Below, piece by piece: positions 1 to 64,000 of a DNA stretch of 64,000 nt. The notes under the pieces are model-generated. The model saw only the letters and a program-made list of their open reading frames with translations, was not told the origin of the DNA and searched no databases. The DNA is taken from NCBI GenBank assembly GCA_965197905.1, contig CBDAOB010000005.1, positions 768,001-832,000 on the forward strand, in the 5' to 3' direction. How positions within the stretch are numbered: the stretch's first letter is position 1; the number at the start of each line of letters is the position of its first letter. The translations under genes were made by a program, and so were the position numbers. This DNA comes from Candidatus Latescibacterota bacterium (GTDB lineage: Bacteria; Latescibacterota; UBA2968; UBA8231).

Positions 1-1
1 G

Positions 2-1501
2 ATTCCCTGGCACCTGTGGCTGCCGGTTCTGTCGCGCTGGTTTGTCCTCATTATTGCCTACCACCTCATGCTGCTGAGCGCTTTGGTGATCCTGCGGCGA
101 CAGTGGGTGGAGAACGAGCGCCTGGCGTTTCCCATGGCCCAGGTACCCCTGGCCATGGTACAGGACAACGGCAGCCCCAATTCGATCATCAAACCGTTCT
201 TCAAGAATCCGGTCATGTGGGCCGGCTTCCTCTTCTGCTTTCTGATGAACAGCACCAACATTCTACACGACTATTTCCCCTGGATTCCCGCCTTCATGGG
301 ACAGGCAACCTACATGATTTTTCGGGAACAGATCGAGATCCAACTTCGTATCAATTTTCTCATGTTGGGTTTTGCCTATTTCATCAATACCGGCGTTGCT
401 TTCAGCATCTGGTTCTTCTACCTCCTCAAGCTCGCCCAGCAAGGTCTCTTAATGACGCTGGGCATAAATCCGTACCAAAGCATGGGTCCCTGGTGGGCGT
501 CCGCCAGCGGCTCCATCTTCGGCCACCAGATGATGGGCGCCCTCATTGTCATGGTGCTCTTTGGTCTCTGGACCGCACGGTCTCACCTCAAGGATGTTTT
601 GCGCAAGGCCTGGAACAGCGATGCACCGGTGGACGACTCGCGGGAAATCATGTCGTATCGGACTGCCGTACTCTGCTTCCTGAGCGGCGGGGCTGTCGTC
701 TTCGTCTGGTTGTGGCAGTCGGGTTTCCCAGCCTGGATCGCGCCGATCTTCATCTTCGCCATCCTGGTGGTCATGATCGGACTGGCGCGGGTCATCGCCG
801 AGACCGGTATACCTACCGTTACGCCCTCCATGGGGCCGGCCACCTTCGTAATGTCCAGTGTCGGCGCGACGGCTCTGGGCATGCAGGGTCTGGTGGCAGC
901 GGGTTACACGCTGGTGTGGGCCGGCGGTTTTCTAACCTTCGTTACCGCGCCCATGGCCAACGCGCTACGCCTGGGGTCGGAGATCACCCGGCATCGACGG
1001 GCCTTGGTGATCGCCATCATGGCGGCTTCGGCGATTGCCATCGCGGCTGGTACCTGGTATTGGATCTATCTGGGCTATAATCACGGAGGTCTCAACCTCA
1101 ATGGCAGATACTACCAGGTCTACTCGCGGTCGGCGCCCCGCTTCGCCGAAGTCGCGATCGGTGGCGCCCCGGGGGTCAACCTGGTTGGGTGGATCTGGTC
1201 AGGAATCGGGGCAGCGGTCATGATCGGTCTGATGATCGCGCGCCACACCTTTGCCTGGTGGCCTTTCCATCCCGTCGGCTTCGCCATCAGCACCTCGTGG
1301 GTGTTGACCGCCACCTGGATGTCGACGCTGCTCGCCTGGCTGATCAAGCTAGGGGTGTTGAAGTACGGCGGACCTGCGCTCTACGAACGAACCAAGCCAT
1401 TTTTCATAGGGATTATTCTGGGCCAGTTCGTGGCGGCGGGGTTCTGGCTGCTGGTGGATGCCTTTACAGGTGTGAGAGGCAATCATATCAGGGTGTATTA
1501 G
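2..1501 (+). CDS. DUF6785/DUF6784-like polytopic membrane protein (putative transporter), subtype A; 5' end lies outside the window
   Basis: The frame is open from nt 2 (IPWHLWLPVLSRWF...). It has many TM segments and the motifs RRQWVENERLAFP, WWPFHPVG and KYGG...KPFFIG. It is closely paralogous to 31035..33014, with the same GNHIRVY terminus. Confidence 0.8.
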   Translation: MPWHLWLPVLSRWFVLIIAYHLMLLSALVILRRQWVENERLAFPMAQVPLAMVQDNGSPNSIIKPFFKNPVMWAGFLFCFLMNSTNILHDYFPWIPAFMGQATYMIFREQIEIQLRINFLMLGFAYFINTGVAFSIWFFYLLKLAQQGLLMTLGINPYQSMGPWWASASGSIFGHQMMGALIVMVLFGLWTARSHLKDVLRKAWNSDAPVDDSREIMSYRTAVLCFLSGGAVVFVWLWQSGFPAWIAPIFIFAILVVMIGLARVIAETGIPTVTPSMGPATFVMSSVGATALGMQGLVAAGYTLVWAGGFLTFVTAPMANALRLGSEITRHRRALVIAIMAASAIAIAAGTWYWIYLGYNHGGLNLNGRYYQVYSRSAPRFAEVAIGGAPGVNLVGWIWSGIGAAVMIGLMIARHTFAWWPFHPVGFAISTSWVLTATWMSTLLAWLIKLGVLKYGGPALYERTKPFFIGIILGQFVAAGFWLLVDAFTGVRGNHIRVY

Positions 1502-1629
1502 CGGTTTGCTCTGCTGCGAACAGGGGCAACTTTGGTTTGACACGTTTCTTGTGCGGCTTTTGCCGATATGCGTCTCATCGAGAAGAGGTCCTAGTACCCT
1601 GCACGGCGGGATCGGCGCTCTTCCTCAAC

Positions 1630-1767
1630 AATGCCGCCGAGACCGTCGAGGTCCGTCAGTCTGTCGTTGTCCCACACGATTATCGCCGCAGGAATACTGC
1701 TCAGGTTTGCCAGCGCATTGTTCGCGATTACGAGACGATCACCCACCGAGCTGAGGTTGGAAAGACC
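1630..1767 (-). pseudogene. Short remnant resembling receptor L-domain/leucine-rich repeats
   Basis: Translates as GLSNLSSVGDRLVIANNALANL...IVWDNDRLTDLDGLGGI, a pattern typical of L-domain repeats. No credible start of its own. Confidence 0.35.
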
Positions 1768-1896
1768 TCGGGGAGCTGTTTCGCCGCCAGCTAACGTCGA
1801 TTTGGTCTTAAGCCTGCTCGTCCAACTCTTGGAGAGCCTGTGCCGAAACAATAATGGGCATAGAGAGCTCGTCCATGGGCTCGCCCGATCGATTGG

Positions 1897-2603
1897 GCGT
1901 GCCTCTTTGTCGTCGTCGCGTGCAGGTTCCATGGCAATGTACTGGGCTACGCGGGGCCGCGTGTCCCAGTTGATGCCGGCCGTGTGCGGTAGGGCGGTGC
2001 GCCAGATGATCAGGTCGCCGGCGTTGGCCGCTACGCGTTGCGACGGATCGTTCCCCTCGTAAGTCCTGCTGCCCGGAGGCAGATGGTCGAGCCAGCTCTC
2101 CAGTTTCTTGTGAAATCCCGGTACGCAGCGAAAGGCTGTTCTTCGGGGGTATCGTTCAGGTAAAGGACACCTTGCACCCCGGAGCCCACAGGTCGGTCTC
2201 CCAGGTCTACGTCCCAGTGCAATCCATGCTCCTGCGCATCGGGATCGCGGCTAGGCGGATTGATGCTGGCACGGTCGTGGCTGACCCACAATTTTTCGCT
2301 GGCCAAAACCTGACTGAAAGCCAGGTGCACGCGCGGGGCCGTGCGGTTGTTCCACTGGGCCTGGTGGTGGTAGATCTCGATCATGCCGGTACCCTTACGC
2401 GCCGGGACCCCGGGGCCATCAGGTCCCGCTGGCCCTGGCGGCCGTTCCGCGTACCAGGTGTCGGGATCATCTGGATCCATTGCTACAAATGCCCACAAGG
2501 CGCGGGCGGTGTCTTCGGCCTGCTCGCGGGAGATTACCTGGCGGGCAATGACATAGCCATTTTCGTCGAAGAATTCCAGATCTTTCGTAGTCAGAACGGA
2601 CAT
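1897..2603 (-). pseudogene. PhyH-family Fe(II)/2-oxoglutarate dioxygenase, frameshifted and C-terminally degraded
   Basis: MSVLTTKDLEFFDENGYVI...LHWD...VQGVLYLNDTPEEQ, then a frame change near 2135 continues as AFRCVPGFHKKLESW...AGDLIIWRTALPHTAGINWDTRPRVAQYIAM. Confidence 0.75.
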
Positions 2604-2741
2604 GGGCGGTGCCCTCCGGTTATGCGACTTTTTCCAACATACAGAATAATAACCTAAGCGCTTCTTGAGAGACAATCTCGGCAAATAGCGTCTGGTCTAT
2701 CGCCACTGCGGCCACCTGCGTCGGCGTGAAACATCACTCTC

Positions 2742-5718
2742 CTAAAGCAGCAAGTTCGAGAGATCGGGGAACCCCACCAGGGTCCGCACGAGAACGGAAA
2801 AGGTATCGAAGTTGCCCCCCGATCTCGCCGCGGAATCGAATTCCTTGGCGTCCCGAATCAGTCCGACAACGGTGTAGAGTTCGTATCCGAAGTACCGCGA
2901 TCGGTTGGTCAGAGATGCGATCGCGGTTCGGCGCCTGAAGCTGTCCAGGCCGCGCTGTCGGTTGTCGAAACGATACGGAAGAGGACCCCCACCCCTGTAT
3001 TCCCAGGCGCGCGGTGGTGCGAGCCATGAGCGGCATCTCGAACAGCAGGATGGGCAAGGTCTCGTACTCGAAGCGAATGGTCCGGTCTTGTTCGCGATCG
3101 ACGAAACGGATCATCTGAAACTTGAACTTCGGCCGTATGCTGAGCTTTCCCAAGTTCCAAGTGTAATCCAGGCGGTTAACGAAGGTCGAGTGGTCGAGGC
3201 GGCGTTCGCGCCCGATAAACCCTCCAGATAAACGCCCCCCCTTCTGCCAGTTCACCCGCAGGCGGAGCTTTTGCACCAGATTGAGAGTCGACCAGGGCTG
3301 CAGCCAGTTTTCGAGATAGGCCTCGTTGACATAGCTGTTTTCGTAGAGCAACTGATCCTCGCGGGGGCGGCTGTGGAACGAGCGATTGCCCCTATAGGCG
3401 GAGTGTACATAGAACCGGTACTCCCCCGTAAACCGTCGGTTTTCCGCGAAGATATTGTATTCGTCAGGGATGTTGTCTCGCACGCGGCGAAAGCTGTTTT
3501 CGAAGAACAGCCGCCGCACGCGGTCGAGGCCCTCGCGGCGATAGGTGAGCAGGGTGTAGGTGGTAAGGTTCGCGCCGCTGCCGGCCATCTGCTCGACATC
3601 ATGGCGCCCCAGAGCCAGCGTCCAACGTTGGCTCAGATTGGCCTGGGCAAAAACGTGATAGCCGCGCTGGTCCGCGTCGTAGGGGTGGTCCGGGTCCCAA
3701 TCGTCCTCCCGCTGATCGGGCTCGTCGTTGTTGTTGCGGTCGAGTCCATAGGTGTAGTCGTTGGGTTCCACTTCGTACATCAGGAAAGGCTCCAGGTAAT
3801 CCGGTAACGCATCGCCGTTGCGATTGATATCGGGATAGCCGTCGTTATCTGAGTCTTGAGAGATGTAGACGCCGTCCGGATCTATTCCGCAAGGGGGGTT
3901 ACAATCATTGATGTACCAGGTCCCGGTGGTCCATCCGGTGCGCTTGTCCGGGAATCTGTCGCCGTCCTCGTTGTCCTGCACCAGGTCCCAGTAGATGGTT
4001 TCATTGGAAATGCCCTTGATCGTGCTGCGGTGATCCGAAACACCCCCCTCGCGCGCTACGAAGCTGCGCATGGTGGTGGTGAACTCGGGATTCATGGCGA
4101 AGTACTCGCCGCCGAATCGCCAATTCCCTGTCCAGCGCGTGGCGTTGATGAAGTAGGCAGAGCCCCGGTCGGCAAAGCGTGGGCTTTCATCGAAGCTGGG
4201 AAGATTCGCGGTTTCGGCCGGAAAACGTCGGTACACGCTGGAGCGCGCGTACTCGCCATTCAACTCCAGGCCGACAACCTGCAGATTCAGATCGGCGCTG
4301 TAGGTGAATATGGCCGTGTCCTCACCGATCCGAAACCGCACTCGCTTCAGATTGGACAGGTCCTGAACATTGTCGCGGGCTCGCAACACCGTGCGGTAGA
4401 ATTCGCTCTTGAAGCGCTCCTCATATCCTTTGCCGCGAATATTAGCCTCCCGCAGGTTGGCCACCTCCACCCGGTAGTCGTTTGCCAGCATCGCCTCCAC
4501 CTCGACGGATTCCAGGTAGGGTTCCTGCGAAATATCGAAGAGGTAGACAAGCTGCTCGTCGCCATCAGCACGCTGAAGCTCCGCGGCAGATTCTACCGTG
4601 AACGTGGAAAGCAGGCGGCTGAGGTTGGTCTGACGGCTCACGTCCACTCCTGCTTCGTGGTCGTGGCGGTAGAGATAATCGGCGTAGAGGGGGATCTCGT
4701 CGCGGCCCCGGTAAAATGTTGTGTAGCCCGGGGTATGAGTGAAGTGGGGATAGGGGAGAAACCTGCCCGTAATCACGGAATAGGTACCGACCTGGGTAGT
4801 GGCGTTAGCACGGTGTCGGATCACCTGTGGCACGAGGTTCCGTCGCGGCTCGCCGTTGACGATCAGCAGGATATCCTGGATCACCGCGCCGCCGCGGCCA
4901 TCCCGGGGGGAATCGTCCGCAAAGCGGACAACGATCCAGTCGACCAGAGGGTGACCGGGTCGCAATATGCCCTTGATGCTGTTGTCGGGTCGCCCACTAT
5001 CGTATACGTGGAGATTGGCGAGATTCAAACCGAGGCTGGCGTTGCCGATATCGGTCTGCAGGCGGCCACCCAGAAGTAGGGAGGAGTCCGCGGCGTACAT
5101 GGTCGGTCCGATATGAAATGGAGTTTTGCGAACATAGTCGAACCCGCGGGGTGCGTAGGGGCGTTGAATGCGACTCGCCAGGGTCGTCAGTTTGAGGTGT
5201 GGGGTCGCAAGATCGAAACGAAAGCCGCTGAAATCGACCAGCGACAGCGTAAGGGGCGTGAAACGTGCCGTGAGTACGTCTCCCACGGTGGCACTGTAGT
5301 TCCAATCGCCATAGCCATCGCGAGCGATAGCTATGTAGGCGAAGGCCTCGGTCCAGGTGCCCTCATTCTTGGATATGGAGCTGCCCCACTGGAGTTCCGG
5401 TTGGCGCCGCTCATACCAGGTGAAGAGATCGTAGCCGGTAACCACATGGTCGCCGAACACGTCGTAGATCGCTCGCGGGTAGAAGTTCTCGACGAGGCCA
5501 GGTTGCTCCGCCTGCGGGAAGTTGGTTTGCAGATAGTTGCTGTAGGTGTCGAATGCGTAGTTTTGGTAGGACGGCACCGGCCGCCGCAGCAGCCAATTGG
5601 TGGGATAGGATTCGGCAAGGGTTACGCGCGATTCTTCGCCGTAGCCAACACCGGTTCCAATGCTGGCCAAAACCACCAGAAGGAAATTTCGCGGGATGCT
5701 GCCGAATCGACATGTCAT
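2742..5718 (-). CDS. Large (~990 aa) exported, putative outer-membrane protein with acidic DxDxDG repeats (paralogue 1); +1 frameshift near the C-terminus
   Basis: Signal-peptide-like N-terminus; colinear with 9211..12180 and 55666..58680. Removing one base from the C5 run at 2986-2990 restores GPLPYRFDNR...NRSRYFGYELYTVVG...VRTLVGFPDLSNLLL*, which matches the paralogues' C-termini. Confidence 0.75.
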
Positions 5719-5884
5719 CGTCACCAGTCCCTTTTTCTGGCACGGCGATTCCTTATGTCACTTCATAGGTTTCGCTTGGCTGACATCAATAAAAACAGAT
5801 AGACTCTCGAGCACAAAGAGCTCACCCAAAATGCCCCTCAAATGATTCCGGGCCGGTTACGCGCTCCTAACCAGGACAGGTAGA

Positions 5885-7857
5885 ATGGTGTCAGACCCAG
5901 TTCCCGGGGAACATTCACCTGCAGACGGAGCGCATACTCGACGCACGTGGGAAGAGCAGGAAGAGTCTGGTCCCACCATTACCCTCCGAGCTGTACTGCT
6001 GGGTATAGTCTCCTTCTGGGCAGTGGTGCATCTATTGTTTCTTTCGGTGAGCTCACAGCTCCCGTTGATGGTCCTCATTTCCTTCGTCTTCTGGCTCTTC
6101 TTCAACTCCCTGCTCAGAACCTTCGTCCCGCGGCTGGCGCTACGCAGGGGCGAGCTACTGACGATTTTTACCACGGATGGGTAGTGGGCACGGTACCCCT
6201 CAATGGCTGGATGTGGGACATTGTAGCGATGCTGCCGCTCCCGACTCACGGTGCCGGACCTGAAAACCAGTGGGTCGAGGTCCTATTCGACATGTTGCCC
6301 TGGCACGTGTTCACCAGCACCGAGCCGAGGGTTATAAACGGTTACTGGTACGGGCTTGATCAGGGCGAGACGGTACCGTGGGGGGGATGGGTTGGCGCCA
6401 TTGGTCACTGGTTCGGCGTCTCCATGGGAATGATGGTATTCGGATTCTGCATCTTCGTGCTCTTTCACCGCCACTGGGTCGAAGGGGAAAAGCTGACCTT
6501 TCCTCTGGCTCAGATGCCGCTCGATCTCACACTCGGCTGCGAAGGTCCAGGACGCGTTCCCCGCTTGTTCAAATCGTGGCTATTCTGGGTGGGAGTCGCC
6601 GCGGTTTTCTTGCCAGCCGCCTACAATTCCGCCGGTTATTTCCTGCCCGGATTGCCCAAGACGAAAATCTTCTTCGACGCGTATTCCGTCGAACTGGGCG
6701 AGCACATTGGTGTCTCGATTCGCTTGTTGCCCCTTGCTCTCGCCGTCGCCTATCTGTGCCCGCTGGATATACTGGCCAGCTTGATTGTTTTCTACTGGCT
6801 GACCCTGCCCAAGGAGTGGATGATGAGCCGGACCGGTTTGACGGTCGGCTCCGAAGGCAACCAGCTGGGCGCCAGGGATATTCTTCAGATGGAAGGCTAC
6901 GGGGCCCTCATCTTTGTCGCCCTCTGGTCCATCTGGTTGGCACGGAGGCACCTTCGTGGCATCTGGCGACAAGCATTCTCCAGGGAAGGGGACCCGAGCG
7001 ACACGAGGCAGTACCGTTGGGCGCTCTTCGGGCTGTTGGTTTCGGGACTCTATGTCACGGGCTGGATCATGGCACTTGGGGCAAGCCTGCTCCTGGCAGC
7101 GGGGTTGTTGCTGTTGTTTACCCTAGCCCACTTCGTCACGGTCAAGCTGATGGCGGCTACCGGATTTGCATATCTCATCCCGAACCATCCCCATCTCAAG
7201 GGAGAGTCCTTCATTCTCCACCTGGTGGGCACAGAACATCTGTCGCCGCGCTCGGTGGTAGGCCTCAAGCTCATCACTGGCAATGTGTTCATGGGCTCTG
7301 CCGGGCGGATTCCGGGCTGGCCGGCAATCGTACACCACCTGCGCATCTTCTCCATCCGCCGGCAGCCCGTGTGGGTTCCGGCCTCATTGCTTGTCGCCTT
7401 TGCCTGCGGCTTTCTCGCTATTGCCGGGACCACCATAGACTGGGCGTACGGTAGGGCGACCCAGGGCATGGGCGGAAACGACCGAACCCTCGACCAGATG
7501 GTGCGCCTGATCCACCAGCCCACCGTGGCGGCGGCGGGCAAGTGGGCCGTATGGCTAACCGGCTTCTTCGAAGCTGCGGGAATCGCCTGGCTGCGGATGC
7601 GCTTTCACTGGTTTCCCTTTCATCCGGTGGGATTGGCGTTTCAGTACACGGTGGGTGCGCGGTTCTACTGGTTCAGCCTGCTGGTGGTGTGGATAGTAAA
7701 GTACGGCCTGCTGCGCTACGGCGGCGTTCGACTCTACGCGGCTGGAAAGCCGTTGTTCTACGGCCTCGTTGTAGGTTACGTGATCGGGGTCATCCTGGCC
7801 CGGGGTGTGGATCGAATATGGTTTCCTGCGGAGTCGCACTGGCTCCACAGGTGGTAA
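5885..7857 (+). CDS. DUF6785/DUF6784-like membrane transporter, subtype B; split by a -1 frameshift at ~6175
   Basis: ORF 5885..6184 (ITLRAVLLG...LRRGELLTIF) joins the frame of ORF 5947..7857 (WVVGTVP...HWVEGEKLTFPLAQ...WFPFHPVG). Together they are colinear with intact 27214..29181 (GELLTIFCMLWLVGTVP). Confidence 0.75.
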
Positions 7858-7886
7858 GGGGACGCTCCGATGGTTCTGACATGGTC

Positions 7887-9023
7887 TCAGCTGGTAGCTG
7901 TGACGACGTTCACCGGAACCCGGTGCCACCCGGTGCGGCCATCGTAGGCGTCGGCCCCGTCGTCGTCTCGGGGTTGGACGTCCCCGGCATCATCGGTTGC
8001 CCTGGCGACGATCTGGTAGCCACCGCTCTCCGGCAGGGACCAACGGTAACCCCAGGTCACCCATATGTTGGGCGAATTTCTCGTTGTTATCTGCGCCTCC
8101 TGCCAGTGCACCCCGCCGTCGGTGCTTACCTCGATCCGGGCTACCCTGCGCTCCCCCGCCATCGCTATGCCGTGAATGACAAAGTCGTCTCCAACCTTTC
8201 CGCGAAGCGTCTGCGGGGCAACGGTCGTACCGCCGCCGGCGGGATCTTTCACATCATCCCACACGGAAACCGGCGCATCGATGCGCGAGTTGACGGTGGC
8301 AATGGCGTCATCTGACCACTTGTACGGCTGGTCCTTGGGAAGACTCTCCCAGTACCCCAGGTAGACGTTGTCGATGAGATCAATCCGGTCAATCCACTTC
8401 GGCATCTTTTGACCGTAGTGCCCGGGATTGATCAATCGCACCGGGAACCCGTGTTTGGATGGCAAGGGCTCGCGGTTCATTTCCCAGGCGAGAAGAACCT
8501 CCTCCCTGACGGCGCGTTCGAGGGGAATCGAGGTCGAATACCCGTCGATGCTGTGGAACTTGACGCGTATGGCCTGATTCCGCACGCCCGCGCGTTCCAG
8601 GAGATGTCGCAGCGGCGTGCCTCCCCACTCGGCATTGCCCACCAGGGGTCCTCCGATCCAGTTGCCGATGCATTGCAGCGTAACCGTATGCCTCTCGAAA
8701 GGCAGCAATCTCATGTCACCATAGGTGAGATCGTTTATGGGTGAATTCACCAGACCACCTACGCTCAGATGCCATCTGTCGGGATCCACTCGCGGGTCGT
8801 ACTGTTCGCCCTCTATGGACACTACATAGAAGCGGTCGTTGCTGGTAACGGGAGGCAACGGCAGGTCTTCCTCCGTCGTCGCTGGCGGGACATCCAGGTC
8901 GGGCGCCGTCGGCATGGCGGTCACATCCACGGAATTATCCGCGCACCCGACCCATGGCACAAAGCTCGAGATCATCGCACCCCCCCCCGCCTTCAGGAAA
9001 TCGCGCCTCGGCATTCGTTTCAT
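7887..9023 (-). CDS. Tat-exported molybdopterin oxidoreductase, sulfite oxidase family (catalytic + dimerisation domains), probable lipoprotein
   Basis: Twin-arginine signal PRRDFLK and lipobox-like WVGC. Mo-ligating Cys in LQCIGN; family motifs GNAEWGG, HGFPVRL, PGHYGQKMPKW and EVSTDGG. Confidence 0.88.
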   Translation of the reverse strand: MKRMPRRDFLKAGGGAMISSFVPWVGCADNSVDVTAMPTAPDLDVPPATTEEDLPLPPVTSNDRFYVVSIEGEQYDPRVDPDRWHLSVGGLVNSPINDLTYGDMRLLPFERHTVTLQCIGNWIGGPLVGNAEWGGTPLRHLLERAGVRNQAIRVKFHSIDGYSTSIPLERAVREEVLLAWEMNREPLPSKHGFPVRLINPGHYGQKMPKWIDRIDLIDNVYLGYWESLPKDQPYKWSDDAIATVNSRIDAPVSVWDDVKDPAGGGTTVAPQTLRGKVGDDFVIHGIAMAGERRVARIEVSTDGGVHWQEAQITTRNSPNIWVTWGYRWSLPESGGYQIVARATDDAGDVQPRDDDGADAYDGRTGWHRVPVNVVTATS

Positions 9024-9210
9024 CGATCAGCTCTCCCCGCCCATTCGCCGATCTGCCACGAGTCTATCTTTTCTGAATATCGGCCAGAATCTCCAGGGAC
9101 TCGTTCGCGGGGTTGTATTGGGATATTGATGTTCGCCAACGGAAACAGAAACGCAAGCGCTCGATGACGCTGCTTTACTCCAGCTGGCTCGAACCGAGGG
9201 GGATCTAACG

Positions 9211-12180
9211 CTAGATGGCCGGCCCGAACCCGGAGAAGCCTATGAAGGCGCGCACGAAAAACTCCAGGGTCTTGAAGTTCCGCTGGTCCCTGAATTTGGT
9301 GTCGAACTTCTGCGTGTCCTTGGCAACGCCCATCAGGGTCACCAATTCGTAGCCAAAATAGGCAGACGTGTTGATCAGGGAGAGGAAAGAGGTGTGTTGC
9401 TCGAAACTCTTGCGCTCCGAGGTGTCGTCGCGACGTCGATACGGTAGCGGTCCAAAGCCCTGCATCCCCGCCCGCAGCGTCGTCCTCGGTGAGAGGGCAT
9501 ATTCCAGCCGCAGAATGGGGATGGAGCGCAGCTCGGAGCGCAGCCGCACCTGGCGCTCCCGATCCTCCAGACGCAGCAGCATGAATTTGTATTGCGGCGT
9601 GAAAAGCAGCTTGCCCCAGTGAAAGGGGTGTTGGATGCGGGTCACCGAGGTCCAGAAGTCCAGGCGCCGATCGCGCTGGAAGCGCCCGCTGCGCAGCTCA
9701 CCGCCCTGCTGCCAGTTGAAGCGCAGGCGGATTTTCTGCACTACATCCAGGTCCGACCAGAGCCGGACGCGACCCTCCAGGTTGGATGCGTTCACGAAGC
9801 TGTCCTGGTAGAACAGCAAATCCGGGACGAAGTCGACCTTGAGGAATTTAACGACCCCCTGGCCCCTCGGGCCGCGGGGCATGAAGACGATCCCGCGCCC
9901 TTCAAAAATGGTGTTGCGGTCGCCGGCGTCGTCCTGGAAGTCCATGAACTCGTCGGCGATGTCGTCCTCCACCTTGCGGCTGTTGTTTTCGAAGAAGACC
10001 CGCCTGAGCCACCCCGACCCCTGTCGGCGATAGCCGACCAGCCCGTAGGTGGAGCGACTGCGGCCGGTGCCCGCAATCTCCTTAACGGAGTAATGCCCCA
10101 CCGAGAGATACCAGTATGGCGTCAGGTGCCATTGACTGAACAGGTGAAACCCGCGCTCGTCGTAGTCGTACGGATAGTCCACCTCGCTGTCGTCTTCGCG
10201 CCGGTCGGGCTCGTCGTTGTTGTTGCGGTCGAGACCGTAGGCGTAGTCGTTGGGCTCGACGTCGAACATCAGGAAGGGCTCTTCGTAGTCGGGGATGCGA
10301 TCCAGGTCGCGGTTGGTATCCGGGATCCCGTCATGGTCCTCGTCCTGATCCAGAAACACGCCGTCTACATCGGTGCCGACATTGGTGCTGTTATAGCCCA
10401 ACAGAGCACCGTAATTAATGTCGGTAAAGTGATCCCCATCGTCGTTGTCGTCCACCGTCTTCCAGTACATGTAATCGTTGAGCGTTCCCGAGAGATGGCC
10501 TAACCGGAGGGGACTCTCCCAATGCAGATAGGAACGGAACTCGGTGGAAAACCCCGGATTGATGGAAAACAGCTCCCCGCCTACCAGCCCGCGCTCGAAA
10601 TTGCGGACGGCATTGAGAAAATAGGCGGAGCCGCGGTCGGCGAAGCGCGGCGACTCATCGAAGACGGGGCTGTTGTCGATCTCGGCGGGATAGCGTGAAT
10701 AGACGCTGGAGCGCGCGTACTCGCCGGCGATCTCCAGCCCTGGCAGCTCGAGGTGCAGATCGGCGCTGTAGACGAAATGTCCGGTGTTCTCGCCGATGTC
10801 AAAGCGCCGCCGCTTGAGGTTGGACAGATCCTGGACATTGCCCCGGGAATGCGCCAGATCCTGGTAATAGTTGGCCGTGAACTTGTCATAGTAGGAGCTG
10901 GCGAACGCGGATTTGAAATATAACGTCGCCACCTCCACATGGTAGTCGTTCCCCACGACGCCCTCCAAGGCGACCGATTCGATCGCGGGCTCGGTGCTCA
11001 GGTCGAACAGAAAGACCAGCTCCCGCTCCCCGTCGGCGCGCAGCAGCGCCTGGGGCGACTCAACCGCATAGGTGGAAAGAAGACCGGGAAGATTTCCTTG
11101 ACCGCTGACATCGAGGCCATCCTCGTGGTCGATCCGCAGGAAGTAATCGGCAAAGAGCGGAATCTCGCGGCCGCGATAATAGTATTCGTTGACGTACGGC
11201 GTGGCCGCAGAGCCGGCGGAGAAATAAGTGTAGTTCACCGCCTGGAATTTACCGGTGAGGGCAGAAGTGGATCCCACTTGCAACGAGGGATTGGCCTGGT
11301 GGCTGATTATCCGTGGCACCAGATCGGGTCGGACCTCCCCGTTGACCACCAGGACCACCTCCTGCACCGCGGCGCCCCCCACGCCGTCGGCCGGCGAATC
11401 ATCCTTGAAACGCACGATGATCCAGTCCATTAGCGGGTGGTCCGGCTTCAGCCGGCCCTTGAGGCTGTTGCCGGTGGTCTGCGTGCTCTGGTAGATATGA
11501 TGGTTCACCCAGTTGAGGCCCAGGTGCAGGGCGCCTAAATCAGCCTGGGCGCGGCTGCCCAGCAGCGAATCATCGGCCCGGTGCCGCCAGAGCATAAACG
11601 ACTCGCCTGATTGTCGGAGATCTCGCATATAGCCCATCGGCCGCTCGGCGCGCGACGCCACCGTGGTCAGCTTCAGATGGGGGGTGGACAGATCGAAGCG
11701 GACCCCGTTGAAGTCCACCTTGTAAAGGGTCAACGGCGTAAAGCGGGCGATCACCCCGTCTCCCGCCATCATATGGAAACCCCAGTCGCCGTAGCCGTCG
11801 ATGGCCGCCACCCGCAGGTCGAATACGCTGAGCCAGGGGCCGGGAATGGTCTTGAATATGTCGCTGCCGAACTTCAAGCCCTCCCTCCGGGTTTCTTCCC
11901 ATCTGAACAGATCGTAGCCGGTCAGCAGGAAGTTGCCGAAGGAATCGTAGTAGCCGGTCGGCGAATCGGTATAGGGAGCAGTATGATTGGGATAGTTCTC
12001 GTACTGCTGGAAGGCGAAGTTGCGGTAGGGAACGCGCTCCCCGCGCAGGAACGGCCGCGCCGGAAACACCTCGTCCAGGGGCAGGTCCTGGGCGTGCGCC
12101 GGGAACCCCCACAGCGCCAGCACCGCAAGCACACTCCAGCGCATGCTGGACCAATATCTGGTCGCGAAGCCGCGCGCCAT
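9211..12180 (-). CDS. Large (989 aa) exported, putative outer-membrane protein with acidic DxDxDG repeats (paralogue 2)
   Basis: Signal peptide ending AHA-QD; repeats DDNDDGD, DEDHDGIPD and DRNNNDEPD. The C-terminal third is rich in alternating aromatic/hydrophobic segments. Confidence 0.8.
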   Translation of the reverse strand: MARGFATRYWSSMRWSVLAVLALWGFPAHAQDLPLDEVFPARPFLRGERVPYRNFAFQQYENYPNHTAPYTDSPTGYYDSFGNFLLTGYDLFRWEETRREGLKFGSDIFKTIPGPWLSVFDLRVAAIDGYGDWGFHMMAGDGVIARFTPLTLYKVDFNGVRFDLSTPHLKLTTVASRAERPMGYMRDLRQSGESFMLWRHRADDSLLGSRAQADLGALHLGLNWVNHHIYQSTQTTGNSLKGRLKPDHPLMDWIIVRFKDDSPADGVGGAAVQEVVLVVNGEVRPDLVPRIISHQANPSLQVGSTSALTGKFQAVNYTYFSAGSAATPYVNEYYYRGREIPLFADYFLRIDHEDGLDVSGQGNLPGLLSTYAVESPQALLRADGERELVFLFDLSTEPAIESVALEGVVGNDYHVEVATLYFKSAFASSYYDKFTANYYQDLAHSRGNVQDLSNLKRRRFDIGENTGHFVYSADLHLELPGLEIAGEYARSSVYSRYPAEIDNSPVFDESPRFADRGSAYFLNAVRNFERGLVGGELFSINPGFSTEFRSYLHWESPLRLGHLSGTLNDYMYWKTVDDNDDGDHFTDINYGALLGYNSTNVGTDVDGVFLDQDEDHDGIPDTNRDLDRIPDYEEPFLMFDVEPNDYAYGLDRNNNDEPDRREDDSEVDYPYDYDERGFHLFSQWHLTPYWYLSVGHYSVKEIAGTGRSRSTYGLVGYRRQGSGWLRRVFFENNSRKVEDDIADEFMDFQDDAGDRNTIFEGRGIVFMPRGPRGQGVVKFLKVDFVPDLLFYQDSFVNASNLEGRVRLWSDLDVVQKIRLRFNWQQGGELRSGRFQRDRRLDFWTSVTRIQHPFHWGKLLFTPQYKFMLLRLEDRERQVRLRSELRSIPILRLEYALSPRTTLRAGMQGFGPLPYRRRDDTSERKSFEQHTSFLSLINTSAYFGYELVTLMGVAKDTQKFDTKFRDQRNFKTLEFFVRAFIGFSGFGPAI

Positions 12181-12228
12181 GGGAAACCTTCCCGTCTGTC
12201 TAGCAGTAACCCGGGAACAGAATAAAGA

Positions 12229-12259
12229 ACAGGGGTAGATTGTGACAATCTACCCCTGT
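12229..12259 (-). terminator. Intrinsic terminator downstream of the CTD/Ig surface-protein gene
   Basis: Perfect 14-bp inverted repeat ACAGGGGTAGATTG/CAATCTACCCCTGT, followed on the minus strand by TCTTTATT. Confidence 0.8.
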
Positions 12260-12295
12260 GTAACCATACTCACATACGACCCGCGCGATGCGGGT

Positions 12296-14260
12296 TTACT
12301 TCAGCAGCGTCACCGCCTGTGTGGCCGAGAACTGACCGGCCTGCATGCGATAGAAATAAACGCCGCTGGATACCGGTTCGCCCTTGGAATTGTGGGCGTT
12401 CCAGGTGGCTTTGTAGGCGCCCGCCGGCTTGTAACCGTCGATGAGCGTGTCCACCAGCTGACCAGTGGTGTTGAACACCTCGATCTTCACCTGGTCTTCA
12501 TTTGCCAGCATAAAGTCGATGGCGGTCTCGGGATTGAATGGGTTGGGATAGGCGGCTCCGAGACTGTGGCTTTCGGGCAAGGCGGCGCTTGCCACCTCCT
12601 CGACCGCGGTTATGTTCGCCCCCATCTTGCCACTCTCGACCGCAAACGGCAGGTGCAGGCCCATATTGGGGACGCGTGGCTCGGTGGCTTCGTACGTATG
12701 GACCTCGTGATGAACGATGCTGTAATTGGTGTTGACGATGAGGCCGTCGTACGGACCCGGACCCTGGTTCGGGGCGCAGTAGAGATCGCCGTCATGCTTG
12801 GCGCAGTTGTTGGTGATCATGGCAACATTGGTGGTCGTATGTTGCGTGAACGGACCGACCGAGTAATCGAAGAAGGTCTGGCCGATGCCCGTCCCGTCGC
12901 GGCCGTAGATGGAGTGCCAATTCCCGAGGGTGTTGTGCCGCGGGGTAGTGATCGCAATCCTGCTCCTGGCGTCCGGCACAGAGTCGAGGATGAGGGCGAG
13001 CTCGCCGTTGCGGGCCGGACCCTGAATCCCAAGAGCGGCGGCGCGCTCGGCCGAAATCTGATCGCCGTAGTGGTCGCCCGGGCCGTTGGACCAGATGAGG
13101 TTGAAGTCGTGATCGATCTTGAGGAACTGGGTGCCGCGCCAGCCCATCGGCCACATGCCGCTTTCGTCCACGGTGATGGCGGTCGTGCCGCCGTTACCAA
13201 AGGCCTCGTTGCCGTTGTCGTCGATGCGGTATCTACGGTAGAACTCCACATGATCAGAATTGTACATGAGGAATTCGCCCGTGGTTTTGTCCCACACCCC
13301 GATTCCGGGATTTGGGGGGTCCGCTCCGCTCCAGTTGGTCGTATACATCTTGTCCTTCCAGAGCGCCACCGCCATGGTGGCCTCCGTGTCGGGCATCGGC
13401 TGTTTCGAATAGCCGTTGTCGCCCCAGTTCGGATCCCGATCCAGGGTTTTGGCGGCGTCATTCCGTAGCAGCCGGTAGACGCCGGCGCCGCCCCAGGTAG
13501 ACCAATTACCACCGATAAACGATACGTAGTAGGCATTCGGGTCGTCCACGTCCGGGCGGATGCCGCCGACCGTACCGCCGTTGTCGATGGTGTTGAGTTC
13601 CTCTACGAAATTCCAGGTCTCATAGCCAGTGGGGTTGTCAAGATAGTTGGTGCCCATCTTGCCGAGCGCCAGAGTGCCCCAGTACTGCCCCGCGTCTGCC
13701 GGCCCCTCAATGTGGGTCCATTGATCGCCGTTGCGCATATCCCAGACGGGGTCGCCCATTGCCATGGTGCTGAGCCCTACGAACGCCGCCGGGTCCACAT
13801 TATTGAGGGCGATGACGTCGAACTCGTAGTTACCAGGGCCGGCGGCATTACCCTCCCAATCATTGCCGTCCCATATGATCGTATTGGTGCCCTGTTCGAC
13901 GGAAATACCTTGGACACCACCGACCGTGGCGACATGCTTGTCCTGCGGAATGTAGCGAATCACCGCGTCGTTGATCCCGGTAGGACCGGTATCGTTGGAG
14001 CCGATCTCGTAGATGGCGACCCAGATGGTGGCGCGCTGGTTCGTTGTGATTGTAATGTCGGCGGCACCGCTGCCGCTGTAGGGGACATTTTGCGTGGTCA
14101 GGCGCATCGGATTCGCCGTGGTATTGGTGATCTCGCCGATGAGCTCTTGATAATTCTCCGGGAAGCTATCAAGCCCCGGCGGATAGGTCTCTGCCCCGGC
14201 GATGCCGACGGCAAGGACACCTAGTACTAAAGCAATAATTCCGATTCGAGGTAACTTCAT
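12296..14260 (-). CDS. Secreted 654-aa protein with an N-terminal FlgD-like Ig domain and a C-terminal FlgD-Ig/T9SS type A sorting-like domain (paralogue 1)
   Basis: Start MKLPRIGII follows an AAGGAGG RBS; signal peptide AGA-ET. Internal WDGNDWEGNAAGPGNYEF motif; C-terminal AYPNPFNPET...SSGVYFYRMQAG...TLLK. Confidence 0.85.
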   Translation of the reverse strand: MKLPRIGIIALVLGVLAVGIAGAETYPPGLDSFPENYQELIGEITNTTANPMRLTTQNVPYSGSGAADITITTNQRATIWVAIYEIGSNDTGPTGINDAVIRYIPQDKHVATVGGVQGISVEQGTNTIIWDGNDWEGNAAGPGNYEFDVIALNNVDPAAFVGLSTMAMGDPVWDMRNGDQWTHIEGPADAGQYWGTLALGKMGTNYLDNPTGYETWNFVEELNTIDNGGTVGGIRPDVDDPNAYYVSFIGGNWSTWGGAGVYRLLRNDAAKTLDRDPNWGDNGYSKQPMPDTEATMAVALWKDKMYTTNWSGADPPNPGIGVWDKTTGEFLMYNSDHVEFYRRYRIDDNGNEAFGNGGTTAITVDESGMWPMGWRGTQFLKIDHDFNLIWSNGPGDHYGDQISAERAAALGIQGPARNGELALILDSVPDARSRIAITTPRHNTLGNWHSIYGRDGTGIGQTFFDYSVGPFTQHTTTNVAMITNNCAKHDGDLYCAPNQGPGPYDGLIVNTNYSIVHHEVHTYEATEPRVPNMGLHLPFAVESGKMGANITAVEEVASAALPESHSLGAAYPNPFNPETAIDFMLANEDQVKIEVFNTTGQLVDTLIDGYKPAGAYKATWNAHNSKGEPVSSGVYFYRMQAGQFSATQAVTLLK

Positions 14261-14360
14261 CTCTTTTTTTCCTCCTTGAGGGTTCCAGGTTCCACGTGGC
14301 TTCAAATAACTATATTTAATCGGCACATCTACTTTGATCGGCACATCGTTGCGTCCCCTA

Positions 14361-14381
14361 TGCATCACCTCCTTTGGAGAC
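14361..14381 (-). promoter_or_regulatory. Conserved upstream extended Shine-Dalgarno-like leader element
   Basis: GTCTCCAAAGGAGGTGATGCA lies ~100 nt upstream of the start codon and is 20/21 identical to 53488..53508 upstream of the paralogue. Confidence 0.6.
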
Positions 14382-14472
14382 AACCGAAGTGGGGTTAAAG
14401 TGCGACCAGGTCACTAGTTAGACTCTGTTTTGCCGCCTCTGGGAACCAGCCAAAATATAAAATATTACTAAT

Positions 14473-14500
14473 ACAATAGCATCCAATCCTCAAGAGTCAA
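14473..14500 (-). promoter_or_regulatory. Putative sigma70-type promoter for the CTD/Ig gene
   Basis: TTGACT-N16-TATTGT on the minus strand in an AT-rich patch, with an A-tract upstream. Confidence 0.4.
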
Positions 14501-14541
14501 GTTTTTTTGGCCATCCACCCGCTGCGCTACGGCGTACTAAG

Positions 14542-14927
14542 TCATTGAGGGTGGGACGCGACGAACCGACTTCGGAAGCTCATCATGTTGACTTCGGGTT
14601 CGTACCCCAGGACCTCTTTGGCGACCGAGAGGTCGAGGAAGCCGGTGTGACCTCCGTCCACGTTTTCGGAGGCGCCGTACCAGCCGCTGGGGTTGAACTG
14701 ATCGACCGTCGACAGGGGGGGAGGATCGCTGACCCGCTCGTTCAAGCCGGTTGCCTTGTTGGAGCGTGGTCCCGAACGTCGCCGATCTCGACGCGGGATC
14801 GGGCTCCTTCGATCTCTCTAACGTCGGCCAATGTCAGCTCGTAGCGTTCCTCTGCCTCTCAGGCCTTCCACAGGGCCGTGCCGATCTGGCCAGCAGCTCC
14901 AGTTATTAGTACTCGTTTAAGGGCCAT
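14542..14927 (-). pseudogene. Collapsed NAD-dependent epimerase/dehydrogenase pseudogene (paralogue of 25982..26731)
   Basis: MALKRVLITGAAGQIGTALWKA*EAEERYELTLADV has TGA at 14859-14861 where the paralogue has Trp. Two large internal deletions follow, then an intact C-terminus VLGYEPEVNMMSFRSRF. Confidence 0.85.
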
Positions 14928-15027
14928 CTTGATCTCTCACTGTCTGCGATTCGTGTGGAGACCGCCGTCAGTTGGCGTTGCTGATCGGAACGCGGCGACA
15001 GTCCGCTATTGAAGAAAGGGGAAAACA

Positions 15028-16251
15028 ATGGGCAATCTCAAGATCCGCGATGTGCGGGCGATAGTGACCGCGCCGCCCGGTGCGCGCACCCTCACCCTCG
15101 TGAAGGTGGAGACCGACGAACCGGAGCTCTACGGCGTGGGCTGCGCTTCCTTCTTCTCGCGCCCGACCGCTGTCGCTGCCGCCGTTGACGATTATCTGAA
15201 ACCTTTTCTGGTCGGCAAGGACGCAAGCGAAATAGAAGACATCTGGCAGTCCTGCTATTCGTCTTCCTATTGGCGCAGCGGACCCGTCCTCAACAACGCC
15301 CTCAGCGGCGTAGATCAGGCATTGTGGGACATCAAGGGCAAGGTTGCGGGGATGCCGGTGTACGAACTTCTCGGCGGCAAATCGAGGGAGGCCGCAGCGG
15401 TCTACGTAATTCCGAGTAAAGAAGATGATGTCCACTCGCTCCTGGAACGCGGATTCCGCCACTTCAAATTGGGGGGCGAAACGCTGACGGCGGAGGACAA
15501 GGAGTATTACGCCCCCACCGTAATAACCGAAAAGGCGGCTTTCGACAGCGGAACCATCTTCGAGCCCACACCTTTCGCGCGCAGTATCGTCCGTCAATTC
15601 GAGGAGTTCCGCGCCCTGTTCGGCCCCCACCCGGAGGTTCTCTACGACGTCCATGAACGGCTGCCTCCCATCCAGGGTCTCGCGCTGGCCAAGGACGTCG
15701 AGCAATTCAAGCCTTTCTTCCTGGAGGACCTCTTCACACCGGAGGACAACGATTATTTTCGCCTCGTGCGCGAGCAGGCCAGCACGCCGATCGCCATGGG
15801 GGAGCTCTACAGCAATCCCCAGGAGATCGTGCCGATGATCAAGGACCGTCTAATAGATTTCATCCGCGTGCACATCTCGACCATCGGTGGCTTGACGCCG
15901 GCGCGCAAGCTGGCAGCCCTGTGCGAACCGTTCAATGTCCGCACCGCCTGGCATGGGCCGGCGGATATCTCGCCAGTGGGGTTCGCCGCGAACCTGATGC
16001 TGGACATGCACGTGTGGAACTTCGGCATCCAGGAGGCCTCGGCCTACCTGCACACCCACGAGACGTTGAAGGAAGTCTTCCCGGGCACGCCAGAGGTACG
16101 GGCAGGTTACATGTGGCCCAATGGAAAACCCGGTTTAGGTGTGGATATCGATGAGAAGCTGGCCGCCCGGTTTCCGGTCAAGGATCTGAGCGGAGCTACC
16201 ATAAGGTGGGGCAGCACACGGCGCGCCGATGGAACGGTGATACGACCGTAG
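15028..16251 (+). CDS. Enolase-superfamily acid-sugar dehydratase, RspA/D-mannonate dehydratase-like
   Basis: IEDIWQ, YWRSGPVLNNALSGVDQALWDIKGK; metal ligands in DVHER, FLED and MGE; WHGP; C-terminal RRADGTVIRP. Confidence 0.88.
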   Translation: MGNLKIRDVRAIVTAPPGARTLTLVKVETDEPELYGVGCASFFSRPTAVAAAVDDYLKPFLVGKDASEIEDIWQSCYSSSYWRSGPVLNNALSGVDQALWDIKGKVAGMPVYELLGGKSREAAAVYVIPSKEDDVHSLLERGFRHFKLGGETLTAEDKEYYAPTVITEKAAFDSGTIFEPTPFARSIVRQFEEFRALFGPHPEVLYDVHERLPPIQGLALAKDVEQFKPFFLEDLFTPEDNDYFRLVREQASTPIAMGELYSNPQEIVPMIKDRLIDFIRVHISTIGGLTPARKLAALCEPFNVRTAWHGPADISPVGFAANLMLDMHVWNFGIQEASAYLHTHETLKEVFPGTPEVRAGYMWPNGKPGLGVDIDEKLAARFPVKDLSGATIRWGSTRRADGTVIRP

Positions 16252-16268
16252 GTGCTGTCTTTGCCGAG

Positions 16269-16454
16269 CTATTCGCCATAGCTAACCTGCGGCTGCACCG
16301 CGTCCAGCACGATTGGCGTTGCCGCCGACTCGCCTCGGTTGTCGGCAACGTCGTGCTCGAGATTAACACTAGGCGCGTTGTGGATGTCGTCGCCATCGTT
16401 ATTGAAAATGATACGGCGGCGACGCCAGCGAGCGGCTCTTCGCATCTCGTTCAT
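16269..16454 (-). pseudogene. Remnant of a GHL10-like gene: N- and C-termini fused by a large deletion
   Basis: AARWRRRRIIFNNDGDD matches the start of 18618..20222 (AARWRKRRIIYNNDGDD). RGESAATPIVLDAVQPQVSYGE* matches its end (RDESMQTPLVWDSAQLHVSYTH*). The GGAGG RBS is retained. Confidence 0.75.
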
Positions 16455-16528
16455 CTGTTTACGCCCTCCATTTCGCAAAAGCTCGATTAATCACAGATTG
16501 TAGGGAGAAACTGTGATCGGAGACTAAA

Positions 16529-18478
16529 ATGGTTGATGGGAACTCTTTCTCAAAACCGGTGACGATCCCCGGGTTGGTCGAGGTCAAAGCGACCCAGGTT
16601 TCGCCACCACCAGGTTGGGCGCTCCTGGAGCGCCAGTTGATGAAACTCATGGAGGACGCAGTTCAGCCGATGGTGGAGAAATACGCCGAGAAGGGCGGGG
16701 CCTTCTACTTCGCCGACGATGTGGACGACCTCTACGAACGGGTCTACAACTGGGGCCTGTTCTATGCCATGGGCGCAGACAGACAGGTGCTTGACCTGGC
16801 GCTGCAGTCGTGGAACGCGACCACCCGTTTCCACGCCGACGACATCGTCAGTCGCGTCCACCGCCGCTTCCACGCTCAGATCCACAACGAATACTACAAC
16901 CAGGAGGTCCCCGGTGCGAGTGAATGGTTCCATCAGGGCGAGGGGAACATGGCCTTCTACCACTTCGGCCTGGCCGATCCGACGATCTCGGAGAATTTCC
17001 GCCGCGCCAAACGATTTGCCGCGATGTTCATGGATGAGGACCCCGAGGCCGCCAACTACGATCCCGAACACCGGGTCTTCCGCAGCCCGATCCAGACCAG
17101 CGTCGGACCGTACGTCCACAGCAGCCTGGAGCACGCGACCTCGTGGCTTCAGGGGGGGATACCGAGCATCGGCGAGGCCTACCGCTGGTACGGCGTGCGG
17201 GCTACCCTCGATCCGGTCGTCGTGGACCTGGAGCCGGACTGGACGGAAAACCCGGAGCGTAGGGACGAGATCCTGAAGCTGTTCGATCAGGTCGTCCTCA
17301 ACGGCGATGTGGCCAACAGCCTGGGCGCGACCGCTCTCGTCACCAACGCCTACCTCTACACCGGCGAAGAAAAGTACAAGCAGTGGGTGTTGGACTATTC
17401 CGAAGCCTGGATCGAACGCATGCGGCGCAACGACGGCATCATGCCGGACAACGTCGGACCGACCGGTCAGATCGGCGAAAACCGGCAGGGCCAATGGTGG
17501 GGCGGGTTATACGGCTGGAACAGCTTCGTCGGTTACGGCATCATGTTCAGCTGCCTGACAATCGCTGCCGAATGCGCCGTCCTGCTCAGCGGCGACTTCA
17601 GCTATCTGGAACTGCTGCGCTCGCAGATCAAGGTCCTCATGGACAACGCTACCCTCCGTGAGGATGGGCACCTTACCCCACCGGCACGCTATGGCCCCGA
17701 TGGATGGTCGTACCATATGGGCCATCCGGATCCCGAGAAGGGGAGGGTCCAGCCGTTCCGCCTGCAGGAACCGACCCACCTCTACCACATCTCCATGGCC
17801 TCGGAAGACTACGACCTCATCGCCAGGATACGGGAGGCTGACAAAGAGCGCGACTGGAATGAGGTGCCGGTGGTTGGCGAAAAGAACTGTGGCGACACCG
17901 AGCTCGCCCGTTTCCAATACTACGATGGCAAGAATCCGGACTGGCCCGAGAAGGCCATGCGGGCCGATTACCAGAACGTCCTGAACGCCGTTCAAATGAT
18001 ACAAAACGAGGCCCGCGATCCCTTTACCTTGATCGCGGACAACCCCGGCTCCCCGAACCCGGTCTATACCAAAGCGCTGACCCAGGTGATGATGGGCGCC
18101 CCCCATTCGGTCTATACCGGAGGGCTCGTGCGGGGGACCTTGCGCTACTTCGATTCGGACCGCGCGCGCCCGGGGCTGCCGCTGGATGTGGCTGCCCTGG
18201 TGGACCGACTGGACGCCGACGGTGCCGGCGTGCAACTCGTTAACCTTAACCCAGGAAAGACGCGAAACCTGATCGTGCAGGCCGGGGCGTTCGCCGAGCA
18301 CCAGTTTGTCGAGCTGACCCATGAGGATAGGACTGTCCCGGTAGATTCGAAGTACTTCGCCGTCCAGCTTCCGCCCGGTTCGTCTATTCGGCTGGACCTC
18401 GGGATGCGGCGGTTCGCAAACCAACCGACCTACGCCTTTCCCTGGCACGGCGACAGCATACCGGTGCCGTACCAATAA
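16529..18478 (+). CDS. Conserved 649-aa protein of unknown function (paralogue 1; possibly a helical-barrel enzyme)
   Basis: Long ORF colinear with 22719..24668 and 61693..63693. Shared motifs DDxDDLYE, EWxHxGEG, PDNV, WWGGxYGW and YAFPWHG; no signal peptide. Confidence 0.8.
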   Translation: MVDGNSFSKPVTIPGLVEVKATQVSPPPGWALLERQLMKLMEDAVQPMVEKYAEKGGAFYFADDVDDLYERVYNWGLFYAMGADRQVLDLALQSWNATTRFHADDIVSRVHRRFHAQIHNEYYNQEVPGASEWFHQGEGNMAFYHFGLADPTISENFRRAKRFAAMFMDEDPEAANYDPEHRVFRSPIQTSVGPYVHSSLEHATSWLQGGIPSIGEAYRWYGVRATLDPVVVDLEPDWTENPERRDEILKLFDQVVLNGDVANSLGATALVTNAYLYTGEEKYKQWVLDYSEAWIERMRRNDGIMPDNVGPTGQIGENRQGQWWGGLYGWNSFVGYGIMFSCLTIAAECAVLLSGDFSYLELLRSQIKVLMDNATLREDGHLTPPARYGPDGWSYHMGHPDPEKGRVQPFRLQEPTHLYHISMASEDYDLIARIREADKERDWNEVPVVGEKNCGDTELARFQYYDGKNPDWPEKAMRADYQNVLNAVQMIQNEARDPFTLIADNPGSPNPVYTKALTQVMMGAPHSVYTGGLVRGTLRYFDSDRARPGLPLDVAALVDRLDADGAGVQLVNLNPGKTRNLIVQAGAFAEHQFVELTHEDRTVPVDSKYFAVQLPPGSSIRLDLGMRRFANQPTYAFPWHGDSIPVPYQ

Positions 18479-18617
18479 CGCACGCGCAGTTGGACGGGAC
18501 CCCAAACGAGAGCGTCTAGCCCGGAACTCCGACAAGACTCAGCTGTGCCCCGGCGTCGGCAGCGCGGGCCCGTTTGCAGGCCTCGCGTGCCTGGTCGCGG
18601 GCGTGTTCCGGGACGTT

Positions 18618-20222
18618 TTAGTGGGTATAGCTGACGTGCAGTTGGGCGGAATCCCAGACGAGAGGCGTCTGCATCGATTCGTCTCGTTTAGTCGCCAAAA
18701 GTTCAACCTCGTTTGGCCCCTTCTTCACCCGATCTGGATCCAGCCGGCATTCCAACCATTGCGATCCCGTTTGGGCAGCGCCGGTTGGCTTGAGATCGTC
18801 GAGCGATGCGCCGTTGAGTTTCACTGCGATCAGATCGCTATTCGCAGCACCCCAGAGGTGTATGCGGAATCTCAGCTCTGGGAAACTACCCGTCGTCGGA
18901 TCCTCCCCTACCTCAAAGCGGGCACTCACCGGTTTTCCTTGCTCTAGCTCCAGCTCGCGCACATCCTCGAAGCTGGAGTTGCCGGCGAATCGGTCGACGC
19001 CGAATAGCTTCTCCTTCCCGGCCAGCGTTTCCAGGTCGCCGATCTCGTGATAGGCCGGGATAGTGGCCCGGTGGAAACCGTTGAAGACGTAGATACCATC
19101 CGGACTGGCGTTCCACAGATTCATCGCTGCGCCGCGCCATGACGGCATCATCCCGTCCCAGGAATTGAGCGCCACGTAGTACGGCGTGTGCTCGCTGCGA
19201 AGGGCTTCGATCCACGCCTCGCGGGTCCGGTGCTCCTTTGCTCCGCCGTCGAGAAACCCCCAGTGCTGCCAGAACCCCCATCCGATACAGGGATAGACCG
19301 GCACCCCGTGTTTGTGCCCTAGCTCTACCATCTCCCCGAACGACTCGGTCATGATCGACTCCTGGAGACCGCCGGGCACCCACAGATCGATCAACCCCTC
19401 CTCCAACCAGCGCTCCACGTCGAGGCCAACGAACCGCGCGTCGGCAACGCTGAAGGGGGTGCGTGCGGCCACCAGCAAGGGACGTCCGCGCTTGCGACTC
19501 AGCTCCCCGACCATCTGCCAGACCCGGCGCACCAGATCGGTCATCGCCTCCAGGTTCTGCTCCCCGACCTCGCACCAATCGCGTGTTTCGGGGAAGTACG
19601 GAAAGCTTCGCAGAAAATCGAGCTCGACCCCGTCCACGTCGTACCCCTGGCACACCTCCTGAATGAGCGAGAAGATGTGCTCGCGAACCTCCGAATGACT
19701 GAAGTCCACCGCCGACCAGCTCCGCTCACCCGCCCCAGCATGATCAGACGCCGCGTTTGGCTTCTTCAGAAGAAACTCCGGATATGTCTGTTTGAATGGA
19801 GCCAGCCCATCCACCTGATGGTGGGACCCGCTAGGCCAGGCATCGTGGGTATCGTTCATGCGCAGCGACCAGAATACCTCCATGTCATGTTCGTGACCGA
19901 AGTCGATCTGGATCTGGAGGTTGTCGCGCCCATACCGGTCGATGAGCTCTCGGCCTATCCACTTGTCGTGGAATCCTCCCAGCTTCGTCTGGTGGGTGAA
20001 GGTGAGCCCCGAAAAGCATGTGGCATACCAGATGCTGTCGACCTCTGTGCCAAGCAACGGCACACTGCGCGCGTTCAAGAAGTCATCGATCAGCTCACCG
20101 TCGCCGCGCGCCATCAATCCCGCCTTGATATTGTTCTCGGTCTTGGCCACGACCACATCGTCGCCGTCGTTGTTGTAGATGATGCGACGTTTGCGCCAGC
20201 GCGCCGCTTCTCTGTCTGCCAT
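18618..20222 (-). CDS. GHL10/DUF187-like glycoside-hydrolase-type TIM-barrel protein
   Basis: Likely start MADREAARW at 20222. Motifs RRIIYNNDG, SLRMNDTH, DFSHSEVRE, YDVDGVELDFLR and DGIYVFN. Confidence 0.7.
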   Translation of the reverse strand: MADREAARWRKRRIIYNNDGDDVVVAKTENNIKAGLMARGDGELIDDFLNARSVPLLGTEVDSIWYATCFSGLTFTHQTKLGGFHDKWIGRELIDRYGRDNLQIQIDFGHEHDMEVFWSLRMNDTHDAWPSGSHHQVDGLAPFKQTYPEFLLKKPNAASDHAGAGERSWSAVDFSHSEVREHIFSLIQEVCQGYDVDGVELDFLRSFPYFPETRDWCEVGEQNLEAMTDLVRRVWQMVGELSRKRGRPLLVAARTPFSVADARFVGLDVERWLEEGLIDLWVPGGLQESIMTESFGEMVELGHKHGVPVYPCIGWGFWQHWGFLDGGAKEHRTREAWIEALRSEHTPYYVALNSWDGMMPSWRGAAMNLWNASPDGIYVFNGFHRATIPAYHEIGDLETLAGKEKLFGVDRFAGNSSFEDVRELELEQGKPVSARFEVGEDPTTGSFPELRFRIHLWGAANSDLIAVKLNGASLDDLKPTGAAQTGSQWLECRLDPDRVKKGPNEVELLATKRDESMQTPLVWDSAQLHVSYTH

Positions 20223-20227
20223 CTTAT

Positions 20228-22003
20228 TTACCCCTGGTTCATCCGCAGGTGTCGGCGCACCTTGCTCCAGCCTTCGATGAAAGGTCCCACCGGAACCTGG
20301 GCGACCGGATGCGCGCGGCCGAAGTAGTCGCAATCCAGCACCTCGTCGCGCTCCACCTGCAGTATCTCGTCTGCAGCCGAAAGCCAGGAAAGGATCTGGG
20401 TCTCCCGATCGAACTCCAGATCCAAGGAGACCACCCGGCTGTGGGCGTCGAGGCCTCTCTTCTGCCATTCAGCCAGGTCGTGCTCATCTCCCGCGCCGGC
20501 GATCAGGTTGTGATCCGACACGTTCTCCATGTCGTAGTAGTCGAGTGGAACGGCACAACCGACAATCACGTTGTTGATGACCTGATTGTTTTTGCACATC
20601 CCCACCCGGTCGCGCTGCTTGTTCTTCAACATCTGGATCCCTACGTCGCAATCCACCACCAGGTTGTGGGCGATCACCACCAGATCGCAGTCGTGCTGAT
20701 AGAGACCGCTACCGTGCGTAAACATCACGACGTTGTGATCTATCATGTTGGGCTCGTCCGAAGCCTCGAAGAATATGGCACCGTGGTAGGAGGAGATGTC
20801 GTGGGCCAGATTCCGGCATACCCGCGTGTTCCGGTTCTTGAAATCGATCCAGATAGCGGGACCGGCGTAACAGTGGTGAATGTGATTGCACTGCACGAGG
20901 GCGCCGAGGGTGCACAAGATTTTGATCCCTGCCGTCTCCCAGTACGGCTCCGCCTCCTGCCAGCCGCAGTGGTGAATATGGTTGTTTGCGATTACCGACC
21001 GCGCGACGACGGTTCCCTGGATGCCGCCGGTGCCACAATCGTAGACGTGATTGCGGCGCACGATGTGTCGGCCGGTCGCGTCCTTTAACTCATCCGTTAC
21101 GGCGGTGTGCTCGCGTTCGTCGGTAAAGGCCCCGATCTCTATACCTACCGAATTGATGTGTCGCACCGTGATCTCTTCGATGATCCAGTGGTGTCCCCCC
21201 CAGGTCGTCACCGCCCCCGTTCCAGAGCGCGGAAAACCGTTGCCCGCATGGTCGAAAGTGAGCCCTTTGACGCGGATATATCCCAACCCCTTCACCACGG
21301 GATTGAGCAGGTACTGTCGGGTCGTCGCTTCGAACTCGGCGCCGTTGGGATTGGTGTAACCGAACGGTTTGACGTGCAGCTTCTTCTCTTCCAGGTCGAT
21401 CCAGAAAGATCCCGGGACGCGATGCATATCCTCGTAGGTGGCGAGCTGGGTCATGCGGCGGCCATCCTCGAAAATCATAACTCGCCGGAAGGTAAAGGGG
21501 ACGTGCCCGCGCACATCCCTCGCCCAGCGCATGACGTCCATGTCTTCCTCGCCCGCATTTTCCAGTGAAAACGGGCGATCTTCGGCAAAATACTCTTCTG
21601 GAAGATCGGTTTCCCAGGCATTCATCGAGCGCCGGCGCGGCGACTGGGAGAGCCGCCACTCGCCGGTCAAAAGGTCGGACCCGCGCACAATCGCGTCTGC
21701 ACCGGGCGCGGCCTCGTAGCTGATCATCCTGTCGACTCCGGAGCCCCCTTGCTTGGGTTTGATCCACTCGCGGTATACGCCCGACTTGATCAACACCTTT
21801 TCACCCGGCTCGAGCAGCTCGGCGGCGCGCTGGATCGTAAGAAACGGCGCCTCTTCCGTACCCGGGTTTCGATCAGCGGCTTCCGGATGCTGCTGATCGA
21901 CGTAATACACCCTGCCGTATTCAGTTTCATCTTCCCAGTGCTCGAACTCCGTGCCATCCGGAAGTCTCGCAAGTGGACTTTGTTCAATCGAACTTGCATT
22001 CAT
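20228..22003 (-). CDS. Right-handed parallel beta-helix protein (DUF1565-type N-terminus, GH120/pectin-lyase-like fold)
   Basis: YYVD...NPGTEEAPFLTIQRAA...PGEKVLIKSGVYRE, followed by repeated NxIHHC/IWID beta-helix turns. Start at 22003 after a GGGAGA RBS. Confidence 0.8.
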   Translation of the reverse strand: MNASSIEQSPLARLPDGTEFEHWEDETEYGRVYYVDQQHPEAADRNPGTEEAPFLTIQRAAELLEPGEKVLIKSGVYREWIKPKQGGSGVDRMISYEAAPGADAIVRGSDLLTGEWRLSQSPRRRSMNAWETDLPEEYFAEDRPFSLENAGEEDMDVMRWARDVRGHVPFTFRRVMIFEDGRRMTQLATYEDMHRVPGSFWIDLEEKKLHVKPFGYTNPNGAEFEATTRQYLLNPVVKGLGYIRVKGLTFDHAGNGFPRSGTGAVTTWGGHHWIIEEITVRHINSVGIEIGAFTDEREHTAVTDELKDATGRHIVRRNHVYDCGTGGIQGTVVARSVIANNHIHHCGWQEAEPYWETAGIKILCTLGALVQCNHIHHCYAGPAIWIDFKNRNTRVCRNLAHDISSYHGAIFFEASDEPNMIDHNVVMFTHGSGLYQHDCDLVVIAHNLVVDCDVGIQMLKNKQRDRVGMCKNNQVINNVIVGCAVPLDYYDMENVSDHNLIAGAGDEHDLAEWQKRGLDAHSRVVSLDLEFDRETQILSWLSAADEILQVERDEVLDCDYFGRAHPVAQVPVGPFIEGWSKVRRHLRMNQG

Positions 22004-22419
22004 ATCCAGTTCTCCCTTTTCATTTGTCCCTCTCGCCATCCAACGGCCCGGCGAGAGGTTCAGTGCCCTTTGCCGATAATCCAGAAGATCGCAGATAACC
22101 CGCACGAAGTCGCAGCCATCCGGTCTCGGCATTCCCTCGTATTCAGGCAGACCTCGCAACAATCTGCTTTCTTCTGGTCGTATAGAGAAGCATTGGGTGG
22201 GGGCTTGCGCAAGAAGTGAGGCTCCTTCGGTAGCTCTGCGGGGTCCATGAAGCCGACGTAATAGAACTCCGTTGTGAAGACGAACCACCTTTTGATCGAG
22301 CGCGGCTGCCTCGTTCCGAGATCTTGTCTGGGCCGACGCCGGCCTCGAGGTGTGGGTTGACCATGGCACATGGGGAGGGCGCGGAGCAGCCTCAAGTGGT
22401 AGATGGCCGACCACCTCTT

Positions 22420-22515
22420 AGTGACTTTTATGCGTACAGTGACTATGATTCCGGCTTGCCGGCAGTCACGGTGAATACCCTTGGCAAGGGCAGAGCGATC
22501 TACGTATGTGCGGGT
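22420..22515 (+). pseudogene. Possible fragment of a beta-galactosidase trimerisation-type domain
   Basis: DFYAYSDYDSGLPAVTVNTLGKGRAIYV resembles the PAVTVNxxGKGRAxY signature; no intact ORF. Confidence 0.35.
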
Positions 22516-22718
22516 GGTCGGTTGTCTGCCGTGCCAGAATATCTCGATCCCTCAGACACCTGGGTTCAATGAGTCCGGTACATGGCGAACCAGAAGGGTC
22601 AGCATACCAAGCGCGCACTCTTCGGGATGCAGGCCACCGCAAAAGCGCCTGATCCGCGAAGTTAGAATGAAGGAATACACATGGAAACGCAATCAGACTA
22701 TGAATTGGAGGCGCGAAT

Positions 22719-24668
22719 ATGGCTGATGTGGGCTCTTCTTCGAAACCGGTGACGGTCCCCGGATTGGTCGAGGTCAAAGCGACACAGGTTTCGCCGCCCC
22801 CGGGCTGGGCGCTGCTGGAATGCAAGTTGATGAAACTCATGGAGGAAGCCGTTCAGCCGATGGTCGACAAGTACGCGGAAAAGGGAGGGGCCTTCTACTA
22901 TGCCGACGACGTGGACGACCTGTACGAAAGGGCTTATAACTGGGGCTTGTTCTATGCCATGGGGGCAGATCGACAGGTGCTCGACCTTGGGTTGCAGCAG
23001 TGGCACGCAACCACCCGTTTTTTCGCCGACGATATCGTCAGTCGCGTTCACCCCCGCTTCCAACCTCAGATCCACAACGAATACTATAACCAGGCCTCTG
23101 CCGGTGCGAACGAGTGGTACCACCAGGGCGAGGGCAACATGGCCTTCTACCATTTCGGTTTGGCCGACCCCACCATTTCGGAGAACCTGCGCCGCGCCCG
23201 GCGATTTGCGGCCATGTTCATGGATGAAGATCCCGAAGCCCTCAACTACGATCCCCAGCACAAAATCATGCGCAGCCCCGTACCGACCAGCGTTGGCCCC
23301 ATGCGCCACGCTACTGTCGAACATGTGCTGATGTGGCTTCATGACCACCAGAGAAGTTTTGAGGCGGGGAAGCGCCCCTACAAGGCACGGGCCACGCTCT
23401 ATCCGGTGGTCAAGGACCTGGAGGCGGACTGGTTCGAAAACCCCGAGCGTCGAGACGAGATCCTAAAGCTGTTTGACGAAATCGTGCTCAACGGCGACGT
23501 CCCCCACAGCCTGGGTTCGACCGCTCTCGTCACCAACGCCTACCTCTACACCGGAGAAGACAAGTACAGGCAGTGGGTGCTGGACTATACGGGAGCGTGG
23601 ATGGAGCGCATCCGACGCAACGGCGGCATCCTGCCCGACAACGTCGGGCCTACCGGCCAGATCGGCGAGAATCGTCAGGGCCAGTGGTGGGGCGGGCTCT
23701 ACGGCTGGAACAGTTTCGTCGGTCACTACATCATGTTCACCTCGCTGACCATCGCCGCCGAATGCGCCCTCCTGCTCACCGGCGACTTCGGCTACCTGGA
23801 ATTGCTGCGCTCGCAGATCAAACTGCTCATGGAGAACGCCATCACCCGCGATGACGGCCAGCTCACCCTGCCGGCCCGCTATGGCCCGGACGGCTGGGAA
23901 TACACCATGGAGAACTACAGCTATGAGCAGGGCAGGTTCGTACCCTTCCGCCTGCAGGAGCTCGCCCACCTCTACCACGCCTCCATGGCGGCCGAAGACT
24001 ACGACCTCATCGCCAGGATACGGGAGACCGACAAAGAGCGCGACTGGAATGAGGTGCCGGTCGTTGGAGAAAAGAGCTATGCCGATACCGAATTGGCCCG
24101 CTTCCAGTACTACGACGGCAAGAACCCCGACTGGCCCGAGAAGATCCTGCAGGCCGAGTACCAGAATGCTCAGACCGCCTTCGAGACGATACAAAACGAA
24201 ACCCGCGATGCTCAGACCCTGATCGCAGACAACCCGAGTTCCCCGAATCCGGTCTACACCAAGGGCTTAACGCAGGTGACAATGGGCGCACCGCAATCGG
24301 TGTACACGGGAGGGCTCTTGCGCGCGACCGTGCGTTACTTCGATTCAGACCGGGCCCGGCCCGGTTTGCCGCGCGACGTGGCCGCTCTGGTCGACAAACT
24401 GGACTCCGAGCGCGCCGGCGTTCATCTAGTCAACCTGAATGCCAGCGAGACGCGAAACCTGATCGTCCAGGCCGGGGCGTTCGCCGAGCACCAGTTTGTC
24501 GAGCTGACCTATGCGGATCAGACCGTTCCCGTGGAGTCGAAGTACTTCGCGGTCCAACTGCCACCTTCTGCATCCATCCGGCTGGATGTGGGTATGCGCC
24601 GCTTTGCCCACCGTCCCACCTATGCTTTTCCCTGGCACGGGGACGAGATACCAGTGCCGTACCAGTAG
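22719..24668 (+). CDS. Conserved 649-aa protein of unknown function (paralogue 2)
   Basis: GGAGG RBS; closely colinear with 16529..18478. Confidence 0.8.
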   Translation: MADVGSSSKPVTVPGLVEVKATQVSPPPGWALLECKLMKLMEEAVQPMVDKYAEKGGAFYYADDVDDLYERAYNWGLFYAMGADRQVLDLGLQQWHATTRFFADDIVSRVHPRFQPQIHNEYYNQASAGANEWYHQGEGNMAFYHFGLADPTISENLRRARRFAAMFMDEDPEALNYDPQHKIMRSPVPTSVGPMRHATVEHVLMWLHDHQRSFEAGKRPYKARATLYPVVKDLEADWFENPERRDEILKLFDEIVLNGDVPHSLGSTALVTNAYLYTGEDKYRQWVLDYTGAWMERIRRNGGILPDNVGPTGQIGENRQGQWWGGLYGWNSFVGHYIMFTSLTIAAECALLLTGDFGYLELLRSQIKLLMENAITRDDGQLTLPARYGPDGWEYTMENYSYEQGRFVPFRLQELAHLYHASMAAEDYDLIARIRETDKERDWNEVPVVGEKSYADTELARFQYYDGKNPDWPEKILQAEYQNAQTAFETIQNETRDAQTLIADNPSSPNPVYTKGLTQVTMGAPQSVYTGGLLRATVRYFDSDRARPGLPRDVAALVDKLDSERAGVHLVNLNASETRNLIVQAGAFAEHQFVELTYADQTVPVESKYFAVQLPPSASIRLDVGMRRFAHRPTYAFPWHGDEIPVPYQ

Positions 24669-24719
24669 CGAAAGGCCATTCCTCATTCTATTCTGTGGTT
24701 ACAGAGCGAAAGGGAGACG

Positions 24720-25958
24720 ATGAGCAAGCTTGAGATTCGCGATGTTCGGGCGATTATCACGCAGCCACCGGGTGCGCGTACTCTCACGGTGGTGAAGGTG
24801 GAAACCAACGAGCCGGAGATCTACGGCGTGGGATGCGCCTCATTCTGCACGCGACCGACTGCTGTTGCCGCCGCGGTGGACGATTATCTGAAGCCTTTTC
24901 TGTCCGGCAAAGACCCGGCTGACATCGAAGATATCTGGCAGTCGTGTTATGTGTCCTCCTACTGGCGCAGCGGGCCCGTCCTAAACAATGCCCTCAGCGG
25001 CGTGGACCAGGCACTGTGGGACATCAAGGGTAAGGTAGCGGGAATGCCGGTGTACGAGCTGTTCGGCGGCAAATCAAGGGAGGCAGCGGCGGTGTACGTG
25101 ATTCCTAAAGGACAAGACCCCGAGGAGTACGAAGAACATGTGCGCGTGCTACTGGAACGAGGCTTCCGCCACATCAAGCTCGGATGGGGGGGTGCGTTGA
25201 CGGAACATGATAAGGATTACTACGAACCGGCCGTCATTACCAACAAGGCCGCCATAGACAGCGGGACCATCCTCGAGCCGACGCCGATCGCCCGCAATAT
25301 CGTGCGCGCTTTTGAGCAGTTCCGCGCCACCTTTGGCCCCGAACCGGAGATCCTCTTCGATGTCAAGGCGCATATGCCTCCTATTCAAGGGCTCGCATTA
25401 GCCAAGGACGTGGAGCAATTCAAACCATACTTCATGGAGGACCTTTTCACGCCGGAGGACAACGACTACTTTCGCCTCGTACGCGAGCAGACCAGCACGC
25501 CGATCGCCATGGGCGAGTTGTACAGCAATCCCCAGGAGGTTGTCCCGATGATTAAGGACCGGCTACTGGACTTTCTCCGGTTGCACATTTCGACCATAGG
25601 CGGGCTGACTCCTGCACGGAAACTGGCGGCGCTGTGCGAAGCCTTCAATGTGCGCACCGCTTGGCACGGCTCCGCCGATGTTTCCCCTGTGGGCCACGCG
25701 GCCAACCTCATGCTGGATATGAATGTGTGGAATTTTGGCGTCCAGGAAGCTTCGTGTTACCTGAACACCCATGAGACGTTGAAGGAAGTGTTCCCCGGTA
25801 CACCTGAAGTGCGCGGTGGCTACATGTGGCCCAACGGCAAACCGGGTCTGGGGGTGGACATCAATGAGGAGCTGGCCGCCCGGTACCCCCTCGAGGATCC
25901 GGGTGCTCGCAGCATTCGCTGGGTTACGCGGCGCGCTGACGGCACCGTGACACGGTAG
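24720..25958 (+). CDS. Enolase-superfamily RspA/ManD-like dehydratase (paralogue 2, altered active-site motif)
   Basis: Same motifs as 15028..16251, but DVKAH replaces DVHER. Confidence 0.85.
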   Translation: MSKLEIRDVRAIITQPPGARTLTVVKVETNEPEIYGVGCASFCTRPTAVAAAVDDYLKPFLSGKDPADIEDIWQSCYVSSYWRSGPVLNNALSGVDQALWDIKGKVAGMPVYELFGGKSREAAAVYVIPKGQDPEEYEEHVRVLLERGFRHIKLGWGGALTEHDKDYYEPAVITNKAAIDSGTILEPTPIARNIVRAFEQFRATFGPEPEILFDVKAHMPPIQGLALAKDVEQFKPYFMEDLFTPEDNDYFRLVREQTSTPIAMGELYSNPQEVVPMIKDRLLDFLRLHISTIGGLTPARKLAALCEAFNVRTAWHGSADVSPVGHAANLMLDMNVWNFGVQEASCYLNTHETLKEVFPGTPEVRGGYMWPNGKPGLGVDINEELAARYPLEDPGARSIRWVTRRADGTVTR

Positions 25959-25981
25959 GTTCATGGATCCCTAGTAAGCCA

Positions 25982-26731
25982 ATGGCAGAAGCAAAACTCC
26001 GCGTCCTCATCACCGGCGCCGCCGGCAATGTGGGTACGACCCTGTGGCAGGCGTGGGAGGAAGAGGACAAATACAAGCTGACCCTGGTCGATGTACGGCC
26101 GATCGAACACGCACGGTCGAGGACGGAGATCGGTGACGTCTGCGATCTTGGATTCATGCGCAGGATCTGTAGGCACCAGGACGTGCTTGTCCACCTCGCC
26201 TTCTTTAGGGACGTCGGCCCCGACAGCGACAGGATGAGCGACATCGGGCTATCGCTGGCGCTGTTTGAGACAGCCCGCAAAGCCGGCATCGGCAGGATCG
26301 TGCTCGCCAGTACTAACAAAGTCAACAGCGGCGACAAGAGCATGGGCGGCCGGTCTGCGTACACACCCGATCAGTTCAATCCTGGCAGCTGGTACGGCGC
26401 CATGAAAGGGATGGCAGAGATCGCCGGTCGTATGATGGTGAATGCTGGCGACATGCGATTCATCGCCATCCGCATAGGCACCTATTCCGGGCAGACCGAA
26501 CCGGACACTCTCCGTGCTTGCGGATACCTGCTGTCGCCGCGCGACTGCGTCCAGCTCTTCGGCCTGGCCGTCGACTACCAAGGACCGGAGAGGTTTCTCG
26601 TCACCTACGGTACCTCCGGCAACGCCTGGGGTTATCACTGTGGCCCCCTCGACATCGGTCCCGCGGTCGATGTCCTCGGATACAAACCACAGGACAACAT
26701 GATGCAGTTCCGGAGCCGGTTTGAGAGTTGA
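25982..26731 (+). CDS. NAD-dependent epimerase/dehydrogenase (extended SDR, uronate dehydrogenase-like)
   Basis: VLITGAAGNVG Rossmann motif, VHLA, ASTN, YGAMK (YxxxK), IRIG, LSPRD and LGYKPQDN. Confidence 0.82.
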   Translation: MAEAKLRVLITGAAGNVGTTLWQAWEEEDKYKLTLVDVRPIEHARSRTEIGDVCDLGFMRRICRHQDVLVHLAFFRDVGPDSDRMSDIGLSLALFETARKAGIGRIVLASTNKVNSGDKSMGGRSAYTPDQFNPGSWYGAMKGMAEIAGRMMVNAGDMRFIAIRIGTYSGQTEPDTLRACGYLLSPRDCVQLFGLAVDYQGPERFLVTYGTSGNAWGYHCGPLDIGPAVDVLGYKPQDNMMQFRSRFES

Positions 26732-26878
26732 TCGGCATGTCGTGATCTGCGCCGAGCCCCACACGCCGCAGACAGAGGCCGCATTCCTCCCCCGGACGAT
26801 ATTGGAACAAGCGCCCAACGGACCTTGAAAGATCGTCACCGCCTACATTTCGGAGACGGCCAAGCGCAAGCGCCAGAT

Positions 26879-27000
26879 TCAGTCCTCGGCGTAGACCGCC
26901 TCCCGCAGTCCCTTCACGTAGCCCACGGCGAACAGCCGCGCCAGGCGGTGTTCGTCGTCATGGGCGTCGTCACACATCTTCGGTAATGATCCGGGCGCAG
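26879..27000 (-). pseudogene. uxuA: C-terminal remnant of mannonate dehydratase (UxuA-like)
   Basis: LRPDHY-(1-nt gap)-KMCDDAHDDEHRLARLFAVGYVKGLREAVYAED*, near-identical to the C-terminus at 63812..64000. The rest of the gene is absent. Confidence 0.75.
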
Positions 27001-27213
27001 CCGGTCAAGCTGCTTTTCGGACAAATTGATTAATCTGCTATCATCGAAAGCGCGATCGTAGCATGGCGTACCCCGTATGCGCGCGGCGGCCGGCACCCGA
27101 CGCGCCGAATGACATCGAAACGGGGGGCATTGGCTGTCGCGAATTCGTTGAAAGATGACTCCGGCACATCTGTGCATGGCCAGGTACGGACCTTGGCACG
27201 CGATGAGATGTAA

Positions 27214-29181
27214 ATGACCCAGTATGCAGAAGTTCGCGTAGGCCCTCCAGAGAATGACGCACCGCGCATCACATTGCGAGCTTTGGTTCTCGGCGCGTTG
27301 ACCATAGCGCTAGCGTTCCATTACGCCATTACCGAAATACAGGGCCTGGGGATGGGGGGCTTGGTGAACTCCCAGCTGCCGATCATCGTCTTAGTTCCCT
27401 TCGTCATCTGGCTATTCCTCAACGTGGCCCTCAAGCGATTGTCGCCTCGTATCGCGCTGCGACAGGGCGAGCTACTCACCATCTTCTGTATGCTTTGGCT
27501 CGTGGGCACGGTGCCGCACATCGGGTGGACCACCTACCTCGCCATCTGGCTTGCGGCGCCCGCCTATTTCGCCACTTCTGAAAACCAGTGGGCCGAGGCC
27601 CTCTTCAACGACCTGCCCTGGCATGTACTACCCGCCACCACCGATCGCGTGCTTACCGGTTTCTTTCAGGGACTGCCCGAAGGGGCTGCCATTCCTTGGG
27701 AGGGGTGGTACGGCGCTATAGCCCACTGGCTGGGGGTCTCCATCGCCATGGTGATTTTCGGTTTCTCTCTGGTGGTGCTGCTGCGCCGCCAATGGGAGGA
27801 GGGCGAAAAACTGACCTTCCCGCTCGCCCAGCTGCCCCGGGACTTGACCGCGGGATTCGATGATAAGGGTTGTCTGCCCACCATCTTCAGATCGCGCCTC
27901 TTCTGGGTCGGATTCCTGGTGGTTTTCCTGCCCATTCTCTACAACGTCGGCACCTACTTCACCCCGGGAATCCCCGCCCTGGAGATCTACTGGAAGTGGT
28001 ATGCGATTGAGTTAGGCACGGGATACCAGGCGGTCAGGTTCCGCATTATGCCGTTGGTAATGGCGGTCACCTATCTCTGTCCGCTCGACATTCTCGGCAG
28101 CATGTTTCTGTTTCACCTGCTGGCGCTGGCCAAGGGTGCCGCCATGGTCCGTTTCGGATTCACCATGGGTACCGAAGGCGTCCCGCTGACATCGAGGTCG
28201 ATCCTGCACCTGGAGAGCTACGGCACCATGCTCTTCATAGGATTGTGGACCTTCTGGCTGGCGCGGGGACACCTGCGGCAGGTCTGGCATCAGGTGCGGG
28301 TGGGCGGTGGAGATCCTGGCGAACGGCAGCGCTACCGGCTCGCGCTTTTCGGTCTGGTAACATCGGCGGGGTACGTGATCGGCTTCATGTACTTCACGGG
28401 CATGAGTCTGCCGCTGGCGCTGATCGTGTTCCTGGTGACGACGCTGACCTATCTGGTGATCATGAAGCAGATAGCCGCGACCGGATGCGCCTATCTGCTC
28501 ACTGACTGGAACCACATGAAAGCCAAGACTTTTGTGCACGAGCTGCTGGGCACGGTCCATATCTCCCAACAGAGCCACATCGCTTTTCGCTTTTTCAGCG
28601 GTCGCGCCTTCTTCGGCAACCTACGGCTGCCCGCATGGCCGGCATTGCCCCACGTTACGCGCATCTTTTCCCTCGAGCATCGACCCCGCTGGGTGGTGGC
28701 ATTGATCTTCACGGCGTTTCCCGTCGGTTTCTTGGTGGCCGTGGCCTCTACCTTGGAGATGGCATATATGCGGGACGGCCTGGCTTCGATCTCCAGTGGC
28801 AGCATCGCGCATTACGACGACACCGTCACCAAACTGGCTAATCTTAGAGCGGTGGATCCGGAGCGTTGGGCGGTCTTTCTTACCGGCTTTTTCGAGGGCG
28901 CTCTGCTGGCATTCTTGCGCGCGCGGTGGAGCTGGTTTCCACTACACCCGGTGGGCGTGGCATTTCAGAACACGATCGTCGGCATTCTGTTCTGGTTCAG
29001 CTTGTTTCTCGTCTGGCTAATAAAACTCATACTGTTGCGATACGGCGGCGTCAGAGCCTACTTGAGCGGCAAACCATTTTTCTACGGTCTCGGCATAGGG
29101 TACGTGACGGGAGTCATTCTGTCGGTGACCGTGGACCTCATCTGGTTTCCAACGGCAGGCCATTTTATCCACGGGTGGTAG
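27214..29181 (+). CDS. DUF6785/DUF6784-like membrane transporter, subtype B
   Basis: 655 aa with many TM helices; RRQWEEGEKLTFPLAQ, WFPLHPVG and RYGG...KPFFYGL. Confidence 0.8.
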   Translation: MTQYAEVRVGPPENDAPRITLRALVLGALTIALAFHYAITEIQGLGMGGLVNSQLPIIVLVPFVIWLFLNVALKRLSPRIALRQGELLTIFCMLWLVGTVPHIGWTTYLAIWLAAPAYFATSENQWAEALFNDLPWHVLPATTDRVLTGFFQGLPEGAAIPWEGWYGAIAHWLGVSIAMVIFGFSLVVLLRRQWEEGEKLTFPLAQLPRDLTAGFDDKGCLPTIFRSRLFWVGFLVVFLPILYNVGTYFTPGIPALEIYWKWYAIELGTGYQAVRFRIMPLVMAVTYLCPLDILGSMFLFHLLALAKGAAMVRFGFTMGTEGVPLTSRSILHLESYGTMLFIGLWTFWLARGHLRQVWHQVRVGGGDPGERQRYRLALFGLVTSAGYVIGFMYFTGMSLPLALIVFLVTTLTYLVIMKQIAATGCAYLLTDWNHMKAKTFVHELLGTVHISQQSHIAFRFFSGRAFFGNLRLPAWPALPHVTRIFSLEHRPRWVVALIFTAFPVGFLVAVASTLEMAYMRDGLASISSGSIAHYDDTVTKLANLRAVDPERWAVFLTGFFEGALLAFLRARWSWFPLHPVGVAFQNTIVGILFWFSLFLVWLIKLILLRYGGVRAYLSGKPFFYGLGIGYVTGVILSVTVDLIWFPTAGHFIHGW

Positions 29182-29250
29182 TCTTGTCGCATGGGTTCCA
29201 CCCGAGGGATGACCCCGGGTACAGACCGTCATTCAGGCTGACGTGCTCAC

Positions 29251-30107
29251 CTACGACTCGACCCAGTGGCGATAAAGCGGCTTCACGTTGGATGGCAGCC
29301 GATCGTAGACGTCGCGTTTGACCAGTGGTTCCTTCCGTATTTCTTCCTTGCCGAGTTCGTCAATCCAATGCTCCCGTTCCAGTGACCCGTCCCGGCAGAT
29401 TCCCATATTGAACCACCAGGGGATCCAGCGCAGGATGAGGCAAGAGCGCCGCTTCCCGGAGGTGTTGGGCATGACGCTGTGCCAGGTGCGGCCGTCGAGC
29501 AAAAGCACGCTGCCGGCCTCGCCGGTTGCCTGCAACTCTGTGGGGTAGCGGGCAAAGCGGTCCAAGTCAACGTCGGTACCGGGGAATTTTCCGTATCTAT
29601 GGCTCCCGGGTACCACGGCAGTGGCACCATTTTCTTCGGTGAAAGGGGTCAGCATCCACAACGTGTTGATGAGGACGGGTACTTCAGCGGGGCACTGGCA
29701 CAGTTTGAGATAGGCGGCATCGTCCTTGCGATTGTAGGGCCAATCGGTGTGAAGCCCGCGGCGAAGGGTGCCCATGCCGATGGCTACACCGCAGTCCTGG
29801 GCCAAGTAGTGTGGACCCAGCAGCCCCTCGAGCGCTCCTGCCAGATGCGGCTCGGCAAGGTAGGGGACGAACGACTGGTCGTGGTTGAGCAAACCTCGCG
29901 GGCGAGCCTCTTTTCCGTTCTTGACGAAGTCGGGTTCGGTCCACTGGCCGGGCTCCTCGCCATCTTCGGGGAAACGGTCGGGCTGCAGCATCTTCGTCGT
30001 GCGCTCGACGCTCTGGAGTACGTGCGGCACCTCGTCTTTGGGGATAACGTCGGGAATGACGCAAAACCCGTGATCTGCATGTGCATGACAATCTCGGTGA
30101 CGTCCAT
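29251..30107 (-). CDS. PhyH-family dioxygenase, paralogue of 58919..59761, with a -1 frameshift at ~30071
   Basis: MDVTEIVMHMQI then a 1-nt gap (paralogue reads IDGFCVIP). Motifs LHTDWP, GATAVVPGSH and DGRTWH. Confidence 0.8.
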
Positions 30108-30112
30108 AGCTC

Positions 30113-30175
30113 TTATATCTCCGCCAAAATCTCCAGCGCCTCGTTCATGGGGACCTCGTAATCTTCCCGATTCAT
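30113..30175 (-). CDS. 20-aa mini-ORF with a very strong RBS (MNREDYEVPMNEALEILAEI)
   Basis: AAGGAGGAGG ends 8 nt before the ATG, and the stop lies 5 nt before the PhyH start. It may be a collapsed gene or a small peptide. Confidence 0.35.
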   Translation of the reverse strand: MNREDYEVPMNEALEILAEI

Positions 30176-30350
30176 TGCGGATTCCTCCTCCTTGGACCGC
30201 TGCAGTCGAGCGTGCGGCTGAGCAAGCTTCTGCGTGAATATACCGCGATACGCTATGCCGGCGAACTTCGGCGTCGCTGACTTCATCGCCAGCTGGGACG
30301 ATTCTTGTTACGAGAGACAGGGTGGCGAAAATGGTCGATCCAGCCTGTCC

Positions 30351-30952
30351 TTAGGACAGCACCACCTTCCCCCCCGGTTGGAGGATCGCGATGTCGGTGC
30401 GGGGGATCTTGTAGTTCCGCACCCCTAGCGCCGTCACGAACTCTGCCGGGTGACCTCCTTGGGAACGCAACGGTGGATAGGTGTACCCGTAGTGACAGGG
30501 AATGACCACTTGCGGTTGCAGCAGAAAGGTGAGCAGCGCGGCGAAGCCTGCACCGAGGTCGGTGTCACAGATAGGAACTATGAGGTAGTCCACCTCCAGG
30601 TTGCAGATAGCCTCCTTGCCGGGGTGGTCAAAGTTGGTGTCGCCAGGATGGTAGATGTTGCCATGCCGGGTTTCTATTAAATACCCACAGGCGCCGGGAT
30701 CGGGTCTTTGATAAGCACTGTGATCGGCGGGAATCACCTTCACGGAAAAGGTCTCGAAATCCATTGTCTGGCCATGTCTGGCTTCAAGGACTGACCCTCG
30801 CGGGATGCCGGTCTCCAGTATTCCACGCCATTGGCCAGATCGCTCCGAATGGCGTCGTAACCGGCGTCTCGGTAGAGTTCCTTGTGGATCCTCCTCGCCG
30901 GCTCCGCGCTAATGAATTCGTCGGCATAGCTGGGAACAGCTTTCGGGGTCAT
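30351..30952 (-). pseudogene. Metallo-beta-lactamase-fold (UlaG-like) hydrolase with an internal deletion and frameshift
   Basis: N-terminus MTPKAVPS...GVEYW (GAAGGAG RBS) is joined out of frame to ETGIPRGSVLEARHG...PADH...IYHPGDT...VIPCHY. The HxHxDH motif is missing. Confidence 0.65.
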
Positions 30953-31034
30953 GGAGTTCAACTCCTTCACGTTGTTGGTCCCACCTGGCTTCTACTCCGC
31001 AAGTGGAATACGCGTTTAAAAAGCAGCCGCATCA

Positions 31035-33014
31035 TCAATACACCCTTATATGATTGCCTCTCATGCCGGTAAACGCGTCCACCATTAGCCAGAAACCGGC
31101 CGCCACGAACTGTCCCAGTATGATCCCTATAAAGAAGGGTTTCGTCCGTTCGTAGAGGGCAGGGCCGCCGTAGTTGAGCACGACCAGCTTGATCAGCCAG
31201 GCGGCCAGAATCGACATCCAGGTGGCGTTTAACATCCACGACGAGCTCACCGCAAATCCGATGGGATGAAACGGCCACCAGGCAAGGGTGTGGCGCGCGA
31301 TCATCAGGCCGACCATAACTGCCGCCCCCACCCCGGTCCATATCCACCCAGCCGCATGCGGCCCGGTTGGACTCCCCAGATGATGTTCGGCGAAGAAAGA
31401 AGCGGACCTGGCGTAGGTCTGGTAATACCTACCACTCAGGTTGAGGCCCCCATGTTTGTAGCCCAGGTAGATCTGCAACCAGATGGCGGCCACCATGGCG
31501 ATTATTGCGGCTGCACCGATAGCGAGAAAAACGCCCCGCCGGTGGCGCGTGATTTCCGAACCCATCCGCAGCGCGTTGGCCATGGGTGCGGTAACGAAGG
31601 TGATAAAAGTTCCCGCCCAGACCAGGGTGTAACCCGCTGCAACCACGCCTTTGATACCCAGGGCCGTGGCGCCGACGCCGGACATCACAAAACTGGCCGG
31701 CGACATGGCGGGGGTGATGGTGGGCAGCCCGGTTTCGGCGATGACCCGCGCCAACCCGATCATGATCACCAGGGTTGCGAAGATAAAAACCGGAACGATC
31801 CAGGCCGGGATGCCCGATTGCCACAACCAGAAAAAAACGAAGGTCGCGCCGCCCAGAAAGCAGAGGACGGCGGCCCGGTACGACATGATCTCCCGCGAGT
31901 CATCCACCGGCGCATCCTTGTTCCAGGCCTTGTGCAGAACCTCCTTGAGGTGGGGTCGCGCGGTCCACAGGCCGAAGACGACGAGGACGATCAACGCTCC
32001 CATCATTTGGTGCCCAAAGATGTCCCCCCCTACGTGCCTCGTCGCAGCTCCCGGACCCAAATCTTGCGCGAGATCGATGTCGAGAATGGCAAAGATGCCG
32101 CCCTGGAGCACCCGAACGATGTAGAAGAACCACATGCCGAAGGCGACCCCCGTATTGATGAAGTAAGCAAAACCGAGCATGAGAAAATTGATGCGAAAAG
32201 TGAGTTCGATTTGGTCGCGAAAAATCATGGTTTCCACCTGTCCCATGAAGGCGGGAATCCAGGGGAAGTAGTTGTTCAGGATGTTGGTGCTGTTCATCAG
32301 AAAGGAGAAGATGAAACCGGCCCACATGACCGGATTCTTGAAAAACGGCTTGATGATCGCATCGGGGCTGCCATTATCCTGCAGCATGGCCAGGGGCACC
32401 TGGGCCACCGGAAACGCCAGGCGCTCGTGTTCCACCCACTGCCGCCGCAGAATCACCAGCGCGCTGAGCAGCATGAGGTGATAGGCGAGGAAGAAGGAAA
32501 ACCAGCGCAGCAGGACCGGGATCCACAGGCGCCACGGGATGCGGTGGGCGCCCCCAAAGTAGAGGTCGCGGACCGCCTCAGGCTCGTTGAGTACAAGCCA
32601 TTCCGCCAGAATGGGATGAATGAGCTCTGCCCAGTTGTTTTCGGGGCTGGCATAAAAAATGACCCCGGTGACCATCACCACGACCTTCTGCGCCACGCCG
32701 CGGTTGGGAATGTGCGTGGCTATAGCCATCATGATGAATATGACCACGAGCTCGCCGGGCCGTAGATGCCATCCGCGGTTGAGCAAGGCGAGGAATACCT
32801 GCACCGTCAGGAGCAGGACGAAGAACAGGATAAAGGCAGCGGGTGTGCACGAGCTGAGGCCGATGCGCGACCCGTGAATCACGTTTATCGTGTAGGGGAG
32901 GATCAAGGCAACGCTCAACGCCGAGAACGAGCCGATCACCAGACTGCGGGACGAAACGGCCCACCGATCGGTAGGATGCGACGAACCGCTCGTTTCGCTT
33001 TGGCGGGCGTTCAA
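31035..33014 (-). CDS. DUF6785/DUF6784-like membrane transporter, subtype A
   Basis: 659 aa; YASPENNW, RRQWVEHERLAFP and WWPFHPIG; paralogue of 2..1501. Confidence 0.8.
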   Translation of the reverse strand: MNARQSETSGSSHPTDRWAVSSRSLVIGSFSALSVALILPYTINVIHGSRIGLSSCTPAAFILFFVLLLTVQVFLALLNRGWHLRPGELVVIFIMMAIATHIPNRGVAQKVVVMVTGVIFYASPENNWAELIHPILAEWLVLNEPEAVRDLYFGGAHRIPWRLWIPVLLRWFSFFLAYHLMLLSALVILRRQWVEHERLAFPVAQVPLAMLQDNGSPDAIIKPFFKNPVMWAGFIFSFLMNSTNILNNYFPWIPAFMGQVETMIFRDQIELTFRINFLMLGFAYFINTGVAFGMWFFYIVRVLQGGIFAILDIDLAQDLGPGAATRHVGGDIFGHQMMGALIVLVVFGLWTARPHLKEVLHKAWNKDAPVDDSREIMSYRAAVLCFLGGATFVFFWLWQSGIPAWIVPVFIFATLVIMIGLARVIAETGLPTITPAMSPASFVMSGVGATALGIKGVVAAGYTLVWAGTFITFVTAPMANALRMGSEITRHRRGVFLAIGAAAIIAMVAAIWLQIYLGYKHGGLNLSGRYYQTYARSASFFAEHHLGSPTGPHAAGWIWTGVGAAVMVGLMIARHTLAWWPFHPIGFAVSSSWMLNATWMSILAAWLIKLVVLNYGGPALYERTKPFFIGIILGQFVAAGFWLMVDAFTGMRGNHIRVY

Positions 33015-33272
33015 GGAGGCGCCTTGTTGGCAAGTACCGAACCCTTTGGTCCGGAGGCGCGCTTCGTTGCATCTTGAGCCATCGCCCTACCCTTTTTTTC
33101 CGTTATTCGCCCAAAAAGCAGGCCGGATTGGAGTTGCGGTGAGAGAATGTGATATTGGGGTAGGCTCTTGGTCAAGGAGGGCTCTTACCAGCAGATTATC
33201 TGTTGCGATGGACCTTGAAGCGCCATCGATGGCGGAGTGTCTAATCCAACGACACAGTCGAAGGTGTCCGAT

Positions 33273-35030
33273 ATGAAGGGTCACTACAGTGCAGCTTATC
33301 AGCGCATCGAAGAGCTGATAGCCTCGGAGAGATGCGCGATTCTCGACGGCGGCGTCACCACGGAGCTGCAGCACGTCGGACCGAAAGAACACCGCGTCAG
33401 CGACAAGGGTCTCTGGGGCACCGGGGTGCTCTACCGCGAACCGTATGCTGCCCTCGAGGTGCATAAACGCTACGTCGCTGCCGGATGCGATATCATCTCG
33501 ACCATTACCTGGGCGATTATGGACGCCCAGGAGATGGAGACGCAACGCATGGTGGAACATTCCGAACTACGCCATTGGATGGACGTAGCGCGACTGGGGA
33601 TCATGCTGGCACGCCAGGCGGTGGACGAAGGGGGGAGAAGTGGGGAGTGTGCGGTGGGTTTCAGTCTCAACGGCGACATCGTCGATCCACAGCGTCTGCA
33701 CAGAATTCAGCTTCTGGCGCGGGTGTTTAAGGAGGATCCGCCGGATTTGATCCTGCTTGAGACGATGTCGCTGGTCCGCGAAGATCTGACCGCGCCGGCT
33801 GTGGAAATCATGTTGGAAACAGGTCTGCCCGTGTGGCTCAGTTTTCGCCGCTGCCGGCACGGGGTGTGCGGGATCCATGGCCAACACTGGGGCGGGCCGG
33901 AAGGAGACCTGTTCGGGCGCCAGGCAAGGCAATTCGAAGAAATGGGGGTCGGCGCTCTGTTGATCAACTGCCTGCCAATAGACCATGTGCCAGGAATGAT
34001 ATCCTGGCTGCGTGATTTTACGGAGATGCCCCTTGGAGCATACCCCAATCTTGGGCGCTATCTGGATCCGGGGTGGAAGTTCGACGACGAGGTGGGCCCG
34101 GAGGAGTATGCAAACCTGGCGTTGCAGTGGCGCGGGGAGGGCGCCCAGATCGTGGGTGGATGCTGCGGCGTGACCCCCGAACATATGGCTGTCGTGGGCA
34201 CCAGGCTCGCCTCGACCAAACCGGGAAACCGAAACATCGCTGCTGCCCATCCTCTCGCCGGTCCTGCGGCCGCTTCCCAACATCTCGAATCGCCGCCGCT
34301 CACGCTCGAACCCTGGATCGATGAAAAGAGCAGGGTGCTGTACCCGCTCCCCCTTCCTGAGATCGTTTGTGACCCAGGAGTTTTTCCACCAACCCAGGGC
34401 AGTTTCCTAATGTGGAAGTACCTGTGGCAATCTGGAGCAACCACAGGCAAACGGTGTTTGGACGTCGGTTGCGGAACTGGAATCCTCAGTGTCCAATTGG
34501 CCTTGAACGGTGCCCAACACGTAGATGCGATTGACATTCAACCTCAAGCCGTCGCCAATATGCTGACAAACGCCTTTCGCAACGGCGTGGCCGAACGCAT
34601 CAGTGGCAAGGTGGCCGATCTCTACTCCTACATTCCGGAGGAGCGCTACGAGGTTGTCGTGGCGAGTCTTTACCAGATGCCGGTGGATCCCATGGGGGAA
34701 ACGACCAGCCACCGGCCGGTGGATTTTTGGGGTCGAAATCTGCTGGACCACCTGATATCGCTCCTGCCGGATATGCTGGAGGAGGACGGGGTGGCGTATG
34801 TGATGCAGATTTCAGTGTTGGGCCAACTGCGAACCGTTGAGTTATTGGAGCGCAGCGGATTCGGGTGCAAGGTGATCGATTTCAGCCTGTTTCACTTCGG
34901 ACCCGTGTTCCAGGAAAACATCGAACAGATTCGGCGCGTCGAGGAACTTTCAGATGCGTATCACCTGAGTTTCGGGGAAGATGAGGTGATGGTTATGTAC
35001 TTGCTCGAAATCAGAGGTCGCAAGAATTAG
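33273..35030 (+). CDS. Homocysteine S-methyltransferase domain fused to a class I SAM-dependent methyltransferase domain
   Basis: N-terminal ILDGG, AGCDII, LLETM and Zn-ligand motifs INC and VGGCCG. C-terminal GVFPP, LDVGCGTG and DAIDI. An alternative GTG start exists at 33237. Confidence 0.8.
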   Translation: MKGHYSAAYQRIEELIASERCAILDGGVTTELQHVGPKEHRVSDKGLWGTGVLYREPYAALEVHKRYVAAGCDIISTITWAIMDAQEMETQRMVEHSELRHWMDVARLGIMLARQAVDEGGRSGECAVGFSLNGDIVDPQRLHRIQLLARVFKEDPPDLILLETMSLVREDLTAPAVEIMLETGLPVWLSFRRCRHGVCGIHGQHWGGPEGDLFGRQARQFEEMGVGALLINCLPIDHVPGMISWLRDFTEMPLGAYPNLGRYLDPGWKFDDEVGPEEYANLALQWRGEGAQIVGGCCGVTPEHMAVVGTRLASTKPGNRNIAAAHPLAGPAAASQHLESPPLTLEPWIDEKSRVLYPLPLPEIVCDPGVFPPTQGSFLMWKYLWQSGATTGKRCLDVGCGTGILSVQLALNGAQHVDAIDIQPQAVANMLTNAFRNGVAERISGKVADLYSYIPEERYEVVVASLYQMPVDPMGETTSHRPVDFWGRNLLDHLISLLPDMLEEDGVAYVMQISVLGQLRTVELLERSGFGCKVIDFSLFHFGPVFQENIEQIRRVEELSDAYHLSFGEDEVMVMYLLEIRGRKN

Positions 35031-35201
35031 CCCAGACTCTATTTGCCGAGATCTTGTCTCGAACCAGGCGCTTACCCTATTTTTCGATGAGAACACGGAG
35101 GCTAGCGGAGTTCAATCTAAACCCCATGGGGAATCGGCTGAGGGGATTGCTTTCGCCATCTGACCGCGAGACCGGTCAGTCGCGCCCCGGATCCTAGAAA
35201 G

Positions 35202-36053
35202 GTGGTACAAATGGAAAACGGACATCTACCGAGCACCAATGCCGACGGTGTGCCGATCGTTCCGATGACGGCGGCACAAAAATATCTTTTCGACTTGAAG
35301 GGGTGGATCTGCTTGCCGGCCCTCCTGACTACTGAGGAGCTTGAGCCGATTCTGGAGCACCAGTGGAAGTTCCTCAAGGAACCGGAGTCATTACCTCCGG
35401 AAGAGAGAAACGCTGTCGGCGGTCCGTCACAGATCCTCCTGGATCATCCCGTGATTGTGGGCATGCTCAATGAGGTTCTCTCCTACCAGCCCTTGGCCGA
35501 CGAGAACTGCTACGGTTTTCGCTTCGAGCGTACGCGCACCGACCGCCGCACGTGCGATCGCGACTACTTCGAAGCCCACGGGGGCGCGGGTTATTTCAAC
35601 TTCTGTGGCAACTCACACCTCTATCAGATGCTGCCCAACAAGATCCACGCAGGCCTGACCAGAGTCGTCTGGGAGCTGAACGAAGTGCGGTCCGGCGACG
35701 GTACCCATCTGATCTCCGGCAGCCACAAGACCGCCTATGAGCGCGCGGACGAGATCTGCGGACGAGACAGCGATCTGTGGGAGACCTACGCCTGTCCACC
35801 GGGGTCGGTCATGATCTTCACCGAGGCGATCTGCCACACAGGGGTGAGGTGGGAAAATCAGGAGTGGGACCGCCTCAGTCTTTTTCACCTTTACAACACG
35901 GTCAACTCGCGCTGGGGTGCGCACTCGGTTCCCCCGGAGGTAATCGCAACCATGCCGGAAAAGCGCCAGAGTCTCTTCCGCCCCGTCTACGTCGCCCGTG
36001 GCCCCGGGAATCGGGACAACCTGAAGTACGATGAGGCGACCTACGGCGTCTGA
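35202..36053 (+). CDS. PhyH-family dioxygenase-like protein with HGG in place of HxD
   Basis: QKYLFDLKGW, EAHGG, VVWELNEV, LISGSHK and PPGSVMIFTEAICH. Confidence 0.75.
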   Translation: MVQMENGHLPSTNADGVPIVPMTAAQKYLFDLKGWICLPALLTTEELEPILEHQWKFLKEPESLPPEERNAVGGPSQILLDHPVIVGMLNEVLSYQPLADENCYGFRFERTRTDRRTCDRDYFEAHGGAGYFNFCGNSHLYQMLPNKIHAGLTRVVWELNEVRSGDGTHLISGSHKTAYERADEICGRDSDLWETYACPPGSVMIFTEAICHTGVRWENQEWDRLSLFHLYNTVNSRWGAHSVPPEVIATMPEKRQSLFRPVYVARGPGNRDNLKYDEATYGV

Positions 36054-37456
36054 TGCACCGGGAGCCAGGGGGTATTGTGGTTCCACTCCTCCAGGCGGCG
36101 GCGTGATGCCTCGGCCAGGTCGGACTGCTGTGCGCTCCGGGCCAGGTTGTTCTGCTCGTACGGATCGGCGCGTAGATCGAAGAAGCAATAGCGATCATCG
36201 GCGATGGTCTGCCGGTCTTCGTCAAGCTGCACGCCGTAGAGGTGAGTCGGCGTGCGCAAACCGATCCACCATGTTTTACTCTTCTGTGCTCTGTCGGTCT
36301 CGATGAACGCCGCGTCGTCTTCGAGCACGTCACAGCTTCCGGTGATTATCGGTGCCAGGTTCCTTCCCTGCGCGCTTGGGGGCACCTCCCCGCCACACAC
36401 TTCCAGCAACGTGGGCATCACGTCGATCATCTGGGCGACCTGGCCACTGTTTACCCGCGGCGCCCAGCGTCCCGGAGCGTGGAAGATCAAAGGGATGCGG
36501 ATGGCCTCCTCGATGAGTTGGCTCTTGTTGAACAGGTGGTGGCTGCCCAGGTTGTCGCCGTGATCGGCTAGAAACACCACAATGGTGTCGTCGGCCAGTC
36601 CATGTCTCTGGAGGGCGGCTAAGAGCCGGCCCATCATGTCGTCGACCCAGGTGGTCAGACCATAGTAGAGAGCAGTCAGGTGCCGCAGGTCGAACCCTGC
36701 GGGCGGAGTGGTCGTGTGCGGCAGTTTCTCCTGGTAGTAGAGAAAGTCCCAGCAATAGATCTTGAACCAGTGCTCGTCGTAGGCCAGCTCGCCGTCCACA
36801 TACACATTGGGTCTGAGGGGCACTTCGTCGGGAGCGTAGATATTGAGGTAGTGTGCGGGCGCGTCCATCAGCGGCATGTGGGGTGGCGATATGCTGTAGA
36901 ACAGGAAGAATGGTCGCTCCGTGCGCGCGCCCAGGTAGCTATCCACCCGCTCCGCCTCGAACTCCACGCTGAAGCCCTCCACTACCTCGCCCATGCCCGT
37001 GTTCTCGATGAAGGTCTGGCCCGTGTGGCGGTGGTGAACCCGCGGGAACAGGCTGTAGTCGAAACCGAGCAGGTGCGGTGCTGGCTGGATGTGCCACTTG
37101 CCGATCAGCGCGGTATCGTACCCCAGGTTCCTGAACTGCTCCGGCAGGGTGGGATCTACGAGCTGGTTCCGTTCCTGGAAGGGATACTCGTCCCGGAGGG
37201 GATCCGCGGGTGCTGCGTCCTTTCGGGTGCCATGGCGCGGGCTGCCCATACAGGTGCGGCTGTACTGACCGGAAATCAGGCACGAACGCGCCGGCGTACA
37301 CACCGGATTGTTGGTGACGGCGTGCTCGAAACGCACGCCCTCCTGTGCCAGGTGGTCGAGATTCGGCGTGCGGATGACCGGATTGCCGTAGCAACCCACC
37401 TCAAAGGCGCGCAGCTGATCGCACATGCAGACGACGACATTGGGTCTGTTGCTCAC
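36041..37456 (-). CDS. Formylglycine-dependent (Cys-type, S1 family) sulfatase
   Basis: RPNVVVCMCDQLR, CTPARS (CxPxR), GKWH, PPH and ADHGD. GTG start overlaps the upstream TGA; no signal peptide. Confidence 0.92.
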   Translation of the reverse strand: MSNRPNVVVCMCDQLRAFEVGCYGNPVIRTPNLDHLAQEGVRFEHAVTNNPVCTPARSCLISGQYSRTCMGSPRHGTRKDAAPADPLRDEYPFQERNQLVDPTLPEQFRNLGYDTALIGKWHIQPAPHLLGFDYSLFPRVHHRHTGQTFIENTGMGEVVEGFSVEFEAERVDSYLGARTERPFFLFYSISPPHMPLMDAPAHYLNIYAPDEVPLRPNVYVDGELAYDEHWFKIYCWDFLYYQEKLPHTTTPPAGFDLRHLTALYYGLTTWVDDMMGRLLAALQRHGLADDTIVVFLADHGDNLGSHHLFNKSQLIEEAIRIPLIFHAPGRWAPRVNSGQVAQMIDVMPTLLEVCGGEVPPSAQGRNLAPIITGSCDVLEDDAAFIETDRAQKSKTWWIGLRTPTHLYGVQLDEDRQTIADDRYCFFDLRADPYEQNNLARSAQQSDLAEASRRRLEEWNHNTPWLPVHQTP

Positions 37457-37965
37457 TGCATACCTCCGCACGCAGCGCGCACCTCGTCTTCGGTGATTCT
37501 GCGGGCACCGCTCGAATCGCAGAGCTTCCGCCAGTCGACTCCGAGCTCCTCCGCCAGTCGGCGTGCCCGGGGACTGATTCTGTATCTTGATGTTTTAGGC
37601 CGCGCGGTAGCCGCTGGCTGCGGATGTTCCTGTTCCGTCGCAGGCTCGACCCCAGGGACTGAGATCGGTTTCGGGTCAGGCGCGGAACTCGTCGCCGGCA
37701 CCGCTGCGGGCGGCGACTCGCCTTCGGCCAGCAGATAGCCGAGAAGCGTACCGACGGCAACGGTCGCGCCCTCACCGGGAACACCGTCGGGGATGTGCAG
37801 AATGCCTTCGTCGAGCGATTCGACCTGACTGAGGGCCTTGTCGCTCTCGACCGTAAAGAGAATCTCTCCCAGTCCGACGCGGTCGCCGTGTTTGACGAGC
37901 CACTCCACGAGGGTGCCCTCTTCCATGGTCCAGCCGAGACGGGGCATCGCGATTTCCACAGCCAT
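37453..37965 (-). CDS. Lipoyl domain + peripheral-subunit-binding domain protein (E2-like, no acyltransferase core)
   Basis: MPRLGWTMEEG...ESDKA lipoyl-lysine motif, a Pro/Ala linker, then ISPRARRLAEELGVD. Ends at 170 aa. Confidence 0.85.
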   Translation of the reverse strand: MAVEIAMPRLGWTMEEGTLVEWLVKHGDRVGLGEILFTVESDKALSQVESLDEGILHIPDGVPGEGATVAVGTLLGYLLAEGESPPAAVPATSSAPDPKPISVPGVEPATEQEHPQPAATARPKTSRYRISPRARRLAEELGVDWRKLCDSSGARRITEDEVRAACGGMQ

Positions 37966-37979
37966 GAAGATTGCCCGCG

Positions 37980-38960
37980 CTATTCCTCAGCGAGGTGGCG
38001 GACGGCCTGCGCGATCTGTTCGGCCGACGGTACCACAGCACTCTCGAGTGGTGGGCTGTAGGGTGTCGGGGTGTGTACGCCGTTCAGCCGGCGCACCGGC
38101 GCATCCAGAGCGTCGAACCCCGTCTCCATCACCCGGGCAGCGATCTCGGAACCGATGCCGCATGGACCGAAAGCCTCGTCGACGACGAGCAATCGACCCG
38201 TCTTGTGCAGCGATGTCAGTATGGTATCCATGTCCAGTGGCGCGAGACACCTGGGATCGACGACCTCGACAGAGATGCCCTCATCGGCTAGCTGGTCGCA
38301 TACGCCCAGCGTCTTCGGCACCATGGGACCAAGGGCGACAACGGTTAGGTCAGCGCCTTCGCGACTGATCGCAGCCTGACCCAGCGCGATCTCGTACGCC
38401 TCCTCCGGCACGTCGCCACGACTGTTCAGCAGCGACTTGTGCTCCAGGAAGAGGACCGGATCGTCGCAGCTCAGGGCGGTGGCCATGAGCCCCTTGGCAT
38501 CGTATGGGGTGGCCGGCAGCACGACGCGGAAGCCGGGGACGTTCACAAACAGCGGGTAATAGCTGCCCGAGTGGTGCGTAGCGGCACCGCCGCCGACCCC
38601 GATGCAGCCGCGCAGCACGACGGGCATCTTGAGTCTGCCGCTGGACATATACTGGATCTTGGCGATCTGGTTCACCAGTTCGCCGACGGAGTCCAGCACG
38701 AAGTCGATGAACATGAAGTCGACGACCGGTCGGGTGCCCGTCATGGCGGCACCGGTGCAGATGCCGACGAAGCCGCGCTCGCAGATCGGCGTGTCTCGCA
38801 GACGTCTGGCTCCGTGGCGCTCAAACAGGCCCGTCGTCGTTTTGAAGTTGCCGCCGCGCACGCCGATGCCCTCACCGAGCACGAAAATCGTCGGATCACG
38901 CTCCATCGCCGCGGTGAGCGCTTCGCGGGCCGCCTCGGTATAGGTGATTTCTCTGGTCAT
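37980..38960 (-). CDS. TPP-dependent 2-oxoacid/acetoin dehydrogenase E1 beta subunit
   Basis: ITYTEAAREAL, DTPICE, YMSSG, HHS, DPVLFLEHK and TPYSPPLE. ATG overlaps the E1alpha stop. Confidence 0.9.
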   Translation of the reverse strand: MTREITYTEAAREALTAAMERDPTIFVLGEGIGVRGGNFKTTTGLFERHGARRLRDTPICERGFVGICTGAAMTGTRPVVDFMFIDFVLDSVGELVNQIAKIQYMSSGRLKMPVVLRGCIGVGGGAATHHSGSYYPLFVNVPGFRVVLPATPYDAKGLMATALSCDDPVLFLEHKSLLNSRGDVPEEAYEIALGQAAISREGADLTVVALGPMVPKTLGVCDQLADEGISVEVVDPRCLAPLDMDTILTSLHKTGRLLVVDEAFGPCGIGSEIAARVMETGFDALDAPVRRLNGVHTPTPYSPPLESAVVPSAEQIAQAVRHLAEE

Positions 38961-39929
38961 TGGGAATCGTCGCTGTAGATGTGAGCGCTCACGGATTCCG
39001 GCGATGGCCATGGGCTGTCGGTGGCGAACTGCACGGCCTCGGCAATCTCCTCCGCCACCTCCCGATCGACGGCCTGAAGGGTGTCGGCGCCGACGCCTTC
39101 GTCTGCGAGTCTGCGCGCCAGGGCCTCAATGGGATCCCTGGCCTTCCAGGCGTCGATCTCTTCCTGGGTTCGGTAACCGCCATCGCCCATGCCCTCCGCG
39201 TGAGGGCGGGTGCGATAGGTGCGGCACTCGAGGAGGGTGGGCCCATCACCTCCGCGGGCGCGCGCCGCAGCTTCACCGGCCGCTTCGAATACCGCCAGAG
39301 CATCGTTGCCGTCCACTGCAACGGCCTCGATCCCGTAACCGCGCGCTCGAGCGGCGACGTCGGTGTTGCGGGCGGCGTAGTTGAAAGCCACTTCAGTGGC
39401 ATACATGTTGTTCTCGCACACAAACAGCACGGGCAATTCCCAGATGGCAGCCAGATTGAGTCCCTCGTGAAATGCGCCGTTGCCGACGCCGCCGTCACCG
39501 AAAAAAGCGACCCCGACGCGATCGCTTTCCAGCAGCTGAAACGAGTAGCCGGCGCCGGTGGCCTGCAGGATGCTGGGACCGACGATACCGCTCGTGCCCA
39601 TCATGCCGATCTCGGGCGCGAAGAGGTGCATGCTGCCGCCGCGGCCAGCGGAACAGCCGGTTGCCCGCCCGAAGAGCTCGGCAATGAGCTGTCGCGGAGG
39701 AAGGCCTTTGGCCAGAGCGTGACCGTGACCGCGATGCGTGCTGAACACGGCGTCGTCATCACGCAGATGGGCACAGACCCCGGCGGCGACGGCCTCCTGT
39801 CCGACGTAGGTGTGACAGGCGCCGGTGATCAAGCCCGCCTGATAGGACCGTGCCAGCTGCTCTTCACAGCGCCGGATCCGCACCATGGTGCGATACATGT
39901 CGAGGAGTGCATCTGTTGGATATGGTCAT
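38957..39929 (-). CDS. TPP-dependent dehydrogenase E1 alpha subunit (probable +1 frameshift just after the start codon)
   Basis: GQEA, STHRGHGH, GRGGSMH, TPP motif FFGDG...ENN and TYR. The ATG at 39929 is one base out of frame with YPTDALLDMYRTMVR. Confidence 0.88.
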
Positions 39930-39937
39930 GAGTGCAA

Positions 39938-40753
39938 TCAGCCTGTGATGCCCGGGCCACCGGGATAGGAAGCGCCGGCATTCATGGCGAGGTTGCCGCC
40001 GTCCACGGGCAGCAGTACACCCGTCACCCAGGCGGAGGCATCGGAGGCCAGGAAGATGGCCACACCCCTGACGTCGTCGGGTTGACCGAGCCTGCCGGTT
40101 TGGAATGCCCCGCAGCCACTGCTCTTCCATACGGGGTTCACGCTTCATGCGCTCCTGCACGTCGCGGCGTGCGCGTCAACGCCATCCTGCTCGCTCAGGT
40201 GGTGAACCCGCTTCTTCGACCATTCGGTGCTGAGCTCGCGCGTCATCTGGGCAACAGATCCCATCGCCATGCTGTAAGCCGTGTGACCGCGTCCGAGAGC
40301 GGTGAGACTGGCGAGCGAGCCGATGTTGATAATACTTCCGCGCCCGGCGGCAAGCATGCGTTTGCCGGCCTCCTGGCAGCAGAGGAAGCGTCCGATCGCC
40401 AGACCCTGAAACACCTGGAGCAACTCCTCGGTCGATATCTCCTCCGGCGGTTTGAGAATGGCCTCGCCGGCGACGTTGGCGCAGATGTCCAGGCGGCCGA
40501 ACTCGTTGTCGATGTGCTCGAACATCGGGCGGATCTGGTCCGGGTCCGAAACGTCGCAGCGCAGCGGCATTGCCCGGCGACCCAGCGCCTCGACCACGGC
40601 GGCGGTCTGTTGCGCCCCATCCTCGTTCAGGTCGGCGAGCACGAGATCGGCACCGACTTCGGCAAAGGCGAGAGACATGGCTCGACCGACGCCACGCGCC
40701 GCCCCCGAAACCAGAGCTACGCGGCCAGTTAGATCGAACAGCGCGTGTGACAT
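39938..40753 (-). pseudogene. Classical SDR oxidoreductase disrupted by an internal micro-inversion and a frameshift
   Basis: GRVALVSGAARGVG and YSMAM at the YxxxK position. The GVRVNAI motif is encoded on the opposite strand (40161-40215). The C-terminus GRLGQPDDV...LASDASAWVTG...VDGG is in another frame. Confidence 0.85.
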
Positions 40754-40763
40754 AAATACCTAA

Positions 40764-41579
40764 TCAAGGGGCCCCTGGAGACCCTACTCGAGAACTAGTA
40801 CGACGGATGTTCAACAACTGGTAAATACTGAAAAGACTGAGCGTGATGACAATCATTACCGTGCCTATGGCGTTGATATCCGGGGACATCTCGAAGCGTA
40901 TCTTGGCAAAGACGACCGTTGGCAGGGTTTGGTTCGAAACCGAGGTCCAGAACATGGAACCGACGACGTTATCAAAGCTGATGATGAAGGCGATGATGGC
41001 GGCGCCGATGATGGCGGGAATCATCAGGGGCAGGGTTACCTCCGTCAGCACTCGCAGCCGCGATGCGCCGAGGTTAAGGGCCGCCTCCTCCAGGGATCGG
41101 TCGAAGCCGTAGAGTCGAGCGCTTATTATGGAAACCACGTACGGCAGCAGCAACAGGGTATGGCCGATGGTCACGGTTACGTAGCCTCGCGGAATTCGCA
41201 GAAAGACAAAAAAGCTCAACAAAGCGACTCCGGTGATGATCTCCGGTACCAGCATCGGCGAGAACAGCGCCGCCTGCAAAATCGCCTTGCCGCGAAATTT
41301 GTGTCGTACCAGGCCAAAAGCCGCCGTGGTTCCGATTGCCACAGCCAGAACGGAACTACTCACCCCAACCAGGATGCTGAACCCAAGCGCACTCAAGGCC
41401 TCGGTATCACGGAGCAGTTGTAGATACCACCGTGCCGACAGATTATTCATGGTGATTACACTGATGCTTTCGCTGAAGCTGAGCAGGACCACCACCAGAA
41501 GCGGCGCCAACAGGAATATATAGACAAGGATTACGTAGACCCGCAAAGACAACCCGCCCCAGCCAAGACCCATCCGCAT
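40764..41579 (-). CDS. ABC transporter permease, PotC-like
   Basis: Hydrophobic protein with EAA loop LEEAALNLGAS, SFD and TLP motifs. Confidence 0.9.
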   Translation of the reverse strand: MRMGLGWGGLSLRVYVILVYIFLLAPLLVVVLLSFSESISVITMNNLSARWYLQLLRDTEALSALGFSILVGVSSSVLAVAIGTTAAFGLVRHKFRGKAILQAALFSPMLVPEIITGVALLSFFVFLRIPRGYVTVTIGHTLLLLPYVVSIISARLYGFDRSLEEAALNLGASRLRVLTEVTLPLMIPAIIGAAIIAFIISFDNVVGSMFWTSVSNQTLPTVVFAKIRFEMSPDINAIGTVMIVITLSLFSIYQLLNIRRTSSRVGSPGAP

Positions 41580-41581
41580 TT

Positions 41582-42472
41582 TTACCGCTCCTCACCCATG
41601 ATCTTGTCCAGCCCCATTAGCGAATTGAAAATCAGCAGGATACCGATCACCAGCACCAGGAGAACGATGGCGATGGCCGCACCAAGGGGCCAGTGGAAGG
41701 CCATCAAGAATTGGTCCTCGATCGCATTGGCAACCATATGATTTTTCGGCGCTCCCAACAAAACCGGGGTCACGAAAGCGCCGAAGGTCAGGATGAAGCA
41801 GATGATGCATCCTCCAGCCACGCCCGGCAGACTCAGGGGCAAGGTGACTTCTCTGAAAGCGCGAAAAGGCGTTGATCCCAAATTGCGCGCCGCTTCCAGC
41901 AACCGCCCGTCGATCTTCTCCAGGGTCACGAAGATCGGCAGGGCCATGAAGGGAATGAGCAGATGAACCATACCAACAATGACGGAAAATTCATTGTAGA
42001 CCAAACTCAGAGGTTCCTCTACCAGGCCCGACAAGAGCAGAAATTGATTGACCACTCCGGTGTCCGACAGGATTGCCACCCAGGCGAAGTTCTTTACCAG
42101 GATGCTGGCAAACCACGGAACGATCAGCAGGATCACCAGAAAGGCCCTCAACCCAGGGGCCGCAGTTACCAGGTAGGAACTAACTGGATAGGCAACCAGG
42201 AGCGTGATGAGGGTCACCTTGAACGCTACCAAGAGCGAGTGCCCAGTCATCTTGAGATATAGACTGGAGGTCAAAAAACGTTGGTAGTTCTCCAATGTGA
42301 AGGTGAAATCAACCCCGCCGCCGGCAGTGCGGATGCTAAAGCTATAGACCAGCACGAACAGCATCGGCACGAAAAAGAAGGCCAGCAACCAGAACAACAT
42401 GGGGGACAACGGCAGCCGTCCTCCCCGGGTAAGCGGCTGAAAAACACCGTGCCGCAGAAACCTTGTTACCAT
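41582..42472 (-). CDS. ABC transporter permease, PotB-like
   Basis: FTLENY, LLEAARNLG and FVTPVLLG; likely start MVTRFL. Confidence 0.9.
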   Translation of the reverse strand: MVTRFLRHGVFQPLTRGGRLPLSPMLFWLLAFFFVPMLFVLVYSFSIRTAGGGVDFTFTLENYQRFLTSSLYLKMTGHSLLVAFKVTLITLLVAYPVSSYLVTAAPGLRAFLVILLIVPWFASILVKNFAWVAILSDTGVVNQFLLLSGLVEEPLSLVYNEFSVIVGMVHLLIPFMALPIFVTLEKIDGRLLEAARNLGSTPFRAFREVTLPLSLPGVAGGCIICFILTFGAFVTPVLLGAPKNHMVANAIEDQFLMAFHWPLGAAIAIVLLVLVIGILLIFNSLMGLDKIMGEER

Positions 42473-42477
42473 CGCGG

Positions 42478-43590
42478 CTAGCGGTTTTTCTTGAACCACG
42501 CCATGCCGTCGTTGTCCCACCCGAAACAGATCGGTCCGGGTTGCAGATTTCCGGAGCGCTCCCCCTTGACGTCGGCAATGATCAGCTTGTCGCCTTCCAA
42601 GGGCTTGAGATAGTATCGGGATGAAGCGCCGAGGAAGTCGCGTTCGACGATCCTTCCCCTGAACCATTGAGCGGATCCGGAAGGCGATTGTTGCAGCGAC
42701 ACGTTCTCGGAACGGACGATGATCCAGACCGCATCACCGGTCTTCAATCCATCCTGCCGATCGGTTGAGTCCCGGCGCTTGAGACTAAGTTCCTTGCCCA
42801 GGTCCGGCAGGTAGGCCACGACAGCGTCGGCGCCTTCCAGCGCCTTCACAGTGCCCTGAAACCAGTTGGGCTCCCCGATAAAGTCCGCGACAAACTGGGA
42901 TTTTGGTGAGAAGTAGATCTCCTCGGGTGGGCCGATTTGCTCGACCTCCCCATCATTCATCACCACGACCTTGTCCGCCATCGACATCGCCTCTTCTTGA
43001 TCGTGGGTGACGTAGATGGTTGTAAGGCCTGTCTTGTGCTGCAGCTGCTTTAGCTCGTAGCGCATCGCCTTGCGCAGTTTCAGATCCAGCGCTCCCAAGG
43101 GTTCGTCCATCAGCAGCACAGCGGGTTCTACGACGATGGCGCGGGCCAGTGCAACTCGCTGCTGCTCTCCGCCGCTCAGCTGCCGTGGGTAGCGGTGATC
43201 GTAGCCTTCTAGTCCAACCAGTTTTAAAGCTTGTCGAGCCTTTTCATGAATCTGGGCTTTCGAGCCTGCCCGGCGCATGCGCAGACCAAAAAGGACATTC
43301 TCGAGCACCGTGCGATGGGGAAAGAGGGCGTAGCCCTGGAATACCATGACAGTATTGCGCCGGTTCGGCGGCAGCTCGGTGCAACGCTCGGCATTGATCA
43401 GTACGTCGCCGGCATCCGGTTTTTCAAAGCCGGCAATGATGCGCAGGGTGGTCGTCTTACCGCAGCCCGACGGACCGAGCAGGGCACAGAACTCGCCTTC
43501 ACGCACCTGGAACGACACGTCATCAACGGCCCGAACCTCGCCGTAGAGCTTGCTCACCCCCAACAGCTGGACCATGATTTTCGAGTCCAT
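42478..43590 (-). CDS. ABC transporter ATP-binding protein, PotA-like
   Basis: Walker A GPSGCGKT, signature LSGGEQQR, Walker B LLMDEP and YVTHDQEEA. Confidence 0.93.
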   Translation of the reverse strand: MDSKIMVQLLGVSKLYGEVRAVDDVSFQVREGEFCALLGPSGCGKTTTLRIIAGFEKPDAGDVLINAERCTELPPNRRNTVMVFQGYALFPHRTVLENVLFGLRMRRAGSKAQIHEKARQALKLVGLEGYDHRYPRQLSGGEQQRVALARAIVVEPAVLLMDEPLGALDLKLRKAMRYELKQLQHKTGLTTIYVTHDQEEAMSMADKVVVMNDGEVEQIGPPEEIYFSPKSQFVADFIGEPNWFQGTVKALEGADAVVAYLPDLGKELSLKRRDSTDRQDGLKTGDAVWIIVRSENVSLQQSPSGSAQWFRGRIVERDFLGASSRYYLKPLEGDKLIIADVKGERSGNLQPGPICFGWDNDGMAWFKKNR

Positions 43591-43615
43591 GTCGCTAGCG
43601 CTCGTAGTGATGGAC

Positions 43616-44755
43616 TCAGCCTCCCGCCATGGTCTGTCTAAGCTTTTCCGTCCAGGCACTCATGTGGGCGTCCCAGTAAGGGGGATCGGGGAGAATTACA
43701 CCCTTGAGCTCCCCGGTCGGGTCGTAGTCGGGCAGGTTCCGGATGATCTCGGTTGGTTGGGCATTCTTCGAGGTATGTGGATAGCCGATTGCTTCCGTCG
43801 AGGCGGTCGCGATGTCTGGTCTCAGCGTGAACTCGATGAATTTCTCGGCGGTGTACCGGTTTTTGGACCCTTTCCCGATGATCAGGAGATCCGCATCCAC
43901 GAGGTATCCTTCCTTTGGCTGGTAGTATTCGATAGGGTGGCCTTCGCGCTGCAGTGCAAGGGCCCTTCCACCGCCGAACGACGAGATATGGATCGTCTCG
44001 TTGCGAAACATCTCCTGGCCTTCCGCCATGCCGCTGAAGTAGCGTTTCACCAGCTTTCTCTGCTGCCGCAGTTTGGCCCAGATTTCATCGAGATCGGTAA
44101 AGTTGTTGGGGTCCTGTCCTACCAGAACTGCGGCGTTGACCATTTGCCAAATCGTTTGACTGAAGATCCCCAGCTTGCCTTCGTAGGCCGGACTCCACAG
44201 CTCCCCGACGCTATCCAGTTTTCCCTGAATCCGTTTCGAGTTATAGGCAATACCTCCGGGCACATACTCTGCCGGCACGCCATGAATCTCCTTGCCCGGA
44301 TCCCAGGGAACGGGATTCTTCAGCTTGTTGAACGGGTCGATAATCGAGCTGTAGCTCGGAATGTTATCCGGGCGCAAAGGCTCGACCAGACCTTGCGTAA
44401 TGGCGATGTAGGAATGGGCAAGATTCAGCCACAGCACATCGATGTCGCTGGGGGCGCCTCCCATGGTGGCTGCGCGCAGTTTCGCCAGCATTTCTGCATT
44501 GGCGCCGAGGACCCCCACGGTTACCTTCACCCCGTATTCCTTTTCAAAGGGTTCCACAATCGTCTGGCGTACCCCATCGCCGAAGCTGCCGCCCCAGGTC
44601 ATGATCTGCAGCTCCTTCGTCATCCTGTCCTGGCCGGCTGAGGCCTTGGGGATGAGGAAATTGGCGGCAGAGAATCCCGCGGCCAAGCTCGCGGAGGTTG
44701 TCAGGAAATCCCGGCGCGAGAGGCCAGGCTCAAGGAATTTGAAACGACTTGTCAT
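43616..44755 (-). CDS. Tat-exported ABC substrate-binding protein, PotD/PotF-like
   Basis: Twin-arginine signal SRRDFL; TWGG, FEKEYGVKV, PKEG and AEKFIEF. Confidence 0.88.
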   Translation of the reverse strand: MTSRFKFLEPGLSRRDFLTTSASLAAGFSAANFLIPKASAGQDRMTKELQIMTWGGSFGDGVRQTIVEPFEKEYGVKVTVGVLGANAEMLAKLRAATMGGAPSDIDVLWLNLAHSYIAITQGLVEPLRPDNIPSYSSIIDPFNKLKNPVPWDPGKEIHGVPAEYVPGGIAYNSKRIQGKLDSVGELWSPAYEGKLGIFSQTIWQMVNAAVLVGQDPNNFTDLDEIWAKLRQQRKLVKRYFSGMAEGQEMFRNETIHISSFGGGRALALQREGHPIEYYQPKEGYLVDADLLIIGKGSKNRYTAEKFIEFTLRPDIATASTEAIGYPHTSKNAQPTEIIRNLPDYDPTGELKGVILPDPPYWDAHMSAWTEKLRQTMAGG

Positions 44756-44922
44756 GTTGATTCCTCCCCGCGTCATCGAATTGGTACAATCTGTCCGCTA
44801 GCGGTGTCACCTAAGTATAAGTAGGACGTATTGATGTTGACCTCAATACCCCAGACGATTGATATAGGGCACAGCGGCATTACCCTGAACGGTTTCAAAA
44901 TCCCAGGAACCAAGGTGCCCTG

Positions 44923-45993
44923 ATGCATCAAGCGCAAGATCGCAGAAAACCGGCCATCGACACTCGTGGCGAGTTCCTCCTGCCACCCACCGAGCCCATG
45001 TGGGAAGCCATGCGAGCCGCCGAGATCGGATGGCCTTTGTTGGGTGAAGATCCTCATGTGAGTCGCCTGCAGGAGCTGGCTGCGGAGATGACGGGGAAGG
45101 AAGCCGCCCTGCTGTGTCCGACGACCAATGTCGCCAATCTTCTGGGCGTGATGGGCTACTGCCGGCGCGGCGACGTGGCCATCATGGAAGCCCGCTGCCA
45201 CCTCTGGTGGGTCGAAGAGCGCAACATCGCTGCCCACACCGGTGCCGTTCCCCGCCTTATCAGAGGAGACAAACTCGGAGAAATGGCGGTGTCGGATGTC
45301 GAAGCCGCCATCCTCGAAACGGGGTACGGTTTCCAGCCGCGGACCAGTCTGGTCTGTCTCGAGAACACGCACAACATCGCCGGAGGTGTAGCTTTGCCCC
45401 CTGAGTACATGGCCGGTGTTTCGCGAGTCGCCCGTGAGCATGGCGCCGCGGTGTTTGTCGATGGTGCCCGACTGTTCAACGCTGCCGTGGCCCGCGGCGT
45501 GTCCCTAAGCGAAATGGCGGCGTCCGCGGATGCATTGAGTTTGAGCCTCAACAAAGGAATAGGCGCGCCCTACGGCTCGATGCTCTGCGGATCGGCCGAA
45601 TTCATCGAAGGCGCCCGGAAAAACCACAGCGTGTTGGGCTCGCACTCGATCCACAAGGAGGGCATGTTCGCCGCGGCCGCCATCATCGCCCTCGAAACCA
45701 TGATTCCAAGGCTCGCCGAGGACCACGCGCGGGCGCGTCGACTGGCCGGGTTACTCGGTGAAATGGAGGGCATTCGCGTCGATATGGAGACGGTTCAGAC
45801 CAACATCGTTCGGGTTGAGATTGACTGTATGACTCCGGCCGAATTCACCGAGGGTGTGCTCGCGCGCGGCGCCGGTGTGCTCGAGCTCGACGCCGGTTCG
45901 GTAAAGTTCATAACGCACCACGGGATCTCCGACGCCGACATCGACGCCGTGGCCGAGATCGTCTTGGATGTTCTCAACCGTGCAGGACGGTAG
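44923..45993 (+). CDS. Low-specificity L-threonine aldolase family PLP enzyme
   Basis: GEDP, GKEAAL, LENTHN, DGARLFNA, PLP-lysine motif SLNKGIGAPYGS and VQTNIV. Confidence 0.88.
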   Translation: MHQAQDRRKPAIDTRGEFLLPPTEPMWEAMRAAEIGWPLLGEDPHVSRLQELAAEMTGKEAALLCPTTNVANLLGVMGYCRRGDVAIMEARCHLWWVEERNIAAHTGAVPRLIRGDKLGEMAVSDVEAAILETGYGFQPRTSLVCLENTHNIAGGVALPPEYMAGVSRVAREHGAAVFVDGARLFNAAVARGVSLSEMAASADALSLSLNKGIGAPYGSMLCGSAEFIEGARKNHSVLGSHSIHKEGMFAAAAIIALETMIPRLAEDHARARRLAGLLGEMEGIRVDMETVQTNIVRVEIDCMTPAEFTEGVLARGAGVLELDAGSVKFITHHGISDADIDAVAEIVLDVLNRAGR

Positions 45994-46178
45994 TTCTCGC
46001 TCCTGGTTGTTCGATAACTCCCCGTTTCGCCGTTTGAATACCGAAACGATGATGTTGTTGGGGGTTCCAGAATGTTGTCCTGGTCGATGTGGTAAGAGTC
46101 GTCTGTGGCTTCTGGCTGGCGATTCTGTACCGGTTCATTACTCTCGACAGATTGGTACCTAACCAAAAGGACCGCAAA

Positions 46179-47294
46179 ATGCCAAGACCAAAATACGAAG
46201 CCCGCAAAAACTGGTGCAGGGGCTACTACCAACACCCCGGGCTGGAGGTCCAGGTAGGGGACACCCAGATCCTCATCCCCTCCCACCAGACGCCCGGCCC
46301 TCTTGGATACCTGTGCAAGCTGGCCAATGGAGAGCTGGTGACTGGTACCGGCTTGGGTTCTGAGCACCACGGTGAAGAATGGGCTGCCGCTGCCGCATCT
46401 CTACCGAGCTGGAGGCGATCGCCGGACGGCGGTAAGACCTGGGCCGACACGCCGGCTTGGCCCACCTACAACGCATGTCAGTTGCCCGATGGGGAGATTG
46501 TCCATTTGGGAGGCGGCCACCAACTCGAAGAGACCGGTGAACTAGGTGTGTACACGACCGGGCTCGATCGCTCGACAGACAACGGCTACACCCACCAGCG
46601 GGAGACAGCGACTCTGGTAGATGTGCCCGAGCTCGCCAAGGCCAAGGATGGATTCGGCAAGGACCATCTGGTGGGGGCCGTAGACCATGCCGTGGTCTGG
46701 CTCGACGATGGCAGCATGCTGGCTGCTCTATACGGCAAGTTTACCACCGACATAAAGTACCGCACGTTCGTCGTCCGTTCGGTCGATCGGGGTGCTACCT
46801 GGCAGTATCTCTCGACCGTGGCCTTTGATCTGACCGCGGGGAACGAGCACAGGTGGGAAAGCTTTTGCGAACCCGACCTGTTGCTGTTGCCCGGCGGCGA
46901 AATCCTCTGTTTCATGCGCACCGGCGGGACCTACAATTCCACGTTTTCGCCGATGTACATGAGCCGCTCGATCGACGGGGGCAAAAGCTGGAGTCAAGCC
47001 GACCCGATCGCCGACCGCGGGGTCTGGCCCAATGCCTGCCTGATGGCCAACGGCGTCATCGCAGTGACCTGTGGGCGGACCGGCGACTGGCTGGCGTTCA
47101 GCCTGGACAACGGGCACACGTGGATTGGACACTTCTGCTTCTACCGCGGGCCCCAGGCCTACGACGGCTGCAACTACGATTGGGTTGAGGAGGTGGCACC
47201 GGACACCCTGCTGGTTGCCTATGCGCGAACGGAGGTCAATGATTGCGGCCAGAGTGAGATCCTCGGCACTTTCATTGAGGTGAAGCGGACCTAA
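46179..47294 (+). CDS. BNR/Asp-box (sialidase-fold) beta-propeller protein
   Basis: Five Asp boxes: SPDGGKTW, STDNGYTH, SVDRGATW, SIDGGKSW and SLDNGHTW. Confidence 0.8.
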   Translation: MPRPKYEARKNWCRGYYQHPGLEVQVGDTQILIPSHQTPGPLGYLCKLANGELVTGTGLGSEHHGEEWAAAAASLPSWRRSPDGGKTWADTPAWPTYNACQLPDGEIVHLGGGHQLEETGELGVYTTGLDRSTDNGYTHQRETATLVDVPELAKAKDGFGKDHLVGAVDHAVVWLDDGSMLAALYGKFTTDIKYRTFVVRSVDRGATWQYLSTVAFDLTAGNEHRWESFCEPDLLLLPGGEILCFMRTGGTYNSTFSPMYMSRSIDGGKSWSQADPIADRGVWPNACLMANGVIAVTCGRTGDWLAFSLDNGHTWIGHFCFYRGPQAYDGCNYDWVEEVAPDTLLVAYARTEVNDCGQSEILGTFIEVKRT

Positions 47295-47316
47295 TGGCGT
47301 CCGACGGGCGGTAGCA

Positions 47317-48690
47317 ATGCCTGATGAATTGCGTTTGGTAGCGATCAACGGCATGCTTGGCTACGGCTACGAACTGGCCAGCCTTGAAAACGGAATCGCG
47401 GCCGATCCTCATCTCTTCGGGGTCGATGCCGGGTCTACCGATGCTGGGCCGTTCTACCTCGGTCACGGCCGTTCCCTGACTTCGGCTCGGCAAGTGGAAC
47501 GGGATCTCGATGGGGCCTTGCGAGCAGTCAAAAGGGCCGGAGTTCCGTTGGTGATTGGTTCGGCAGGTTTTGGCGGTGCCTCCGTGCACGTGGACTTCTG
47601 CCTCGAGCGCATCGAGCGGGTGGCCAAGCGGCTGTCGGCATCCTTCCGTTGCGCCGTCATCCGCTCTGATCTGGATCGCGAGATGGTCAAACGAGCCATC
47701 ATCGAGCAGAAGGTCCGTCCCCTGGGCGGTGCACCGGAGATCGGTCCCGAAGATATCGACGATTTGACGCAGCTTGTCGGCCAAATCGATACGGAGGTGA
47801 TTGCCGCAGCTCTGCAGGCAGAGGATGTGGAGGTCGTCGTCTGTGGCAGGTCCTGCGATACCGCCGTCTACGCCACGCTTCCCATTATGAAGGGTTTCGA
47901 TCCCGGCCTCGCCCTTCACATGGCCAAGATCATGGAGTGCGGCGCCCAATGCGCCCTCCCCCTGGCTCCCAACGATTGCCTCCTGGGGATCATGCAAAGG
48001 GATTCGTTTCTCATCCAAACCCTGAACCCACAACGAACGGTGACCCCCGAATCAGTGGCCGCGCACTCTCTCTACGAGCAACCGGACCCCTACGAGCTGC
48101 ACGAACCCGAAGGTACCGTTGATATGGTCGACACCCTGTTCGAGCAAGTCGATGCTCGCACGGTGCGGGTATCGGGTAGTTTTCTGCGACCCGCGCATGG
48201 ACCCAAAACCATCAAGATGGAAGGCGCCAAGCTGGCCGGCTACCGGGCCACGACGATCGCCGGTGTCCATGACCCGGGCGTGATCGAGAATCTGGATACA
48301 ATCTTCGCGACGTCGCAAGAGATGGCCGTCGCCAACTTGCCTTCCGACATGGATCCCGGCTCGTTCGCAGCTGACATGAGAGTCTACGGCCGGGACGCGG
48401 TGTTGGGACATCTGGAGCCCGAAACGGCGCCCCCCCGGGAAGTGGGGGTGCTGCTGGAGGTCATCGGCCCCACCCAGGAAACCGCCAGCGCCTTTCTGGC
48501 TTTGCTAAGATCATCGATGCTCCATTGCCCCTTTGAAGGTCGCAAGACCACCGCCGGCAACTTGGCTTTTCCCTTCTCTCCTTCAGATCTTGAGGGCGGA
48601 CCGGTCTACGAGTTTGCAGTCTATCATCTTTTGGAGATAGAGGAGAATGGCTCGCTGTTTACTCCAGACTTTGTAACCATCGGAGGCTGA
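47317..48690 (+). CDS. AtuA-family (DUF1446) protein
   Basis: GMLGYG, DAGSTDAGPFYLG, IGSAG, GRSCD, HMAKIMECGA, SVAAHSLYE and TAGNLAFPFSPSD. Confidence 0.8.
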   Translation: MPDELRLVAINGMLGYGYELASLENGIAADPHLFGVDAGSTDAGPFYLGHGRSLTSARQVERDLDGALRAVKRAGVPLVIGSAGFGGASVHVDFCLERIERVAKRLSASFRCAVIRSDLDREMVKRAIIEQKVRPLGGAPEIGPEDIDDLTQLVGQIDTEVIAAALQAEDVEVVVCGRSCDTAVYATLPIMKGFDPGLALHMAKIMECGAQCALPLAPNDCLLGIMQRDSFLIQTLNPQRTVTPESVAAHSLYEQPDPYELHEPEGTVDMVDTLFEQVDARTVRVSGSFLRPAHGPKTIKMEGAKLAGYRATTIAGVHDPGVIENLDTIFATSQEMAVANLPSDMDPGSFAADMRVYGRDAVLGHLEPETAPPREVGVLLEVIGPTQETASAFLALLRSSMLHCPFEGRKTTAGNLAFPFSPSDLEGGPVYEFAVYHLLEIEENGSLFTPDFVTIGG

Positions 48691-48694
48691 ACCC

Positions 48695-49051
48695 ATGGCT
48701 CTGCTCAGCGAGTTGGCGTCGGTCTTCCGCAGCAAGAATGCTGGACCCTTCCTGGTGACCGTCGACCTGATGTTTGGCGCCGAGTCAACCTTCGAGCAAG
48801 TGGCGAACTCCGGCGTGTTGAGCGCCGAGACGGTTGCCCGGCTCTACCAGATCAGCGCGGCGGAGGTACGCGTGGTGCCATACGCCAGGGCCAAAGCGAT
48901 CAAGGTGACACTGCCGCGCCTGTGGGGCAGAGCAGGGGCCGGCTCGCCTGGAGACCGCGACGTCTACGGCGCCCAACAACATGGACCACTAATGGACCTC
49001 GAGATACCCATGATGCCTCAATCTCAAAGCCGAGGCGCTCATGCGGAGTGA
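48695..49051 (+). CDS. DUF4387 family protein
   Basis: RSKNAGPF and GDRDVYGAQQHGPL motifs; immediately follows the DUF1446 gene. Confidence 0.8.
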   Translation: MALLSELASVFRSKNAGPFLVTVDLMFGAESTFEQVANSGVLSAETVARLYQISAAEVRVVPYARAKAIKVTLPRLWGRAGAGSPGDRDVYGAQQHGPLMDLEIPMMPQSQSRGAHAE

Positions 49052-50435
49052 GTTCCCCAACGTCGTAGCGACCGCAATTGAAGACAACTTAGACCGCCAC
49101 ATAAAGCGGCTGCAGCGCTACATCCGTCAACCTTCGATCTCCGCTCTGGCTCAGGGCAATGCGGAAATGGCCTCCATGCTGGCTGCGGATATCCGCGATC
49201 TCGGGGGGCAGGCAGATGTGGTTGCCGGTGTTGATTTCCCCCTGGTCTACGGGCGCGTGGAGGCAGACGCTCCGCGCACGGTGTTGATCCACAGCATGTA
49301 TGACACGACACCGGCGAGCGAACCGGGATGGGTTGCGCCACCCTTTGAAGCCCGCAGGGTCCAGCTCAATGGTTTGGGGGAGTGTATGGTGGGCCGGGGC
49401 GCGGAAGATACCAAAGGACCTGTCTCCACTGTCCTGGCCATGATCGATTCCTATCGACACGCTAACGTCGACCTGCCGGCGAATCTGATCTTGCTCTTCG
49501 AGGCGTCCGAACTGGGCAGTGCCTCCATGCCAGCGTTTATCCGCGATCACCTGGGTGAACTCAGACAGGCGGACGTAGCTTATTGGCCCTGGCATACTCA
49601 GCGATCGAATGGTACGGCCGTGGCCTGGCTGGGGTGCAAGGGTTTGATCTTGTTGCGATTGAGGGTTCGCGCGAATAGATGGGGCGGTCCCCTTGAAGCG
49701 GACATGCACGCACAACATTCGTCCTGGATTGCCAACCCGATCCACGAACTGACCGCAGCGCTTGCGAGCTTGAAAAACCAGGGCGACTTAGAGGTCGCCG
49801 TAGAGGGATTCACGGGAGACAGTCTCCCACCTGGCGAAGAGGATGAGGAATTGGTTCGCCAGCTGGCGGCTCGCCTCGATCCGAATTTGCTTTTATCGGA
49901 CATCGGCGCGGCCCGATTCAAACAGGGTAGTTTTCTCGACGCCCTCAGAGCCCACGTGCTCGAGCCCGAGCTCAACGTCTCCAGCATCCACGGGGGCTAC
50001 ACAGCAGAAGACGGTCACAAAGCGATCATCCCGCACGAGGCTTCCGCCAATATCGAGATTCGCCCCGTTAGCGGCATGACCGTCGATCAGGTACTGACCT
50101 GTTTGCGGCGGCATTTCGACGGACATGGTTTCGGGCATGTGGAAATCGAGCAGCGAAGCGGTTATGTCGGTGGTCGCGTCCCTGCCAGCAGCCGGGCGGC
50201 GCAGGCATTGACGGCAACTTATCGCGACATGGGTTTTGATCCGGAAGTGTGGCCGCGTACGGCCACGGCTATTTCTGTTGATCTCTTCACTGAAACCCTG
50301 GGGATTCCGTGGGTAGGTTCATGCCTAGGCCATGCCGGAGGCAAACACTCCGCCAACGAGTACCTTAAGCTTTCAACCTATAGCGGCGCTATCGAATTTG
50401 TTAGCCGCCTGACGTGGAGACTGGGAGAGCTATGA
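49041..50435 (+). CDS. M20/M25/M40 family metallo-amidohydrolase (ArgE/DapE-like)
   Basis: QPSISA, MYDT, WVAPPF, GRGAEDTKG and HSANE. Confidence 0.82.
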   Translation: MRSEFPNVVATAIEDNLDRHIKRLQRYIRQPSISALAQGNAEMASMLAADIRDLGGQADVVAGVDFPLVYGRVEADAPRTVLIHSMYDTTPASEPGWVAPPFEARRVQLNGLGECMVGRGAEDTKGPVSTVLAMIDSYRHANVDLPANLILLFEASELGSASMPAFIRDHLGELRQADVAYWPWHTQRSNGTAVAWLGCKGLILLRLRVRANRWGGPLEADMHAQHSSWIANPIHELTAALASLKNQGDLEVAVEGFTGDSLPPGEEDEELVRQLAARLDPNLLLSDIGAARFKQGSFLDALRAHVLEPELNVSSIHGGYTAEDGHKAIIPHEASANIEIRPVSGMTVDQVLTCLRRHFDGHGFGHVEIEQRSGYVGGRVPASSRAAQALTATYRDMGFDPEVWPRTATAISVDLFTETLGIPWVGSCLGHAGGKHSANEYLKLSTYSGAIEFVSRLTWRLGEL

Positions 50436-52030
50436 CTGGCATACAGAAAAAACCGGAACAGACGAGGAGAAAACGCCCCAAGAACATGCGGGGCAGCATA
50501 AGGCAAAACTCCGGCGCCTGGAGGCCCATCGTTGATGTGACCGATGTGTATCCCGGCACCCGCGGCATAGATCGTCGCGGCGTGTATAACCTGTACGATG
50601 CGCCTATAGGCGTCCATCTCAAGGTTGAGGAAGCGGTCAAGGCAGGACCTCTATTGGAAGCGGAGATGGAGTGGGAGACAGAAGGGATCAGCCCGCTCTA
50701 CATGTGGCAAGAAGACCAGCGCTACCACATGCTCTACGGAGCATCGCCGAACGGTGCCTGTTATGCCGTCAGCGAAGATGCCTACCACTGGACTCGTCCG
50801 GAAATGGGTTGGATAGAGTTCAACGGTTCAAAGAAGAATAACATCATCCACAAAGAGCTACAGGGCTCGCAGGGGTTCTTCGAGGACCCGTCGGCTCCGC
50901 CGGAGGAGCGGTTCAAGACCATGGGTGGCGGCATTAGGGGCTGGCTCGACCCGGACACCAATGAGCCCTTGAGTGTCGACGAGGCCCTGAAACGGGCGGA
51001 AGCCATGCAATACCAGGGAGCGGCGTACAACGGACCGAGGGCGGTAACCGGGGGGAAAACCGTCGGTCTTACATCTCCCGACAGGCTCCACTGGAAGCAA
51101 ATGGAGGAACCCCTGGCCGACAGGAAGGTGAATGGCGCCATCTCTGCCTGCTACGACCCTCACAATGGGGAATACTACGCCTATCTCCAGATAATGGGAT
51201 TCCCGGCGGAGGAGCCGAAGGCGATCGGCACGGCCTCTGTTGAAGAAGAGACTCAGCTCAGGACGATTGGCCTCTCCAGGACCAAAGATTTTCGTCGCTG
51301 GCCCGCGCCCAAGCTCATTATTGAGCCCGATGCTCAGGACGACCTGGACATCGATTTCTACGGTGCCAACTACTTCCCCTATCCCGGTCACAGTGACCTG
51401 CACGGGATGTTGATACCCGTCTTTCATCGGACAACGGATCACATGGACGGCCAGATCGCCTTCAGTCACGATGGGCTGTACTGGAGCCGCCCCGAGCGTC
51501 GGGCGATTATCACGGTAGGAGCTCCAGGCAGTGGCGACGACTGCATGGTCCATTTCTGGCGTGCGGGTATACTGGAGTTGCCCGATGGGTATTGGGGCAC
51601 GCCCTACACGGGTGCCTCTAGGTTGCACACCGTCAGCGATGAGTATGCGGATGCGCTTTTCCCGTCGCGCCGTCCCACCGACATTCGATGGGCCCGCTGG
51701 CGACCACACCGGTTTTGCGGCGTGGAGGCCGACATTGAGGGACGGTTCACCATACCCACCCTGTACCGACACCATGACCAGTTGAAGCTCAACTACCGGT
51801 GCAAGCCGGGGGGTTGGATCAGCGTGGAGCTTATTCAGGCCACGCCCGGGATTCGGCCCGATGTAGACGGCCTATCAAAGTTCACCTTCGCCGAATGCGA
51901 CCGGTTGACGGGGGACCGGGAAGATCAGGCTGTCACCTGGAAGGGCAGAAGTGATATCTCCGGAATTGGCGAGACCATCGTCATCCGGTTGAAGATGTTC
52001 CAGGCCAAGCTGTTTGCCTACCAGGTGTGA
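50432..52030 (+). CDS. Hypothetical beta-propeller glycosidase-like protein
   Basis: ATGA-coupled to the M20 gene. Repeats SEDAYHW, SPDRLHW, TKDFRRW and SHDGLYW, plus DPSAPPEERFK. Confidence 0.6.
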   Translation: MTGIQKKPEQTRRKRPKNMRGSIRQNSGAWRPIVDVTDVYPGTRGIDRRGVYNLYDAPIGVHLKVEEAVKAGPLLEAEMEWETEGISPLYMWQEDQRYHMLYGASPNGACYAVSEDAYHWTRPEMGWIEFNGSKKNNIIHKELQGSQGFFEDPSAPPEERFKTMGGGIRGWLDPDTNEPLSVDEALKRAEAMQYQGAAYNGPRAVTGGKTVGLTSPDRLHWKQMEEPLADRKVNGAISACYDPHNGEYYAYLQIMGFPAEEPKAIGTASVEEETQLRTIGLSRTKDFRRWPAPKLIIEPDAQDDLDIDFYGANYFPYPGHSDLHGMLIPVFHRTTDHMDGQIAFSHDGLYWSRPERRAIITVGAPGSGDDCMVHFWRAGILELPDGYWGTPYTGASRLHTVSDEYADALFPSRRPTDIRWARWRPHRFCGVEADIEGRFTIPTLYRHHDQLKLNYRCKPGGWISVELIQATPGIRPDVDGLSKFTFAECDRLTGDREDQAVTWKGRSDISGIGETIVIRLKMFQAKLFAYQV

Positions 52031-52092
52031 ATCGGCAGTGTGGGGGATGCTATCGAAGGAGCTCGCGCCAGAACGCCGACGACGGCCGCAGC

Positions 52093-53214
52093 CTATACCT
52101 GGACGCTCAGTCGGTGCGTGCGGATACGGCCCTGACCTTCTTCGATCGCCCAATGAGTTGCTAGCACCTCGTCGTTGTCCAGGCGCAGGAGCGAAGCTTG
52201 ACCGAATTTGAGGTTGTGCCCCATGGTCGAATAGGCGGCCACTTTCATCGGGGGGGCGTTGCCCCATATCTTGGTTTCCTCGACGATGCGCCAGCGGTCA
52301 TCGGCCAGATCGACAATTCTCACATGCAACCCGATATCCTCCCCTTCACGGTGGCAGTGAATCGTCAGCAGGATATCATCTGCCCAGTGTATCAGGTTCG
52401 AGGCCTGTCCCCAGACGCCCGTATCAATCGGATCGGACCAGGTCGCTCCACCATCGTGGGACACCGTGATGTGGTTGGCCAGGTTCGTCCCCTTGACGTG
52501 GTCCATCATCCACACCAGGGAAACGATGCGATCGTCCTGCATTTCGCACAATCTTGGCTCCGACGGCGCATAGTGTCCTGCAGGGTCCACGAAGAAGTTG
52601 GTTCGGTCGTCCCAGGTTTCGCCGTTGTCCTCGCTGCGGAACAGAGCTCCGACAAAACCGCCTGGATTGCTGCCGTCCCACATGGGGAACAACGAACCGG
52701 CTCCCAATAGCACCCCGCTGCGCAGCTGAATCGCCGGCCCGGATTGTTCGATCAATTCAGTGCGTGTCCGGGGCATGATGCTTGGAAAAGACCAGGTGTG
52801 CCCTTCGTCGTCTTGGGAAAACGAGATCAGGTTGTCACCACCGCGTATGCCGTCCACATTCGGGTCGGGGTTAGCGATGGTCTGGTCCGGGTCGGTGCGG
52901 TGAAGCCGAAAACCGATGGCCATCAACCTGCCGTTTTGCAACAGTGTCGGTTTCAAGTAGTCGGAATCGTGGCGGTGTTCGTCGTCCTTCTCGTGCAGGG
53001 GACCTTCCAGATTCCACGTTCGCCCCTCATCTTTTGAGCGCGTCACAACCGTTGTATTATCAGTCGCTTCAAACGCTTCACCCAGGGTGAACATGCCCAA
53101 TAGGTCACCCGACGGCAGCTTCTCCAGGCCGGGAAAGATGCCGTGACGGGATCGATTATAAGGCTGCGGGTTCTCGTATACAACGTGATGGTCGAGGACT
53201 TCAATTGCAGCCAT
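52093..53214 (-). CDS. BNR/Asp-box (sialidase-fold) protein
   Basis: Asp boxes SKDEGRTW, SEDNGETW and SHDGGATW; AGGAG RBS. Confidence 0.82.
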   Translation of the reverse strand: MAAIEVLDHHVVYENPQPYNRSRHGIFPGLEKLPSGDLLGMFTLGEAFEATDNTTVVTRSKDEGRTWNLEGPLHEKDDEHRHDSDYLKPTLLQNGRLMAIGFRLHRTDPDQTIANPDPNVDGIRGGDNLISFSQDDEGHTWSFPSIMPRTRTELIEQSGPAIQLRSGVLLGAGSLFPMWDGSNPGGFVGALFRSEDNGETWDDRTNFFVDPAGHYAPSEPRLCEMQDDRIVSLVWMMDHVKGTNLANHITVSHDGGATWSDPIDTGVWGQASNLIHWADDILLTIHCHREGEDIGLHVRIVDLADDRWRIVEETKIWGNAPPMKVAAYSTMGHNLKFGQASLLRLDNDEVLATHWAIEEGQGRIRTHRLSVQV

Positions 53215-53487
53215 GCCGGTCTCCTGGTTTAATCGTTTCTTCGAAAGCTAACTATACGGCGGACGAAAGCGTCAGACAACGGGCCCTCGGGCGCGCGCGA
53301 TCGCTCAAAATGCCATGCAGGGCTGAATCGTCCGATTCCGGGCGGTTGCATCTCGAATAAAGTTGATTCTTGCCGATCAATTTATTATCTATGTATTCGA
53401 TTCAAATCTGTAAACATTCTCCGCAAATTGTCTTACAAGACGCTCGAAGCCGCCTATCGCGGTGTCATGTTTTTCCAACTCGCTGTG

Positions 53488-53508
53488 GTCTCGAAAGGAG
53501 GTGATGCA
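53488..53508 (+). promoter_or_regulatory. Conserved upstream extended Shine-Dalgarno-like leader element
   Basis: GTCTCGAAAGGAGGTGATGCA lies ~80-100 nt upstream of the start at 53590 and matches 14361..14381. Confidence 0.6.
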
Positions 53509-53589
53509 GAAAAGACCCGTTGTAATGATTCTAATTCCCAATATTGTCGCAAAGAATAAGAGTTACACGAACCTCAAAGGAGGATTTCC

Positions 53590-55548
53590 ATGAAGTTACC
53601 TCGATTTGGCTTTTGCGCTCTGGCGCTGAGTGTGCTCGTCACGGGAATTGCCTGGGCGGAGTCCTTTCCAAGGCCCGTGGGACCGCCGGAAAACTTCGAA
53701 GAGCTCATTCCCGACATCACCAACGCAACGCCGAACCCCCTGCGCCTGAGCACCTCGAACGTCCCCTACAACGGCAGCGGCGACGTGAACATTCCCTTCA
53801 CGTTGAACCAGCGTGCCAGGGTGTGGATCGCCATATATGAGGTCGGCTCCAGCGAGACCGGTCCGAGCGGTCCCAACGGGGCCGTGGTCCGCGCCCAACC
53901 TCAGGCCAAGTTCGTGGCGGTGGCTCCCGTTTCCGGCGGCGCCGTCTTCCAGGCCGGCAACAACACCGCTAGGTGGGACGGTCGCGACTGGAACGGTCAG
54001 CCGGCGGGCGCTGGCAACTATGAATTCGACGTCATAGGCATCAACAACCTTGACCTGGCAGCGGTGGTCGGGCCCAGCGCCGCCAATCCCCCCGACCCCA
54101 TCTTCGATCTACGCAGCAACGAAATCTGGGTCCATGCCACCGGCGGACAACCGTCTCCAGATAGAGGACAGTTTTGGGGGACGATGTGGCGCGGCACCCT
54201 GGGCACGGACTACCTTGCCAATCCCACGGGCTATGAGACCTGGAATTTCGAGGAGTCGCTCCAGATGATCGAGACCGCCACCTCGACTGGCGGCATTCGC
54301 CCGGATGCGGCGGATCCGACTTCATTCTACATCTCAACGTGGACGGGCGAGCCGGCTAACGGCGTCTACAGGATGAAACGGAATGACAGCGCCAAGACGT
54401 TCGATCGGGACCCGTCGTTTGCCGATAACGGCTTTTCTGTACTGCCGTTGCCCGCAGGGGAGCGGGCCATGCAGCTGTCGATCTGGAAGGACAAACTCTA
54501 TACGGCAAACTGGAGCACCCAAGAGGTCCCCGCCCCCTCGTTTTCGGTCTGGGACAAGGCCACGGGTGAATTCCTCCAGAATGTCGACCAGCATCGGGAG
54601 TTTTTCTACCAGTTCAACGTCGACGAAAACGGCAACGAGACCTTCGGTGCGGGTGGTCCTACCTACGTCGCCATCAACGAAACCGGCCTCTGGGTGGTTG
54701 GCTGGCGGGGCACCAGCATGATCAAGGTCGATCACGACTTCGACCTCATCTGGGCCAACGGCCCGGGAGACCGGTTCGGCGACCAGATTTCCGCCGAGCG
54801 CGCTGCCCAGCTCGGGATTACGGGTGACGCTGCCGAAGGCGGATTCTCCCTCGTCATCAAAATGATCCCGGAAGCGGGCGGCAGATTGGCGTTCGGCAGC
54901 CCGCTGGCCAACGCGCAGGGCGTGTACCGCTTCATCGTGGGCCGCGACGGCGCGGGAATAATCAAACTTTTCATGGATCCCCAGATCGGGCCGTTCAGAT
55001 TGATCGCCGACCGCAACACCGCCATTCTCCAGAACAACTGCTCCGCGCAGGGTGGCGATCTCTACTGCGCACCTAACCGCGGTCCGGGTCCGTATGACGG
55101 CCTGATCTTCGACACCCGATACGATCTTCAAACCCACTCCTACAGGTCGTTTGAAGCGTCTGATCCCCGCACTCCCGCGATGGCCATGCACGTCCCGTTT
55201 GACATCCAGACGGGGAGAATGCGTGCCAATGTTACGGCTGTCGAAGAGGTGGAAGGTGCCGGCACGCCGGACAGCTACAATCTGGGAGCCGCTTATCCCA
55301 ACCCCTTCAATCCCGAGACCGCCATCGACTTTGCCGTGCCGGCTGACAGCCACGTGAAGATCGACCTGTTTAATGCGGCCGGCCAGCTGGTGGACACGCT
55401 CGTGGACAATTTCAAAACCGCGGGTGCCTACAAAGCCACCTGGAATGCGCGCGATTCGAACGGCCAGCCCGTTTCGAGCGGCGTCTATTTCTATCGCATG
55501 CAAGCCGGTGATTTCTCGGCGACGCACTCGATGACGCTGCTGAAGTAA
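53590..55548 (+). CDS. Secreted 652-aa protein with an N-terminal FlgD-like Ig domain and a C-terminal FlgD-Ig/T9SS type A sorting-like domain (paralogue 2)
   Basis: AAAGGAGG RBS; signal peptide AWA-ES; WDGRDWNGQPAGAGNYEF; C-terminal AYPNPFNPET...SSGVYFYRMQAG...TLLK. Confidence 0.85.
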   Translation: MKLPRFGFCALALSVLVTGIAWAESFPRPVGPPENFEELIPDITNATPNPLRLSTSNVPYNGSGDVNIPFTLNQRARVWIAIYEVGSSETGPSGPNGAVVRAQPQAKFVAVAPVSGGAVFQAGNNTARWDGRDWNGQPAGAGNYEFDVIGINNLDLAAVVGPSAANPPDPIFDLRSNEIWVHATGGQPSPDRGQFWGTMWRGTLGTDYLANPTGYETWNFEESLQMIETATSTGGIRPDAADPTSFYISTWTGEPANGVYRMKRNDSAKTFDRDPSFADNGFSVLPLPAGERAMQLSIWKDKLYTANWSTQEVPAPSFSVWDKATGEFLQNVDQHREFFYQFNVDENGNETFGAGGPTYVAINETGLWVVGWRGTSMIKVDHDFDLIWANGPGDRFGDQISAERAAQLGITGDAAEGGFSLVIKMIPEAGGRLAFGSPLANAQGVYRFIVGRDGAGIIKLFMDPQIGPFRLIADRNTAILQNNCSAQGGDLYCAPNRGPGPYDGLIFDTRYDLQTHSYRSFEASDPRTPAMAMHVPFDIQTGRMRANVTAVEEVEGAGTPDSYNLGAAYPNPFNPETAIDFAVPADSHVKIDLFNAAGQLVDTLVDNFKTAGAYKATWNARDSNGQPVSSGVYFYRMQAGDFSATHSMTLLK

Positions 55549-55578
55549 ACGCGGCTTTACGTTTGGTGTGGTTGCGGT

Positions 55579-55608
55579 ACAGGGGCAGATCGCACGATCT
55601 GCCCCTGT
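55579..55608 (+). terminator. Intrinsic terminator
   Basis: Inverted repeat ACAGGGGCAGATCG/CGATCTGCCCCTGT followed by TTCTCTTT. Confidence 0.8.
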
Positions 55609-55665
55609 TTCTCTTTACCCTGCGTGGATGCGGTGTCGGTCGTCTGTTACCGGATTAACGACAAC

Positions 55666-58600
55666 TCAGAGCGGGCGTCCGAACTCAGTGAAACCGACCA
55701 CCGTCCGCACATAGAAGCTCCATAAATCTACGTTTCGATCCTTCAGAGAGATCTGATCAAAACTCACCCTGTCTTTGTTGAATCCGACGATCGTCACCAG
55801 CTCGTAGCCGAAATAGTTCGAGCGATTTCTGAGGGAACCAAAGAACGTGCGCTGCTCGAAGCTGAGTCTTCTGTCTGTATGGTTCTTGCGCCGGTATGGC
55901 ACCGGACCTAGACCCTGAATGCCAGCTGCCAGCGACGTCCGGCGCAAAAGTGGATACTCCAGCCGCAGAATCGGTACGGAGCGATATTCTGACTGCAGTC
56001 GCACGTCGCGCTCCCGGTCGATCGAGCGCAGGATCATGAACTTGTACTGGGGCGTCAAGCCCAAGGAGCCCCAATACACGGGATACTGAACTCGGCTCAC
56101 CCAGGTCCAGAAATCCAACCGTCGATCGCGCTGGAAGTTGCCGTTGTAGAGCCGTCCACCTTGCTGCCAGTTGAAACGCAGGCGCAGCTTCTGCACGACC
56201 TCCAGCTTCGACCAGGGCCTGAGACGGCCTTCAAGATAGGTGTCGCTCACGAAGCTGTCGCGGTAGAACAACAGATCCGGTATGAAGTCGACGAAGGTGA
56301 AAACCGGAAGGCCGAAACCGGAGTCGGTCGCTGGCGCGTTGAAGATCCCGCGCTGACGGTAGGCCCCTTGTCGAGTCCCGACGTCTGGATCGAAGGTCAT
56401 GATCTCGTCGGGGATATCATCCTGTACCCGGCGGATGCCGCTCTCGAAAGAGAGCCGCTGCAGCCGCCCGCGTTGCTCGCGGCGATAGCTCAGCAGCCCG
56501 TAGGTGGAGCGGTTGCGGCCGCCCCCGGCTATCTCTGCCACCTCGTAGCGACCCACACCTGCGGACCAGCGCGGCGTCAGCTGCCACTGGCCGAACAGAT
56601 GCCAGCCGCGCTGGTCGTAGTCGTACGGATAGTCGACATCGCCGTCGTCTTCGCGCGGATCGGGCTCGTTGTTGTTGTTGCGATCGAGCCCATACACGTA
56701 GCTGTTGGGCTCCACGTCGAACATCAGAAACGGCTCGTCGTAGTCGGGGACTCGATTGAGATTGCGATTGATGTCGGGGCCCCCGTCATTGTCCTCGTCC
56801 TGATTCAGCCAGACGCCGTCGAGGTCGGTGCCGACCTGGTCCGGACTGACCGCCACCGGATTGCCGAACTGGCGGTCGGGATCGCGGTCGCCATCGTCGT
56901 TGTCTTCCACCAGCTGCCAGTACATGCTACTGTTGATCACGGCCGAAAACATGCCCAACCAGAGAGGGGTTTCGTTGTGCAGGTAGGAGCGCATCTCCGT
57001 CTGAAACCCTGGATCTATGGAGAACAGCTCACCGCCCACCAGCCCGCGCTGAAACCGATGCACGGCGTTGAGGAAGTAGGCCGCACCTCGATGGTTGAAA
57101 CGCGGTGCGTCATCAAACGCCGGTTGCCCACCCACTCGGGCAGGGTAGCGGGAATACAGACTGGAGCGCGCATACTCGCCGTGGATCTCCAGGCTCGACA
57201 GCACCAGTTGCACGTCGGCACTGTAGACGAACTGGCCGGTGTTCTCCCCCACCGAGAACCGCACCCGTCTCAGGTTCGACAAGTCCCTTACGTTCCCCTC
57301 GGCGCGCAGGACGACGTGATAGTAGGTGGCGTTGAATCTGTCAGCGTGAGCGGTAGCAATCTGATTCACGGCGTACAACATCGCCACATCCACGTGGTAG
57401 TCGTTGCCCAGCAATGCATCGACCTCCACCGACTTGACGGAGGGCTCGGCTGAGAGATCGAATACGTATACCAGTTGGTTTTCGCCGTCGGCACGGAGCT
57501 CGCGTTCGGGCGCGTGCAGCTCGTAGGTGGTTTCCAGACCTGCTGCATTGGCCATTTTGCTTACATCGACGCCGTCAGCATGATCGATTCGCGTCAGGTA
57601 GTCGGCATAGAGCGGAAGATCGCGTTCCCTATAGAAGGTCTCGTTGAAAAAGCCCGTGCCCCCGGTAGAGGCCGTCAACCGGTTGTATGGTAGAGGGCTG
57701 AATTTCCCGGTGACGACCGAAACAAAACCGACCTGCACCGGAGGATCGGCCGTATGGCCGATTACCCGAGGTATCAGGTCCCGGCGCACTTCGCCATCGA
57801 TCAACAGGTGCACGTCCCGCACTACCGCACCGCCCGTGTCGTCGTCCGGCGAGTCGTCTGTAAAACGGACGAGAAGGTACTCCGTCATGGGCTGGTCCGG
57901 CTTCAATCGCCCCTTGAGGCTGTTGCCCGGCTGGGTGCTCTGGTATACGTGCTGGTTGACCCAGTTGAGCCCTATCTGAAGACGGCCCAGGTCCACCTGC
58001 GCCCGACTGCCCGAAAGCAAAGTGGAATCGTCGGCAAAATGGGTCTTTGTTTCAAAGGCGCTATTGAAGAGCCTGGCTCGGTCCTTGGGCCGCTCCTGCC
58101 TCGATGCCAGCCCTGTGATTTTCAAATAGGGTGTGGAAACATCCAGGCGCGCGCCGTTGTAATTCACCTTGGACAGCGTCAGCGGGGTGAAGCGGGCGAT
58201 CAGGGCGTCGCCGACGATCATGTTGTATCCCCACCGTCCGTAACCGTCGCTGCCCGCCACCACGTAATCGAACGCGTTGGGCCAGGTACCCCCTGACTCA
58301 TCGAGGCCGAATTCCTTGAAAATGGCACTCCCATATTCCTGACCCAAGACGCGCGTCTCCTCCCATCGGTACAGATCGTACCCGGTCACCAGGTAGTTCC
58401 CCATGAAGTCGTAACGGGATTTCGGCGTGTCCACGTAGGGAAACATGTGGCCAGGGGAGTTGGTGATATTCTGGTGGGCGTAGTTGTGGTAAGCAGGCCG
58501 TGTCCAGCGCAGAAACGGACGCGCGGTGGTTACCTCCTCGAGGCGCTCAGACACGTCGGCGCCGGCGGTCTCTGAGATCGTCACGGCGAGGCAGACGATT

Positions 58601-58680
58601 CGGATCAGTCTACACGCACGGTCCCGGATGGGGGAAGACTTGGGCTGCGGACGCAACCGCCAGTTTCGTGGAAAAGCCAC
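55666..58680 (-). CDS. Large (~1000 aa) exported, putative outer-membrane protein with acidic DxDxDG repeats (paralogue 3); start uncertain
   Basis: Colinear with 9211..12180; signal-like segment ending AGA-DV. The ORF-track start at 59028 overlaps the PhyH gene and is unlikely. Confidence 0.78.
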   Translation of the reverse strand: MAFPRNWRLRPQPKSSPIRDRACRLIRIVCLAVTISETAGADVSERLEEVTTARPFLRWTRPAYHNYAHQNITNSPGHMFPYVDTPKSRYDFMGNYLVTGYDLYRWEETRVLGQEYGSAIFKEFGLDESGGTWPNAFDYVVAGSDGYGRWGYNMIVGDALIARFTPLTLSKVNYNGARLDVSTPYLKITGLASRQERPKDRARLFNSAFETKTHFADDSTLLSGSRAQVDLGRLQIGLNWVNQHVYQSTQPGNSLKGRLKPDQPMTEYLLVRFTDDSPDDDTGGAVVRDVHLLIDGEVRRDLIPRVIGHTADPPVQVGFVSVVTGKFSPLPYNRLTASTGGTGFFNETFYRERDLPLYADYLTRIDHADGVDVSKMANAAGLETTYELHAPERELRADGENQLVYVFDLSAEPSVKSVEVDALLGNDYHVDVAMLYAVNQIATAHADRFNATYYHVVLRAEGNVRDLSNLRRVRFSVGENTGQFVYSADVQLVLSSLEIHGEYARSSLYSRYPARVGGQPAFDDAPRFNHRGAAYFLNAVHRFQRGLVGGELFSIDPGFQTEMRSYLHNETPLWLGMFSAVINSSMYWQLVEDNDDGDRDPDRQFGNPVAVSPDQVGTDLDGVWLNQDEDNDGGPDINRNLNRVPDYDEPFLMFDVEPNSYVYGLDRNNNNEPDPREDDGDVDYPYDYDQRGWHLFGQWQLTPRWSAGVGRYEVAEIAGGGRNRSTYGLLSYRREQRGRLQRLSFESGIRRVQDDIPDEIMTFDPDVGTRQGAYRQRGIFNAPATDSGFGLPVFTFVDFIPDLLFYRDSFVSDTYLEGRLRPWSKLEVVQKLRLRFNWQQGGRLYNGNFQRDRRLDFWTWVSRVQYPVYWGSLGLTPQYKFMILRSIDRERDVRLQSEYRSVPILRLEYPLLRRTSLAAGIQGLGPVPYRRKNHTDRRLSFEQRTFFGSLRNRSNYFGYELVTIVGFNKDRVSFDQISLKDRNVDLWSFYVRTVVGFTEFGRPL

Positions 58681-58918
58681 TGAATCCGTCTGAGTTTTTT
58701 GTGCCAAAGCCAATTGTCTCGGGTATTTGTACCCCAACCGACTCGAGGCAGACATCCACGACCTTTTCGACAGAGAGTGAAATTCCAACAGAATAACGCT
58801 AACGCTTGAGATCAGAGAAAGGAAAGATCGTCGAGGTAACCGGCGTGGGCGGCAATTGCCTGGGTTTGGTTGCATGGCACACCCCTGATGAGTAGAATAG
58901 TTCGGTCGAGAGGAGCCC

Positions 58919-59761
58919 ATGAACGTCGCCCAGATCGTCATGCACATGCAGATCGATGGGTTTTGCGTCATCCCGGGGGTCATCCCGAAGGATGAGGTGT
59001 CGCACGTGCTCGAAAGCATCGAGCGCACGACGAAGATGTTGGCCCCTGAGCGCTTCCCCGAAGATGGCGAGGAACCCAGTCAGTGGACCGATCCCGACTT
59101 TGTTAAGAGCGGAAAAGAAGCGCGGCCGCGAGGTTTACTCAACCACGACCAGTCGTTTGTCCCCTACCTTTGCGAACCGCGCCTGGCAGGCGCGCTCGAG
59201 GCGCTATTGGGTCCGCATTATCTGGCCCAGGACTGCGGTGTGGCGGTCAGTATCGGCCTCAGGCGGCGCGGGTTGCATTGTGACTGGCCTTACAATCAAA
59301 ACGGGGATATCTCCGGCAAACTCCTCAAGCAACTCCCTGAGATACCTGTCCTCATCAACACCCTGTGGATGCTGACGCCCTTTTCCGAAGAAAATGGTGC
59401 TACGGCCGTGGTCCCCGGCAGCCATCGATACGGAAAACCCTCCGGCGCCGCTGTTGACCGATTGGCGCGCTACCCGACGGAGTTGCAGGCAACAGGCGAG
59501 GCTGGCAGCGTGCTCATGCTCGATGGCCGCACCTGGCACAGCATCATGCCTAACAGCTCCGGCAGGCGGCGTTCCTGCCTGATATTGCGCTGGATCCCGT
59601 GGTGGTTCAATATGGGGCTCTGCTGTGAGGGATCGCTCGAGCGACAGCATTGGATTGACCTCGGCTACACTATGCGGACGGAGCCACTCGTCAAGCCCGA
59701 TGTCTACGACCGGCTACCATCCAATGTAAAGCAGTTTTACCGTCACTGGGTCGAGTCATAG
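58919..59761 (+). CDS. PhyH-family Fe(II)/2-oxoglutarate dioxygenase
   Basis: DGFCVIP, LHCDWP (HxD), NGATAVVPGSH and DGRTWH...N...RR. Confidence 0.88.
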   Translation: MNVAQIVMHMQIDGFCVIPGVIPKDEVSHVLESIERTTKMLAPERFPEDGEEPSQWTDPDFVKSGKEARPRGLLNHDQSFVPYLCEPRLAGALEALLGPHYLAQDCGVAVSIGLRRRGLHCDWPYNQNGDISGKLLKQLPEIPVLINTLWMLTPFSEENGATAVVPGSHRYGKPSGAAVDRLARYPTELQATGEAGSVLMLDGRTWHSIMPNSSGRRRSCLILRWIPWWFNMGLCCEGSLERQHWIDLGYTMRTEPLVKPDVYDRLPSNVKQFYRHWVES

Positions 59762-59808
59762 CCGGCAAGAGATTCGACGATCCACTCCATCATAAAGGTT
59801 GGCGAGAA

Positions 59809-60783
59809 TTGTCAAAAATACGCGTTGCACTTGTAGGAGCGGGCGGCAAAGGTCGCCAGCATATGGGGATAGTCAACAGCTTCGAAGAAGTTGAGATCGT
59901 TGCGGTCTGTGATCCGGTGGAGACTTTGCGCACGGCCGTGGCCGACGAATTTGAGGCAGTGGGGCGCTACCCCAGCATTGAGGAAATGCTGGACAATGAG
60001 GAACTCGATGCTGCCTTTGTAGCGACGCCGGCGCATATCAACGGACAGGCTGCATTGCCGTGTCTGACAGCGGGGGTCAATACCTTTGTAGAGAAGCCTC
60101 CCGGGCTGAGCCTGGAAGAGACCACAGCTCTGCGCGATGCCGCTATGCGCTCCGGCGTGCAGGGCATGGTGGGTTGGAATCGCCGTTTCCATCCCCAGAT
60201 TGTCCAGACGCGGCAGATGGTCGAGGAGCGCGGCCCCATAGTGCAATTGGTCGGCGAATTTCACAAGAGTATGACACGTCTGGAAAAACGTACCGACAGG
60301 TTTCCCGAACATCTGCTGGACAATTATATGTGGGAAAGCCCCATTCACTCCATAGATCTGGTGCGCTTCCTGGCGGGAGCAGAGGTGGTCGAAGTGCACA
60401 GCGTGGTTCGCCGCGCTCTGCACAAATACAAGGATGTGTACGGGGCTCTGGTCCTCTTTGAAAACGGCTGTGTGGGGCATTTTATGTTCAACTTGACCAC
60501 CTCGATGCGCCTGGAACGCTACGAGATCCACGGGCGCGATATTTCCGCGTATCTGGAAGGCGTAAGAGAGAGTATAGTGTATTGCGATGGAGAGCGTCAC
60601 GAAGTACTAAATAAGGAGGGCACGAGCGGTACCGAGGAGGAGGACCGCTATTTCATAGACTGCATTAGAGAGGGGCGTCCCATTTCTCTGCCGGGAGCCA
60701 ATCTGGATGAGGCGGTAAAAACCATGGAATTGGGAGAAAAGATCATGGCAGGATTTTTGGCCAAAGATGGACTGCCGGACTAG
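59809..60783 (+). CDS. Gfo/Idh/MocA family oxidoreductase
   Basis: IRVALVGAG, ATP, EKP, GWNRRF and IHSIDL. Confidence 0.9.
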   Translation: MSKIRVALVGAGGKGRQHMGIVNSFEEVEIVAVCDPVETLRTAVADEFEAVGRYPSIEEMLDNEELDAAFVATPAHINGQAALPCLTAGVNTFVEKPPGLSLEETTALRDAAMRSGVQGMVGWNRRFHPQIVQTRQMVEERGPIVQLVGEFHKSMTRLEKRTDRFPEHLLDNYMWESPIHSIDLVRFLAGAEVVEVHSVVRRALHKYKDVYGALVLFENGCVGHFMFNLTTSMRLERYEIHGRDISAYLEGVRESIVYCDGERHEVLNKEGTSGTEEEDRYFIDCIREGRPISLPGANLDEAVKTMELGEKIMAGFLAKDGLPD

Positions 60784-60787
60784 CGAT

Positions 60788-61543
60788 ATGACTGCGGAAC
60801 TGGACACCAGACGGCATCTTAAGCTCGAAGGCACCTTGAACACGCGGGACATCGGTGGATATGCCACCCGGGACGGGCGACAGACGCGCTGGGGACAATT
60901 CCTGCGCTCCGATTCTCTGCATCAACTGTCGGCCAAGGACCAGCAGGATCTCCTGGACTACGGCCTCCGGACCATCATCGACCTGAGAAGGAGCGGGGAG
61001 ATGCAGGACAAGCTCAACGTCTTCTTCGGTTCGGACAAGGTGACCTACTACCACCACAACATGGCCGGGGACATGGAGTTGCGCGAACGACAGGGCCTTC
61101 CCCCGATGGAAGAGGTCGAGAGGAAGCGCTGGGGATACTCGGTGGTGCTCGACAAGCGACAGTCTGAAGTGCGCGACACCCTGTGCACGCTGGCTGCCCC
61201 CGAGGCGCTGCCCGCGCTCGTCCACTGCGCCGGCGGCACCGACAGGACAGGTCTCATCGCCGCCCTCGTTCTCGGGATCGCCGGAGTATCTGCCGAGACC
61301 ATCGCGCAGGATTACGGCCTGACCGCTCGTTTCAACCTGCCCCGCTACCTCGAGGCCCATCCGGAGATCGATGCCGCCAACTACACTTGGCAGGACTTCC
61401 GGCGTGATGCCTGCAATCCCAACGTGATGCTCGCCGTGCTCCGGGACCTGGACGAACGCCACTGCGGCGTCGAGGGTTATGCCCTACATGCCGGCGTCAG
61501 TCAGGCTCAGATCGATTCCCTCCGCGACGCCCTCGTCGACTAG
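60788..61543 (+). CDS. Tyrosine-protein phosphatase family (Y_phosphatase3-like)
   Basis: NTRDIGGY, RSD, IIDLR, P-loop HCAGGTDRTG and DY. Confidence 0.88.
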   Translation: MTAELDTRRHLKLEGTLNTRDIGGYATRDGRQTRWGQFLRSDSLHQLSAKDQQDLLDYGLRTIIDLRRSGEMQDKLNVFFGSDKVTYYHHNMAGDMELRERQGLPPMEEVERKRWGYSVVLDKRQSEVRDTLCTLAAPEALPALVHCAGGTDRTGLIAALVLGIAGVSAETIAQDYGLTARFNLPRYLEAHPEIDAANYTWQDFRRDACNPNVMLAVLRDLDERHCGVEGYALHAGVSQAQIDSLRDALVD

Positions 61544-61692
61544 GGGCATCGCACCTCGAGAGCGGCAGGTGTCTCTGGTGCCGTCGATCATTGGATTGAT
61601 TCTCTGGCGTGCGGGTGCCGAGCGGTCATCCGGCCGTAGCCGGATTCGCGCTGCGCTTGGCTCGGTGCTCAGAGATTGTCCTGCGGATTCTC

Positions 61693-63693
61693 CTAAAGGG
61701 TTTGGAACGGTACGGGAATCTTGTCCCCGTGCCAAGGGAAGGCGTAGCTGGGGGCGTTGACAAAGCGTTTCAGGCCGGCCTCCACACGTATGGACGTGGA
61801 CGGCGGAAGCTCAATGGCGAAGTACTTCTCATTCACCGGCGCAACGGTCTCGCCGTCGCGGCCTTCCTCGTGGTAGCGGACCTGCGTGAACCGATGCTCG
61901 CCAAAAGCCCCCGCCTGCACGATGAGATTGCGCGTCTCGCTTCGATGGGTGTTGACGAGCTGAAAGCCCACGACCTCGGGCCCCAGCTCATCCACGAGAG
62001 CGGCCACGTCCCCAGGTAGTCCGGGACGAGCGCGATCCTGGTCGAAGTAGCGCACCGTGGCGCGCAGCAGTCCGCCGGTATAGATGGTCTGGGGTGCCCC
62101 CATCGTGACCTGGGTCAGCCCCTTGGTCACGACGGGCTGGTAGGGGAACTCGTTAGTCAGAATCATCTCGTGGGGGGTGCGCTCATCGAGCCGAATCCGC
62201 TCGTAGATCTCCAGGGCGTGCTGATATTCGGCGGTCAGGATCTTCTCGGGCCAGTCGGGATTCTTGCCATCGTAATACTGGAACCGGGCGAACTCGGTCT
62301 GCCCTCCGTTCTTCTCGCCCAGAACGGATCCGACCTCGTTCCAATCCCGCTCCACCTCGCCGTCGCGGACATGGGTGATCAACTCGTAATCCTCCCGGGA
62401 CATGGAAGCGTGGTAGAGGTGCATCATCTCCTGCCCGTTCATGGGGCCGGGAGGCGAGTAAGACCATTCTCCCATCGGAATGCCATCGTCTACGTAGGGT
62501 TCGATCGGCTCTCCCATCTCCCAGCCATCCAGGCCATACCGATAGGGCACAACGAACTGACCGTCTTCACGGCGGAACCCCTGATCGATTCGGACCTTGA
62601 GCTGCGAGCGCAGAAAATCCAGGTAGCTGCTGTCGCCGGTGAGCAGTTGGGCACACTCGACGCCGATGTTGATTCCGTTGTACATGATGCTGCAGCCTTT
62701 GAAGGAGGACCAGCCATACTGTCCTCCCCACCAGATACCCTCGCGTCCGCCGCCGATGACCCCGTTTGCATCGACGTTGTCCGGAACGATGCCGCCATTC
62801 AACTTAGTACGCTCCATCCAGGCCTCGGTGTAGTCCAAAACCCATTGTTTGTATTTCTCGTCCCCCGTGTAGAGATAGGCGTTGGTCACGAGGGCGGCCG
62901 CAGCCAGACTGCTGGGGGTGTCGCATTGCATGACCATCTTGTTGAACAGGTCAAGGATCTGCCGCCTGCGCTCGGGTTTCTCGAACCAGCGGGCCTCAAG
63001 GTGTTTGATGTGGGGGTAGAGACTCGCCCGCACGCCGTAGTAGTTGCCCGGGTCTCCCAGTCGGCGGCCACCCAGGAGCATCACGTTGGCCAAGATCGCA
63101 TCCCCCTCCAGCTTGGGTCCCTGACTGGAATGGAAGGGGGAGCGCAGGATCCGATGTTCGGGGTCCCAGTTGGGCGCTTCGGGATCTTCGCCGATGAACA
63201 TGGCGGCGAAGCGTTTGGCTCGGCGCACGTTCTCTGAGATGGTCGGATCGCCCAGACCCATGTGATAGAACGCCGTACCTCCTTCCCCGAGATGGTGCCA
63301 TTCCGCCCCCGCATCCAAGTTCCAGAACTCGTTGTGGATGGAGGGCATGTAGACCCTGATGAAATCTTCGTGCAGGTTGGGACGATGTTGAATACTCTCA
63401 TCGCTGATGCGGGTGGCGGCGTTCCACTGCTGAAGATGGAGGTCCAGCAGATCGTCGGCAGCGCCGATGGCGTAGAACAGACCGTAGTTGTAGAACTGCT
63501 CGTAGAGGTCGTCGAGATCCTCGGCGAGAAGGGTCCCGCCCCCGCGCTCGGTGTACTTCCTGGTGAACAGGCGGGCGGAGCGCTCCATCAGCTCGATCAG
63601 GTTCCGCTCGATGAGCGCCCACGCCGGCGCCGCCGAGACCTTCGTTGCTTTGATCTCAATCATTCCTGGAATTTCGACGGGTTTAGCGTACAT
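61693..63693 (-). CDS. Conserved ~666-aa protein of unknown function (paralogue 3)
   Basis: GGAGGAG RBS before MYAKPV; same motifs as 16529..18478 and 22719..24668. Confidence 0.8.
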   Translation of the reverse strand: MYAKPVEIPGMIEIKATKVSAAPAWALIERNLIELMERSARLFTRKYTERGGGTLLAEDLDDLYEQFYNYGLFYAIGAADDLLDLHLQQWNAATRISDESIQHRPNLHEDFIRVYMPSIHNEFWNLDAGAEWHHLGEGGTAFYHMGLGDPTISENVRRAKRFAAMFIGEDPEAPNWDPEHRILRSPFHSSQGPKLEGDAILANVMLLGGRRLGDPGNYYGVRASLYPHIKHLEARWFEKPERRRQILDLFNKMVMQCDTPSSLAAAALVTNAYLYTGDEKYKQWVLDYTEAWMERTKLNGGIVPDNVDANGVIGGGREGIWWGGQYGWSSFKGCSIMYNGINIGVECAQLLTGDSSYLDFLRSQLKVRIDQGFRREDGQFVVPYRYGLDGWEMGEPIEPYVDDGIPMGEWSYSPPGPMNGQEMMHLYHASMSREDYELITHVRDGEVERDWNEVGSVLGEKNGGQTEFARFQYYDGKNPDWPEKILTAEYQHALEIYERIRLDERTPHEMILTNEFPYQPVVTKGLTQVTMGAPQTIYTGGLLRATVRYFDQDRARPGLPGDVAALVDELGPEVVGFQLVNTHRSETRNLIVQAGAFGEHRFTQVRYHEEGRDGETVAPVNEKYFAIELPPSTSIRVEAGLKRFVNAPSYAFPWHGDKIPVPFQTL

Positions 63694-63811
63694 GAGTTGG
63701 GTCTCCTCCGGAAACACACGGCGTCGTGAGCCCAGACAACATGAGTCCTGCACTGGGTCTTGGTGACGCCGTGAATCGCGAATAGCGGATAAGTCTCATT
63801 GTGGTCGTTTT

Positions 63812-64000
63812 TCAGTTCTCGGCGTAGGCCGCCTCCCGCAGTCCCTTCACGTAGCCCACCGCGAACACCCGTGCCGAGAGGTATTCGTCGTCGTAGGCGT
63901 CGTCACCCATTATCGGGTAGTGATCCGGACGCAGCACACCCTCGTAGCCCACCTCGCGATACGCGCGCAGGCATTTCACAAGATCGGTCTGTCCATCGTC
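63812..64000 (-). CDS. uxuA: Mannonate dehydratase, C-terminal part (5' end outside the window)
   Basis: DDGQTDLVKCLRAYREVGYEGVLRPDHYP...ARVFAVGYVKGL is the characteristic UxuA C-terminus. Confidence 0.75.
   Translation of the reverse strand, partial: DDGQTDLVKCLRAYREVGYEGVLRPDHYPIMGDDAYDDEYLSARVFAVGYVKGLREAAYAEN

Follow-up and report, generated by a model that had tools for sequence, protein, structure and literature searches.

Candidate motor-driven capture and import modules built on a predicted outer-membrane barrel family in Latescibacterota

Results

The genes of the window analyzed here, a 64,000-nucleotide stretch of a Latescibacterota genome, appear to be scattered copies of genes from an envelope cassette that is conserved in Latescibacterota. 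They likely serve capture and import driven by a proton motor, as exchangeable parts that set specificity. Three gene families are concerned: L, encoding predicted outer-membrane barrels; D (DUF6785 plus DUF6784), predicted inner-membrane proteins; and C, putative surface proteins with an Ig domain and a type IX secretion system (T9SS) C-terminal domain (CTD). Since the core L genes lie beside a proton-motor gene set, the L copies are likely parts of motor-driven nutrient import. The explanation toward which we lean is ExbBD-powered capture and import via a barrel family that is new, with local recruitment of OPT-fold permeases. No published description of the system was found in literature searches.

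Organization of the window

The 41 open reading frames of the window were scanned against Pfam, and all of the D, L, and C genes proposed in the initial annotation were recovered (Table 1). The four D genes match DUF6785 plus DUF6784 with E values from 1e-63 to 1e-110. The 5' end of the first lies 400 nt ahead of the window start, and another L gene, just outside the window, has its 3' end 64 nt ahead of the start of this D gene. As had been described, L 2734 is divergent from D 5930, and C 12296 is located directly upstream of L 9211 in the same orientation; the second C-L pair (53590..58680) is also present, but its convergent arrangement is unlike that of the first. Two reading frames are disturbed. 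The frame of L 2734 shifts near position 2990, leaving the final ~75 residues out of frame, a change that is found in one public contig set and is absent from another, and the frame of D 5930 is broken near 6177 by a one-base difference from a related locus (L001).

Table 1. Positions and predicted properties of the features in the window
Feature	Positions	Strand	Description	Basis
D 2	2..1501	+	DUF6785+DUF6784; predicted inner-membrane protein, OPT/Yellow-Stripe-fold family	Pfam, gene calls
L 2734	2734..5676	-	L3 type, predicted outer-membrane barrel	48% identity to L 9211; tree
D 5930	5930..7857	+	D, divergent from L 2734	Pfam
L 9211	9211..12180	-	L3 type; signal peptide, predicted barrel, inserted domain 230-463, conserved Asp-rich region 541-674	AlphaFold2, fold searches, composition
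Hairpin	12229..12259	-	Terminator-like hairpin of 14 pairs with a T-run, lying between C 12296 and L 9211	
C 12296	12296..14260	-	Signal peptide, FlgD-type Ig domain, NHL-like propeller region (lead), type A T9SS C-terminal domain	
D 27214	27214..29181	+	Copy used for fold prediction, OPT/YS1 fold	Predicted structure
D 31035	31035..33014	-	Belongs to the second deep subfamily of D; about 25% identity to D 27214	Pfam
C 53590	53590..55548	+	55% identity to C 12296; convergent with L 55666	
L 55666	55666..58680	-	L3 type; convergent with C 53590	Tree

Promoter-like and terminator-like counts in positions 1 to 15,000 equal those of shuffled sequence, and the single 14-pair hairpin alone stands out; Rfam returned 0 matches. 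C 12296 is overlapped by contigs from two RNA libraries, which cover little or nothing of the L and D genes in positions 1 to 12,200, a pattern that proves no absence. The two RNA runs that end near 12253 to 12260 belong to one study. Sponge metagenomes are among the close DNA and RNA holders.

Predicted structures of the L, D, and C proteins

L is about 980 aa long with large inserted domains. In the AlphaFold2 model of L 9211 (pLDDT 81.6, pTM 0.82), residues 123 to 981 form at least 23 long strands joined by short turns; confidence is low over the N-terminal ~120 residues, so that 23 is a minimum strand count and a plug or gate is no more than possible. Membrane barrels fill the top 12 rows of the Foldseek search with this model and all 50 of the VIA search. 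The best structural match is SlpA (Z of 12.9 to 13.7, rmsd of 8.1, about 400 aligned residues), with TM-scores of only 0.17 to 0.19, and a partial Pfam match to SlpA_C (PF21620) is also found. The L model is that of an outer-membrane β-barrel to which no solved structure is closely related, in agreement with the channel protein, as opposed to a soluble enzyme, envisaged in the initial annotation. The three window L proteins have no Pfam match to the TonB-dependent receptor barrel (PF00593) or plug domain, none of the genome's 27 TonB-receptor matches coincides with an L locus, and no convincing TonB box was seen by eye at the L N terminus. Neither an SLH domain nor a coiled coil is found in L by Pfam or in the model, where the pre-barrel helix is the signal peptide only. 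L likewise matches no PorP/SprF family in Pfam or NCBIfam and no Glt model of NCBIfam, and PDB sequence searches with D, C, and the L insert returned only FlgD.

In a tree of 125 L sequences, the genes at the first and second positions of the cassette described below form clades of 24 each (support 1.0), with one copy each from this genome, and 43 of its 45 copies cluster with the third-position genes (support 1.0). The window barrels belong to this expanded L3 type. Among the 43 L3 proteins of the genome, conservation is 0.37 to 0.41 in the predicted outer loops, 0.62 to 0.68 in the barrel, and 0.73 in the acidic core.

The predicted structure of D 27214 (pLDDT 87.4) matches 7wsr in Foldseek (E value of 1e-8, TM 0.65/0.70), and structural alignment with OPT/YS1 gave a Z score of 20.6 (next, 5.6) and an rmsd of 4.3 over 552 aligned residues. 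By this comparison of a predicted structure, the fold of D is that of OPT/Yellow-Stripe transporters (PF03169; barley YS1, PDB 7wsr/7wst), as would suit the permease role first ascribed to it. Members of the OPT/Yellow-Stripe family move peptides or metal chelates by proton-coupled transport. D differs from this family in that identity across the 552 residues is only 12 to 14% and in its 38 copies in one bacterial genome. There is no sequence match to PF03169 in the window D genes; one D-family protein (L069) reaches 36.6 bits (cut-off, 25.8), and hhalign of D against OPT gave probabilities of 7.6 and 38.8 with shallow profiles.

C 12296 and C 53590 carry the TIGR04183 C-terminal domain (35.8 and 31.0 bits; cut-off, 23); the signal peptide was read by eye from the sequence, and the propeller-like region is a feature-search lead (scores of 0.84 to 0.91). 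SprA, PorV, and PorU homologues are present in the genome; of the GldKLMN ring and motor, GldN had no match there, with controls equally silent. The tail and the SprA, PorV, and PorU homologues suggest that C is localized to the surface, in keeping with the role proposed for it. A terminator-like hairpin accompanies 10/17 C genes (25/2,649 other genes), and an extra upstream SD-like motif accompanies 4/17 (18/2,649 other genes). Complex prediction for L residues 230 to 674 with C residues 24 to 548 scored 0.00, which speaks neither way.

Linkage and distribution of the three families

The paralogous expansion that had been suspected is borne out by 56 L, 38 D, and 17 C genes in the genome, and the L family occurs in 94 of 151 sampled Latescibacterota genomes. 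Ten of the 17 C genes have an L gene no more than 3 kb away, where 1.7 to 3.3 would be expected (P = 0.001 with each of the three null models); the D-L and C-D associations are significant against contig-wide shuffling but weaken or lose significance when compared with local shifts, so that the expected colocalization is tight for C and L and loose for D. Where C and L are immediate neighbors, 3 of the 7 pairs are convergent or divergent. Only 1 of 79 other CTD proteins adjoins an L gene (background, 1.6%), a control that rules out L as a general CTD anchor. At 29 C loci from 14 genomes, L is found in 24, F (the second tagged surface protein of the cassette) in 21, and D in 14 (2.9 expected for D), related cassettes being nonindependent events. 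The C-L part of the predicted co-occurrence thus extends to distant genera, whereas D is present without L and C: it occurs in 41/41 genomes, 16 of which have neither. L, C, and the cassette ExbB subfamily were all unfound in 16 genomes of families f2 to f4.

These distributions do not support a fixed three-part system as in the initial annotation, nor does the finding that 46 of the 56 L genes have no C within 3 kb. Three-gene C-D-L runs do recur, but 21 of 35 D genes of this genome lie beyond two genes from L or C. Because D is abundant in genomes without L or C and is loosely linked, it is not a fixed third part. A D subfamily limited to L-bearing genomes was also considered and is refuted by relatives of D 27214 at 41 to 43% in L-less genomes and by the scattering of L- or C-linked D genes over the D tree.

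A core cassette with motor genes

The recurring order of the cassette is C-F-L1-L2-L3-TPR-DUF4159-lipoproteins-ExbB-ExbD-ExbD, in which F carries a T9SS-type tail and the DUF4159 protein is membrane anchored, with a single transmembrane segment and a Pro-rich composition. This core, with its motor genes, DUF4159, TPR, and second tagged surface protein, had been overlooked by the initial annotation. For 17 of the 23 full-length members of one ExbB subfamily, an L gene is found no farther than about 8 kb away, and the cassette motor and L form one operon-like run across many genera and are absent together. A TonB-C-like tail occurs in only 4 of 26 annotated cassette loci and a GltG-like (AgmX/PglI) tail likewise in 4 of 26 (56 bits; cut-off, 40). 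No motor genes are located near the modules of the window; the core is about 280 kb away. Since the core includes ExbB-ExbD-ExbD, DUF4159, and TPR, the system is probably energized and, contrary to the initial annotation, does not consist solely of unrelated parts.

The canonical TonB-ExbBD locus is separate, elsewhere in the genome, as are the 27 TonB-receptor matches. No TonB-dependent receptor or SusD is found among the 41 open reading frames of the window, as noted at the outset, and SusD (PF07980) has 0 matches in the 91%-complete genome, with a positive Bacteroides control. A trade-off between L and TonB receptors was dropped, as genomes without L hold no more receptors (13 to 27 matches, compared with 27 here).

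The catabolic setting remarked on in the window extends to the genome: sulfatase, enolase-family, PhyH, GH130-like, and oxidoreductase genes are enriched 3- to 5-fold within three genes of L, although this may stem from shared catabolic islands. For ABC ATPases the count is 0 of 42. The neighboring enzymes suggest that the substrates are sugar-, sulfate-, or amine-bearing organic compounds.

Discussion

In the model that we favor, the type IX system would export the predicted surface proteins C and F, whose role would be to bind or concentrate substrate. Driven by the ExbB-ExbD-ExbD motor, the predicted L barrel would let this substrate through the outer membrane, and entry of the products into the cytoplasm would fall to OPT-fold D permeases. 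Force may be transferred via the membrane-anchored DUF4159 protein, the lipoproteins, and the TPR scaffold, with the distant motor core presumably used by the window modules in trans. L1 and L2, each present in single copy, may form a common core or associate in a mixed oligomer, with L3 as the variable subunit in either case, and D would be a partner recruited locally, not a dedicated one. Weighing against this model are the distance between the window modules and the motor core, the many L genes that lack a nearby C, the neighboring C-L pairs that are not co-oriented, the terminator-like hairpin between C 12296 and L 9211, the abundance of D where L is missing, and the scarcity of the TonB-C-like tail. 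Bolder, and in our judgment possible but rather doubtful, is a second class of energized outer-membrane importer of independent origin, in which fixed L1/L2 are coupled to ExbBD via DUF4159/TPR and combined with one of dozens of interchangeable L3, type IX caps, and OPT-fold permeases. Exchange of a single subunit in a mixed barrel oligomer would then determine specificity, an arrangement that, to our knowledge, is not seen in TonB-dependent transport.

The tagged C and F genes stand ahead of L in the cassette, which, together with the SprA, PorV, and PorU homologues and the unfound GldN (although its control is silent), would also suit L as a PorP/SprF-like cognate shuttle or anchor for type IX cargo, with ExbBD driving hand-over or display and no solute being moved. 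Linked cargo and shuttle genes are known in Flavobacterium (PMC12618676), and a tagged cargo gene adjoining a barrel gene recalls T9SS type B cargo with PorP/SprF shuttles (PMC12618676, PMC9143113); L, however, is far larger and mostly without neighboring cargo, and the C tail is type A. We consider this reading unlikely: 56 L genes face 20 C plus F genes, CTD proteins other than C lie away from L, SprA is still encoded in 5/5 genomes without L and without the cassette ExbB, and the long L proteins with their large insertions have no PorP/SprF match.

Slightly less probable still is an adhesion, surface-coat, or gliding machine in which C is abundant and L diversifies under host or phage pressure and not with substrates. 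The Agl-Glt machinery of Myxococcus comprises an ExbB-type and two ExbD-type motor genes, a TPR scaffold, the outer-membrane barrels GltA/B/H, the transducer GltG, and a cytoplasmic MglA/MreB link, and the cassette resembles it in its MotA/ExbB and two ExbD genes, large TPR protein, barrels, and occasional GltG-like tail. The terminators and SD-like motifs of C genes, as in highly expressed genes, the RNA-library contigs over C 12296, and the sponge metagenomes among close holders are consistent with such a machine. However, the neighbors of L3 genes are intracellular catabolic enzymes and OPT-fold permeases, the latter drawn again and again from separate D clades, the GltG-like tail is confined to a minority of cassettes, and the L barrels, which no NCBIfam Glt model matches, are unrelated to those of Agl-Glt in size and sequence and have T9SS-tagged partners.

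The least probable alternative, a passive substrate-selective porin like SlpA/OmpM, with C, D, and L merely accumulating in the same catabolic islands, draws on the structural match to SlpA (which also has metal-binding insertions; PMC9388160), the partial SlpA_C match, and the fading of D-L and C-D linkage under local shuffling, but C-L linkage persists under that shuffling, the motor shares one run with L across many genera, the SlpA TM-scores are very low, and L has neither the N-terminal SLH domain nor the coiled-coil stalk described there for SlpA/OmpM. Barrels of the SlpA/OmpM type are trimeric. The 30-stranded Deinococcus SlpA (SDBC; PDB 8ae1/7zgx) is likewise a very large barrel with insertions, of which the conserved Asp-rich insertion of L is reminiscent; L differs from it in its fold scores, its dozens of paralogues, and its motor linkage.

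Motor-driven import through L would have a close functional counterpart in Bacteroidota. SusC/SusD loci combine paralogous outer-membrane barrels with surface proteins, catabolic enzymes, and inner-membrane permeases and use an ExbB/ExbD motor coupled to the barrel by the transducer TonB. The L system shares with them many paralogous barrels in such surroundings and a motor encoded once and presumably used in trans. SusC-type barrels have 22 strands and a folded N-terminal plug; L has at least 23 modeled strands, with residues 23 to 120 of low confidence, and no TonB-receptor or plug Pfam match. SusD has no match in the genome, and the surface partners of L are T9SS tagged, not lipoproteins. 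In contrast to TonB-ExbBD, the cassette has its own ExbB subfamily, DUF4159, TPR, and three barrel types, and canonical TonB with its receptors exists separately in the same genome.

TonB-dependent transporters are the textbook route of energized uptake across the outer membrane; if our model is true, an unrelated barrel family equipped with dedicated motor genes would provide another. DUF6785 would gain a predicted fold (OPT), and for DUF4159 there would be a role that can be put to the test. Like SusCD pairs in Bacteroidota, L3/D modules would each mark a candidate substrate locus. The L system would be a counterpart, made of different components, of SusCD in gut bacteria, and it would account for much unannotated coding space of marine and sponge-associated Latescibacterota.

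Gene content of the window and linkage in the source genome

Gene calling and Pfam searches recovered all the genes named in the initial annotation, which encode L, a large predicted outer-membrane barrel protein; C, a CTD/Ig protein with a type IX secretion system (T9SS) tail; and D, a protein with DUF6785 and DUF6784. The window corresponds to G000:C5:768001-832000 in the source genome. Both genes of the second C-L pair are present, but their orientation is convergent. The frame change in the first L gene is shared with locus L001 and one public contig set and is absent from another, which points to a genuine polymorphism. The apparently truncated PhyH-like gene may reflect an assembly error, since one contig set is a base shorter at position 2159. 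The window encodes three approximately 650-residue paralogues, of six in the genome, that gave no Pfam or NCBIfam match; two of the three adjoin enolase-family dehydratases.

Features of the window and of the L model
Feature	Position	Strand	Remark
D	2..1501	+	
PhyH-like dioxygenase gene	2031..2603		apparently truncated
L	2734..5676	-	reading frame shifts near 2990
D	5930..7857	+	reading frame shifts near 6177
L	9211..12180	-	
C	12296..14260	-	14-pair hairpin between C and L
SD-like motif	14345-14375		extra motif upstream of C
~650-aa paralogue	16529..18478		
~650-aa paralogue	22719..24668		
D	27214..29181	+	modeled
D	31035..33014	-	
Fusion gene	33237..35030		homocysteine S-methyltransferase domain and PrmA-like methyltransferase
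AtuA-family gene, then DUF4387	47317..49051		adjoins M20 peptidase and spermidine/putrescine-type ABC transporter
C	53590..55548	+	extra SD-like motif upstream
L	55666..58680	-	
~650-aa paralogue	61693..63753		
L insertions	residues 230-463, 541-674, 740-792		AlphaFold2 model

A profile search of the source genome (6.69 Mb, 91% complete) detected 61 L, 39 D, and 17 C loci, of which 56, 38, and 17 were kept for linkage tests after removal of fragments under 300 profile columns. C lies within 3 kb of an L in 10 of 17 cases, compared with 1.7 expected under contig shuffling, 2.7 under local shifts of up to 100 kb, and 3.3 under shifts of up to 50 kb (P = 0.001 each). D is near L in 12 of 38 cases (3.4, 7.1, and 8.8 expected under the same nulls; P = 0.002, 0.031, and 0.116), and C is near D in 4 of 17 (P = 0.011, 0.14, and 0.27). 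Seven of the 17 C genes are adjacent to an L, versus 1 of the 79 other proteins whose C-terminal tail is of this kind (background, 1.6%). These counts and the 79-protein control show that the C-L association is specific, and that of D is loose. Co-oriented C-D-L runs occur at L078 in the source genome, at L041 and L047, and at L107, L108, and L122 in three other genera.

Catabolic families are enriched in the three-gene neighborhood of L, with island effects still included in the figures: sulfatases (6/26, 1.1 expected), GH130-like proteins (11/58, 2.4 expected), the enolase family (6/29, 1.2 expected), and PhyH (3/17, 0.7 expected), against none of 42 ABC ATPases (1.8 expected). C and D repeatedly have ASPIC/UnbV FG-GAP proteins as neighbors, most of them paired with a TPR protein (L045, L078, L084, L085, L089, L093, and L097); 4 of 22 FG-GAP proteins lie within three genes of C (0.3 expected) and 6 of 22 within three genes of D (0.6 expected), and they are a possible further component.

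A conserved cassette with its own ExbBD genes

Outside genera g1 and g3, the search recovered 29 C loci in 14 genomes, all of which were surveyed. L is present in 24 of these loci. F, a second tagged surface protein carrying an F5/8 domain, accompanies C in 21, and D does so in 14, where copy density predicts 2.9; because the loci are mutually homologous, the number of independent events is small. The gene order seen repeatedly is C, F, L, L, L, TPR, DUF4159, two exported proteins, ExbB, ExbD, ExbD, with D often divergent upstream or, in L132, downstream. In the source-genome core (C5:471-492 kb), ExbD-ExbD-ExbB diverges from F, F, L, L, TPR, DUF4159, a lipoprotein whose tail is GltG-like, and L; the canonical TonB-ExbBD locus is separate. 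Among 23 full-length ExbB proteins of the cassette subfamily, 17 are encoded no more than about 8 kb from an L, 2 adjoin other genes of the cassette where the contig breaks off, and 4 show no such linkage; none was found in 16 genomes lacking L. The cassette DUF4159 proteins have a TonB-like layout, with a single N-terminal hydrophobic segment and a Pro/Lys/Arg-rich linker; DUF4159 domains of L-less genomes lie in shorter open frames (232 to 399 residues). Short pieces of the core cassette appear in RNA-library contigs from two studies. A second cassette type in relatives (L144 to L147, L156), F-L-L-TPR-ExbB-ExbD-ExbD-lipoprotein, carries several DUF4159 genes, forms L clades of its own, and was not found in the source genome.

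Predicted structure and evolution of L

The AlphaFold2 model of L (115 sequences, pLDDT 81.6, pTM 0.82) shows 23 or more long strands over residues 123 to 981; the turns are short on one side, and the opposite side carries long insertions. Residues 23 to 120 are of low confidence. Membrane barrels make up the top 12 Foldseek matches and all 50 VIA matches, so L is predicted to be an outer-membrane barrel, as proposed initially, and not a soluble enzyme. The best match, Deinococcus SlpA, is weak (TM 0.17 to 0.19; Z 12.9 to 13.7, RMSD 8.1, about 400 residues aligned). Asp-rich motifs in the second insertion (27% Asp/Glu) suggest calcium binding.

L relatives number 765 at E ≤ 0.001 in a representative protein library. 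Within the phylum, L occurs in 94 of 151 genomes (63/63 of the host family and 30/31 across nine other families) and was found in none of the 56 genomes of families f2, f3, f4, and f8. In a tree of 125 proteins (45 from the source genome; 765 columns; 22 split or short own gene calls excluded), the cassette genes of the first and of the second position each make up a clade of 24 (support 1.0) that contains a single source-genome copy. The remaining 43 source-genome copies, among them the three L of the window, cluster with the third-position genes (68 sequences, support 1.0) and vary most in the predicted outer loops.

D is a predicted OPT-fold protein

The model of D (27214..29181; 40 sequences, pLDDT 87.4) aligns with barley Yellow Stripe 1 along almost the full length (E = 1e-8, TM 0.65/0.70; in a second comparison, Z 20.6, RMSD 4.3, 552 aligned, next match Z 5.6). 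On this modeled fold, D is an OPT-fold protein and probably a secondary transporter. PF20581 matches all 41 genomes, with at least 17 to 28 matches in each of 16 genomes without L and C, so D is not dedicated to L, and the three-component system first proposed is not supported as a fixed unit. Of the 35 source-genome copies in a tree of 55 D proteins, the 14 that lie within two genes of L or C are scattered, and cassette-linked D of distant genera fall mostly in the other deep subfamily; the linkage thus reads as repeated local recruitment. A 1,471-residue M28 peptidase-FtsX-type permease fusion (L079:12244-19384, L080) adjoins a pair of divergent DUF6785 genes and a protein that weakly resembles OPT.

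C is a likely surface protein

C consists of a signal peptide, an Ig domain of the FlgD type, a body similar to that of NHL propeller proteins (a feature-search lead), and a type A T9SS tail scoring above the curated cutoff. Given this tail and the SprA, PorV, and PorU homologues encoded in the genome, C is likely displayed on the cell surface. It occurs in 18 of 24 host-family genomes and was found in 0 of 16 outside the family. At L091:5895-9500, a 1,202-residue C-family protein with about 600 additional N-terminal residues adjoins a GH116 gene and an L.

Strong hairpins with a T-run mark the end of 10 of 17 C genes, versus 0/50 L, 0/35 D, and 25/2,649 other genes. Contigs from two sponge RNA libraries of one study, in which DNA carry-over is possible, cover the C region 12253..14409 with almost no mismatch. 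In 4 of 17 C genes (18/2,649 other genes), an additional strong SD-like motif occurs 25 to 220 nt upstream of the start, possibly a leader peptide or mRNA-stabilizing element. At L088 (G000:C4:1315835-1316400), a 189-nt segment with 84% identity to the start region of the source genome's 16S rRNA gene points into the C gene just downstream (C4:1313885-1315834), possibly a captured rRNA promoter driving high expression.

A proposed motor-linked barrel system

We conclude that the window genes are satellites of a larger, undescribed, motor-linked barrel system. Full-text searches outside the subscription journals found no paper on DUF6785, on type IX secretion together with SprA in Latescibacter, on DUF4159 together with ExbB, or on T9SS with ExbB in Gemmatimonadota, and no description of Latescibacter outer-membrane barrel paralogues, which supplements could list as hypothetical proteins. 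Passages of PMC4454575 mention only non-specific porins and TonB-dependent import. Among the alternatives, L may be a cargo shuttle or anchor, which is unlikely and runs against the retention of SprA in five of five L-less genomes; a cassette serving as an adhesion or surface-coat machine is slightly less likely, and a passive porin family is the least probable.

Uptake, as initially suggested, is the reading we favor, with moderate confidence: the predicted barrel, the predicted OPT fold, and the specific C-L linkage agree with it, but a fixed trio is not supported. C and F, displayed by the type IX system, would capture a substrate, which L would pass inward with force from the cassette's own ExbBD motor, energized as in Ton-type uptake but through a nonhomologous barrel. 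Local enzymes and an OPT-fold permease would finish uptake, and the dispersed copies of third-position-type L, C, and D would act as specificity modules.
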